DNA of 64,000 bases, from assembly GCA_047967505.1 (NCBI GenBank), contig CM106538.1; one strand, 5' to 3'. Under the pieces are notes generated by a model. The model did not search any database, was not told the origin of the DNA, and saw only the letters and a program-made list of their open reading frames with translations. The translations under genes were made by a program, and so were the position numbers. Shown here piece after piece: positions 1 through 64,000 of the stretch. This DNA is from Dipteris shenzhenensis. Its lineage: Eukaryota. The number at the start of each line of letters is the position of its first letter. Position 1 is the stretch's first letter.

Positions 1-3000
1 ACCAAGTCTCAACACAGTCATGGATGCATGAAGTACTATGGCTGCCATATCAACCATAACTTGCTACTCAACTGATCTGTGATCATCAAACCTGCTGTGT
101 TTCAAGTATGGAGCCAATATAGGTAATGGAGTACTCAGTAACTTCCCCCTCGCCATATTGAAACAACCAAGTATCTGACAAACATCATCAAGACCATGCA
201 GCACCCACTACAAAGCATACCTATCCATAAGGAACCATATGGCAAGTAACCTCAGAAGGATAGCAACCTCCTGAATACTGAGACCATAACCTGTCTCACT
301 ACGCATCACATCCTGAGCTCTCATAACGGTATCAAACCTATGAAGCCAAGCTCGAGGGGATTGCTTCTGGCCATGGAGGCACTTACGAAGCAAACACATC
401 AATGATTTATGCCCATGCGCAATATGACCCGAGTCAATAATTGCAGAAACCACATCTGTCCTGGCATAACCAGCCAATGGATCATACCGAGCATCATTAG
501 CCAAGGTATCCTCCTCACCATGCATAGCCTCATCCTCATCTGCAAGAGGCACTCCGCATCCTGGGAGTAAACAGTAACTGTCCATAGAAGATGCATCAAC
601 AATCTCCATAGGAGTATAAACCTGTGGAATACTCGAGACATCTGACCGTCTTTGACCAAAATCAGGAAGTAATCGTGGCTGTCCCAACTTTATAACCTAC
701 TCACTGTGGGAAAAACCTCCCACTCCAAGGGATATGGGCTGCCCCTTCAAAGAATTCGGAGGTATCAGTGCACTTACACCCTCCTGGAACACCACTCTCC
801 TGCTATCCACAGTCCTGGGCTATCTAAACATAGCATCCTCTTTGGAATAGACATTATGGCTACGTATCAACTCTCTAGTTGAAGAATCCCATAACCTGTA
901 GTCCTCACTGGACTCACTGTATCCAAGGAAGATACACCTCCTCGATCGGGAACCATGAGCATAAGCCTCGCAGCCAAACACACGTAAATGCTCATAACAT
1001 GGTGCCCTGCTTGTCAAGAAGTCAAATGGCACTCTACCATTCAGAGATCTCCTGGGTGACCTGTTAAGCAAGTATGCAGCTGTCTTACATGCCTCAGCCC
1101 AATAGCATTCAGTAAGACCTGCATATCATAGCATGCTACCAATCCTGTCCAATAGAATCCGATTTATGCCTTCTGCCAAGGCATCGTGCAGAAAGATGAG
1201 GAGTGGTCAACACCCTCCTGATACCAAGTGTATCACATAGATGGTGAAATCTAGAAGAGGTAAACTCTGCATCACCATCAGTCATCAAGCTCAATAGCTT
1301 CTTTCCTGACTGATTTTCAGTATTACCCAAGAAGCGCTGAAATGTATCATATACATCATGCTTTTGCCGAATCGGATATACCCATATGTACTTTGTAGCA
1401 GTATCAATAAATGTCACAAAGTAAGAGGCGCCACCTAGTGAAACAGTAGGCATAGGCCCACAAACTGCACTATGAACCAACTGCAATGGCTCAACATACC
1501 TCTCACTGATTGTCTTCCTCACAAAAGAGGATCCTGACTACTGATCATCATCACAATCATGACATAAAATTTGAGAGACATCCATAACAGGAATGTATCT
1601 CAATGTTGTAAGGGCTTCCATACCTGCAGTAGACATATGTCCAAGTCTAGCATACCATAAACTAACTAATGGCTGCTTACTAATCATAAGCATCTGATCA
1701 TGGACACCTGATACATGCAATGCATAAGAGAATCCAACCCGTGATCCCCTAGCCATAACCAGATTGCCTCTAGCAATCTTCCATGCATGATCACCCAAAG
1801 AGACATGATAACCTGCCTTAACCAACTGTCCAGTATTGATCTTGCTCGTAGAAAGTCCTAGTATATGTCTAACCCTCTATAGAATAAGAATAGAGCCACT
1901 AGGCATAACAAGGTGTAAATCCCCATAACCATAGACATCCATAGAATGATCAATGCCCATCAAACCACTCTCCACAATGCATTCTTGATATGCACTGAAC
2001 CATGACCTATGAGGGATCATATGACATGAAGCACATGGATCTAACATCCAATCACCGAGAATGGGTACATCAGTGGCCAAGAAGGAGGTGTCAGACATAG
2101 ACAAAAGAATGCCTTCATCACTGCTACTGTCAGTGGAAACCCTGGCATCCACGCCTTGAAGCTCATCATGCTTCTTCTCCTTCTTTCTATCATCAGAGGC
2201 TCCCCAACAGCTCCCAGATGAGCTAGAGACAATGGAAAAGAACTATGCCAAGACTGGAACCTGCAAGTGCCAAGAATGGCTATGGCGCCAAAATAAGACC
2301 CAAATCTGCCGGGAGGAAACCTCGATGTGAGGTTATAGGTAGCACAATTGCAAATTTTTAGGAAGCCTGGCGTCGACGGAATCGCAATCGGAGGACTGTG
2401 GGAACTCCACCACAAGTTGCATATGCAGCTCTCCAGCGCTCCTTCACGATCTCCTACGCCAAAGAAGTTGCTCACCAACCGACTCCTGGCTCACAGAATG
2501 GCAGCAACAATTGCTCTTAATGCCTATCTACTAGCTGCCCATGACACCTAAATAGCTACCATTAAGCTCCTTATGACCTTAGCAGCTCCAATGAGCTCCA
2601 AGGTGCCCTCGGCTACACGGGTGATAGCAAATGACCGGCTCCATCAACCTCACAACAAAGCAATGGAATCTACAGCCCGCCTTCAAGCAATTCACCTCCT
2701 TCAACGAAGCACACAGCATGGGCTTCGATGCTTCCAACATTCACACAACAAAGAACCCGACTGCTCACAACGGATGTACCAAAACTCCCAGCCGCTCCAT
2801 AGTTGCCGTGATTCTTCCGACTCGGCTAGCAGCGTCAAGTGCCTTCATAGACCTGGCTCAGCAAGCCTCTCTCCATCGACCAAGGCAAGGCCAACAAGAT
2901 GCTTCGTCCAACCGATCGGACTACAGCAGCTAACGTCTACGGACCTCCAGGCGCCAGTAGTCTAGATAATAGTACCGCCTCCTTCCTTATCCACCACGGC

Positions 3001-3611
3001 TATAACAATTGTAGCAATCGGTCGCTCCACAAGCTCAATGGCTAGCAGCTCTGATACCAGTTGAGGGGGAAGAGCAGAGCACTCAGGAAGGGATAAGAAG
3101 ACACCAAAAGTGGTGGAGCAAAAGCTACTCCAGCTTATTCCTCTATCATATAGATATGAGTATACATGGGCACTGTACAAGTGGGTGGGCACACTGCCCT
3201 TTACCCCAACATGGGGGTCGGTCCCGAAATAGGCCACCGATCACACGATAGAACCGGTGTGCAAAATAGAGCAACTAACCTATGGTCTCCATTCGGCCCA
3301 CAGCCATCCGGGATCATTTGGGACTCCAAACGGGCCCCGCAACCCGAGAGTGGGCTGCCCCGAGAAAAGCTCCATCTACCCTCAATGCGGTCAATCATGG
3401 AATGCTTTCCTGCACTTGCATGTAGCCTAGTTGGTAGTGTGCCAACTCCGTCCAGCCATCAGGCCACACATGGTCCCCATCTGGTGTTCAAACCAGGACC
3501 TATCGCGGATAACCGAGCTACTCAAATGCCTTCTCCTCATATGGAGGGCTTACAAGTAGAGTTAGCTGGTTCCCGCGTAGTTACACGAGAGTGGAGCATT
3601 GATATCTAACA
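1..3611 (-). mobile_element. Degenerate Ty1/copia LTR retrotransposon, runs off the window start
   Basis: Minus-strand fragments of protease (DWMLDPCASCHM), GAG-pre-integrase (LWYARLGHMS), integrase (LVHSAVCGPM..YFVTFIDTAT, LRVFGCEAY) and a truncated RT (KQSPRAW). PBS (rc TGGTATCAGAGC) at 3048-3059, followed by an LTR. Many stops and frameshifts; little recognisable gag. Confidence 0.88.
3062..3611 (-). repeat. 5' LTR (~550 bp) of the 1-3611 copia
   Basis: TG starts 2 nt after the PBS. Ends GATATCTAACA, resembling other LTR termini in the window (GATATCTCAACA at 12170, GATATCCCAACA at 28319). Confidence 0.75.
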
Positions 3612-3789
3612 GGTAGAACAGTGCGTCACACGATGGTCAAGGTTGAGGTGATGCGGGGGCGAGGACGTGTCCCATGGGCACTGAGGGAGGGTGAGGCGCA
3701 TCGAGTGGCGGTGCGACCATACGTGATGCACGACGCAGAGGCACATCGGTCGACGAGGAGGATAAGGCCGATATGGGCAGCACATCAAG

Positions 3790-4420
3790 GAATGTAGTAT
3801 GGTCTTGAGACAGCAATGCGAAAGTAACTACTTTTTAAAAGGGGTTTACAGAACTGGGCCAGATGTGGTCTACAAAACACAAGAGGTGGAAATCTTGAGA
3901 AGAAATCCAAAGGGAGTTTGGCCTTTCTATTCATGGTGGCCTCATTGATCAAGAAACACCGCTCATTATGGGAGGGTAATATCTAGTGGAAGGGAGGCAA
4001 TGTCTTTATCTACTATAAAGAGTTTAGCTAAGGAGACTCTTCCCATTTGCTGCCTATCCCTACTCCTTTTGAAGACATTGAAGGTCATATACATAGGGTC
4101 CTAAACACTAGGTGGAAAATACAGGATAGTCAAAGCTGATGGAAGTCTGAATTTCTCAAGGTTTGGTTAAAGGAGATCCATGAGAAAATGTCAGCCCTTC
4201 TCTGGTTGATCCTTCAGAAAGTGGTTTGGACTAATGCCAGAGGTTTACATATTGGCAAGGGGATGGAAGGTGTAGATGCTACTCGGGTCTCCAGAAAGAC
4301 AATTTTCACTTATTTGTTGCATGTCCTCATGCTAGGAGAGTGTGAAAGGATGGTTCAGATGCTTTATGGAGAGACATTGAATTGGAAGGACCTATTTTAT
4401 GGTAGTTATCCTTCAGTGTG
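3790..4420 (+). mobile_element. L1-type LINE ORF2 C-terminal remnant (zf-RVT-like)
   Basis: Across frameshifts reads WLILQKVVWTNARGLHIGKGDGRC...FHLFVACPHARRV, resembling the C-terminal Cys/His zinc domain of plant L1 ORF2. Confidence 0.6.
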
Positions 4421-4810
4421 ATAGTTAGCACTTGTTTTATGATAGTGAACCTATTAGTTTTATGACAATCAGCATTTAGTTTTATGATAGTAAGTACTTG
4501 TTTTATGATAGTGAACCTATAAGTTTTATGGCAGTCAACATTTAGTTTTATGATAGTGAACCTATCAATTTTATGGCAGTCAGTATATCAGTTTTATGGC
4601 AATAGTCAGCATTCAGTTTTATGATAGTAAGTACCTGTTTTATGATCATTAGCATTCAGTTTTGATGATAGTTATAGAACCTATATTAGGATAGTTAGCA
4701 TTATGTTTTATGATAATTAGCACCTCTCTGATAATAGTTAGCACCTATTTTATGACAGTTTATCATGATAGTTTTAGCACATGTTTTATGATAGTGAACA
4801 TATCAATTTC
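4420..4810 (+). repeat. Degenerate minisatellite built on a GTTTTATGA(T/C)AGT core
   Basis: More than 15 copies of gttttatg(a/g) spaced about 20-25 bp apart. Confidence 0.85.
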
Positions 4811-4829
4811 ATTAATCGTTAGCATTTAG

Positions 4830-6130
4830 ATTCAATTTCATTACTCACAATTTCATCGCTCGATGGCAAGCACAACAGTTCAAGGATTGTATTCATAATT
4901 TCCTTGATGATGTGGTTGTGTCTATGGTAGACTTTGGTGAAAACTGTACTTTTAAAGAAAAGAATGAGATCCAGTCTATGCATTGGCATTCTACACAGGT
5001 TACCATATTTATACACATAACGTACTATAGGAAGACAAGTGAACTCATCAAGACTATCCACTTTTTCATTTCAAATGATAGAATTCATGATACATTGTTT
5101 GTGCAACATTGCTTCATGTTACATTTTCAATTGTCGAAGGAACAAGGTGTAATAATTAAACAACATTGGGTGTGGTCAGATGGCACTGCTTCACAGTTCA
5201 AGGCTTGCAGACCATTTTATTTTGTGGCAAGATATGCTGGTTTGACTGGGATAGAAATGAGCCATTTTTTCTCAGCAATCAGGACACTGCAAGGGAGAAC
5301 ATGATGGAGCAAGAGCTATGGTGAAGGGAACATTGACACACGAACAATTGAAGTCGGATGGAGCTATCTTAAAGTGTGTTGTTGTGTGTCACTTATTGTA
5401 GGTCTAACCTTTTAGAGGGGGATGAAGCTTGCTATCCTTCAAAACAAAGAAATTGTGCCCGTGTTTTTGGGAGGTTAAAGCAGGAGATGTGAATAGGGAG
5501 GAAAAATGGAATTGTGGAACTATCCAAAAATCACGATTTGTGCATGCTATTTCTGGTCATAGTCCACGAGACCCTACAAGAATTGCCATGAGACATTTGG
5601 CTTGCTTTTGTAATGTATGCATGCATGGCCATTAGAATAGATGTGTTAACAAAGCACATGTTCCTTCGTGGGATTATGACACTTTGGTGCCCTTGCCATA
5701 TTCTGAACCGCTAGGTGATGATGAAGATGTATATGATGAGGTAACATATAAGGAACATCATGATGTATTAAGCAATGCTTTGCAAATTGGTGACCCTTTT
5801 GCAATCAAACCGGATTCTGCAACCAATACAGAGGTAGCTAAATTTTACCTCATCAAATGTATTGCACAGAAGGAGGAGGCGAAAGATGACTATGTGGATA
5901 AATGGGAAATAAAATTCCCAAACGATCATATGTCATTAAAGGTTTGTATTACAAGTAGACAAATGCCTATTCCTTCAACCTCCTTTCTAATATGCCCTTG
6001 GTTCACATAATATCACATCTTGTACATTGTATCAAGATACCCATGCAACATATCCCCACAAAAGAAATATGTATTGTATCACATCAGAGATGTATGAGGC
6101 AATCTATAATAGCATGCCCTTTGAGATCTA
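4830..6130 (+). pseudogene. Sola2-like DDD transposase relic
   Basis: Motifs VDFGENCT..EIQSMHW, HFFISND.IHD, WVWSDGTASQFK and, after a frameshift, GHCKGEHDGA, then a Cys cluster (LACFCNVC). This matches my recollection of the DFxEN/SDG/GHGK..DG triad of Sola2-type transposases. Several frameshifts. Confidence 0.65.
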
Positions 6131-6180
6131 ATTTTTTTAGGGTAATGCTTGACATTTTATAAACTTCCATTTTAAATGGT

Positions 6181-6184
<4 letters not shown>

Positions 6185-6250
<66 letters not shown>
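6185..6250. repeat. (CT)n microsatellite
   Basis: Directly visible. Confidence 0.97.
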
Positions 6251-6251
<1 letters not shown>

Positions 6252-6659
6252 GCAGCCCCGACCAGTAGAGCCAGATATTCCACAGTTTCAAGTCAAGAAC
6301 ACCCTCATCATATGCATATGTCTATGAATGAGTTCTTTTTTATAAACCCATCATTGGGTATCATAAGCATATTGTGTTCCTAAAAGATCGCATATAAGAG
6401 GGTTGAGGAGGCAACCAGCAGATGTAATAGCTAAAATCCAAGTGCTTAAAGGACCAAACAGCAAGGGAATGATCCCAAAACAAAGGCAATTCTATTGTTG
6501 CAGCAGCAAAAGAACTCCAGAACATGCCAAAATAGTGTTGGACTTCCCCCCCCTCATCCCACCCCATAGTAGTTAATTAGTCTACACAATCAAAGATTTA
6601 GTCCAGGCTAAAGTACAGATAGACAGTACAGACAGACAAGAAAGAGGTCTCTCTTATAG

Positions 6660-6925
6660 TTTATTATGCTAGCATATAAAACACCCACAGTACGAATTTG
6701 CATTACTGTACAAAGCTAGCATAGAATATATGATAAATGGCAAAGAACCTATGCTAACAAGCATTGAATAACATATATGCTAACGTATAAAACACCCACA
6801 GTAAGGATTTGCATTAGTGTACAGAGCTAGCACAGAACAAATGCTAACTTGCATAGATTCTATGCTAACAAGCATAGAATAACATATACTCTAGAAGTTG
6901 ACTAGCACAGAGAATATGCTAACTA
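6660..6925 (+). repeat. Degenerate ~110-bp tandem duplication with TATGCTA(A/G)C subrepeats
   Basis: TATAAAACACCCACAGT..ATTTGCATTA occurs at ~6675 and ~6786. Confidence 0.75.
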
Positions 6926-7134
6926 GTTTATCCATGGATTTAAATGATTTTTGTTTATTTAAGTTATTATTAAGTTAAGGAAAAGTTAAACTTTTAAATG
7001 AGGATTCTTAAATATAAAAATTTATACTAGTATTTTTGCAATATAGAGTAATGTAAGAATTATATATATATATATATAGTTAAGGTCCATGCATGAGATT
7101 AATTTACCATGACAATCCTCTAAAATCTCCAAGA

Positions 7135-7290
7135 CTTAATAACGGTGTTAATAAACACCTTTTAGGGTTTTGAAACTCTAAAATATCCAAGAGTTAATAA
7201 CGGTGCCAATAAACACCTTTCAAAGTTTCAAAAAGAAAAAATGGTATAATTTCAAAGAGCTTTATAATGGTGCTTATAAACACCTTGCAA
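7135..7290 (+). repeat. Three copies of TAATAACGGTG.TAATAAACACCTT
   Basis: Copies near 7137, 7195 and 7264 (third copy degenerate). Confidence 0.75.
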
Positions 7291-7337
7291 TAGTTACAAA
7301 GGTTTTTTAAGCACACACCATCAAATGACATATCTTG

Positions 7338-7605
7338 ATGGAGGGGGAAAGAAGTAAAAGAGAGAGGAAGGGGGAGAGAGATAAAATGGAGGGGGAAAGG
7401 AGAGGGAGAAGGAGAGAGAGAGAGGGGAGTAAAGAAAGGGAGAGGGAGAGGGAGAGGGAGGGGAGAAATAAATTTTTGAAAACAAATTTATTTAGATAAG
7501 AGGGGAGAGATGGGTGATGAGGAGGAGGGGAAAAGATCGCGTTGCCGCACGACAGTGCAAAATATATATATAGAGGACACTTGAAAGGGTGGGGAAGAAA
7601 GGGAG

Positions 7606-7643
<38 letters not shown>

Positions 7644-7853
7644 AAGAAAAAGATAGAGGGAGGAGAAAGGAGAGGGAGAGGGGAAGGGGAAGGGGACTGC
7701 AACACGAGGGAGAGGGGGAGAGGAGGGGAGGAACACAATGACAGGGAGGATGTGATTGAAAATGAGCTATGGGATAGGTGAGAGTCAATATACTTCCCTC
7801 AAGGAATTCAAACGTCCCGCTCTAGAATTCAAACTTCTTACTACTTCTCTAGC

Positions 7854-7925
<72 letters not shown>

Positions 7926-8600
7926 CCCCCCCTTCCCCTCCCCCTCCCCCATTCTCCCTCCCCCGCCTCCCCCTCCCTCTCCCCCCTTTCTCCTCTTTCC
8001 CCTCTCCCTTTCTCCTCTTTCCCTTCTCCCTCTCCCCCCTTTCCCCTCCCCCTTCCCCCCTTTCCCCCATTTCTCCCCTTCCCCCATTTCCCCCCTTCCC
8101 CTTCCCCTCCCCCCATTCCCCCTTCCCCCCTTTCTCCCATTCCCTCCTTCCCCCCTTTCCCCCCTTCCCCCTTCCTGTCCCCCCCTTCCCCCCTTCCCCT
8201 GCGCCCTTTCCCCTTTCCCCCTTTACCCTTCCCCCCCTTCCCCTCCCACCTCTCTCCTTTTTCCCCCTTTCCCCTTTCCCCCCTTCCCCTCCCACCTTTC
8301 TCCTTTCCCCCCTTCCCCCCCCTTTTTACCCTCGGCCCCACCCCCACCCCCACCCCCTCCCACCTTTCCCCTTTTCCCCCCTTCCCCCCCACGCCCACCC
8401 CCCCACCCCTTTCCCCTCCCCCTCCCCTCCCTTTCCTCCTTTACCTCCCCCCCCCCTTTCCCCTCTGCCCCCCCTCCCCACTTTTACCCTTTTACCCCCC
8501 CACTTTCCTTCCCCCCTTTTCCTTCCCTCCCTCCCCTCTCCTCACTTTCCCTGCCAATGTGAACGTACTTCCTTCTCTTCCCTTCTCCTCCACTCCATTA
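7338..8600. repeat. Polypurine tract (7338-7750) facing a polypyrimidine tract (7845-8600), including (GA)n and (CT)n
   Basis: Directly visible low-complexity sequence. Confidence 0.95.
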
Positions 8601-9064
8601 ATTCCCTTTTTTTCTTAGCTTTCCAAGGTAAATTTTTAAGGGTGAATCTAGGAGCTTCTCCAAACTAGAAATATTTCAATCTTGAAATTTGATAAATTCA
8701 CCCAAAAGGTAACATAACTTCCTCGTGTGAGACCCAAATTTAGCCCTCCAAGTACTCAAATCAATCGGCATAAGTCATCTAGAGTCATCTAAATGGTTAG
8801 AAATTTTAAATTCCATCTCCATTATTCCATTTTTTTCTTAGCTTTCCAAGGTAAAATTTTAAGGGCGAATATTTGCTCAAAGGCAAATCTAGGAGCTTCT
8901 CCAAACTAGTTAAGCTAATATTTCAATCTTGAAATTTGATAAATTCGCCCAAAGAGTAACATAACTTCCTCGTGTAAGACCCAAATTTAGCCCTTTAAGT
9001 ACTCAAATCAATTGGCATAAGTCATCTAGAGTCATCTAAATGGTTAGAATTTTTAAATTCCATC
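8592..9064 (+). repeat. Tandem duplication of ~230-245 bp
   Basis: TTCTTAGCTTTCCAAGGTAAA...GTCATCTAGAGTCATCTAAATGGTTAGAA..AAATTCCATCT is present twice; the second copy has two small insertions. Confidence 0.92.
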
Positions 9065-9217
9065 TTGTAAAAAACGTGTGCAAAGTGTTATGCCCATTAA
9101 GAATGAGCACATTCGAATGACACACCTTAGATTCTCATAACACTTGGTGAAAAACGGTGTTTGTGGCGAGTTTGACCATCCAAAGCATATACGATGGGCA
9201 CGATAATTTACACGCTT
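9065..9217 (+). repeat. Left piece of the ~182-bp satellite array
   Basis: Contains GAATGACACACCTTAGA...CATAACACTTGGTGAAAAACGG..TTGTGGCGAGTTTGACCATCCAAAGCATAT, as in the 15918-18979 monomers. Confidence 0.9.
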
Positions 9218-11872
9218 TGTTGAGAGATATGGTGCCATGAGCACATAGATTAAAGGGCAAAGGTATGTGATAAGGAATGTATTAAAGTAGCCACCCTAAG
9301 ATGTGGACTACATGATGTGGAAATGTGGATTGAGGATATCTACAAGGAGAGATGTGGATGAGAGGATCCCACATGGTTTGACTATTCTAAAGGCTCTCTC
9401 TATATAAGAAGACTATCATGTATTGTTGAGTACAAGGTAGAAATGCACATTCACTCAAGATTCTGTTTATGAGTCCAAGCTAATCTATCTTGGGACCTAA
9501 TTGACTTGAGGTACATGTCATGAGCACTCTCTTCATCATGTTTCCACACAGGTTCCATCCACCTTAGAGAGATCCTTAGATCCTTAGGCACACATGTTTT
9601 CTCATGGTATCAGAGCATAGGTTTAGCTCATTAGTAGTTCACTAGGATTGCTCCCATTCCTAGATTAGTTGTAGGCATGCCTTAGGAACTCATGAGTTCT
9701 CCTAGATTAGTTTTAGTTTCATATTGAGAGTTCTCTTCCACTGAGAGAATCTTAGTTCATTTGAGATATTTCCGTTCACATGAGAGAAAGAGAGAATTAG
9801 TTTGAGTTCTTATTTATTCAGCAAGAGATAGAGAGAGATCTCATTCTTTGAAAGAGAGGATATGTATATCTGAGATTGAAAGGAAGCTAACAGATTGATA
9901 GATATCCTAAGGTAACATCGTGAGCTCAAGGAGACGAGATTGAGAGAAGAAAATGTCTTAGGATCAAGATAGAGAGGGAGATAGAATTCAAGGAGAGTTT
10001 GACCAAAATGATTCTATGTTGTTGATGACGGAGTACATATTTCCATGTCCAATCCATGCAGTTTTCTACCGCAACGACGATTAATGGAGCTTGTCCATTG
10101 TAGCAAAGCATTTGGATTGCAACAATGGCGTCAGGGAGTGGCGTGGCTACATTGTTCAATCGCTCCATAGCCTCAGCCCAAAGCTCTGCCTCCAAAGCTT
10201 CGATGACCACAACCTAGCAACCTGTGACTCAACGCACCTTCAGCAAGCATCGGGCCTCCACAAGCGGCGACAACAGTGGCTCTCCTTGTTCAACGACTCG
10301 CCTCCTCACGGGCTCAAGACCAAGTCCAAATGGCTCCTCCACTCAGCAAAGGTACTTTGTAGTAGAGAGCTCCTAGTCTCCAAACATTGGCAGCAGTCGC
10401 CATCAGTGCATTATCAGCCTGACCTTCATCAACAGAGCTTCCTCAATGATGTGTGACACATTCTACAACAACTATTGATGACAACAACCATGCTCCAAGA
10501 GCCACGGCTACAGCAAACCTCAACCCTTGGGAACCCACGAATCAGTCACTCAGACACCTTTATGCAATGCATGAGCCACTGCTCCGCCCCCTGCTATGAC
10601 TCTTTGTCCACTGAACAAAAGCTCTGCACATAGCTAGGCTTACTTCAATGACCACGGACAGTAGCAACAACTCCTCACAAGCTCCTACAGCTAGCTACCA
10701 AGTAGCTCTCATGCACTTATATAGCAACAACGAAGGTTCCATTCAGCTCCACAGCCGCCTCGCCAAGGTCCAAAACGACCTCTCACGCTGAACTGCGCAA
10801 GCCAAAATGGGCTCTGCTTATCTTCTACGACCTTCAAATGCCTCTATGCACAGTGACAACAGATTCGAAGAAGCCTTCTGCATCACCGTCTTTTTTCAAA
10901 AAGACACGTGGCAGGATAAGAACTAACCGTGGTTAAGTTAATTAAGTACAGTGAACCTTGGTTGAGTTTCCAGTCACTAGGGTTAGTTCACCTTTGGTCA
11001 AATGGGTAACCATAGTTAAGTGCCACCTAAGCACAGAGTCTCTTGCTAACCACAGTATGGAATTCAGCATGTGAATCCCTGTGCCACATCATCAAGACCC
11101 CCTCTTCTTCACAAAATCTTCAACAAGCCGTAACTCCCAATCCAAGAAGAATTTAGCCATGCTCCAAAAAGGAAAAGTGAACGTCTTTTTGAGATCTACA
11201 TGCTTGTCAAGTCAGAGTCATTGTTAGTGATCAGACACTGCCAATATTGAAAGAAATCAATTGGTAAGACCTTTGCAACAACTGGAAAAGCAACACATGA
11301 ATGCAAAAAGCATGCCAGAAGCACAAGGGCATGAGATGACCATAGCAAAAAGCATGGCATCCACACATAAAGAATCAAGGCACATGGAAGAACAAAGCAT
11401 CATGCATGAAGCTAAATCAAGCCATGAGCCAAAAGATGACATCAATGGAATGTATTGAGAAACCAAAACCTTGCCAACCTTGCTTATACTTTGTAAATCC
11501 AGCCTGACCACCTGAGAGTAACCATGTAGGCACCCAGGGGAGGATTTGATCTTGTAACTCACATCTGACCACCTTGCAGTAGCCAAAAGATCATGGCACC
11601 AAGGGGAGGTGTTGAGAGATATGGTGCCATGAGCACATAGATTAAAGGGCAAAGGTATGTGATAAAGAATGTAATAAATTAGCCACCCGAAGATGTGGAC
11701 TACATGATGTGGAGATGTGGATTGAGGATATCCACAAGGAGAGATGTGGATGAGAGGATCCCACATGGTTTGACTATTCTAAAGGCTCTCTCTATATAAG
11801 AATCCTATCATGTATTGTTGAGTACAAGGAAGAAATGCACATTCACTCAAGATTCTGTTTATGAGTCCAAGC

Positions 11873-14800
11873 TGTAAAGAAAGAGGGAGAGAGATAGGAG
11901 ACTCAAGTTCAGCTTTCTTCACAACACACAAAAGAGAGAGGACACAAGGTTGGAGGGTGAAGCCTTTCTTCACTTTTGCACACAACAACAATACAATAGA
12001 AGAGGGAAATACCCTATATGTCAAAACCTAGAATACGTGGTTCATATGTGAACCCAAACCAAAAACATACGTGGTAGTCTAACTACACCACGAGTACAAC
12101 TAACATAGGCGGTGACATAAATGATAGTCATCCAGGAGATATATCGGGGGTAGAGCTTGATATCTCAACACTCCCCCTCAAGCTCAAATCCATCTCACGT
12201 ACACCAAGCAAGCTCCTAAATCTGCGAAGCTTCTCGGTACCCAATGCCTTCGTAAAAATATCAGCCACCTACTCCTCAGTGCTGACATAGACAAGATCAA
12301 TCTCACCAGCTAGAACCTTCTCTCTCACAAAGTGATAATGCACCTCAATGTGCTTCGTTCTAGCATGATAAACTGGGTTATTAGCAAGCATGATGCTGCT
12401 AATGTTGTCACAATGAATGACAACTGCTGCATGAACTGACTGTCCCATATCTCCAAGTAGCTTCTGTAACCAAGCTACCTCACATGCAGCCATTGCTGCA
12501 CCCCTGTACTCAGCCTCTGTGCTCGACAAGGCAACTGTTGGCTGCTTCTTGCTGCTCCAACTGATGGCACCACTCCCAAGGGAAAACATAAAACCACTAG
12601 TAGATCTCCTGTCTGAGACACTACCAGCCCAGTCAGCATCTGTGTATCCATGTACCTGTAATGCACACCCAGCTTCATAAAACAGTCCATAATGCAATGT
12701 GGACTTCACATACCGCAGTATGCGCCTAGCCGCATCCAAATGTGGCTTCCTTGGTGCCTGCATAAACTGACTCACCAGCCCCACAGCATAGCTCAAATCT
12801 GGTCTGGTTATAGTCATGTAAATCAAGCTACCTACTATGCGCCTGTACATAGTAATATCTTCAAGAAGCTCACCTGACTCTGCATTGAGCTTCACATTCT
12901 GCTCCAATGGAACAGAGATAGGCTTACAGCCTGTCATCCCATATTTGGACAACATGTCCAAACCGTATTGCCTTTGCAACAGCCATATCCCACTCGGGGA
13001 TCTAATAACCTCAATGCCCAAGAAGTAACGCAGCTCTCCCAAATCCTTCATCTCAAATTTCTGCTTCAACAGCAGCTTCACTTCATTAATGTCTGCATCA
13101 CTATCACCTGTAATAATCAAGTCATCAACATAGATGACTATAAGCACAATCCCTCTGTTTGTCCTTTTCACATAAAGTGAAAAATCTGAATTGGAAATCT
13201 GAAATCCAATAGTGACAAGATATTGCCCTATCTTGTCTGACCATGCCCTCGGCGCCTGTTTTAAGCCATACAAGGCTTTGCGCAACCTGCATACAAAATC
13301 GGGGTGTGAGTTATCCTCATAACCTTCTGGCTGCATCATATAAACCTCTTCCTGCAAATCACCATGCAAGAAGGCATTTTTCACATCCATCTGATGCAAA
13401 GACCATCCCTTTGCAGCAGCCATAGCAATTACTGCTCTCACGGTTGCCATCCTTGCAACTGGGCTGAAAGTTTCCTCATAGTCAATTCCATATGTCTGTG
13501 CAAAACCTTTGGCAACCAATCTTGCCTTGTACCTGCTAACAAACCCATCAGCATTGTGCTTTACTTTGTAAACCCACTTGCAGCCAATAGCCTTCTTATC
13601 ATGAGGCAAAGGCATCAAATCCCAAGTGTGGTTTGCATCCAAGGCAGCCATCTCTTCATCCATAGCTGCTTCCCAATTTTTATGCCCTGCTGCATCCTCA
13701 AAACATGTGGGCTCTGGCTCCTCTAGAACCTTGACCATATAAGCATAGTGATGTGCTGTATACCCATCATATCTCAGCCTGTCAACTGGATACTTAATAC
13801 GAGTGGACCTCCGTACAACTGGATCAGTTGCAGGCGTCTTTAAATCATGCCTGCTTTTCCTTGCACCAGGTGTAACAACAGAAGGAATCCCAAGTTCCTC
13901 ATCAAGGCTCATTTCAGAGCCGCTTGACTCTCCATCAACATGAGAGCTACCAGCAGGCACATCAAATACTGGAGCATGGTCCACTTTTTCTTTTCCCTTA
14001 TGTGATACCTGCACAACACTATCAGGACTGCCATGTGACGATTCACTAGATCTCAATCTCCCTGTCCATGCATTAGATCCACTAGTAGAGGACTCTCTGG
14101 GTCCACTCAAGGCTTGAGATTGCTGCTCTGCATTTATTGCAGCATTCCCATTTCCTGCATCTGCATCTCCTACCATAACAGTTGGTGCATACCAGCTGCT
14201 CATTTCATCAAAAACAACATCTCTGCTCACTTGCATTTTGCGGGTGGAAGGGTTATAACAGCGATACCCTTTCTGGTGCTGAGCATATCCAATAAAGATG
14301 CATTTTTCTGCCTTTGGATCCAGCTTTGTTCTCTTCTCATCAGGAACATGAACATAAGCTATGCAACCAAATACCTTCAAGTGAGAAATATCTGGTTTTT
14401 GGCCTGTATACATTTCTTCAGGCATCATGCCATGGACAGCTGCAGTGGGGGTTCTGTTCATAATATAAACAGCAGTTGCTACTGCTTCAGCCCAAAAATA
14501 ATCAGGCATGTTTTTCTCATTTAGGATCGCCCGTCCTACTTCTGCAATATGCCTGTTCTTCCTTTCTGCAACCCCATTCTGCTGAGGGGTAGACCTGCAT
14601 GAGTACTTCCTTTGAATTCCCTGTTCTTTCAGATATTCACAAAATTCTTCTGAAAAGTACTCTCCCCCTCCATCAGATCTTAGCACTTTAATATGCACAC
14701 CTTTCTCTTTTTCAACCATGGCCTTAAAAGCCTTGAAATGGCTGAACACTTCACTTTTGTGCTTCATAAAATAAATCCACACCTTCCTTGTGTAGTCATC

Positions 14801-15850
14801 AATAAACGTCACATAATAATGGCATCCACCAATAGAAGCAGCTTTGGTTGTCCAAACATCTGAATGGATCACTTCCAAAGGTCTTCTGCTCACCTTAGCA
14901 TTTTTAGGAAATGCATGTCTGGCCTGCTTACCCATTTGGCATGCTTCACATACCTTTTGCATTCCCTCAACTCTGAATTTAGGCAAACCTGCAACAATGT
15001 TTTTCGTTTGCATAGATTTCAGCCTTTGTATATTCACGTGCCCAATGCGCTTGTGCCATATCTCAATATCTGCAATGACACCTCTCCCATGCGCAAACAT
15101 AGCAGCTTTCACCTCAGGCATATCAACATCCAAGGTGAACATTCTACCATTTTTGTTGCCTTTTGCAACCAAGCGGCACTTATTTTTCATGTCCTCAACA
15201 AAGCATCCATCAGGATTAAATCTAACCTGCAGACCTTGCTCAACCATCTGGCCAACTGAAACCAGGTTCTTAGTGATTTTTGGAACATGAAGTACATCTG
15301 CCAAGTACTTCGTTTTGCCATCCTGCATAGCCAATGGCACTTTACCAACCTGCGTAATTGGGTGCACAGTATCATCACCTGTTTCAACATAACCTGGCTT
15401 ATCCAAATTTCTAACATGATGAAACCACTCACCATGACTGGTCATGTGGTTAGAGGCACCTGAATCAACATACCAAACATCATTGCAAGCTGCAGCATCT
15501 CCTGACATGGAGTTAACCATATGCTGCATCACAAAAAGGTGCTCATTTCTGTCATCACCATGCCCACTTGATGATGCATAGTTGCTTTGCTGCAACTTCC
15601 CACTTTTGATGTCATTCTGCTTTTTATAGCATGTATTCTCCTTGTGTCCAGGCTTTCCACAATAATAGCATTCTGTGCTGCTATTTACTTGCTGGTTCCT
15701 TTGCCATGAACCACGGCCTCTTTGGCTCCCCCTACCTCTAGAACTACCACGTCCTCTTCCATAGGACTGGTTTTCCTGTTGTTGCTGTTGGTTCTGATTT
15801 CCTGCACAGCCACCAAAACGGCCTCTTCCTCTACCTCTGCCTCTACCTGC
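11873..15850 (-). mobile_element. 5'-truncated Ty1/copia element nested in the host 3' LTR
   Basis: 3' LTR 11873-12170 (TG..CA), PPT at 12171-12178, pol ORF. 5' LTR, PBS and most of gag are missing. Confidence 0.93.
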
Positions 15851-15871
15851 ATGTTTCCACATAGGTTCCAT
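12269..15871 (-). CDS. Copia polyprotein: CCHC knuckle, protease, integrase, RT, RNase H (premature stop before ADIFTK)
   Basis: CYYCGKPGHKENTC, WYVDSGASNHM, WHKRIGH, IHSDVW, RSDGGGEY, QMDVKNAFLHG, YVDDL, YTDADWAG. TAG replaces the expected Q in STEE*VADIFTK. The N-terminal Met codons come from antisense host LTR. Confidence 0.9.
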   Translation of the reverse strand: MEPMWKHAGRGRGRGRGRFGGCAGNQNQQQQQENQSYGRGRGSSRGRGSQRGRGSWQRNQQVNSSTECYYCGKPGHKENTCYKKQNDIKSGKLQQSNYASSSGHGDDRNEHLFVMQHMVNSMSGDAAACNDVWYVDSGASNHMTSHGEWFHHVRNLDKPGYVETGDDTVHPITQVGKVPLAMQDGKTKYLADVLHVPKITKNLVSVGQMVEQGLQVRFNPDGCFVEDMKNKCRLVAKGNKNGRMFTLDVDMPEVKAAMFAHGRGVIADIEIWHKRIGHVNIQRLKSMQTKNIVAGLPKFRVEGMQKVCEACQMGKQARHAFPKNAKVSRRPLEVIHSDVWTTKAASIGGCHYYVTFIDDYTRKVWIYFMKHKSEVFSHFKAFKAMVEKEKGVHIKVLRSDGGGEYFSEEFCEYLKEQGIQRKYSCRSTPQQNGVAERKNRHIAEVGRAILNEKNMPDYFWAEAVATAVYIMNRTPTAAVHGMMPEEMYTGQKPDISHLKVFGCIAYVHVPDEKRTKLDPKAEKCIFIGYAQHQKGYRCYNPSTRKMQVSRDVVFDEMSSWYAPTVMVGDADAGNGNAAINAEQQSQALSGPRESSTSGSNAWTGRLRSSESSHGSPDSVVQVSHKGKEKVDHAPVFDVPAGSSHVDGESSGSEMSLDEELGIPSVVTPGARKSRHDLKTPATDPVVRRSTRIKYPVDRLRYDGYTAHHYAYMVKVLEEPEPTCFEDAAGHKNWEAAMDEEMAALDANHTWDLMPLPHDKKAIGCKWVYKVKHNADGFVSRYKARLVAKGFAQTYGIDYEETFSPVARMATVRAVIAMAAAKGWSLHQMDVKNAFLHGDLQEEVYMMQPEGYEDNSHPDFVCRLRKALYGLKQAPRAWSDKIGQYLVTIGFQISNSDFSLYVKRTNRGIVLIVIYVDDLIITGDSDADINEVKLLLKQKFEMKDLGELRYFLGIEVIRSPSGIWLLQRQYGLDMLSKYGMTGCKPISVPLEQNVKLNAESGELLEDITMYRRIVGSLIYMTITRPDLSYAVGLVSQFMQAPRKPHLDAARRILRYVKSTLHYGLFYEAGCALQVHGYTDADWAGSVSDRRSTSGFMFSLGSGAISWSSKKQPTVALSSTEAEYRGAAMAACEVAWLQKLLGDMGQSVHAAVVIHCDNISSIMLANNPVYHARTKHIEVHYHFVREKVLAGEIDLVYVSTEE

Positions 15872-15917
15872 CCACCTTAGAGAGATCCTTAGATCCTGAG
15901 GCACACATGTTTTCTCA

Positions 15918-18900
15918 CGCTCCTCAACATAGGTTGGATTCACATGTGTAAAGTATCATGTCCATCAAGTATGAGCGCATTCTTATGACACACCTCAAAT
16001 AGTTTCTTTTGGCAGTTGTGTATATTACTTAGTGAAAAACGGGGTTTGTGGCAACATTGACCATCTAAAGAATATATAAAATGGGCATGATAATTTTTAC
16101 ATGCATCAAAATATGCAAGCTTGATGCCTACACATAGTATCATGTCCATCGGGTATGTGCGCACTCGAATAGCACACCTCAGATCCTATTTTTTGGCAGT
16201 CCACAATGGACACAATATTTCTCATGTGCCTCTAGTTAGATTAGATTTGATGGTTGTGCATAATATTTAGTGAAAAACGGAGTTTGTGGCATGCTTGACC
16301 ATCTAAAGCAAATATGATGGGCATGATATTTTGCATGCAACTCAATATAGATTGTATTGATGTGTATGCAAAGTATCATTCCCATCGGGTATGAGTGCAT
16401 TCGAATGACACACCTCAGATACATTTTATGGGGTTGTGCGTAACACTTGGTGAAAAATGGGATTTTTGGACTTCGACCATCTAGAGCATATATGATGGGC
16501 ACGATACTTTGCACACAGATCAACATAGGTTGTATTGACACACATGCAAAGTATCATGCCCATCAAGTGTGTGCACATTTGAATAACACACCTAGAGCAG
16601 GTTTTTTGACGGTTGTGCATGACACTTAGTGAAAAATGCACTTTGTGGCTAGTTTGACTATCCGATGACGATACTTGGAATAGGACTCAAAAAAGGTTAA
16701 AGTTACATGAGTGCAAGATAGTGTGCCCATCCGGTATGTGCGCATTTAAATAACACACCTCAAATACTATTTTTTGACAGTTGTGCATAATACTTGATGA
16801 AAAAGTGGATTTGTACTAACTTTGATCATCCAAAGCATATCCGATGGGCACAATACTTTGCACTCACCTCAAAATAGGTTGTATTGACATGTGTGAAAAG
16901 TATCGTGCCCATCAAGTATGAGTGCATTTGAATAACACACCTCAGATACTATTCTTTGGCAGAGTTGTGCATAACACTTGGTGAAAAAAGGAGTTTGTGA
17001 TGCATTTTACCATACAAAGCATATCTGATGGACACGATATTTTTCATGCATCTCTAATTAGGTTATACTAACACGTGTGCAAAGCATCGTTCCCATCGTG
17101 TATGAGAGCATTTGAATAATACACCTTAGATACTATTTTTTGGTGCTTGTGCATAACACTTGGTGAAAAATGGAGTTTGTGGCACGTTTGACCATCAAAA
17201 GCATATCCGATGAGAACAATATTTTGTACGCACCTCAACATATATTATATTGATGTGTATGCAAATTATAGCACCCATCGGATATGAGGACATTCGAATG
17301 ACACACCTCAGATACTGTTTTTTCAATGTTGTGCATAACACGGTGAAAAACGAGATTTGTGGCAACTTTGACCATCCAGATCATATCTGATGTGAACAAT
17401 ACTTTTCATACAGATCAAAATAGGTTGTATTGATGCACATGAAAAGTATCGTGTCCATCGAGTATGTGCGCATTTGAATAACACACGTCAAAGCATAAGT
17501 TTTTTACGGTTGTGCATAGTTCACTTGGTGAAAATTGAGGTTTTGTGGTGAGTTTAACCATCCATGGGCACGATATGTTGCAAAATCCTCAACATCTATT
17601 ATATTGACTTGTATCAATAGTATCATGCTGATTGGATATGTGCATGTTCGAATAACACACCTCAAATACTATTTTTTGGCAGTTGTGCATAATACTTGAT
17701 GGAAAACGGGATTTGTGGCGACTTTGACTATACGATGTGCACGATAATTTGCACACAGATCAAAATAGGTTGTATTGACAAACTTGAAAAGTATCATGCC
17801 CATCAAGTATCTACGCATTCGAATAACACACCTCAAAGCGTGTTTTTTGACGGTTGTGCATGACACTTAGTGAAAAAATGGAGTTTGTGGCGCATTTGAC
17901 CATCCAAAGCATATTCCATGGGCACGATACTTTGCAAAGACCTCAAAATAGGTTGGATTGATAGGAATTCAAAGTATCACATCCATCCACTATGTGTGTG
18001 TTCGAATAACACACCTTAAACTCTATTTTTTTGTGGTTGTGCATAACACTAAGTGAAAAATGGAGTTTGTGGCACGTTTGACCATCGAAAGCATATCCGC
18101 CAGAGCATATTTGATGCACACAATACTTTGCATACAGATTAGAATTGGATGTATTGATGCACGTGGAAAGTATCGTTCCCATCGAGTATGTGCGCATTTC
18201 AATAACACACCTCAGAGCGTGTGTTTTTGGCGGTTGTGCATAACACTTGGTGAAAAACGAGATTTGTGGCGAGTTTGACCATCCAAAGCATATCTAATGG
18301 GTACGATACGTTGCACAATCATCAACATCTATTATATTGACTTGTATCAATAGTTTTGTGCTAATTGGATATGTGCATGTTCGAATAACACACCTCAAAT
18401 ACTACTTTTTGGCGGTTGTGCATAATACTTGATGGAAAATGGGATTTGTGATGACTTTGACTATCCATATCATATATGATGTGCTGGATAATTTGCACAC
18501 AGCTCAAAATATTTTGTATTGACAAACTTGCAAAGTATCATGCCCATCGGGTATGTGCGCATTCGAATAACACACCTCAAAGTGTGTTTTTTGACGGTTG
18601 TGCATGAAAAATGGAGTTTGTGGCGCATTTGACCATATAAAGCATATTCAATGGGCAAAATACTTTGCAAATACCTCAAAATATGTTGGATTGACACTAA
18701 TGCAAAGTATCATGTCCATCCAGTATGTGTGCATTCAAATAACACACCTCAAACTCAATTTTTTTACGATTGTGCATAACACTTCATGAAAAAGGTTCTT
18801 TGTGATGACTTTCACCATCCAAAGCATATCTAATGGACATGATGCTTTGCACAAAACTCAAAATAGTTTGTATTGATGCACTTGCAAAGTATCATGCCCA

Positions 18901-18979
18901 TCGGGTATGTGTGCATTTGAATAACACACCGGCGGTTGTGCATAACACTTGGTGAAGAACGGGGTTTGTGGTGCGTTTG
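15918..18979 (+). repeat. ~182-bp satellite array (~17 monomers)
   Basis: The GAAT(A/G)ACACACCTC anchor recurs near 16166, 16404, 16581, 16749, 16930, 17114, 17296, 17476, 17650, 17821, 18004, 18201, 18383, 18565, 18737 and 18919; modal spacing 180-184. Confidence 0.95.
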
Positions 18980-21900
18980 TGAGAGTGCTCTCAATGGAAG
19001 CAAGAACGAAAGAAGGAGAGAGAGAGACAGAGAGCCACACAGTTTTGGTGGGTGCGGAACCACCCTAATCTTCTTTTTCATTCATTTATATATGTGTTTG
19101 AGTATTGTACATAACCGAGGTAAAGGCACAGTGACCTTTAACCCCCACAACCTCCCACTTAAAGGACAATGTGCCTTTAAGGGAGAACAACCAGTGAGCA
19201 TACTATCCAATGCCCATCAATACATGACAATACTCAAACTGCTGACTAGGTAGACTCTTCATCAGCATATCTGCAGGGTTATCATCTGTATGAACCTTGA
19301 CAAGCTCTATGTGCTTGTCCTCAAGTACCTCCCTGATGAAATGGTACCTGACCTCAATGTGTTTGGTCTTTGCATGAAAGACCGGATTTCGTGCTAGCTG
19401 AATAGCACTCATGGAATCACTATGCAATGTCGGTACACTTGTATGAATCCCCAAATCTCCCACTAGCCGATCAAGCCATATAGCCTCCTTGCAACCCTCT
19501 GTGGCTGCAACATACTTAGCCTCTGTGGTAGGCAAAGCAATGCACTTCTGTGCGTGAGACATCCACGACACTGCACCACCTGCAAAAGTGAACACATAAC
19601 CAAAAGTGGATCTCCTACTATCCACATGCCCTGCATAGTCTGAATCTGTGTACCCAAGTACACGCATGTCTCCTTTACCAAAGCAGATGCACATCTCCTT
19701 GGTACCCTTCATGTACCTCATGATGCACTTAACTGCCTCCCAATGCCTCTTTCGTGGATTAGCCATATACCGGCTAACAACTCCCACTGCAAATGCAATG
19801 TCTGGTTTAGTAGCTATCATAGCATACATAAGACTCCCAACCACTGATGCATAAGGAACCTTGGCCATCATGGCCCTTTCCTCATCTGATTTGGGACTAT
19901 TTGTATGACTCAATTTCACATATGGAGGCAATGGAGTACTCACTGCCTTCCCCCCCTCCATATTGAAATGCTGTAATACTTTTGTAACATACTCTTTTTG
20001 TGAAAGCCAAAGGAGTTTCCTACTCCGATCACGCGTGATGTGCATACCAAGAATATGACCTGCAAGTCCCAAATCCTTCATATCAAAGGCCTCATGCAAC
20101 TTGGCCTTTAATGCATCTAGCTCATAAGTATTCTTACTAGCCAATAGCATATCATCCACATATAGTGCCAAGATTATCAGGCTATTATCCTTAGCCCTTT
20201 AATTGTAGAGGCAGTGATCAATTTCACTCCTTCTAAAACCCTGGGACCAAATGAAAGCATCAAACTTCTGATACCATTCTCTAGGCGCTTGCTTAAGACC
20301 ATAGAGACTCTTCTTCAGCTTGCAAACTAAATGCTCTTTGCCCTTTTCTTCAAAGCCTTCCGGCTGCACCATGTAAATTTCCTCATGCAAATCCCCATGC
20401 AAGAAAGCTATCTTGACATCCATCTGCATAAGCTCCATATCCTCTGATGCCACTAGTCCAAGCATGCATCTAAGCATGGTCATCTTCACAACCGGAGAGA
20501 ATATCTCATCAAAGTCCACACCCTTCTCTTGCTTGAACCCTTTAGCGACCAAACGGGCCTTATACCTAGGCATATCATCACCTGTGACCTTCATTTTGTA
20601 GACCCATTTACATGGCAATGCTTTCTTTCCATGTGGCAAAGAAACCAAGTCCCAAGTCTTATTCTTCATAAGTGAACTCATCTCTAATTGCATAGCATAC
20701 TCCCACTTGCATTGATCCTCACGCATCATAGCCTCTCTGTAGCAACAAGAAGGCTCCCCGCAATCAGTAAGCATCACAAAGTCTACCCCTGGAACAAACT
20801 TATCAGGCGGTCTAGACACTCTAGAAGATCTTCTCAAGGGCATTTCAGCTTGCTGTCCCACCTACATATCAGCCACATTTGGCTCATCATTTCCACCAAT
20901 AGATGATCCATCATCTACCCTTGATTGGATACCTATGGGAGTACTTGGTGGTAGCATTTCTTACACATTTGGTGCATGGACAGCTTGCTGTCTATCAACA
21001 TATGCAGGTGGATTCACGTCCTGGAAAGTGATTTTCCTCATTTCCACATCCCTCATGGGTGCCTTATGCATCTTCTTCTCATTGAAGACCACATCATGGC
21101 TGAATATGATCTTCTTTGCTTCTGGATCCCAGAGACGATAGCCCATCTCTCCACTTTCACCATAACCTAGAAAGATGCATTTCCTAGACTTAGGATCTAG
21201 CTTCTTTCGAAGCTCTTTTGGCACATGTGCATATGCCTCACACCCAAATATATGCAAATGAGATTAAGAGGGCTTCTTGCCACTCCATGCCTCTTTAGGA
21301 ATACCACCATCGAAACTCTTACTAGGTGATCTATTGATCACATGCACTGCAGTCTTCATTGCCTCAGCCCAAAAACCACCAGAAAGACTTGCATTGGAAA
21401 GCATGCATTACAACCTTTCTTGAATGGTACAGTTCATCTTTTCTGCAACTGGATTTTGCTCTGGAGTACGAGGGGATGTGAGCTCCCTCTTAATCCCACG
21501 CGTATCACAGAAATGCTGAAAGTCATGAGAGAGATACTCTCCACCATTGTTAGTCCGTAGGCATTTAAGCGTTCTACTTGACTGATTCTCAACCAAGGCT
21601 AGCCATTTCTGAAATACTTGGAACACATCACTCTTCCGAGCTATAGCATAAGCCCACACTTTCCTAGTTGCATCATCAATGAATGTCACATAGTATTCAG
21701 CCCTGCTTAATGACCGTGTAGGCATGGGACCACATACGTCTGAATGCACCAAATCAAGCTTTTCAAACTCTTTCTTTCCCCTTCTTTTATGGGCTGATTT
21801 AGTCTGCTTCCCATAGAGACAGTGCTCACAAAATTCAAAATCAGAGAAACTCAAATGCGGTACAGAACCCAAACGGCATAAGAGTTTCATTCCATTCTGA

Positions 21901-24206
21901 CTCATGTGCCCCAACCGGCAATGCCACAAAGAAGTGCTTGGCTACTCGGTAATTGCAACAACATGATCAAATACCCCTGATACATGTAAGGGATACAAAG
22001 TCCCACACTTGGCACCCCTGGCCAAAAGCATAGAGCCAAAAGCTACCCATAACATCATCAAATTTCAGTACTCCACCAGGTGCAGAGTTACTGACAGCTG
22101 TACGAAAGGTATCCCATGAGGATGGCAATGAACATAAGAGAAATATTGCCTTAATCTCCACATCAAAATTCATCTTCTGAGCCTGAAGCTGGCTGAAAAT
22201 AATATTGAATTCATTCAAGTGAGAAGCAATGGAGACCCCTTCCTTCATGTACAGCTCAAACAACCTCTTCATGAGGTAAACTTTATTAGAGGCAGTTTCC
22301 TTCTCATAAGTGGCACATAGTTTCTTCCACAAATCTTCCATAGTCTACTCATTTACTACTGTGAAATAAATTGACTCTGCAAGATGAAGTCTAATAGTAG
22401 ACTTTGCTAATGCATCCAACTCATTCCAATCATCCTCAAACATATTTGCAGGCTTAGCTTCAATCCCTACCGAGGGTTTAATCTACTTCTTTTGAATAAG
22501 CACATCCCTTATTTGTTCTTTCCACAAAGAAAAGTTTGTCCCATCAAACTTTTTAATGCTGAAAAACTCCTTTTCAGACATGGAAGAGGATGCCATGATG
22601 CAAATGAAACAAAATCCCAAATGCTAGTGCCTGCAAGAGAGAATCACACCAAATACCAGGTGCACCCAAATGTGTATGCCACAATAGAGTGAAATATCAC
22701 CAAAACTCAAAGCTCAAAGCATCAAAAGGTGCATCTGACTCATGTGCATATACTGTGCATCCATATGAGCAAATCTGGCCCAAAAGAAAATGCCAATAAG
22801 TGCCAAATGACTCAAGCATAAACACCGTCCATTGGCATATGCATCAATAATATCTCATCCAAGAGAGCATAGCACTATCAGTGCATCACCTGCAATGTGT
22901 CAAAGCTGTCCCTCAGCATAAAATAGCATCCATGTGCAAAGCGTCCATAAAAAATAGCATCTCACAAGGCAATTTGGGCCCATCAGTGCATCCAATAAGG
23001 ACCGTAATGCATCCAAATGGCCTATAAATCATCCACTGCAACCCAATGCATACCACGAATGAGCGCACACTACTCAAACTGCGACCAGAGTGATCTGCAT
23101 AAGGTATGCTCAAGAAATCATAGTCACTCGGTAATGACCGCTACTGAAAATAGAACCTGAGATGCCTCAAAACATGGGCGCCATTGCATAATCGGACTCA
23201 GCAAGAAAATCTACAAATATCTCTCTTCTGCCAGAACTCCAAAATCCCAACCGATGAGTGAGAAATGGGAGTCAACACTTATCCACTGCCATGTGGCATA
23301 AATCTGTGGTTTCAAAACATTAGAATGAAAAATGCATAACAGAGAGACGAAATCGAATACACAGAGATCTATAACTCTGAAAATCCTCCATCGAATTGTG
23401 CAAGAACTGACAAGTAGGGGTTTTTGGGCGTCCGGAACGCAATGGGATAGACAGTTTTGGAAACCGTGGTCTCAATCACGGGGTCCAACACACGGACTGA
23501 AAAACGTTTTTGGAAACAGAGCTATTTGTAAACTCCACCGGAGTGCGAATGATGAGCAACATAGAAGTTTTAGGACCTTTTGAGTCCACCGGAACTGACA
23601 GATCTACAAATGGTTGCTCCAAACTTGAGTTCCAACACCCGGGCAAAAAACGCAGAAACTGACACAGTGAGTCAGAAATCCAATGAAATGATCCCAGATT
23701 CAAGAATGAAGGTGTTTCCAAGCTCCTGAAGTGAAGTGGACACCAAAAGAAAGCAATAGTTACCTCTACAAGTCAATATGGAGTCTCTGTCATCGAACAG
23801 AACAGGAAAAAGCTCAAAAAACGACTTTTTTTTTTGGAAAACTCTTAACAGGCTCTCAAAACCACTTCGCAAAACCAAAGTGACTTTTCCAAAGGTTCCT
23901 CCAAGGTCTCTGCACACTTGGATGCAAGTAAAGTCGCCCACAAAGCTTCCCACAGAGCTTCTCCTTCCTTCCACAGAGCTGCTAAGCTTCAAGCATTCAT
24001 GCACGCTCAGCTAGATCACCCGGGCTCTGATACCAGTTGAGAGTGCTCTCAACGGAAGCAAGAATGGAAGAAGGAGAGAGAGAGATAGAGAGCCACATAG
24101 TTTTGGTGGGTGTAGAACCACCCTAATCTTCTTTTTCATTCATTTATATATGTGTTTGAGTATTGTACATAACGGGGTAAAGGCACAGTGACCTTTAACC
24201 CCCACA
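18980..24206 (-). mobile_element. Two-LTR Ty1/copia element with an internal deletion, inserted in the satellite
   Basis: LTRs 18980-19149 and 24038-24206; perfect TSD GTTTG (18975-18979 / 24207-24211); PBS 24024-24035; PPT 19150-19160. Gag (22580-22045), integrase, RT and RNase H fragments with stops. Confidence 0.96.
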
Positions 24207-24430
24207 GTTTGACCATCCAATGGGAAAGATATTTTGCACACATATCAAAATAGGTTTGATTCACACTTGTGAAAAGCATCCTACCCTTTGTGTATGAGTG
24301 CATTTGAATAATACACCTTAGGTACTATTTCTTGGCAATTCTGCATAACACTTGGTGAAAAAAGGTGTTTTTGGCACGTTTGCCCATCGATGGGAATGAT
24401 ATTTTGTACACGCCTCAATATAAGTTGTAG
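24207..24430 (+). repeat. Right piece of the ~182-bp satellite array
   Basis: The monomer resumes in register after the TSD (GTTTG|ACCATCCAA). Confidence 0.9.
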
Positions 24431-24748
24431 GAGGCTATATGGACTGATTGGCTAGTGGGAGACTTGGGGATTCATACAGATGTATTGACATTGCATAGTG
24501 ATCCTGTGAGTGCTATTCTGCTAGCCCGAAATTCGATCTTTCACACAAAGACCAAACATATTGAGGTTAGGTACGATTTCATCTAGGAGGTACTTGAGGA
24601 CAAGAGCATAGAGCTTGTTAAGGTTCATATAGATGATAACCATGCAGAGATGCTGACGAAGAGTCTACCTTGTCTGTAGTTTGGGTATTGTCGTGTATTG
24701 ATGGGCATTGGATAGTATACTCACTGGTTGTTCTCCCTTAAAGGCACA
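24431..24748 (+). mobile_element. RNase H/3' end fragment of the 18980-24206 copia family, in inverted orientation
   Basis: Reverse-complement match to ~19180-19490, ending GGTTGTTCTCCCTTAAAGGCACA. Confidence 0.88.
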
Positions 24749-27085
24749 AAACTTGTGTCTCATGCGCCCTCTCCTTCTCAGCTTTCGTTATGCCCTCACA
24801 ACTAGTATCAGAGCTATAATATAATGCCATCACCAACTCACAAGAGGAAGCTACAAAAGATAGTCTATTTAAGACCTGAGAGTCTTCTGTCAAAGATATC
24901 CTTCTTTAAAAGCTGAATCTCAATCTAAGATCAAAAGAAAAGCTGTAGATTACTTTGAGTACTTCATTTTTTGTTTTTAGATCTCTCTCATCTGAGTTTT
25001 TAGTGAAAAGTTACAGCTCTTGCAAAAAGTGAAATTTGTCCCTGCACGGATTCCATGTTGTTGGATCTCCATATTCAGGCCACCATTTGCAGTTCCAATG
25101 GTCTTGATGGATCTAGGTCCAAAACTTATATCTATGAAGATGCGTTTAATTCTTTGAACTTTTGAAGCTATGGTGAAGCTCTGTCTACTCCGACGTCATT
25201 ATTTCATCATTTCTTATGTGAGTGGGATCTCGAGATATAGGCAACCATTCGCAGAACCGTTTGTCCCATTGGATCCGAGACAATCCCAAAACCCCCACCT
25301 GCAAGTTCTTTTTTGATTCCATGCAAGATTGAAGCTATTCGGTCTGTCTATGTGAGATGATGTCATCATTACTTTCTCTGTTGCAATATTTCCAAAGGTT
25401 CCCATGACCCTTTGGTTGAATGACATGTGGCATATGACTTTTCTCATCACCGATTGAGATATTGGAGTTGCGACATAAGAGAAAAGTGTTTAGCTTGCCC
25501 TATTGAGTCCATATATGCATTGACATTCGCATTTGCAGGTAGGTCATATTCTGCTTTGGTAAACTGCGAGGGTTGATTCCCTCTTTCGCATCCATCAGTT
25601 GGGTTTTTTGAGTTCCAGCAGAAGAGAGATATTTGCAGATTGTCTTGCTGAGTCCGATTATGCGGTGATGCCCATGTTTTGAGGCATCCCAGGTTTTGCT
25701 TTCAGTAGCAGTCATTGCCTTGAGGTCGTGATTTTTAGGCGTACGAGAAAAATAGAGAAAGGTATTATGCTGCTTGTCATTTATGTTGATGATTTGATCA
25801 TCACAAGTGATAGTAATGAAGATATCCTTCATCTGAAAATGTTATTAAAGTAGAAGTTTGAGATGAAGGATTTGGGAGAGTTGCGTTACTTCTTGGGCAT
25901 TGAGGTGATTAGATCCACAAGTGGGATATGGCTCTTGCAGAGGCAGTATGGATTGGACATTTTGTCCAAATATGGGATGACAGGCTGTAAGCCGATTTAA
26001 GTTCCTTTGGAGCAGAATGTGAAGTTGAGCGCAGATGCAGGTGAGCTTCTGGAAGACCCTACTATGTATAGATGCATAGTAGGAAGTTTGATTTATATGA
26101 CTATTACCAGGCCAGATTTGAGCTATGCTGTTGGGTTGGTAAGTCAGTTTATGCAGGCTCCAAGGAAACCGCATTTGGATGCGGCTAGACGCATACAGAG
26201 GTATGTGAAGTCCACATTGCAGTATGGACTATTTTATGAGACTGGGGTTCACATACATTTGCATGGATACACTGATGCTAATTGGGCTGGTAGTATTTCT
26301 GATAGACGATCTACAAGTGGATATATGTTCTCTTTTGGGAGTGCTGCAGTCACTCGGAGCAGCAAGAAACAGCCTACAATTGCCTTGTCGAGCACAGAGG
26401 CTGAGTACAGGGGTGCAGCAATGGCTGCATGTGAGGTAGCTTGGTTGCATAAGCTACTGTATGATATGCATCAGTCTACAGATGGGCCAGTTGTCATTTA
26501 TTGTGACAACATGAGTAGTATACACTTGGCAAATAACCCAGTCTATCATGCTAAAACAAAGCACATTGAGGTGCATTATCACTATGTGCGGGAGAAGGTT
26601 CTAGTAGGTTTTATTGATCTAGTTTATGTCAGCATAGAGGATCAGGTAGCTGACATATTCACGAAGGCATTGGGTGCAAGTTTAGAGACCTGCTTGGTGT
26701 GCAAGAATTGGGATTGAGCTCAAGGGGGAGTGTTGAGATATCGAGCTCCACTCGTGATATGCCAGGGTGACCGTTGTGCATTTATGTCACTGACTTGTTA
26801 GCTACAGATGCAGTTGGTACACCGCCCATGAATAATAGCTGGATGACAGCTATCTTTATGTACTCTAGTTAGTGGCTCAGTTAGTATGCCACCTTAGTTA
26901 GCTGAGTTTGGTTTGAGACCCACATATAGGGTTCACTTATTCTTTTGTACCAAGAGAGTTCTTTTGGCTTTCACAACTAAGAAGAGGAAAACTGTTTTCA
27001 GCCTCCACCTTTGTGTTTATTCCCCCATTGTGTATGTAAGAAAGCTGCAAGTGAGACTCCTTTCTTCTTTCCCACTCTCTTCACA
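24749..27085 (+). mobile_element. Chimeric copia remnant: LTR tail, PBS and leader joined to RT/RNase H and a 3' LTR related to the 11873-15850 family
   Basis: ..CTCACA ac TAGTATCAGAGC (PBS variant, 24803-24814). RT/RNase H 25750-26717 (YVDDL, YTDANWAG, ADIFTKALG). PPT 26722-26730. LTR 26731-27085 (TGTTGAGATATC..CTTCACA). Confidence 0.8.
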
Positions 27086-28051
27086 GGCTGTGGCTCCAAT
27101 TTCATGCTGATGTTTGGAGTGATTTGTGCTTGGTAGATACTCATTGAAATTCCCGAGAGGTCCCGTCCTCCTCTTGACTGTATGTTTGGGTATTGCCTCC
27201 AAAAACTACCAATGGGATTACCAGGCATGGGAATCCTATTTTTATCTTGTTGCAACTCCCTTGTGTTGCGAATTGGATTATCCAATTCTTGAAGCTCATT
27301 GATGGGATCATTAATGGGGTCTTCCATAGAAAACTGAAGGGAGATTGGAGGGACATGTGGTCTTGGGGGAGAGGAAGATGTTATAGGGGAAAAGCTTGAG
27401 GTCGAAGCAAGTAGTGAATTCAAGAATTTAGAAGTAGGGATGTTGAAGGAAAGTGGAGGGAGAGTAGGACAAATTGACTTAGCAACTTGATATTCCTTAA
27501 GGGATGGATTGTCAAGTGTTGGAAAAAAGTTAGGTGTAACTGAATGATAGGAGTAAGATTCTTGGATTAGGTGATAGTGTTGAGAGGCATGGGCAAAGAG
27601 GCATGGCAAGGAATATGGATTAGCGTGGATTTCTGGAAAGGTATGGAGGATAGTACTGGAGCTAGGTAGGGATGTGAGAATATCAGAATAGAGAGTGGCA
27701 AGATAGGGGAGATTAGATTAAAGGTAGACCACATATTCCTCTGGCAGATCCCTGTCGCTTCTGGTAGGCTTTGACAGCTTTAATTTTGGATTTTTCTGGG
27801 AGTTGTATCCCATGGAAGTTGCTGGTGATTGTTGCAGTAAAGGTAGGAGTCCAACTATTACCTGAAGAGTGGGGTTTTCCATCAAGCATTCATAATGTAG
27901 TATTGCATCAACCTTTACCCATATGAGATTTGCATGTACTGAGAGATAGAACACATTCCTCTCGTCTTCATCCATGTGCTGGCATAGATCTCAAAGATTC
28001 TTTGTGCTTGCTAGTCTGGTCCAATCAAGACCAGATACTACATGAAACATT

Positions 28052-30668
28052 TGTTGGAATACTGAAAAGAAAGAGTAGAGTGGACACAAACTCAGAATAC
28101 TTGCTTATAGAATGAAGAAGAAAGAGGTCCTAAGTAGGCACCTCATACAAGGTCACTGACATCACTGATGACCTCAAAGCTCCACAATCATCTCCTCAAT
28201 CTGCTCCTAGATTCACTCAATCATCCTATGTGGCTTTTCCACCACCTAACTGTGCCTCTAGCACTCACACATAGAAACATAAGGTGTGCCTGAGGCATAC
28301 ACCTTGAGATATCCCAACAAACCCCCCCTCAAGGGAATGCCTCAGACTATGTCAAGGATACATCTAGTCTCATAGTTTCTCATGCCATCTCATGGTGATC
28401 AAGGATTAATCTATGGCTAGGTTCTCATGCTAGCAAGGGTTCCCTTGGGTGTAAGGTAAACAGAAAGGGATACAAACAGACCTTCCAATGGTTATCTCCC
28501 CTACATGTACATGCACACAATGTCTGTAGGAGGTACCATGGAACAAAACATACACATGGCCTACATCATAAGGTGACCAGAGGTGTTTACAAAACACACA
28601 AAACACAACACACAATAATTTATTTTCATTCATTTTGGAGGACTATCCAGGCTGAGTACCTTGACATAAAAAGAGTGATCTGGAGCATAGAGATGAGTTT
28701 AAAATGCATAATCTTCATGGGATGCCTCATCTTGTGGAGGCAAATTCACTGTAAGTAGATTTGCATTTTCTGCCTTTGCTTTGTCTCTGCAGAACTTCTC
28801 ACTATGGTTGTTTTTGCCACAGTGCTTACATGGATTAACTTTGAAGCAGTCCTTTGAAAGGTGATTTGTCTTTCCACAGTGATTGCAAGGAGAATACTTG
28901 CCCTTCTGGAATTTCATAACATAAGCAGTGTCATTGCCTTTCCTTAACTCCATATGTCTTTCTTCTTCTTGAAGAGCTGAGATAATGCCTTCAAGGTTTG
29001 GATTGGGAAGATTCTTCAAAGTGCTTACAATGTGATCAAAGCTTTCAGGCATACTCTTAAGTAGTACTGCCATAGCATCATCAGGGGTGATAGGAGAGTT
29101 GATAGAAGCTAACTGAGTCATAAGACTCCGCATATAGTTGACATGGGCAGCTAAAGTAGTATCACTTGCCATCTTTAATTCAAAGAAAGAGATTTTAAGT
29201 GATAGTTTAGAAATATGAGAGCTTGCACCAAAAATCAAATCTAGCTTCTGCCATGCTTCCGATGGAGACTCCAAGTCAGATATATGATGTATGTAATCAT
29301 CACCCAAAGCTAAAGCAATTATACCATATGCTTTTTCTTCTCTTGCTGGATCCCTTGCCGGTCGTGTCGGAGCTGAAGATTCCCCAGCATTTGAGGCCGT
29401 AGAAGAAGCGGTAGGAGTAGGTTTGACAAGTCCCCATAAGTTCTGCCGCATTAATGCAAATTTTACCTTCATTTGCCATGTATGGAACCCCTTTCCATTG
29501 AACTTCTCAAGATTATATAAAGTAGCCATGAGAGGGTCTAACCCAGATATTGGGCAGTGTCTATCTCTCTTACAAGGCAAAAAGAACTGAGATACTTCCA
29601 AAGTATAGCCACTTGATGTAACAAATAGTAGTGACTAGTTTTCAAACAATGATGCTACTTTTGCATGCTTCATAGGAGTGAATGAAATAAGCACTTTCCA
29701 ATCACATCCAAGTCTAGCAAGTCAAAACAAAGCTGAAGCAACACTTGTAGTGAAGTTATTAAAAACTTCAAAAGACCAGAAATGCTAGAGTAGCATTTTA
29801 TGTAGCATCATCTTCAAAACTTGTCCAAAACTGTCAAAAATGAAAAGCTGAACTTGGAGGGCTTGTAGCTCACTCTTCAAAGCAAGGAAAAGAGGGCTTT
29901 CTAAAGCAAAAGAAAGCTCATATACCAGAGAAGGTCCAGCACAGAGGTTGGATGAAATGGTGCGCACTTTTGCCCGGGAGAGTTGCTACAAGCTAAAACT
30001 GAGTTTTGATGATTTCTCCCTCGTTACTAAACCAAATGACCTGAAAAATGGCTCAAAATCTTCGTCTTGAGGTCGCCCATCTACTCCTAAGAGGGCTCAG
30101 GCAATGGCGGAGTATGCAGGGAGTGCAACAAAAGAAATTCGCTGTTTGAAGAATGGCAGCCACCACAGACGTTTTTTCTTCAATTGCTTGCAGGTGGAAG
30201 TTCGCCCATACTAGAGGAGTTTCCAGCTCAGAGGGTTTGGGCAATGGCTGTTTGTAGATGGAGAACCAAGCTCTCAAAGATTTTGGGAAGAAAGAGGAAA
30301 ATGGAGAAGAAGAAGATGAAGAAGAAGAAGATGATGTGGCAGAAATGGGCTCAAGGGGGATCAAAGGGCTCTGATACCATGTTGGAATACTGAAAAGAAA
30401 GAGTAGAGTGGACACAAACTCAGAATACTTGCTTATAGAATGAAGAAGAAAGAGGTCCTTAAGTAGGCACCTCATACAAGGTCACTGACATCACTGATGA
30501 CCTCAAAGCTCCACAATCATCTCCTCAATCTGCTCCTAGATTCACTCAATCATCCTATGTGGCTTTTCCACCACCTAACTGTGCTTGTGGGCACCTAACT
30601 GTGCCTCTAGCACTCACACATAGAAACATAAGGTGTGCCTGAGGCATACACCTTGAGATATCCCAACA
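28052..30668 (-). mobile_element. Young gag-only LTR element (TR-GAG-like), 2617 bp
   Basis: LTRs 28052-28319 and 30380-30668 differ only by a 20-bp duplication and a 1-bp indel; perfect TSD ACATT; PBS 30368-30379; PPT 28320-28329; no pol. Confidence 0.95.
28699..29529 (-). CDS. Intact copia-type Gag (276 aa) with two CCHC knuckles
   Basis: MATLYNLEKFNGKGFHTWQMK.., UBN2-like core (FFELKM..HVNYMRSL..LLKSMPESF), CNHCGKTNHLSKDC and CKHCGKNNHSEKFC, own stop codon. Confidence 0.92.
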   Translation of the reverse strand: MATLYNLEKFNGKGFHTWQMKVKFALMRQNLWGLVKPTPTASSTASNAGESSAPTRPARDPAREEKAYGIIALALGDDYIHHISDLESPSEAWQKLDLIFGASSHISKLSLKISFFELKMASDTTLAAHVNYMRSLMTQLASINSPITPDDAMAVLLKSMPESFDHIVSTLKNLPNPNLEGIISALQEEERHMELRKGNDTAYVMKFQKGKYSPCNHCGKTNHLSKDCFKVNPCKHCGKNNHSEKFCRDKAKAENANLLTVNLPPQDEASHEDYAF

Positions 30669-30886
30669 ACATTGTGATTTGCAAGTGTTTCCAGAGTATG
30701 CGTATTCTTCCTTCAAGGTGATCCTCTTGCTGGAGGACTGCAACAAGCTCTTGGTATAATGTAGTGATGCCTTGTATCAAAAGATCTTATGCTGACCCCT
30801 CCGCATCATCATCGGCTTGAGCTAGTAGTTGAATTTCCAACTTGAAAATTATAGCTTTTTGATTTTGCCACTCTATGCACTTATCT

Positions 30887-31453
30887 TTATGCAAGCTTTA
30901 GACTATTGAATTGTTGAGCTGCTTTTGGATGCCCTGGAACTTGATCATTAAGCACGTGGAGTTGGAGTATCTCTTGTTCTTGAGTGTCCAGTTCTGCTTT
31001 GGTGTGCATAAGTATCTCCCTTGATTCCATGCCTTCCTTCTCTAGAGCTTGAATATGATGTTCACCCTCTTTGAAGCTATTTTGCAACTCATTGTTTGTG
31101 TCTAATGTGGCATGGAGCTGATCCTCTTTAAGTAATAATCTTTCATTTAATTGCACCAATTCCTTTTTGATATCATCACAAGTGGCTTGCATATGGGAGA
31201 GGGCTAACTCGATCTTTTCCTTTTGGTTCAAGGCCTCGGATAGCTGTAGGCATTTATCTTGGAGAGAAACCGTGGCTTGTAGGGCATCCTCTCTACTTTC
31301 TGCTAGAGCATTGTGTGCAAGGAGTTGTTGCTGCATTTGTTCTGCCATGCTTTCCTTGAGCTTCATAATTTCAGCCTCGGCACTTTGCACTTTGGATTGG
31401 AGTGATGGGAGCATCTGTCTTTCCATTTCTCTTTCCTGCTCATCTGACACCAT
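30887..31453 (-). CDS. Coiled-coil ORF (188 aa), probably a TE accessory/cargo relic
   Basis: ATG-initiated, rich in E/Q/L/K heptads, no catalytic motif. Confidence 0.4.
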   Translation of the reverse strand: MVSDEQEREMERQMLPSLQSKVQSAEAEIMKLKESMAEQMQQQLLAHNALAESREDALQATVSLQDKCLQLSEALNQKEKIELALSHMQATCDDIKKELVQLNERLLLKEDQLHATLDTNNELQNSFKEGEHHIQALEKEGMESREILMHTKAELDTQEQEILQLHVLNDQVPGHPKAAQQFNSLKLA

Positions 31454-31953
31454 GGTAGCAAATAATTGAGACCATTGTTGTAACTATTGGCTATGATGTT
31501 GTATGACCTAGGATGTGCTATGGCCTTGCTTGTATTGGTCATACAGTGGATTCCCATGTGCCCATGTGGAATTTTGATCTATGACTTGAACAAGAGTCTA
31601 TTGTATGGTGCCACTAGAGACATTTGGGGGTTGTGACTTTAGAGTCGTGGAGTTGTCAATATTAGCGACTTGTGATTCCTTTGCAGATCACTCTTGTTGT
31701 CATTTGAGCCATGTGCGCTAATTTGTGGTTTGCATTGGGTTACATTTGAAGCTTTATTGGCCATTTGGATGCATTGTGGTCCTTGTTGGATGTGCTAGTA
31801 GGCCCAAATTACCTTGTGGGATGCTATATTGATGGATGTTTAGCACATGGGTACTATTTTTTTCTGACAGATAGCTTTGACACATTGCAGTTGATGCACT
31901 GGTTGTGCTTACATTTTCTTACCGAAGGCTTTGGCCTACATTCTTGTTATTAC

Positions 31954-32555
31954 TGTAAGAAAACAATACAACGTCTATGCTCAATAGATAACAAGATCTC
32001 GTATGCAAGAGAGAAAAGCAGATAGCATGGAGAATCAAAAATTTGATTACTGTAAAACTGATACAATAGATGGCGCTGCCTCCCAGCCGTGCGCTCCTAT
32101 GTGAGAAGCTTCGATGGCATGCTAGAAACAGTAGAGGATGGAGGCTAGATGCTAAGGATTCAGGATTGCTGTAGCCAGTGATGATGATGGGCTTTACGGG
32201 CTTGCTCTTATATAGCCACTAGTCGTAGCCAGTTAGACCCAATTGGGAGACCGACCCAGTTGGCCCAAAACAGCCGACTGGAAGTCAAAATAGGCCACCG
32301 ACCACACGTTACAGCCGTGGTGCAAAATAGAGCCTTGGCACATAACCGTTTGGCCCAGAGCCATCCGGGATCATCTGGGGCTCCAAACGGGCCCCGCAGC
32401 CGAGAGTGGGCTGCCTCGGGAAATGCTCCGTCTACCCTCAGTGCGGTCAGTCATGGTGTGCCACAGCAGCTCATGACCAATAGTTGAGACCATCCCCTTT
32501 GGCTAGTAATTGGGTAGAAAGTATGTTTTAGAAACCTAGAACTAAGACTCTCACA
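31954..32555 (-). repeat. Solo/partial LTR sharing an internal block with LTR 3062-3611; boundaries approximate
   Basis: 32285-32456 aligns by eye with 3225-3400. TATA-like (rc of CTTATATAGCC) near 32210. No TSD found. Confidence 0.55.
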
Positions 32556-33559
32556 GAAAAAAGCCAAATACAATCATTTTTGGGGGACTACCCAGGGTAG
32601 AATACCCTTATTGACTCAACACACACACAAAGGACAATTAAAAAGCCCAATCCTCATCAACCTCCTCGCGGTGGACATGGACCAGTGGCAGCAGTCTATT
32701 TCCACAACTTCTTCTCTTTCTTCAGGTTCTTCTTCCCCGAGCAAATTGGCATATACAGGAGCTTTGTATGTCTATTATGAATCGCCAAAAGGTACTAAGG
32801 TAGATTTCCAAGCTGAGGTGATACATTTCAAACATAATAATCTAATCCTAAGGGAAAAAACCTCTTCTAAATGGAGGTACCCCAAGGATGTTCACACCAC
32901 ACTACTCAATATCCAACAATCCTTACACTATTTGCTACCATCTACTAGTGCAAAATCAGACAATTTGAGGACAAGAGCGGCTCCAAATCTGGCTACCATA
33001 AGAGGTCAAGCTCAAAATGACACTGTGTATGCCATGCTGGAGGGAAGTATCACCCTAACCTTAACCCTAGAAGTGTGACAACTCTCTGTGTAAGGTTTTA
33101 AAGCCTTTCTTGATGATGAAAATTCCTAACCTCTCCAACTTAATGACTTAGAATCATCTTGGCTGTGCCCCCAAGGGTGCAATAAATCTTAGCCAACACA
33201 ACCATAGCCTAATATCTTATTAGCTCTTTCAGCTTACATTTTTGTGTATATGATTGGGTCGTTTGGGAGAGACTAAAATGAAATTTTAGTCTTCACAAGC
33301 AGTTGTAGCTTGATTAAGACTTCATTTTGATTAGCCTTCTCCTGTAGTGCTAGCCTTTGTCCTTGCTGATCCTATCCTTGAGCTCTTGAGTGTTGACAAA
33401 AAATGTATGAGAATAAAAGCTAACAACACTTGCATGAGGGAGGTGTCTTTGGGGAGACTTCAAGAATCAAAGTCAGAGGAGTATAGGGACATTGGAGATT
33501 GCAGTACGGGCTACACATGGATGCTGTAGATGCCTCCAAGAGATACCGAGATCGTTCTC

Positions 33560-34850
33560 AAAGCCAGGCTGCCAACCTATGTACTTATAATGGATCAAAT
33601 TGAATATATATTCCCTTTGCATATATTCAAAGTCCAGTTGCTTGTATTGGGCATTTTGTTTGCCGTATGTTTCTCAGGACATGAGAGAATGTAGAGATGT
33701 CATCTTTCTTTTTATTTGGCTTACACATTTTTGTGCCCTTGCCCTTGCTTTGTGCAACAAAGGCTTTGTGAGTGCCACTCTTGCTATCACACATGTGTGA
33801 AAACTTGAAGTTTGAGTTTCAAGTTGTCAACACTGTCAATGATAGCTGTACCAACATGGTCCCCAACTCCTTAAAGGTGAGAAGTCTTGACCTTTCTACA
33901 GTCATAGTATGATTGAAGCTCCTTGGCAACATGTTCAGCATGAGCGTTGGCAACTCAACTGGGTTCACATTGTAACCAACAGCTCTGAGTTGATCTCTCA
34001 ATACGTTCACTTTTGTGAGGTAGTCCCACACGGTGTCACCCTCATCCATCCTCATGGTGAAGAGATGGTTCTGAAGGTTGAGGATCCTTGTTGTACTGTT
34101 CGTTTTGTCATGCTTCCATTGAGTTATCCGCCAACTGATTGTGTGGGATCAATCTGTTTGCGGTTGTCCCGATTATCATGGACATCGCTTCGGCATCCTT
34201 CTCTTCCCACTTTTCTAACAGGTCTGGATCAGCTAGTTTTATTATCTTGCGTGTCGCATCTTTGATGCCTTTGGGCTTTGGATCTTCTCTTATGTGCCTC
34301 AAGGTGGCTCCGTAGCTTCAATTTCAGGACAGCGCACGTGTCCCCATCCAGTTTGCCTGCTTCTCCAATGTTTGGAATCAGCGCATATGTGACCTATCCT
34401 TCAAACGTAGGAGATGACTTCTACAATCGTGAATTGAGATCTCCTTCCAAAGTCCAAGCTTCACGCACTTGTGAGTCTTAGTCAGGGCTCTGATACTAAA
34501 TTAGAAAAAAGAGATTGAAGTTGCTTGCTATAGCCAACACTCGCGCAATGGAAGGTTCTGTAACGTAGGCCAGAAATCACACAGTACTTACTCAAATCTC
34601 ACTCCTTTTTTTCTTGTTACACAATTGAATATATATAGATGCAAATAATGAAACACACACATGAGAGTAGAAACAGATAAGTATGTATTTCTCCGAAAAT
34701 GGACAAAACCTTGTATAAGGGTGTGCACTGTATGCCACCATCTAGCAGATATGGTGTTGCCTAGATGTGGACCCTTGGCACCACAAAAGTATTCTCCTAT
34801 CTTCCCCTAGCACCTTAAAAAACTGTGTCAGTCTGCATGCTCTCCAAGAA
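33560..34850 (-). mobile_element. Degenerate copia 5' portion (LTR, PBS, gag)
   Basis: PBS variant (rc TAGTATCAGAGC) at 34487-34498; gag fragments KLDGDT..WEEKDAEAMSMI and MRMDEGDTVWDYL..LNMLPRSF. Ends approximate. Confidence 0.7.
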
Positions 34851-34859
34851 CTTCAGTGG

Positions 34860-35626
34860 GATGAGTAGTTGCTCTCCCTACAGACCTCCTCGCTGCTCCG
34901 GTGGACAGCCAATGGTGAGGTACCGTTAATGTCCTGATCCTTGACTTCCTTGCAGCACCTTGCTGCTCCTGTCTGCAGCTAGTGGCGAGTCACAAGGCTC
35001 CCTGATTCCTGGCCTCCTTGCTGCTGGAACTGCAGCCAAACTGTGAGGTGCAAACTGAATACTAACTGCCCCTCCAGGGCGCTTTGATAGGGCTAGAATG
35101 CCCCTAGGAACTGGCCGACCAGCAGACTGAGCTGGCTGACCAGCCCACAGACTGGGCTGACCCAGTCTGTGGCAGATCTTCTGCCCTAACCTGCTGTTGG
35201 AGGCCAGCCTGCCAAGTGGTATGTGCTGGCTGGTCTACCTCTCTGTGAGCCTGACCCACTGCTTCAGACTGCTGCCTGGCAGTCCTTGCTGCCACCATCT
35301 GCAGGGTCTATATAATGGCCTTGGCAGCTGCAGGGTCTATATAATGGCCTTGGCAGCCCATGTTTGCTGCCCTATGTGCAGCCCTTGCAGGGCCTTCTGC
35401 TGCATGAACGTCTGTCCTCTTCTAGGTCCTGTGCTGCTCCTAGGAAGCCCTTCCATCCAGATATACCTGCAGCTCACATGACAGCCTGCATGCTGCCCCA
35501 TGTGGCAGCCCTGCACCTGCAGATCTGCCCCTGTGGCAGCTTTCCTCTCTCCCCATTTGGGTTTTGTCTCATAAGATACTGCTGGTACACCTCACAGATG
35601 GGGAAATGACCACAGTAATCCCAACA
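34860..35626 (-). repeat. GC-rich LTR-like remnant ending ATCCCAACA
   Basis: Typical LTR terminus, internal short duplications, composition similar to LTR 61008-61671. Left end unclear. Confidence 0.5.
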
Positions 35627-36052
35627 CTAAAATGAAATTGTATAGGCTTCACAAGCAATAGTAGCTTGAATGAAGAGAATGTGGACTACTTTTGGATTAG
35701 TTTTCTTGTTTAGTGCTAGCCTTTGTCAATGCTGAGTTTACCCTTCACCTTTGGAGTGCTGATAGGAGCTTAGTACAAATACCTTTGTATAAATGGATGC
35801 TCAAGCATGTGTGAGGGTGTGGATATGTATGTGTAGGACATATGTTTTTGCTATGGTACACCCACCATTGGGCGTGGATGATGTCGGTGGGGATGTCATG
35901 AGTAGTAAGTCCCTGCTATGCATGATGGAGTTTAGGGTTTTCAACCGTCAAGCAACTAACTCGAGTGAATAACTTTCTTTGCAAAAAAAAAACTTGAGTG
36001 AAGAACTGCACACTGTGTTGTGTTTTTCAGAGGATGAAATTTGAAATGTTCC

Positions 36053-36080
36053 TATATATATGTGTGTGTGTGTGTGTGTG

Positions 36081-36143
<63 letters not shown>

Positions 36144-36226
36144 GTATGTGTATGTATAAATAAATAAATATATGTATATTAAATATAAATATAAATATAT
36201 ATGTGTGTGTGTGTGTGTGTGTGTAG
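36053..36226. repeat. Compound microsatellite (TA/TG/TC/TA/TATG/TG)
   Basis: Directly visible. Confidence 0.95.
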
Positions 36227-38212
36227 GTGTGAGGAGCGATGGAGAGCGATGGAGCCTCCCCCTCGCCCGTACAGCCCCAACCTACCTCGCTTTTCTGCTT
36301 GCAAACTCCCGTGCTTGCTCCGTTATCCTCTTTCCCTGCTTCGTACATCCCCGTACCTTTGCAACTTGCAGCCGTACCTTTCTAGCCCGCATCGGTACCT
36401 TGCCCGTCTTCATCCATGCCTTTCCTGCACTCAGTCGTACCCTCTCTGCATTCCGTACAGACTGTACGGTCGTCCGTACAGTCCCAGCCTCATGTCGCCT
36501 CTGATTTCCGTACAGCCCCTCTGCATAGTATGTCCATACAGCCCGATTCTGGTCCTTTTGTACAGTCCGTACCTCTTTTGGAGCAGCCCTCTCTGTCTTG
36601 CTCTTTCCTTGATGCCTCTTCTTCCCCTTTTCCTGTTGCTTCGACAGATGCCTCGTTCGTGTTCTCTGCTTCAGCTCTTCTTTCTGCCTTTGCTCCCACA
36701 CGTGTTTTCATTCGGCAGAAGAGAGGTGTTTTGCTTCCTTCGTGCTCTTTCAAATCGGCGAAGCTAGATGTTGCAGATGGACCTTCCTCTCCTCTCCAGT
36801 TGGATCTTCTTCACCAGATGTGTGCTGGCTCCGTTACAGAAGTTCCTTCTTCGGCGGGTTCTCCTTTGGTTTGTTCTTTGGATTCTGCCCTTGTGATCTT
36901 TGGTCTTCGACAGGCTTAGCAGCTTGGGATCTGTCTCTACTTTATGGGCAGGGTTCTTTCTGCAGCTCACCTTCGTCGTTGGGCTGAAGCTGCCGTGGGT
37001 GTGGATGTCATTTCCTCCTTTGTCTTTATGGGCAAAGGGTTTTATTATGCCCACTGTTCTTTGACGGAGGTGGTGGAGCACCTTGTCAGTTGTGCTGGGG
37101 TTCCTGGGGCAGGTTTATTTGCTTATGTCATGCCCTGGGATCCTCTTTTTGATTCGGCAGCTTCTCTTTTGACTCATTGCCTGGTATGGATCATCCTCAA
37201 AGCACTGCCTGTTCCTCTTCTTCAGCATCTTTCTACCCTTGCAGCGCTCTTGGGGAGGCCTCTTCATGTTCCGAGACAGGAGTTTTTGCAGGCCACTCCG
37301 GATATTCAATATGATGCAGCCAGTGCCTTCTACTTTGGATCTTGATCTGGGTTTTGCCCATCCCATGCACATTTGGTTGCATTTTGCCTCTTTTCCTACA
37401 ACCTGTTATCGGTGCTGCCAGGTTGGTCATTTTGTACGTGCTTGCCCTTCTGCTTCCAAGACCACTCCTCCTGCTCCTTCCTCAGCAGTCAAGATTACTC
37501 CCCCTTCTCCTCCGGTCTCTACTATGGTTTCACTAGATAAGCCTTCATTCACTGCTCCGAAGCATTACTGGAGGAAGGTAGATAAATCACAGGCCCAATC
37601 TTGCTGCTGCTAAAGAAGCTCAGGCTCAGTCTCGTGTTGAGCACCAATAGTCTCCTTCTCCTCAGGATATGGATGTTCCTCTTGAAGAGGGGATTATACA
37701 AGCTGCGGTACATGTTTTATCTCAGGTTGATACTTGGAGTGAAGCTGAAACGATGAGTCGTGATTTATTTGATGCGGCTCCTTCAGATGGTACTGATGTT
37801 GATCCAGCTCCTTCGCCTGTGATGATCGTGCCAGAGTCTATTTCTGTTCAGGATGCAGATGTTCCTTTTTCTCTGGATTCTTTTCATCCTTGGTTACAAC
37901 AGGTTTTTGACCTTGTGATTTAAAAATTCCGACTGTTAGCTTATATTAAGAAGAATCACAAGGGCAAAAAACAGCTAGTTTTTATTGATGATGCAGTTAC
38001 TCCACTGCATCACTTTTTACAAAGCAACAATATGAAATTGGAGGATCTTTTGTTTGATTCTCCTCCAGTGGATATGTAACTTTTTACAGGGTTGCCTCAT
38101 GAGTTTTTCTCTGAGGCTTTACTTGTAAATTTTTTCTTTGTACCTATTGGTGGGTTTTTACCTCTTTTTGGGGTTTCCCACACAAAAATAAAAGATTTCA
38201 CTAAAAAAAAAA
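36227..38212 (+). mobile_element. ORF1-only LINE derivative (half-L1-like) with poly(A) and 18-bp TSD
   Basis: 5' CGTAC-rich subrepeats. Frameshifted L1 ORF1 (FMGKGFYY, VMPWDPLFD, VWIILKALP, CYRCCQVGHFVRAC at 37404-37445). AATAAA at ~38187, A10 at 38203-38212. (GT)8AG flanks both sides (36209-36226 / 38213-38230). Confidence 0.82.
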
Positions 38213-39107
38213 GTGTGTGTGTGTGTGTAGATAGATATCTATACATATACAAATATATACACACACACACACACAAGCACAAGTTAATGGAGATGATCCC
38301 GTGGAAACAAGTCTGAAATCTCCCTTTTCTATTAGATAACATCGTTGGGTTCGTATGGGTAATGACAGAATTTGCCTTGTGTTGTTGTATTCAGTTTGCT
38401 CTCAACTTGTAAGAAGCCCTGCTATTGACACTGATTGATAATCGGCAAGTGTGCATGCCATCCATAATAGAATCACATAACTAGGGATATTGAACCAGTT
38501 TCCCTTCGTACCATGGGTTCCTTTAGCTACTTGGGCCCCGAATTTCTAGGACAAATGCCATTTCGGTACAGGTCTGGTCATGTGAGGATGAGGATCATGG
38601 TTTTGCATGATAGTCTAATGTGCTCTTATCCCCACATGAAAGAAGCAAAAGCAAACTTATTTTCACAAACCTATTGCTACTGCATAAACTTCTTTAGACT
38701 CTTGCAAACTGAAAGCACAACTACATCACAAGACTATACTAGTTCTTCAAGTTCATTTAGCCTCTTGTAAACTGCATGCGTGCTAGACTATGCTGCCGTC
38801 ATGGAAAAATAACATCCTATCTTGCCCAGTGCCAGTTCTTGGCAAAAGCAATACCACGCAAGTACATGTAGATTGGGGTGCCCCACCATTGGTGACCCAA
38901 TTCTGGTGTGCTATAGCCTCTATTGCTGTGTCTCTTTGCTTTTCCATGGTGTATCTAGTAATTCTTTGGATTCAGGAATAGATTTTCAGTGCATTCATTT
39001 CGATCTTTTGGCTCTTAAATTTTACAAAGGATATGATTTTTACTGTTTTGCCTTGAATAATTCACAAAGGCAACTTTCTGAACTACTTGTGAACTTCTCT
39101 TTGTCAG

Positions 39108-39152
39108 ATTGTTCCTCCTTTGGAACCTCTCGCCACAACTGATTTCAGCCTT
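39108..39152 (+). CDS. TRAPPC13: TRAPPC13-like exon (IVPPLEPLATTDFSL)
   Basis: ttgtcag acceptor and gtaagc donor, 45 nt, phase 0. The spliced peptide resembles the C-terminus of plant TRAPP complex subunit 13 as I recall it. Confidence 0.75.
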
Positions 39153-39259
39153 GTAAGCTTCTTTGATACATATTCGTAATTAGCATCATGTTTAGAGCTA
39201 TAGATGTATTCATGATGTTTTACACTGGATGTAATTCTAACTTTTTTGTATTTTTTCAG

Positions 39260-39358
39260 TCTCTTGTTGCTACAGCTGTTGATGTTCAAAAAATAGCTGG
39301 AATAGGAATTGTGGATGCCCGAGATGGGAAGCCCTACGATACTTTGCTTGCTACAGAG
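39260..39358 (+). CDS. TRAPPC13: TRAPPC13-like exon (SLVATAVDVQKIAGIGIVDARDGKPYDTLLATE)
   Basis: ttttttcag acceptor and gtagta donor, 99 nt, phase 0. VQKIAGI..D.R....YD pattern. Confidence 0.78.
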
Positions 39359-39555
39359 GTAGTAAATACTCAAATTCTGCTTCTAAGTAAACGAGTTAAT
39401 ATTTGATTTATCAACATGTAGAGTTCTCTAAGGGTAGATATCTAACTAGTGTGAAGTTTAGTATCGTGCCTTTCTTATACTAGCAATTTCCAAATAGCAT
39501 GTTTTGTCTTACAAAAGAACATATTTTCAAATGGCATGTTTTGTGTTGTTTTCAG

Positions 39556-39609
39556 ATGATGAGTTTGGGCATGTTTCTGGATTCACCTAGATATAAATTT
39601 GTCTTATAA
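39556..39609 (+). other. Possible alternative terminal exon (MMSLGMFLDSPRYKFVL*)
   Basis: Strong acceptor gttttcag, in phase with the preceding exon; no homology support. Confidence 0.25.
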
Positions 39610-40559
39610 ACGAACAATCTATTTAAAAGAGAATAATGATGAAAAGATCCGATGAAGGGTAGTAAGAAATGCTCAACTTGCAGTTCTGCATGTGATATTG
39701 TATAAAACATTAGGAGACCAGATCTTACAAAAGCGCTCACAATGCTCAGATGTCTTGTGAGATGTCTTTTGATCTTGTTTCTAGATAGAGCACAAGGTGT
39801 AGATGATGTCAAGCTAGATGCCCACAAGGGACATTGCTGGTTGGATTGAGATCTTTTGAGGTGGAAATCTAAGTTTGCAGGTGGAGATATTGTGATCATG
39901 TCCATATATTTGGGCAACGGTTACCCGAAGTTCCTTAATGAGAGCATCTAGGCATTCAGCCATGCGTGGCCCTTTGTATGAGCTCGTTGCCATAATCACA
40001 CTCTATTATCTTTGCCAAGAGATGGACTTGACTTTATATGTTTTTTTTTAAACCAATAGTTGAGAGGCTGAACTTAATCCCTTGGTGTAGTTTTTTAATG
40101 GTTTGCATTGCTGATTTTTTGTTCTGTTTTATTGCATATTTTGTTCCAAAAAGAGGGTTCTCCCTCGTGGTTGTAGGGGAATAGTGGACATTCTATAGGC
40201 ACTCTCCTCGTCTACATCATTCATTGCTAGTTCCAATAGGAAATTCTGGGTTGCATCTATCAAATGCTTTGGCATTGCCAATTCAAGAAGAATTTAATCA
40301 CTCTTATTACTACTTGCTTATAACTCCACATGCAAGCGCATGTGTGTGCACACATATGGTGTTTAAATTCCCAACTTGAAATAAGATTATCTCGACGGTG
40401 CTCTAAAAACTAGAGTATGGTGCACACTCCATAAGGGTGTGTTGCTGGGTTTTCACCCCATGCCTGATTCAAAGTAGATATAGCTGTTTCTCCCATGGTG
40501 CTAGCGGTCTCTCACATCTCCTGTTCCTCTAGGTGCTAGCAATTTCTGTTCCTCTAGGT

Positions 40560-41490
40560 GCTAGCATCTAGGCTCACAATTGATGTGAGCCTAGGTATTT
40601 GTCTCTGGGTGGGCCCTGCCTTTGGTCTTCGGAACCAGCCTCTGGTGTCCGTGCTCCACCCTGAATGTAGAAACTTTGCTCTTGATTGCTTATGCTTCCT
40701 GCAGCTAGCTTCCCGAGTTTGGCAAGGAATCTTGTCGGCTGTCATGCTCTGTAGTCTACTGGTGTATCCGACTACTCTCTTCATTTTGGGAAGTTCCTAG
40801 GGAAAATGCCTAGTCTCCAAGAGGAGAAAAGAGTATGTTGTAGTTCTTGGACCCTTGGGAAATTGCTCCAAATTTGTTTCCAGACTTCTTTCAGCTCGTT
40901 TCAAGCATCCAATAAGAGGCTGTTTCCCTAGGCCTCAACCCTACATAGCCGCACGACGTGACACATGTATCAAATAAGCATTATCTTCAATTGCCAACAC
41001 CATATGCCAGACAATCTACACAAGTTGAGAAGCATAGAATTGGCGCCTTCTTGCCTCTCTTCTTTTCTCCCTCCATTTATGCGATCAGTGATTGGAGAAA
41101 AACTCAATCAAAGGTAATTCAACTTATTCACAACCTCCACCTGTTTGCCCTTGGAGAAGAATATCGAATAGTGTCCATGTGAATCTCAACTAGGATGACC
41201 TTTGTCTTGTTTGCATTCACTCTAAGCCCACTGTGTTGGCAACATTACTCCAAGGAATGCATATTTTTCCTGCCTTATATCTTGGAGCACGAGGAAAGAT
41301 TTACATTATCCACATACAGTAGGAGCATGATGATTGTCTGCCCGTTCAAGGGATCAGAAGTCCAGTCTTGCTGAGGATATCCCATTAACCTTTGTTCCAG
41401 TTTAGGCCAAACAGACTGGGAGAGAGTGGGCAGCCTTGCTTGACCCCAGTGTTGGCCGACCTGGCAGTGTATTTGCTTGACCCCCTATTT
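40560..41490 (-). mobile_element. LINE (RTE/L1-type) reverse transcriptase fragment within the last intron
   Basis: GVKQGCPLSPSLFGL and LLYVDNV motifs, degraded. Confidence 0.75.
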
Positions 41491-41784
41491 GCAATTGTAA
41501 TAAGATATAGGACAGTGGCAAGTGATTTACAACCAAACATGAAAGAGAAGCAAACGAAGCAACCACGATAAATTACAGGGAGACAGTGACTGAAAATGCA
41601 GAGACAATTTTTTATAGAAAGGGTAGTGAAAGGCGGATCGAATAGAGAAAAGGGAAGATAAAAGATAGACTTGCTCATTTTCCTTTTCTTGTGTGGGGGA
41701 CAAGTGTTTGTGAAGCTTGCTTGGCTTTAAACATTAGAGATGTATGTCATCTTTGAAGCTCTTTTGTTGAACTAACACATGCAG

Positions 41785-41805
41785 GTATTTGTGGAGCCAC
41801 ATTAG
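41785..41805 (+). CDS. TRAPPC13: TRAPPC13-like terminal coding exon (VFVEPH*)
   Basis: CTAAC branch point and GCAG acceptor. Gives ..TE|VFVEPH*, matching the E(I/V)FV(E/D) ending of the family. Confidence 0.7.
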   Translation, partial: VFVEPH

Positions 41806-42899
41806 CAGTCAATAAGCACTGTGCTCACAGCAACATTCAGATCTTCAATAATATGAGTGTTCTGTGTCTCAAAGGTCAGGCTTTTTGTCAAGTGACGCCC
41901 ACCTGGAGCCTTGAGAGTTATTACTGGTCTGGTCTTTCTTACAATGTGCCATACTTCGAAGCTGTACCGAATTGTTGGATCACTCCCTGTTTAGTTTGTT
42001 GATGAATCAAGTCTCATCTGTACATCACAAGGGGAAACAGCATGATTCCCATCAAATATTTGACTGCAGGAGTTCCAATGAAGTTTGCTCTGGCAGTCTA
42101 ATTTATCTCGGATCTTTATAGTCCAACATGGACGCTAAAAGTCTACCAAATGGCTGGGTTAGAAATGAGGTTCTTGGGTCTTGAAAAGGGATATTTTTTG
42201 GACCTTACATCCATATGAACACTGAGCACATATAAAACATGTAAATTTTGTTCTTTAAGGCAATCATATACCATTATTAATTTTTAACAAAGCTTAATGC
42301 AACCACCATTTCTTGTTCACTTTCATTTTTGAGATCTTGTTCTCAGACATTCAAAAACTGATTCCTTGCTGTGAAGAACTTTAAAGAGCTGATTGCGCAC
42401 ATTACCATGATTGATTTCTTACTGCGGCTGGAAGTGACACGTGTAAATCTTGCATAGATTCCCTTGGATGTTTTCTTTTGGGGTGATTTAATGTTGTCTT
42501 TCAAGACTTATACTTGGGAAATAATAAAAAATGTTGACTGAATCACTTAGTCTGAATGTGTTTATCTCCAGGTGGCTGCCCTAAGAGGGAGGAAAGGGAG
42601 AGAAGAAGGGTCAAGGGAGGGGCGTAAGCAGAGGGAGTAGGAGAGTGCGGATGTGGGAATAGTAGAGGGTCTGATTTCTGAATGTTGGAAAGGGAGAGAA
42701 GAAGGGGCAGAGAGAGGGATGTAAGCAGAGGGAGTAGGAGAGTGAGGACATGGGAATCGTAGAGGGTCTGTATTCCAATGATTTCTGAATTTTGGATAAT
42801 AGGGGAGGTTTGCGCCCTTTTGGTGCACCCCATTTTCCAATTTGAGTTCTGTAAGAAAACATTTCACTTCGAAAGACAAAACATGTTTTTAAGAACCCC

Positions 42900-43690
42900 A
42901 ACAATTGATGACTTGTTGCAAGTCCGAGACAGCTTTGAAAGAGCTTGGGGATGTGTGTCAGGAGGTGTGTAGTTTGGCATTGTAGCAGGTATGTAGGTCA
43001 TGATGAAAGTGGACATATATGACCCATAGGGTGGTGGTGGGATGTCTCGTGGGGACTTTTGGGGGGGGAGGGGGGAGTGCGAGTAAGATATGGTAAAAGC
43101 AGGAACGCATGATCTGTTCTTGGTGGTGGGTCTAACATATAGAAGTCTGAAATGATGCAAAGCAGGGGGACCCCACAAGATAATCCACCAAGTTGGACCC
43201 TCCTCTACTTGGAAAGTAAGTTAAACGTTTGGACAAAGTCCGTCTCTCCATACCATTGTAGATAAAGATAACTAGGCCATCAATGAAACCCAACTCTAAG
43301 AGCGAAGTATTATTGCTATTGATTTTCGTAAACCTAGATGCTGAGTATGTTATGTATGAGTGTCCCTTGATGGTAGGCATTGTAGAAAGAAAGCCATTCA
43401 ACTTGGCCTGCATCTCTCTGGTGCAGGCATTGAAGTCTCCTACTAGCAGTAAGTATTTACTGTGGAAGAGGGTGCGGTAAGGATGGGAGTCTCTCTTTTG
43501 AGCCAAAGCTTTTACATATTTAGATGTGGCCAACAATAAATGCAAAACTGTGATGTGCAACACCAATGAAGGTGTCAATGGTATGCTAAGTCAGACGAAT
43601 GGCATGATGTTGGTTTCATGACCTTAACCACCCCTCGCACATGAACAAAAAGAGTTAGCCAACCCCTCCAAACTTTTGACACAACTATTC
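42900..43690 (-). mobile_element. LINE AP-endonuclease fragment
   Basis: LLVGDFNA, LTYFPSRGGSNLVDYL motifs. Confidence 0.78.
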
Positions 43691-44069
43691 TCCAAAAGGC
43701 CCACTTGCAGCGATCCCTATATTGCAATTAGTTCATTGTAAGGACTCGTTGCTTTGGTACTTTGGTGGGCCTTTGTGTAGTGTACAATCTCTCTACCTAT
43801 GTAGGCGTGAGCAAAGCTACTTGGCGTTGACGTAGGGCTATCATTGCAATTTCACTTTGCTGTGTGAGTGCCTTGGACATGATATTGTCACGTTGTTGGC
43901 TGTCCATAATGTCAACCTTGCTTCCTCTGTAAACAACTATTTTGCTCTTTCCCTTGGCCTTGTTTTGTGCTTGTTTTTTGGTGCTGGAGATGCATTTTGG
44001 TCAAGCCTTCATTCATACAAAATTGAGTGCTCTTTAAATTGGAGGACAAAGCAGCATTACAATTCTGTT

Positions 44070-44669
44070 TAATCTTACATGGGAGGCACATGGAAGGGGT
44101 TTTTGGACAAAAAATCCTCAAAACTGTCTCGGCATGGTTTGCCAATCGGTGTAGATAGGGCAAGAGACTTGAGTGAAGAATTGTATCCATGCAATCCCCC
44201 ATTAAAGTGGGTGGGATAATGTACGTGTTAGTGGGATTTTGATCCATCTTCTTTGCATTGTCATCCGCAAACAACGTTGTCAAAGGGTCAAAGTGTTGCC
44301 AATCGATGTTGGCCAAGCACTTCCAAACTTGGGCTTCGCACGCCCTTGTCCTCTTCCTACATTTGTGGCGTGTGTGGTACATTTATCCTGGCTATACCCA
44401 AACACAAAGAAGGGTGTGTAGCTAGTGGCTTGGCGACATTCTCCCTTTAGCAGGCCCAACAATGTCTGTAGATTGTCCTGTTGTACCGAGCTCCAAATAG
44501 CTACATCAAACTGCCTCACCACCTCATGTAGGAACTTGGCCACACCAGGTCTTAACAGGACCCAGTGGTCTAACGCCTTGGCCAACAAGGCACCCTGAGT
44601 CTTCAGCCTCCTATGCAGCAACACCCCGTTCAAATAAAAAATCAGCAGCTTCCTCGAAGTTAGGGGCAA
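44070..44669 (-). pseudogene. FCP1/NIF-family HAD phosphatase domain (frameshifted)
   Basis: KLLIFYLNGVL (DLNG motif I with D>Y), LRPGVAKFL..FDVAIWSS, SQDKCT, then in the shifted frame TLFADDNAKK..NP. Confidence 0.8.
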
Positions 44670-44750
44670 CTATTCATAGCCACAAGCTCAATGAGATTAC
44701 AACAGTGCAAATATTGCATAAGGAAAAACCAAATTGTACGTAGTTGAATT

Positions 44751-45700
44751 TCAACAAACATTCATGCAGATGTCAAACTTGAATCCATACTCTGCCTCTT
44801 CTTCCCCTCCCTCTGTGGTGACGCACAAGACTCTCCGCCCTTCTTGCACTGCGGGTTCTGCCAAATCTCGGCACCCTGCATTGCAATGGAGGTGCGTGTC
44901 TCCATGTTCTGATGAGAAGGCCTGTAACAACCTCGCCCAAAACAATCGTCCAAAACATTCGTTGCATGCCACCTACCATAACACTAAAAATCAATGCAAG
45001 CCTGGCTTGTGTTTCGAACTTTGCCAAATCTATTACACAATTGCTAAGCAGTACCTCGCACGGAGATATCATTCGCATCGCGCACCCATTCCGCGATGCT
45101 GATCTCATCCTCCACGAAGTCATCCAAGGGGGTGGCCCTATGCTCCTTACCTTGGTGCATGTACACCATTACATGCATCACGTAGACCTACATATAACAC
45201 ATACATGAACAAATCAGAATATGTGTAACATATGCATCATGTGATCATGTCTTGAAAAACCCTTTCATGATTACAGCACGTACCTCTCTTTTTCCCTGCA
45301 CACATATTGTGGTTTCTGAGTGCACCACCTACGAGCAAAAAAACATCCACTTCTGGCGTCCTGTTTCTTCACATAGACACGTATCCTTTGAAGTTCTCGT
45401 AATTTCGCTCGTTTCGTAGTGAACTTCTTGCTTGGAATGGATTGTATATAACAACCCGCCATTTCGGTGGAATGTGCTCGGTGGATGTCTCCATGCACAT
45501 AGACATCTCACATGCAACATCAAGATGCCTCTCTCAGACCTCCTCGTCCCTAGCTGCGTTCAAGAAACTCACAGTTACAAGTTTCTCAACAACGGATTAT
45601 TGATTTGCATGGATCCTGTTTCTTCTAGGCCCTACTTACAAGTGGATTGTTTGCATTCTCTTGGTAGGTCCTCGTTCTCTTTGCATCCACCTGATGCTTT
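44751..45700 (-). pseudogene. Degenerate beta-class N4/N6 DNA methyltransferase-like segment
   Basis: RLLQAFSSEHGDTHLHCNAGCRDLAEPAVQEGRRVLCV parallels the LI..FS..GD.VLD.F.GSG....A....GR...G.E SAM-binding end. WRVVIYNPF upstream (45432-45462) lies where catalytic motif IV would be. Both motifs are imperfect. Confidence 0.5.
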
Positions 45701-46099
45701 TATGTTTGCAGTTGTGGCCACATCAACTATGGCTGTAGGAGCTAATGAAATTTATGTTTTAGAATGTTGTTTAGAACAATAATTAAAAAACAAAGGAGCA
45801 TGCTACTTGTGTTTTTGGGTTGGATGTGTGGACGCAGTTGTACCCCCATCTGCAATAGTGGATTGAGGGCCAACTGGCAGCGGTCCCACTTGATTACTTT
45901 GTGTCGGTAATTCGTCAAGCGCTTGCCTTGCTGCATCTAGGAATTCTGCCACACGAAGCTCCTCCACACCTTGATCTCCACATTGAGCTTTTCCCCCTGC
46001 AGCTCCTGTTCGGGTGCTTCCAACTTGTGCAGCAGCCAGTGGCTCTGTTTCTGCATACATTGCCAATTATTTGAGGCCCCTAAAAAAAATTAAAAACAA

Positions 46100-49000
46100 C
46101 GTTCATGCGACTCTTAATCCAACTCGATTTTTATCACAATCTTGTCTCGTTCCAAGTCTATTGGGTTTATCAGGCCTCCTGATCTTTTTTTCTGCCCCCT
46201 CGTTCTTTCAATCACTTTGTTGCCCGCTCTAGTAGATGTAGGCGCCCTCACCTTGCTTGCTTCACTTTCCGGTAGCGTAGAGTCCTTTGTAAGTACATAA
46301 AATAACTTGGAAGAGAAATATTTTGGGGGAGACTTGAGTTTGTACATACCATCATTGCAGGCTTTTGTGGTTCTTCGGGCCCCCTTACTTTGTTATACAT
46401 CATGTACATTTCTTTCTCCTCACGTGGGTGCTCCCCTTCAGGATAATCCAAGAATAGCGGGCACTTCTTGTACACTTCCTTCGGCCACTTTTGATCCAAC
46501 TGGAACTCCTCATACATTGATGTGTCCGGATCATTTATCGTGGCCCAATCCTCGCATCGCTCGGCAAATGGCTTACGGCTCGGTTTGCCACTTCTACAGA
46601 CATGAAACTGGCACATCCAAAAGGCTGAGCCCACCAGGTTAGTCTCTCCACTATGAAACACAAACACATCTCACAAAAAAACATGTGTCATCAAAGCATA
46701 CCGATACACATACCTCCAGTGAGAGCTTTGCACCTTCCTGGGCTGTCAAGGTAGTACCAGGCTTGAAATTTTTGTGGACCCGCATGAAGAGGTGCTCGCT
46801 ATGTTTCACTTGGTTTCCTACGTGTGTTTGAAGAACTTATTCTCGTCGCACTCAATTGAGTAGAAATTTCTCCAGCGCCGTAAAATGTGGAGTCCTACTT
46901 CATGCATCTTGGACCACACTGTCTCCCATCTCAACCAGGTCCTGAAAACCACACCTCCATCTATAGAAAAGCACCCAAAACAAGTGTTCATCAAAAGAGC
47001 AATGACAACATGATTCAAAAGCAAATAAGCCTATTCATCATGGGTTTAGGGTGTGCTGAAGCATACGCTCAGGAATGCCCATCATGACACGCATCCCCTT
47101 GTCATCGCTTGTCAGAGCTTCCATAGACCTTACTTTATCGTCCTCGGTCAACCTCGACGTTGCAAGGCTATATAGCCTCTCTTCATTGATCGCCCCTGGG
47201 GGGCTTTATCCCCAAGTCTAGAGTGGTGACAATCCTACAAATCGAAGTGGTTTCAAAAAACAATCACTTCGTATGCAAGCTTGTCATCTAATTGTTTTCC
47301 TTCCACATGTAATCTCCACAATTCACTTACTTGTACCATCTTGCCCCTAGTGCAGGGTCAGCCAACTTCAAGAGTTGACACATACGCTTCAGCTTGTCGT
47401 TCACAGTGTAGTATGCTTCGCTCCATTTCTTTCGAAAGTCAACATCCGACAACTCGCTGCAACTATGCATGACTGGATGCAAGTGTTTGTCATACGTGTC
47501 ATTCGTTGCCTTGTCATCAAACATATTGCAATAACTAAAGAAGGAAAGGGAAAAGTGTCTCGTTATTGATCCTTACCTTCCACATCACCTATGTGATTAT
47601 TAGAAGAGGGTTTTTGTACCAATGAACTTTCATAGCTGCCTTCTTCCTGTGGGCGTCTAGCCACTCTTTCTGCTCAGTTGACAATCTTCGGTGAGTTGCC
47701 ACATCTGATATAGCACCCAACACTCTGGCCTTGCAAATGAGGTTCAAAAAAGTGGAGGTGACAATGTTCTGTGCTAGCCTAGCGTCAAAAGCAACATATT
47801 AAACGATCCTCCAGTGAGGGTGAGGCAGCTAAAGACACAGTGCATTCATTAGGAATCATCGAACTCACCTATTCGTCCTTGATAACACAAACAATAACTC
47901 TCCTTCATCTTCTGAGGGCACCTCCACTAAATGGCATTGGACGCGTATATGCCGGTGCTCGTCATTAGGAAAGGCTGTCACTCAAAAGAAAAAGAAGAAT
48001 TCATGAGTTGAAAACAAATGAAACGTGGCTACTAATGTTGAATCACCCAAATCAATGGACTACAATACTTACATGTCCTTATCTCGGTCATCCACCCTAT
48101 GTGGCCATGGTTCCCATCCCAAATGTAAAATAAGGAATTGGACAAGAACGCCCACTCTGTGTTCCTAATTTCTTCCTCAAATTCTTCGTGCTTCTGGAGC
48201 CACAGTGTGCATTCCACTCCCTTTTCACATCCTCGTCCACGTCTCTCTTCTGCATCTTTGGTGTGGAGGTGAGCACGATGAGGACACCCAAACCCAGCAA
48301 GTACCCACTTGAGAAGAATGTTTCCTGCATCTCTTGGGTACGGGATGTGATCTGGCAGATAGTGGGCATTGGGAGCAATCGACACAAGGGGATCGAAGGC
48401 AGAGGGATTATTTTTTCCACCTTGAAAGGAATTTTTTTTAAAAAAGCCCAAACATTCGTTCTCACTCCGTGCCTTGAGATTATAGACCTTGAAAAGACCG
48501 AACTACTCACAGTGAATGTTTGTAGCTGGTCCTCAATGCACTCCCACACGATTTTCTTGTTGCAGGAGGCACTCAGTGCGGTCTCTCCAAGGATACCCTC
48601 CTCGTCATCGTCCTCAGACTCCTCTCTAGCCAGTCACTTTGGTGCATGTTGACCTCAACCTTTGCTACGTTGCCCCCGGGAAGAGGGTGTGCTCACACTT
48701 TTACTACATCCTTTGGAATCCCGCTTAGAAGCGCTGATGGTAGCCCTAACAGATGTTGCCAAGGCTCCGTGGAGTTACGAGGATAGGCCTCCCATCGATG
48801 ATGCACTGATAACAGTCTGCACGTTCAAGGGATCGAGCCAAATTTTCCTTCTTCATCTACCTCCCCCTTGTGTTAACGTAGCACCCCTGAGACCATGCAG
48901 TCTTCCTCTCGCAGAAGTTGCGCCCCCCGTCGGAGGCATGTCCTCATCATCGAGCTGGGCTATATCATCAAGTCTCTATTCACAAAAATTGGTAAAATGG

Positions 49001-49370
49001 GTTCAAGAAAATCCAACAAAGCCCACTCTAAGCTCATGCAAAGGAAGGACATGATAGAAGAGCTCACCACTTATTCAATGGGCCACACAAGTAACGCGTT
49101 CTCTTTGAGGTCCACTTCAGCCCCATCCTTGTTGATTCCTTTAAACAGGGCCTTATCATACATGCACGAAATGATGACACCAACATCGCCAAATCGAATG
49201 CCTTCCGACTCATGTGTCTGCCTGAGCCACGGGATCGTATTTGTCATCATACAAGATGACGATGTCATCTCACTTGAATGCGGGTGATGCCATTCTTGCT
49301 AGGATGCGGATTGAGGATACGGTACAAAGTTAGGGTTTGCAAGACCTACATTCATGGCACAAAAACCCTC
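46100..49370 (-). pseudogene. Spliced gene relic with a ParB/Srx-like domain
   Basis: IPLCRLLPMPT..FFSSGY..W..FEEEI..FYIWDGNHGHIGW (48101-48130; DGNHR-type motif). Minus-strand GTAAG donors near 48078, 47575, 47330 and 45150. Confidence 0.6.
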
Positions 49371-49395
49371 ATGATAGAGGCCTTTCTCGGGCACG

Positions 49396-49400
49396 GAGAG

Positions 49401-49470
<70 letters not shown>
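49396..49470. repeat. (GA)n microsatellite
   Basis: Directly visible; lies just upstream of the minus-strand gene. Confidence 0.97.
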
Positions 49471-49473
<3 letters not shown>

Positions 49474-49667
49474 CCTTGATAGCTCACTCACAAAGTGAGT
49501 ATCATTGGGAGGTGTAGCTTTTCCCAAAAGCATGTTTTTTTTGTTTTTTTAAAAGCTTGTTATTAAAAAAAACTTTTTTGGCTCCACCAAACATGGCCCG
49601 TTTTTAAACAATTTTTCTTTTAAAAAAAGTTTTTTTTTAATAAAAATTTTGTAAATAATTTTTTTAA

Positions 49668-49872
49668 AAATCTCCAAAAAAAGGGTGAAGTTGGCACCCA
49701 GAGGAGGGCACCGGTGCCCTGCTCTAGGCACCAACTTCACCCTTTTTTTGGAGATTTATTTGTTTAAAAAAAATTCTAAAGTTTAAAATTTTTTAAAATA
49801 AAAATAACAAAAAAAAGGGCAAAGTTGGCGCCCTGCTGTGGGCGTCAACTTTGCCCTTTTTTTTGTTATTTT
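49668..49872. repeat. Two adjacent related hairpins
   Basis: 27-bp perfect arms 49668-49694 / 49731-49757 around the palindrome AGGGCACCGGTGCCCT; 33-bp arms 49801-49833 / 49840-49872 with one mismatch. Confidence 0.95.
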
Positions 49873-51009
49873 CATCCCAAATTTGCTTTTCAGAAAAGTC
49901 CAAAAATGAAATAATTTGCACTAATTTTTTTACCCCCTAGCAAAGATCGTCCTTTTTGAGGGCCTTCCACTCCGAATTTGGCCAATGTTCCAAAAAGTAA
50001 TCTTTTTGAAATTTGTGCGAGATCTTGTTATGCCGTCGATTTTCCTTAAAAAAGTTTGGAAATCGGAGTTGCTACGAAAAAGTTATGGCTGTTTTACTCT
50101 TTGGCAAAAATTCTATGTAATTTTTACTAGTTTTTATGTTTTTCTATAGGCTTGCTTGCCTTTCACATGAATCATCTATACTTTCTAACTGTTGCATAAT
50201 TGCGATTCTATGCCAAAAGCCAAGATGCTCATTCTTTGGGGGTTTTTAAAAGCTTTTATTGTTTTTTGGGGTGGAGGTGGGGGGTATAGCTGTTTTTTAA
50301 AATATTTGACAACAAACAATTACAAAAAATGGCATCTTCACCCTTACACCTATTCTTGCATTAAATACTCATAGAATGCTATTTGTCAGACATCAACTAT
50401 ATAAAGACCCCCCCCCACACACACACACACACATCTCTCTCAAGCTCTCATTCTCTCTCAACTCCTCCTCCATACCCTAGCTCTTTGTCCGTCTCTCTCC
50501 CCCCCCCATCTTACACCTCTCTCTCTCCCTGGGGCGCCAACTCCCTTTAGTTAAAAACCTATCAAAATCTTGAGTATGATATGAATTTAACAGTATGCCA
50601 TGAGTAGAAAGTATTCAAATTAACATGGTTGTGTTCTACACTTAAAGAGCTTCAAATATGTCTTTACACCTTAAAATTTGGGCAGCACATAAAGAGGTTA
50701 CATTAATTTGAAAGGATATGGGTTTTCATAATTTAGTGTATTTTTTGTTCCCCCCCCCTCATCCAAAAGACCCCCCCCCTTGGGCCTCACATATTATGAA
50801 AAATATGTACAAATCTTAAAATCTTGCATATTTTTCAACATATATACCTTATATTTTGTGGGAGGGGGGACATGGAATTTTCATATTTTTTCCTTGCATA
50901 TTTGAAAATTTTAAAGGAAATCCATGCATATTATACAATGGACCTTGTCCCCCCATACCCTAGATTTTTTATGACGATATTAACATATTACATATTGAGT
51001 TGGTGTCCC

Positions 51010-51048
<39 letters not shown>

Positions 51049-51050
<2 letters not shown>

Positions 51051-51790
51051 TGGCCGGCCCAACTGGTGTAGAGTCTAGCAACCTCAACAAAGTGCAGATC
51101 TATTTGAACTCCCTCTCGTCGGAGCCAATGATATGATATGCAAATGGTGGAACCATTGTGCTAAGTGAAAATGACCCCGTGATAGGCAAGGGCATTCGTG
51201 TGATGGCCATCACACATGTAAATAGCCACCTGCAGAGTATGCAAGTGGAAGCCATTCAAGCGGGTGGATTGGGGCAGTTGTACATGCTGGACACGTAGTT
51301 ATCACGTGACTATGTGCTCGAGAGAGGAAAGAGTGCACCTGCCCACACTCCACCCACAATAGATCTCACCCAAAGTCTAGCCAATTTGAGGCAGAGACCA
51401 TGCGAGTTGGACCCATCATTCCGAGCACAAGGGAAGGCAGACATTGCACAAGCTACACCCACAATAGATCTCACGGCTAGCCCAAGAAGCATGAGCTTGA
51501 GGCCAAGTTCAAGCCATGTTGAACAACCATTAGGAGGCCATGGCATGGTACTGATCGATGATGACAATGATACAATAGCTGCAATGGAGGATCCTCAAGC
51601 AGTCATTAGCATGTTGTCGTACATCAAGTCTTCTAGGGGACGTCATCGATTGCTTCATGAACTGTTGTACAATTCAACCATAGTGGAGAAGTTGATGGAA
51701 GTTCCGACAATGTACAACGGAAACGTTGTGTTAAAATTGCTGCCCATGCCACATGGAGCGAGTGCAATGGATGGAGTTAAAGGGTTATAT
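51049..51790 (+). pseudogene. 5' part of a putative transposase-associated gene (MULE/SWIM-like family)
   Basis: ATG follows a (CT)n tract; VPTMYNGNVVLKLLP..MDG pattern recalled from repeated TE-like proteins of non-seed plants. Truncated. Confidence 0.4.
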
Positions 51791-52961
51791 TGCAATGGTA
51801 TATTATATTTAGCATCAAGCAAGTCATTCGGTCAACAGTTATCGGGTCACCTTTATAAATATTGATGTGAATACGGTTTTTGGAAACACGAATACAATGA
51901 ATGATCATGTGAGCATGTAATCATGACATACAAAACCCTAACTATGCTAGTGGTCTAGCCGCACTATGTCCATGAAGTCAAGTCTAAATAAACTTTGTGA
52001 GATGCACAAGACCATCATTTTGTCATGGGCGAGGAAATTTTTTGACTCTTTCTTCAAACTAAATGATGAAAGAGTGTGTAAGAGGTAGAGTCGACCCCTG
52101 TAGTGATTTAGCCCTTTGGGTATACTACAAATTTTAAAATATGAGAATGATCTAGGAATACAGAGGGGCTATATTTATGGTGGCATGTGGTAGAGTACGC
52201 ACATAAAAGAGAATACTTTTATTGGAGTCAAATATACAATAGAACCTTTATTAAAAGGAATAAAAGTGCTATCTTCTAAAATCCAATGACTCCTAGCACA
52301 TTCTTAAAAGTGATTCCTCCCCTTGCTTTGATGGCCTTAAAAGTCCTTACCTTATCCCACACTCTATTAGCCCACCACTTTTGTTCTTCTTGGTTCTACT
52401 TTCCTTCCACTTTTTTGATTCTTAATTGAAAAGTACTATTGCTTGGCTCAAACTCAAAAGGAAATGTGTCACTATAACATATACGCTTTTGACTTGGGTC
52501 TTTCTCTTTCTCAAGCTTTGACATTCATTGTGTGTGTTTGTTTAGAATATTCAAGCAACATCTTGCTCTTGATTGGCCTAACCCATATTTTTCTAGGTCC
52601 ATATTAAAATTTAAATCTTGAGTGTTCAATCTTTGCATCAAATCATAAAAGCTTTTTACTTCCATCCTTGCATTCGGTGTGTGTATTTGTGTAGAATATT
52701 GAAGAAACATCTTACTCTTGATTGGGCTAAGTTTGCACATAGTGTAAATCTTAAGTGTTTGAATTGCATAGCCTTTTACTTTGATCCTTTTCTTTTGTCA
52801 CTCTTTTGTTATTGGAGAAACTTTGAGCCTAGGGGTGTGACATATTGAGGTCTACGAATATTTAAGAAAAAACAATTTTGTGTTAAGGGACTAGGATTGA
52901 ACCCACACACATGCGCACAACTAGCAGAGCGAAAGAGAGATGTGTTGTCATGACCGAGTTG

Positions 52962-52966
<5 letters not shown>

Positions 52967-53032
<66 letters not shown>
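52967..53032. repeat. (GA)n microsatellite
   Basis: Directly visible. Confidence 0.97.
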
Positions 53033-53034
<2 letters not shown>

Positions 53035-53368
53035 TGTGCTGGGGGATACCTGTTGAGTGAGAGAAGGGGCTACATGGAAAGAGAGAGGGGGCTTGGGATG
53101 AGATGAGGCCGCAGATGGAGGAATTATAGAGCCCAGAAACGAGGTTGGAGGCTTACATAGCCCAACCTTGGATACACCACCAGCATGGAGGTGTGATTCA
53201 CAGTAGGAATTACGTGTAGACTTGCAATGCCAATGCTTTTCCAATCTGCACGCAACTTGGATGCTTATTAAATTATGCAACTAGCTGAGCCTAGCAGCGA
53301 CTCTCCTTGCCACCACCCTCATTTCATAAGCTCGAGAAGCGGAGGGAAGTTGAAAAACAGCGGCGGCG

Positions 53369-54558
53369 ATGAATGCGAGAACGAATGCGAGTGTTGACAT
53401 GCCTACTTATTATACTGTGGGGTTGGCCTCCTTGCAGCTGCCTAGATCTCTTGTAGCAACCCTCATGGCAGCGCTCTACACCTTCTCCCTCTTTTTAACC
53501 TCTAGTTGGGGATGGGCACCCAATATCGAACCTCGACTGTTTGCCAGCGTGACAACAACTTTCTTGCCATTGCTCCAAGTTTCTAGGAGTATTAGGCATG
53601 TCATGGAAGCAGAGATCTTGTGACGGCACATCTTTAAAATTTTGCAATTGAACTCATGAGTTTGACACCCTACTTATATTGAAGTGCTGCAAGCATCCAG
53701 TGTTCCCACGAGTATGGTCTACGATCGTCAGTGATCAAAGCATGAAGGAATTGAACCCTCTTGAAATATGGCAGAAATGTTGCCACCTTGAACCACATTA
53801 CAAACTATTGAACCAGCCTTACAACAACAAACCGTCGAGTCTCAAGTGAGTTGGAGTTTTTGGAAACTCTCCTTGGAAGGCAAACACACGCTGTTTGTTC
53901 CAGGATTGGCTCCCAAGCACAAGCAATTGTGCTTCCTATACCACAAGATGTTCAAAATGCTCATCATTGGCCTACAAGCTGTTGGCAACGTGTTGGGCAT
54001 CGTGGAAATATGGATGGCACAACATCAGGACTTCAGTTCTATGGAAGCCATCACCGCATATGTGAGCATTTTGATGATTATCTTTGCAACCCTGAATTGG
54101 TTTGGATGCAGTCACTATCAAAGCCCTCTACTAATCCACACAAATCCTACCCAATTCTCACATTGGATTTCCTCCCAAAGACCCAACGTTCCTCAGCCTT
54201 CAGAGAGGATATCATTGGTGTTATTGCATTGGGTTCTATTGCTGCTATCTTTAGTTCCACGCTCTACTATGGTATGTACTACATGATGATTGGAAAGCAC
54301 CGGTGCACCCTGTGTTTCCTGGCAGCTCTCCTCTTATAGCTTGGGCAAAACTTATTGTTGGTAGCTACACTCACATTGGAAGAAGTTTTGGATGTGTCTC
54401 GACATTGGTGTCTCGGCTGCCTAGTTTTGTTAATGGGTCCGTTGTTCGTTATGAGAAGCATCATTATTGCTATGATAGGAACGATCACAGGATGGCACAA
54501 TTTTAATGAAGCATCCACATCCTTCTCTAAGTGGATCATACCCCATGTATTAGCATGA
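53369..54558 (+). pseudogene. Intronless relic of a multi-pass membrane protein, family unknown
   Basis: Successive overlapping ORFs with hydrophobic helices, interrupted by frameshifts and stops. Confidence 0.35.
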
Positions 54559-55527
54559 TACCACTCTAGTTCTCAACACCATTAGGCTCCTCTTTCAATT
54601 TTAAAGATCTATTACTTCACCCCAACTTTAAAGGAAGTGCTTCCATCCAAGTGTGCACTTTATGTTAGAAAGCACTTGTAGTAGACCACTAATGAGTGAG
54701 TTTCTAGTTATGTAGCTTGAGCACATAAAAAGCATTCACTTTGGTACATCCACATCCAATTCAAGCTCACTTTGACCCTCTTATAAATTTAAGATATTGA
54801 GTTTTACACACACATAAAGGGTGTCTTATCACATCTTGCCTAATTTAATGGCTAAAACCATAAAGGATCGATTATGAATGAAAGCATTCAAGTGTGATAA
54901 TAACATATTCATTGTTAAGGCAAGTTTACATCCAACTACTCTAGCAAATTATAGTTACCTCTATCCGACAGTATGGATAGGAAGATGACAGAATGAAAAA
55001 ATGGTATTTCTAATAAATTATAATCCTTCCACTCCTTCATTAGGTGGCATAAACATCCCTACTCACTTTCATTGAAATGTCCAAACTCCACCTATCTCAA
55101 GAAGTAGATAGAGCAATATAAGTATGAGATTGAAAGTTAGAGATCTCGAGAGATAAGCTTGTAAGAATCACCGGGAGGCTGCTGTTAGCCAGACCGTAGA
55201 GCAAACACTTTGTTAATGTGTAGAGATAGATTTTTTATCCAAGGATCTTTGTTGTGTTTGTATCTGCTCATCTTTTATTAGAGCTTCTCCTTTGTGTTCT
55301 AGTTGCCCACCTTGCTATATATATAAGTATATATATATATATACAAAACACTGAAGAGGCACATAAGTCTCTATTTTGCTAATATCTTGGTTCAATGAAT
55401 AGCTCTATTTGTTAAGGTAATACATGCCATGGCAATGTCCATGGATGTTTGAAGCATGAATGGTGGGACTAAGACACGAGCAATGCTTGAGTTTTGAGTC
55501 AAGTTAGACTTTTGTCAAGTTGCTTAG

Positions 55528-55659
55528 GGTATTTTCCATGTTGGGTATTGCTTATAATGCTCTCTTTGCTACCATTTTTCCACACTTTCATAGGTATTTT
55601 CCATGTTGGGTATTGCTTATAATGCTCTCTTTGCTACCATTTTTCCACACTTTCATAGC
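55528..55659 (+). repeat. Perfect ~65-bp tandem duplication
   Basis: GGTATTTTCCATGTTGGG...CACACTTTCATAG occurs twice. Confidence 0.95.
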
Positions 55660-56220
55660 TGTGGATTCTGAAAACGTTGCCTCCACGATGGGTGCACACA
55701 TCTTGTTCTAGTTCCTACACAAGATTGTGGAGTCATTGCTAGCTTTGAGGGAGCCAATGGAGCCATGGATGATTATTGTAGCATAATCCAAGATATTATT
55801 AATGGTCTTCCCTCTCTCCCACAACAACCCTCTACCAATAGACCTCCCAAAATGGTGCTCAAATTTTTGTCCTTCCTAGACTATGGGAATTGCCACAAAG
55901 ATTTGGATACCCATTTCTACACATAGGGCACATTTTTTGGTTGAGAGTGCTCATACTTTGGTGCATGTGTTTATTTGCAACGCCTATGTACTTCATTGAA
56001 GGATCTTTTTGTCATAGTTTGTCTCTTTTTTCTTGTCATTTTACCACGGTCTCACTTCTACCTCCTCATTTCAATTATATAATGAGCTAAAATTTCTCCC
56101 GATTGTTATTCATGGGGATCACTTTTGTCCTCCCACTTTCCAATATTATCCATTAACTTAAATCATTTCTATAATTGTACTCATTTGTGCATATCCACAC
56201 AATAACAAGATTTAATTAAA

Positions 56221-56262
<42 letters not shown>

Positions 56263-57169
56263 GCTTATCTAAAACTTTCAAAGAATAGAGAATATCTTTA
56301 TATGTATAAAAGGTTATATAGAAGAATGATGTAACAAAGGCTTCATGGGATAACACTCAAAAAATATGCTCAACATAATTCAAGAACTTAGAAGTAGCAC
56401 ATATGCTCAACATTTGCTATCACTATTTAACTTCTATATTGTATCTTACATATTAATAAATAATTTTATGTCATCATTAGGGAAATTTTTAACTCAATAA
56501 GGGCCTCATAAAGAGTGGATTAGCAAAATGGATTATGAACCAACAAGGTCTATAGAGGGTCTAATCACCCCCATATGAGTCCAAATTTCAAAAAGGTATC
56601 CTACCTGTACTAATTCAAAATCTTTGTTCCTTTGACTTTCAGTCCAAGAATCTATTTTTGAAATCCTCTAATCACTTCACTAGAAGGTTACTGTTGCGAG
56701 AAATCACCTTGCATATTGAAGTTGCACTAGAGTATACTATGACTCATCAAGGCACAATGAAGCTTAGATCAAGGTCCCTCAAGGAGCCCTCAAACAACAA
56801 CGTGCTACATTAACTAGGAGACTATAGAAAATAAAAAAGAACCCCTTGCAGTTACAAGCATAGGAACAAGGTTGTGGAAACCAATTTAGAGCTCGGCATA
56901 TGATGGTGGAGCAAGGAAGCATAGGGTGCAAGCTACACCATATGTATCTTTGGACTATTTTTACTTGTGAAGCATTACTTACAATCATGTAGTTGTGTAT
57001 TTTTCTAATGTCATATTTTTTATAGGACTTTTATGAATAGTGCATAAGAGAGAATTTATTTCCATTCTTAGGGATCCCTGTTGGCATGTACTACAACATG
57101 CACTATTGCAAGAGGTTGCAGCTAATTTAGGGAATATTGTAGACCCATCAAAAGTTGTCTGTGCATGTG

Positions 57170-57610
57170 ATGCTGCTAGCATTAGTAGGCAAGAGTACTT
57201 AGTTGTGTATAATGTTTTGTAAATGCATTTTGAGGTTAAGGTGTAAAGAATCCTTTATTACTGAGGCTAATACATGTTAGAAATGCAAGGGAAATTTTAT
57301 ATTCTATTGTCCAATATCTATGGGGTGGATTTAGACACATTTTAAAAAGCATGATGTTGGAAGAAGGTACAAATAAGATGAAAGTATTTATACTCTTGCC
57401 TACTAATGCTGCTAGCATTAGTAGGCAAGAGTACTTAGTTGTGTATAATGTTTTGTAAATGCATTTTGAGGTCAAGGTGTAAAGAATCCTTTGTTGTAGA
57501 GACTAATATATGTTAGAAATGCAAGAGAAAAAAATTTATATTGTCTAATATCTGTGGGGTTGATTTATACACATTTTAAAATGCATGATATTGGAAGGCA
57601 CAAATAAGAC
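57170..57610 (+). repeat. ~237-bp tandem duplication
   Basis: ATGCTGCTAGCATTAGTAGGCAAGAGTACTTAG.. at ~57170 and ~57407. Confidence 0.92.
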
Positions 57611-58939
57611 AAAAGGATGAGAGAGCAAAAAAGAAAGGTGCACAAGGTACCAAGGAGGCAAAGCAAGGACCAAGCACCTTTGAGTACATGAAACATAACT
57701 TTGCATGTATGCAAGGTCCAAGCAACAATGGTAGAGTTTTATAGCATGAAAGCGTAGGTAAGTGACATTTCTCTTGTTATTTGAGCTACACTCTCTTAAA
57801 GGTCTTTTCTAATAGTATAAATCTTATAATGTTTCAAATTGTGAAGAAAAGTTAGTGTTTATTATCAAGTTGGATGAGTGTGAGGTTATGAAAGGCCACA
57901 AGTTGGAGAGTGTGAGTATTACTTTGATGAACTTGAACATGCCAACAATAAGTTAGAGAAGATTTTATTATTCAATCAAAAAGGCCCATTTGGTGTCTTC
58001 ATGAGAGTTGCATTTGAATTTCCTAAAATTCTTGAAAGGGGTCTTTGATAGATCTCCAATTATCATAGATGCCCACACCAAAGGAGAATTGCTTCAAGTT
58101 GAAGGATTTGGATCCTTCAAAGTTGAATGGAACATGTTAAGATACCTTGAAATGTTGAAGTGGATGTTCAAAATGGAACTGAGTACAAACACAACATATC
58201 CATGACTTTCTTGCTCATATCAACTCGCAACAACATCTTTGAGTAAATAGCAACACGAGTACAGAACAATGTAGAGGAAAAGGGGAAGGAAAGGGTAGCT
58301 TCATGGTTTAGGTAAATAACATATATTCGAGTCTAAGCTTTGTCTTCTCAAATGCATTTGATGTTGGCTTCTCTGTAGGTGATGGGCTCCGAGGGACTTG
58401 CCAACACTCCAAAGACAAACTTGTTAGAATCCAAACATGCAAGCTGGTTGGCATTGCAGGGTTACATAAGACAAATATCATTGTACGATGCTTGTGTTGG
58501 GGATTTGGCTATTACATTATTGAAAATTGCATGGTGTGAGCAACATGAAAGAGGAATGCATATTGAGTCAGGTTCCTTTTTGGAAATATTTTGCATTAGA
58601 TTGGTTAGACCAAGTCAAGTTATATTAGCTCGCATCAGATAGTCAAATTTGCAAATTTTGCAATTGGTGTTGCAGGTGTTGGCAATGACTCTACACATCT
58701 CCTTGGTGACCTTGAAAGTGCAAGAAACAAAAAAGGACTAGGTGAAGAATGGGGTATTAATGATATGAGTATGTGATTATTAGTGATGGGGTATTAATGA
58801 AGGATGGGGTATTAATGATAGCTATCAACATATGAGTATGTGGCGCATCTTAGAAGAGGACCTATAGCATCTTCTATTAGAGTAGAATCCTTTGATAGTG
58901 GAGAGAGGCCCCCACCTTCCTCCAACATTTGAGGAGAGT

Positions 58940-59413
58940 AGAATCCAAGTACTGTTGACAATATGGTACATGAACAAGAAATAGGAGATGTCTTCTGGTC
59001 CATACGCAGGGTTGAGAGGCAAAGCAAGGTGCACTGTCAAGCATGGCTCTCACTTATTGGTCACATGTGTGAAAAGCTAATGAATGACAATCAACATGTG
59101 CAAAATGTGGCACCATGCTTTGGCGTGCTTTAAAGGAAGATTGGAGCACAATCAAGGTCAAAAGGTACAATTTTTTTGGTTTTATGGAGATGATGTCTCG
59201 AATGTATGGTCACCAGGTAATAGAATAATTGGTGCATCACCTCGACCTGTGACATGGCCAATGCAAAGGGGAATAAACTTGATGTCTCTTGAAGCAACAA
59301 AATTGCATGCATCGGGCTTCATTCTTCGTGTCCATGATCTTTCCAACATTAATGGAGGTATTGTGTCCACCACAAATATGGTAGGTACAAAAAATGCATC
59401 TAAAATGAAGTGA
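58940..59413 (+). pseudogene. C-terminal fragment of a TE-associated protein, possibly the same family as 51049-51790
   Basis: WSIRR..VHCQAW..C..APCF / WFYGDD..PVTWPMQRGINL..E..L..SGFIL. Confidence 0.35.
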
Positions 59414-61007
59414 CATTCTTCCATTTCAAGGCTTGTGCAGAATGCATCGATTGCTCATTTGGGTTGCTAGCTTCATGCAACCCATGGATTGGTACATCAG
59501 TTGGATGCTAATGAAGAGTTCTTGGTCACCAGTTTTCCTTCCAACCCTGTAGTGTAGTGTGAATTTGTAGTGTACCAACATGCAATTGCGAAGGCTTCAC
59601 ACAACATCTGTCACACAAGGTCCATTTGAGCCTTGCAAGCATATGTTCTTTCTCTACATTCATGTGTTAGACTACATGATGATACACCAACCACACCTAA
59701 CATTAATAAAGGTTTTCTAGCTATTGCCTTAGGATTGATAGTGCACATAGTTCGGGGATGTTTTTAACCTTTGATAATAAATGCTATGCGGTTGTAGTTT
59801 TGGGATTATATCTATCAAGAATTGTAGTCCTCAAAATAATTATCTTAATGGATCAAAGAAATTGATGGTGGAACATGAAAGCACATGGGTTCATTTAAAC
59901 ATTGCACCCTTAACCACACTCAAGAGAGGGACCTTGTAACTTTGTTTGAACATTTGATTGCAATAGACTACATGGATTGTAAGTTTGATGATTGCAATTG
60001 CTATCACCAATGATGTTTGACTCTTTTTTTAAAAAAACCTATCAAACTCACTATAAAGAAACTCGTCGAAAAACCACCCCCTAATCAAAACTAGGATATC
60101 ATTAACTGAGGCAAGAGAATTTCCTGCTTGATCTACTGGTGGTGGAGGAGCTACAACTCTAATTGCTACCCAACATGTATTGACAAGTGTAGGATGAGTA
60201 GCTGGTGGGACAGGTGGGTCATACACAGATGGTATTAGATGTGAAGGAGGTGCCAAGGGAAACTTTATCCAGGGGAAACTGCACTAGAAGATTGATTGCA
60301 TATTTCACACCGGGCTTCATTTCAATGTAGAATACAGAGGGATTGTACCCAATCAGTGTCTATAGAACTCAAACCCACTTGCCTACAATCAAATGTGATT
60401 TCATATTATCATCATCATTAGAAGGCTAGGAACAGGAATGGCTAACAGTTGAACAAGGAGGACTGGATAGCAATATGCTACAATGGCTACTGTTATTACT
60501 TGGATGTTGAGACACGGGCCAAATACAGGAAAGAGAATCCATGCTTCTATACAACATTCCAGGGCAGAAAAAACAAGATCGCCCACATTACAAGCAGCTT
60601 CACAAGGATGTGGCCACATCACATGGTCCACTCAAGTTTAGCCTCAATTCCTACCAAAATCACTTCGGTCATCATTCAAGAGATTGAGGACAAGCAGAAG
60701 GGGTCCCTTAGCAGTTCCCTACGCTGTTCATGTTTCATGGACAATTTGGAATTAGAAAGTCCTCATCTTGACCAATTCAAGAGTTTAGAGGACATAATCT
60801 CTATCAACGCAGTCAAGAGATCTCAGCTCACACTCCACCATGGAAAAGGTGGGTCCAAAGGCAGGATTCACAAGCCAGAGTGTCAAGAGTAAGAAGAAGG
60901 CAAAGGAAGCTACTTTGAAAATCTCCAATTGAATTTTAGTTACGTTTGTCACAAATATTTTACTTGGTTGATGAGCTCATCACCCAAGCTTCGTCTCGAC
61001 TGATAAG

Positions 61008-64000
61008 TGTTAGAAATCAAGAGGGAATGAATCACTCAAACCTCCACCCAAGATCTCTCCAACTCTTACACACACTTAACTCAGAAATAAATATGGACGG
61101 AGAGAGAGAGAGAGTATATTCATCCACCAGATGGTGGGCAAAAAAATAGCTCCAAGGGAGCAGTACAAAACACAGCAGACTACTGGAGAAAACTGATGGA
61201 CTCTCTCTCTCACAACCTGCTCTAGATCTGAGTGCTAAACACGGCCTTGGAGAGGGGCTTTCAATCTTGCACTAGATGCTAGAATGAATAGAGGAGTAGG
61301 CCTTTTATAGGCACTGCCCAGGCCCCTTGAGTTGACTAACCAGCAGGGTCGGTACCCTGTTTGGTGGCCAACCACATGGGCCCTAGAAAACCGACCAAGG
61401 TTGGCCTTGGTCGGTGGCCCTGGTTGGGCTGACTTGGCCTGCCACAGGCCCCTATATAAGGGTGCCTTGTGCAGCCATTTTGCGCTACTGCAGGAGCCTC
61501 CATGTGAGGCCTAAAGCCCTATTTTACCTGCTGTTGCAGGCTGCAACCAGCCCATGTGCTGGTTGCCTATGATGCCAACCTGAGTCTCTCTCTCTCTAGC
61601 CCTCCTACCTCTCACTACCCCTTGTCCCCTCAAATCAGGGGCTCACAGGTGGGCACAGTGAGTTTCTAACACCCCCCCTCAATGTCACAACTGTGGGCCA
61701 ATCCCCATTCGTTTGATGAGGTGCTCCATTTATTCTTGAGAAAGTGCCTTCGTGAAGAGGTCGAACAAGTTGTTAGCGGTCGGGCAGTACATAAGCTCAA
61801 TCACATCGTCGATGGTGAGCTCTCGAACAAAGTGGTAATGAACTTCGATTTGCTTGGTCCGCGCATGGTATACTGGATTCTTGGCAATGGCTATGTAACT
61901 TTGATTGTCACACATCAGCATTGTTGCGTCCTCCTAACATACGTCCATGTCCTCCAGAATCCACCTCAACCACAGTGTCTCACAAGTTGCTGTACATGCG
62001 GCTCGGTACTCTGCCTCTGTAGATGAAAGGGCCACTGTGGGTTGCTTCTTACTTAGCCAAGAGATGGCACTAGATGCAAGTAAGAAACAATACCCTGTTG
62101 TTGATCTCCTGGTGTCAGCATCACGCGCCCAATCACTGTCACAGAACCCGCCTAGTTCAATGCCTTTGGTATAGGTGATCTCGTAGGTGCAAGTACCCTT
62201 TAGATACCTCAGCACTCGTAAACCTGCATCCCAATGACTCTTCCTAGGAGAAGCTGAGAACTGGCATAATCGCCCAACTGCATAACAAATATCAGGTCGA
62301 GTATTGGTAAGGTCAACCAAACTTCCTACCAATTGTCAGTACAAAGGAGTATCGACCGGCTGAGATGTGTCGTGAACACTTAGCTTGAGCCCGACCTCCA
62401 TGGGAGTTACTGCTGTCCTGCAATCCTCCATCTGAAATCTCTTTAGAAGTTCTCTGCAATATTTCTCTGTGAAATGAAGATCCTGTCTTTGGCCTGCTTT
62501 ACTTCTATCCCAAGGAAGTAGTGTAATAACCCAAGGTCAGTCATCTCAAACTCAAACATGAGTAGCATCTTGACCTGAGAAATCTTCTTGACATGGTCAC
62601 CTGTCAAGATAAGATCATCAACATAGAGGATGAGTACCAATCGTAACCCCTTCTCAATGAACAAGTAGAGGTTTGCTTCAGAAGGGCTCCGACTTAGCCC
62701 TATCTTCAGAAAGAATGCATCAATCCTTTGGTACCAAGCTCTGGGGGCCTGTTTCAGCCTGTATAGCGCCTTCTTCAACCTGCAGACCTTTAATGGGGAC
62801 CTTGGATCTTGAAAGCCCGGTGGCTGCTCTACGTATACCTCCAGGGTTCCATTAAGGAATGCGGACTTCATGTCTATTTGAAAAATAGGCCACTGGAATT
62901 GGGCAGCAAGGTCAATCACTGTCCGGATAGTAACCATGCGAGCTGTGGGAGCAAAAGTTTCATCAAAATCCATGCCTTCAGTTTGAGCAAACCTTTGACT
63001 ACTAACCTTGCTTTATACTTATCCAAGCTGCTATCTGATTTGTATTTAAGTTTGTATACCCACTTAGTGCCGATGACTTTCCGTCGCGGGGACCTAGCCA
63101 CTAAGTCCCAGGTATTGTTCTTCAGGATAGCATCCATCTCTACTTGCATGGCAGCCTGCCATTCTGGATGGTCCTTTGCCTCCTCGAAGTCCTTGGCTCT
63201 TCAAGCTAAGCCACCAATGCAAAATTCATGGATGGGGTCTTCTGAAGACGTTGGGACCGTCGCAATCCGAAACTGCTACTCTCAGGTATTTCAGTGACCC
63301 GAGAGTCTTCCAATGTCTATAGGTACCGTTGGGGCAACCTCTTCTACTTCTCAGTGGGAGGAGGAACTGGAACTGCTTCTGGAACATCTTGCTCTTCCTC
63401 AGTACCTTGTGGAACATTAGCTTCCGATTTCACCACCTCTTGGATGGTCAAGCTGGGGCGGGGTGGGTTCGGGGGTTGAAAAATCTCCTCCTCCTCAATC
63501 TGAGGCTCCTCCTGGGGTTTAGGTTCCTTTTCCTCGAAGACAACATCCCGATTGATAAGGATCTGCTTCTTTACTGGGTCGAAGAGTCGATAGGCCTTGG
63601 ATTCTTCGCTATACCCAACAAAGATACATTTTCTGCTCTAAGAATCAAGCTTGGTCCTGTCTTCCTTGTGCACATGCGCCCATGCATTAGAACCAAAAAT
63701 GTGAAGAGAGTGATAGAGGGCTTCTTACCATAAAATGCCTCATATGGAATCGTGTCCTTGATGGCCTTCGTCTTGGTCCTATTGAGAATGTGTATGGCTG
63801 TGTTGATTGCTTCACTCCAATAGGCTTTAGAAATGTTCCTACCTTGGAGCATAGCAAGCCCTGTCTCTGTGGTGGTTCTATGCTTCCTCTCGGCTACCCT
63901 GTTTTGCTGAGAAGTATGTGTTGTGGTGAGTTGTCGCTTGATCCCATGCTTGCAACAAAATGTGTTGAACTCATTTGAGGTGAATTCTCCCCCCCTGTCT
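61008..64000 (-). mobile_element. Ty1/copia element (3' LTR 61008-61671, PPT, RNase H/RT/integrase), runs off the window end
   Basis: TGTTAGAAA..TTTCTAACA termini; C7 PPT at 61672-61678; FCDSDWA, YVDDL, KQAPRAW, YWSEAINTA motifs with frameshifts. Confidence 0.93.

Follow-up and report, generated by a model that had tools for sequence, protein, structure and literature searches.

A probable pseudogene from an undescribed multi-copy gene family with ParB-type and DNA-methylase-like domains in ferns and bryophytes

The 64,000-nucleotide stretch of Dipteris shenzhenensis DNA analysed here (contig CM106538.1; hereafter the window) carries on its minus strand, at about 44073-48633, predicted ParB-type, DNA-methylase-like and phosphatase-like domains that are parts of one multi-exon gene. 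Its features and those of the upstream flank are listed below in the direction of transcription, with the evidence for each in brackets; P0016, P0017 and P0024 are related proteins, the first two from Adiantum.

48512-48633, minus strand: acidic N-terminal exon, the furthest-upstream part with collinearity support (weak P0017 match; GTGAGT donor)
48062-48450, minus strand: main ParB/Srx exon ('IPLCRLLPMP ... WDGNHG'), frameshifted near 48205-48211 and with Arg changed to Gly in the signature (tblastn with P0017; translation)
47868-47972, minus strand: exon for the final strand and helix of the ParB/Srx domain (translation; GT/AG borders)
46350-47786, minus strand: exons encoding the all-helical middle, interrupted by stops and frame changes (tblastn with P0017; frames read)
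45640-46080, minus strand: two putative exons with a low-complexity linker and a possible motif IV remnant, a weak assignment (sequence reading; P0024 match)
45285-45555, minus strand: central methylase-like exon including 'KWRVVIYNPF', with an in-frame stop and a frame change (MAFFT; frames read from sequence)
44754-44972, minus strand: methylase-like motif X / I / II exon, in which 'GD...AGC...GRR' is the degenerate SAM-loop region (tblastn with the C-terminal part of P0016)
44073-44669, minus strand: last exon(s) with the NIF/FCP1-like HAD domain, broken; stop codon near 44073 (Pfam PF03031; tblastn with P0017)
about 49403-49470, no strand: (GA)n microsatellite upstream of the gene, CT when read on the minus strand (sequence reading)
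49668-49757 and 49798-49875, no strand: two related near-perfect palindromes (repeat search; fold z-score)
51012-51865, plus strand: (CT)17 at 51012-51045, then a frame broken over three frames; longest ORF 51299-51865 (sequence reading)

The locus was read as one gene and not as a multi-gene cassette because it is collinear with the 1176-residue protein P0017, residues 161-1128 of which match the window in order and on a single strand (tblastn); against this stands that P0017 is itself a gene prediction and could consist of fused neighbouring genes. The original prediction had named a ParB-like, a beta-class-methylase-like and a NIF part in this order, and all three are real, as is the order, while the three genes that it assigned to them are domains of one. 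The exons are joined by plausible GT..AG introns and every domain is in its correct place. From N- to C-terminus, the full protein would comprise an acidic N-terminus, a ParB/sulfiredoxin (Srx)-fold domain with the signature WDGNHR, a long all-helical middle and a beta-class N6_N4-type DNA-methylase-like domain, to which a NIF/FCP1-like HAD domain would be appended in the Adiantum protein and the window copy.

Collinearity begins with a weak match of the most upstream exon to P0017 residues 161-200 (E = 0.36). In the middle region, residues 358-429 correspond to 47771-47571 and residues 430-485 to 47494-47330 (E = 2e-7), followed by matches at 47199-47101 (E = 0.002), 46949-46905 (E = 0.001) and 46553-46404 (E = 1.8e-8). 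For 45640-46080, the sole match was that of P0024 to 45679-45446, non-significant (E = 3.7) but collinear. No second copy of the gene was found within the window; a match of the relative P0022 at 60509-60628 (E = 0.002) was set aside as chance because the ORF there lacks the ParB signature.

The spliced ParB-like part with its WDGNH string, as originally predicted, is real: the exon at 48074-48421 has GT..AG borders, and the fold of the family's domain agrees. P0017 matched it (tblastn, E = 2e-14) with residues 193-274 in frame -2 and residues 276-323 in frame -1, and the exon that follows, 47868-47972, is the counterpart of the part of P0018 and P0022 after the WDGNHR helix. ParB/Srx pocket motifs end in an Arg after the central strand (GxxR or DGxHR type), and WDGNHR is nearly invariant in both alignments of the family (A1 and A2). 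The assignment of the family's domain to ParB/Srx is supported by a predicted fold, that of P0022 and not of the broken window copy, for which AlphaFold gave pLDDT values of 80-93 over approximately residues 150-280. In VIA, this domain matched Noc, ParB and KorB with Z values of 8.0-8.8 (VIA rates Z of about 8 as middling) and an rmsd of 2.3-3.0 over 92-105 residues, and 29 of the 29 entries listed belong to the ParB/sulfiredoxin superfamily; Foldseek ranks 1-30 were likewise all sulfiredoxin, ParB, Noc, KorB, PadC or serine kinase, at E values of only 0.08-1.4.

At the sequence level, Pfam ParBc gave no match up to E = 10 in 20 scanned sequences containing the ParB part, with DndB at E = 0.23 as the sole related Pfam hint, and the A1 profile gave no relevant match in the PDB. 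A word-based protein search with the single ParB exon returned nothing among longer proteins, and literature searches with the strings WDGNHR and DGNHR returned unrelated papers only. Among 1.84 billion representatives there were 11 short relatives, all 11 matching the exon at 48074-48421; by cluster look-up, these are ENA/Logan contigs of 553-2078 bp.

The DNA-methylase-like domain is supported by four lines that are weak but concordant, none being significant alone. PF01555 matched the corresponding part of P0016 with E = 0.26 and 11.7 bits (profile positions 166-216 of 221) and an exon of the metagenome locus L001 with E = 0.021 and 15.2 bits (positions 163-194); both scores are below the Pfam cut-off of 26.7 bits, and both matches fall on the same C-terminal stretch of the profile, positions 163-216. 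Searched against the PDB, the family profile matched DpnA (5hek, E = 0.0096, and 5hfj, E = 0.015) and M.RsrI (two sequences, E = 0.053), making four of the six sequences listed. Residues 411-510 of P0016 obtained an Atlas feature score of 0.93 and a structure TM of 0.70-0.75 to ten clusters, all of them PF01555. In the window, the 'GD ... GRR' segment that had been singled out as methylase-like is present at 44787-44927, in frame with P0016 and P0017 (tblastn, E = 5e-5 and 3e-4); the C-terminal part of P0016 alone matched it with E = 5.3e-5 and 36% identity over 47 residues. A second-frame reading of 44770-44983, 'VLDDCFGRG', is more motif I-like; it was dropped in favour of the frame that the Adiantum proteins match.

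Pfam gave no match on the window's own methylase-like exons and nothing relevant on the 548-residue ORF of the metagenome locus L081, for which phmmer also found no match in the PDB. The AlphaFold model of P0024 (916 residues, 92-row alignment) had a mean pLDDT of 51.9 and was confident only in the ParB core and a helical stretch at approximately residues 340-500; the N-terminal half of its methylase-like domain was below 50, and Foldseek returned no match with a probability above 0.14.

The catalytic motif IV of beta-class enzymes is (D/N/S)-P-P-(Y/F/W), and their glycine-rich SAM loop, motif I, is F-x-G-x-G. The motif-IV-like block of the family reads DVPED in L081, DIPEN in L001, DMPTG in P0024 and NVPSN, NVPGN or DVPRN at other loci, and the SAM loop reads AGCG in Adiantum, ASTG in L001 and L081, TST at other loci and AGCR in the window. 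No catalytic motif IV is recognisable in the window copy: the string VVIYNPF at about 45427-45447, originally taken as motif IV-like, aligns (MAFFT) with a later conserved block, KW-h-h-h-N-x-L-P-L, and the motif-IV-like block of the family lies about 70 residues upstream of it. The predicted catalytic motifs are degenerate in every family member examined, a judgement of inactivity made from these motif rules.

The NIF/FCP1-type HAD domain had been predicted correctly. It lies on the minus strand at 44283-44669 and exceeds the Pfam threshold (PF03031, E = 6e-7, 29.7 bits against a cut-off of 21.8), as it does in P0017 (E = 2.4e-12, 47.2 bits). With tblastn, P0017 residues 954-1049 matched 44654-44379 in frame -3 and residues 1080-1128 matched 44289-44143 in frame -2, and therefore a frameshift separates them; a second one, read by eye, probably lies near 44140. 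NIF/FCP1 HAD phosphatases carry their nucleophile and acid in the motif DxDx(T/V), typically D-x-D-x-T. The site reads Y-L-N-G in the window and D-V-N-G in P0017, so that the catalytic Asp pair is missing. Among longer proteins, a word-based search with the NIF exon gave no match. Whether the three domains co-occur in other copies has a divided answer: all three are present in P0017, but the other two more complete copies, L001 and L081, have nothing beyond the methylase-like part, the NIF domain being attached only in P0017 and the window copy.

Upstream of the gene, the two large hairpins noted earlier are present, one with 45-nt arms that are 91% complementary (49668-49757) and one with 36-nt arms that are 94% complementary (49798-49875). 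Their DNA fold z-score is -14.1, and they share a 19-nt core that occurs only there (4 matches, 0 expected). The (CT)17 tract directly precedes an ATG at 51053, and the plus-strand frame contains a 30-nt direct repeat at 51340 and 51445. Tract and ORF thus exist as described in the original prediction, but the transposase likeness attributed to the ORF 51299-51865 does not: Pfam gave no match and the best Atlas score was 0.77, with low recognition (1960). The CT tracts proposed to mark the gene starts are there as well, at about 49403-49470 and 51012-51045, and are weak evidence because such tracts are common in the window (others lie at 7.8-8.6 kb and 52.96-53.03 kb). Copia and LINE debris surrounds the window copy.

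Relatives of the gene form an undescribed, multi-copy family, probably derived from ParB-methylases, that occurs in ferns and bryophytes. Ten longer proteins were found, from Adiantum capillus-veneris, A. nelumboides and the liverwort Riccia sorocarpa plus two further records, with database names of only 'hypothetical protein' or 'FCP1 homology domain'. Among plant-like metagenome contigs, 157 pattern matches yielded 135 confirmed relatives, a subset of which, 80 loci, was kept and fell into 43 distinct groups. Fern and liverwort domain queries recovered the ParB part in 54 of these 80 loci, the middle region in one, and the methylase-like and NIF parts in none; tblastx of the window against the metagenome loci matched the ParB exon only (22 segments in 11 loci). 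A spliceosomal intron after the WDGNHR helix is conserved. L081, with an ATG-started ParB exon and a 548-residue open exon, looks intact, and L001 largely so. Three further loci (L049, L051, L061) share a unit of approximately 7.2-8.6 kb and have its right-hand end in common; identity is even, at 75-83% (mostly 78-83%), over the coding part as well as over about 4 kb of 3' sequence that seems to be non-coding. Two Adiantum paralogues, each on a separate very large contig, have 91% identity across 272 residues and 82% across another 185. At four loci (L066, L069, L023, L026), the minus strand carries shared ORFs that lie 4.5-5.3 kb upstream of the ParB exon; Pfam found nothing relevant on the conserved ORFs of the metagenome loci.

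We conclude, with a probability of roughly 0.7, that the locus represents a pseudogene copy of a single long and intron-rich nuclear gene of this family. The original prediction had instead proposed a DNA transposon, and the gene might indeed be cargo of a mobile DNA element, or be one itself, with the window holding a dead copy. The strongly multi-copy nature of the family speaks for this, as do the similar Adiantum paralogues on separate contigs, the unexplained upstream ORFs shared by four loci and the transposon-rich DNA around the window locus, and the evenly diverged unit with its common right-hand end fits neutrally decaying repeats. However, neither the unit nor the sequence beside it yielded a transposase, integrase or reverse transcriptase, and Pfam gave no match on the ORFs around related loci. 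By eye, the ends of the unit of about 8 kb show no obvious inverted repeat, and no target-site duplication was identified. At the window locus, the 25 longest of 61 inverted repeats in 40000-56000 comprise the two local hairpins and otherwise pairs of microsatellites; apart from the latter, no terminal inverted repeats were found there, nor was a second copy found in the window, and the divergent plus-strand ORF matches none of the ORFs of related loci. The window and the metagenome loci share only the ParB exon, and the conserved intron fits an ordinary nuclear gene family equally well. The transposon identity of the locus is therefore unproven, and we consider it unlikely.

The window copy, as judged from its reading frames, is dead and non-functional, in agreement with the original prediction. 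It contains at least two frameshifts inside domains, in the ParB and NIF parts, and several stops, and its signature reads WDGNHG, whereby the most conserved residue of the family's signature is lost. That it is instead a working host gene whose breaks are assembly or sequencing errors would be in keeping with the complete and correctly ordered domains, the plausible introns and the homopolymer runs near some of the shifts, for example at about 47200. We regard this as very unlikely, since the frameshifts lie within contiguous homology, more stops and frame changes follow, both in the middle region and in the methylase-like exons, Tyr occupies the position of the NIF Asp nucleophile, and the identity to Adiantum is only 21-45%. 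Least probable of all, and hardly credible, is that the locus is what remains of an integrated giant virus or phage-like element instead of a plant gene family: large DNA viruses commonly encode ParB-like domains, DNA methylases and NIF-type phosphatases, and the nearest Atlas clusters of the methylase segment are largely viral, but 11 pattern matches in viral contigs contained 0 relatives, P0016 had no tblastn match in 50,697 phage records, the gene has many spliceosomal introns, and no other virus-like gene lies nearby.

For the pseudogene reading, the likeliest origin of the family would be the acquisition, by an early land plant, of a ParB-methylase fusion from a prokaryote or phage; the ancestry first suggested for the ParB and methylase parts is plausible. 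The working DNA-modification cargo that had also been envisaged does not fit the catalytic motifs. Because the methylase-like loops and the NIF Asp pair are degenerate, the intact proteins are most likely DNA- or chromatin-binding factors; that their methylase-like and NIF domains would act as binding modules and not as enzymes is a tentative proposal that we hold slightly less probable than its opposite. Their ParB/Srx pocket may still bind or hydrolyse nucleotides. A broader and rather improbable picture can be drawn: non-seed land plants would harbour undescribed descendants of bacterial or phage ParB-methylase fusions in dozens of copies per genome, either as a selfish repeat whose sole protein is a DNA-binding factor of ParB/Srx and pseudo-methylase, or as a rapidly evolving factor of chromatin or genome defence in plants with swimming sperm, possibly sister to the Marchantia 4mC methylases, and the CTD-phosphatase-like domain captured in ferns would couple it to RNA polymerase II.

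The window copy itself is only a fossil. Should intact members turn out to be active, they might be responsible for unusual DNA marks or for DNA nicking in ferns and bryophytes; should they be pseudo-enzymes, a prokaryotic modification module would have been re-used as a DNA-binding scaffold. ParB-methylase fusions are already known from bacteria, plasmids and phages, and methylases of this kind adopted by eukaryotes are known from algae, chytrids, rotifers and Marchantia. Literature searches did not return a land-plant family of ParB/Srx and methylase-like domains with many copies and a fern NIF fusion.

The plant family and the ParB-methylase fusions have the D-G-x-H-R type pocket class of the ParB signature in common. 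It differs from these fusions in being eukaryotic and intron-rich, in having a helical region of about 350 residues between the two domains, in its catalytic loop (DVPED, DIPEN, NVPSN or DMPTG instead of (D/N/S)PP(Y/F)), in its degenerate SAM loop, in the NIF domain added in ferns and in lacking any sequence-level match to phage records. As far as they are described for Bce_0392 of Bacillus cereus, an example of such a prokaryotic/phage protein (PMC5512222), both have the same order of an N-terminal ParB/Srx fold and a C-terminal beta-class N6_N4-type methylase. Compared with NIF/FCP1/SCP HAD phosphatases (PF03031), the C-terminal domain of the window and P0017 scores above the Pfam threshold but carries Y-L-N-G and D-V-N-G, respectively, at the DxDx(T/V) site, and it is joined to a ParB-methylase-like protein, a combination that literature searches did not return.

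That eukaryotes can gain DNA methylases from prokaryotic or phage systems associated with ParB, and expand them in particular lineages, has a precedent in the eukaryotic methylases that descend from phage ParB-Tls loci and in the ParB-HTH-Dam family of chlorophytes and chytrids (Iyer et al. 2016, PMC4738411). These families are reported there from haptophytes, chlorophytes and chytrids, with few N6A methylases in land plants, and according to the main text their ParB part is an HTH, whereas the plant family has a ParB/Srx N-domain. Marchantia has the N4-cytosine methylases MpDN4MT1a/b, and MpDN4MT1 is described as active with an intact TSPPY; the text of that paper does not mention a ParB domain (bioRxiv 10.1101/2021.02.12.428880). 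Set against this published description, the Riccia members of the plant family read DMPTG at the position of TSPPY. Both groups occur in liverworts, Riccia in the one case and Marchantia in the other, and, as far as the published account goes, they are alike in belonging to the prokaryote-type N4/N6 class in a non-seed land plant and in their permuted motif order.

The minus-strand locus running from ~48633 to 44073 is a fossil member of a plant gene family, hitherto undescribed and derived from a ParB-methylase; the family merits proper study of its own. The original prediction was right in its domain observation but not in its assignment of motif IV, and its reading of the locus as a transposon was not supported. 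By stop-to-stop frames and three-frame reading, the locus was resolved into a series of short exons bordered by GT..AG. One of ten frames was recognised by Pfam, as NIF/FCP1-like (44283-44669, E=6e-7, 29.7 bits against a cut-off of 21.8), in agreement with the NIF/FCP1 HAD domain that had been proposed. In tblastn, the window was collinear with P0017, a 1176-aa protein of Adiantum capillus-veneris.

Segments of the window matched by tblastn, in P0017 order
48450-48062 (-), P0017 residues 193-323
47771-47330 (-), P0017 residues 358-485
47199-46404 (-), P0017 residues ~495-693, in three pieces
44927-44787 (-), methylase-like segment
44654-44143 (-), P0017 residues 954-1128

Given this collinearity, what had been described as three separate genes are domains of a single gene.

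The WDGNH exon (48074-48421, P0001) was searched against 1.84 billion representative proteins, yielding 11 matches at E<=0.001, all of 68-120 residues, from short source contigs and covering query residues 66-116 only. These short relatives gave the family signature WDGNHR; because their similarity stops exactly at the GTAAGT donor of the window, this donor would appear to mark an intron position common to both. A search with their profile (A1) found 10 longer proteins, from A. capillus-veneris (P0017 and the partial, 532-aa P0016), A. nelumboides (three), the liverwort Riccia sorocarpa (three) and others (two). The only Pfam domain among the ten was NIF at the C-terminus of P0017 (E=2.4e-12).

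The proposed ParB-like domain was borne out at the level of fold, on the relative P0022, which was modelled from a 23-row alignment with a pLDDT of 80-93 across ~residues 150-280. A Foldseek search of this model against the PDB returned no match at E<=0.001, and ranks 1-30 were all sulfiredoxin, Noc, KorB, ParB, PadC or ParB-fold serine kinase. In VIA-align, all 29 of the 29 entries listed belonged to the ParB/Srx superfamily, and the N-domains of Noc, ParB and KorB superposed with Z-scores of 8.0-8.8 and an rmsd of 2.3-3.0 over 92-105 residues. On the strength of the model we accept a ParB/Srx fold with its pocket motif; as the Pfam ParB models matched none of the family members scanned, we do not assign it to a named Pfam family. 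The middle region that follows is predicted to be all-helical in P0024, another member of the family (pLDDT 70-92 at ~residues 340-500), and had no match in the PDB.

For the methylase-like domain, four weak lines concur. The C-terminal part of P0016 matched PF01555 at E=0.26 (profile positions 166-216 of 221), and an exon of the more complete copy L001 had PF01555 as its sole Pfam match (E=0.021, positions 163-194). In the ESM Atlas, P0016 residues 409-510 adjoin PF01555 clusters (feature score 0.93, structure TM 0.70-0.75), the ten best named matches all coming from one family or clan. A family profile (A4) listed six PDB sequences, of which the best four were beta-class DNA methylases: DpnA (5hek, E=0.0096), 5hfj (0.015) and M.RsrI (two sequences, 0.053). 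Both of the most complete copies, L081 (548-aa open exon) and L001, have the beta-class order, in which a motif-IV-like block is followed by 'LL-x-DG-x-L-h-h-F', 'KW-h-h-h-N-x-L-P-L', a variable stretch and motif X/I/II. Alignment with the Adiantum proteins identified the 'GD...AGC...GRR' segment of the window as a true motif X/I/II homologue. 'VVIYNPF', previously taken as motif IV, aligned instead with the third block, KW-h-h-h-N-x-L-P-L. The catalytic loop of methylases follows the rule (D/N/S)PP(Y/F). This was never seen in the family, which has DVPED, DIPEN, NVPSN or DMPTG (the last in P0024) and a SAM loop of AGCG, ASTG or TST. We class the domain as methylase-like and, by these motif rules, probably inactive.

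On the plus strand at ~45427-45450, the reverse complement of the 'VVIYNPF' codons reads '...IVYNNPPFRW...', which has the look of a textbook methylase motif and lies in an open frame of 119 aa (45423-45782). As no homologue supports the plus strand here, this NPPF was taken as a coincidence, which could mislead motif scans.

Both the window and P0017 have an NIF domain above the Pfam threshold; none was found in L001 or L081, whose genes close with a basic tail past the methylase-like domain. At the Asp pair of NIF, Adiantum has D-V-N-G and the window Y-L-N-G, with Tyr at the nucleophile position. The window copy is dead, as had been stated: within contiguous homology in tblastn, the ParB exon passes from frame -2 to frame -1 between 48211 and 48205, and NIF from frame -3 to frame -2 between 44379 and 44289, additional stops and frame changes lie in the middle region and the methylase-like exons, and Gly replaces the Arg of the signature.

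A WDGNH pattern scan of metagenome contigs gave 157 matches, including 135 confirmed relatives, and the 80 retained loci formed 43 distinct groups; as the pattern itself fixes the signature, finding it conserved in these loci adds no independent evidence. Many loci carry conserved frames in constant order after the ParB exon. Three loci (L049, L051, L061) have in common a collinear unit of ~7.2-8.6 kb and its right-hand end; identity stays even at 75-83% (mostly 78-83%) throughout, in the coding part as well as in ~4 kb without a convincing ORF, and the units look like neutrally decaying repeats. The transposon interpretation was not supported: neither in the ~8 kb repeat loci nor in the window was a transposase, terminal inverted repeat or target duplication found, and the supposed divergent transposase-like gene, ORF 51299-51865 (+), matched nothing in Pfam, the Atlas or the ORFs of related loci. 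For these reasons, and as the window has the ParB exon alone in common with the metagenome loci, mobility of the family is possible and unproven.

ORF 51299-51865 contains a 30-nt direct repeat (51340-51369 and 51445-51474, 87% identical) encoding two 'T-P-(P/T)-I-D-L-T' peptides, with an acidic 'LIDDDND' run behind them; these features resemble SUMO-interaction motifs. Two related, near-perfect palindromes (49668-49757 and 49798-49875) share a 19-nt core, present in four arms (0 expected by chance) and nowhere else in the window (DNA fold z-score -14.1); a small foldback element is one possibility. Conserved Cys/His-rich minus-strand ORFs (L066 2997-5791, L069 2636-4895, L023 4528-5323, L026 156-1000) lie divergent from the ParB exon, 4.5-5.3 kb upstream; other long loci are without them. 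They had no Pfam match, are unrelated to the plus-strand ORF of the window, and may represent either a linked gene or a nearby, unrelated repeat. ORF cluster 5 (L044, L059, L016, L027, L026 and others) is a separate repeat of ~0.8-0.9 kb, found in both orientations, several times around family loci and once inside, probably as a small transposable element that belongs to the same host and has no relation to the family.

In character the window is eukaryotic and plant-like, with several Ty1/copia elements, including an unbroken 1228-aa gag-pol frame at 12272-15955 (-) with RVT_2 (E=6e-81), rve and gag_pre-integrs, whose integrity suggests that the element is young and possibly active; other pieces of copia occupy 19206-22344, 26001-26714 and 61937-63999. 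LINE debris (41388-41726, RVT_1 E=0.0066) lies directly downstream of the ParB-NIF locus. At 4816-6007 (+) lie two open frames without a Pfam match, the first of 162 aa with a 'DFGENC' motif and the second of 124 aa; they may belong to an unclassified transposable element.

No relative of the family was found in the viral contigs and phage records scanned, and the single match among prokaryote genomes was L081 (4178 bases), an intact-looking, intron-interrupted copy filed in an uncultured cyanobacterial assembly. Because its interruptions are of spliceosomal type, and one exon with the adjoining intron is almost identical to the metagenome locus L003, the likely explanation for L081 is a plant-like contig that was binned with a bacterial genome in error. 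Among known systems, PMC5512222 describes bacterial fusions of a methylase to a ParB domain with nicking activity; PMC4738411 describes eukaryotic methylases that stem from ParB-Tls loci of phages, together with a ParB-HTH-Dam family of chlorophytes and chytrids, and gives land plants few such enzymes. The 4mC enzymes of Marchantia bear TSPPY, with no mention of a ParB domain in the accessible text of the preprint (bioRxiv 10.1101/2021.02.12.428880); their motif is intact, whereas the corresponding loop of the present family is degenerate.
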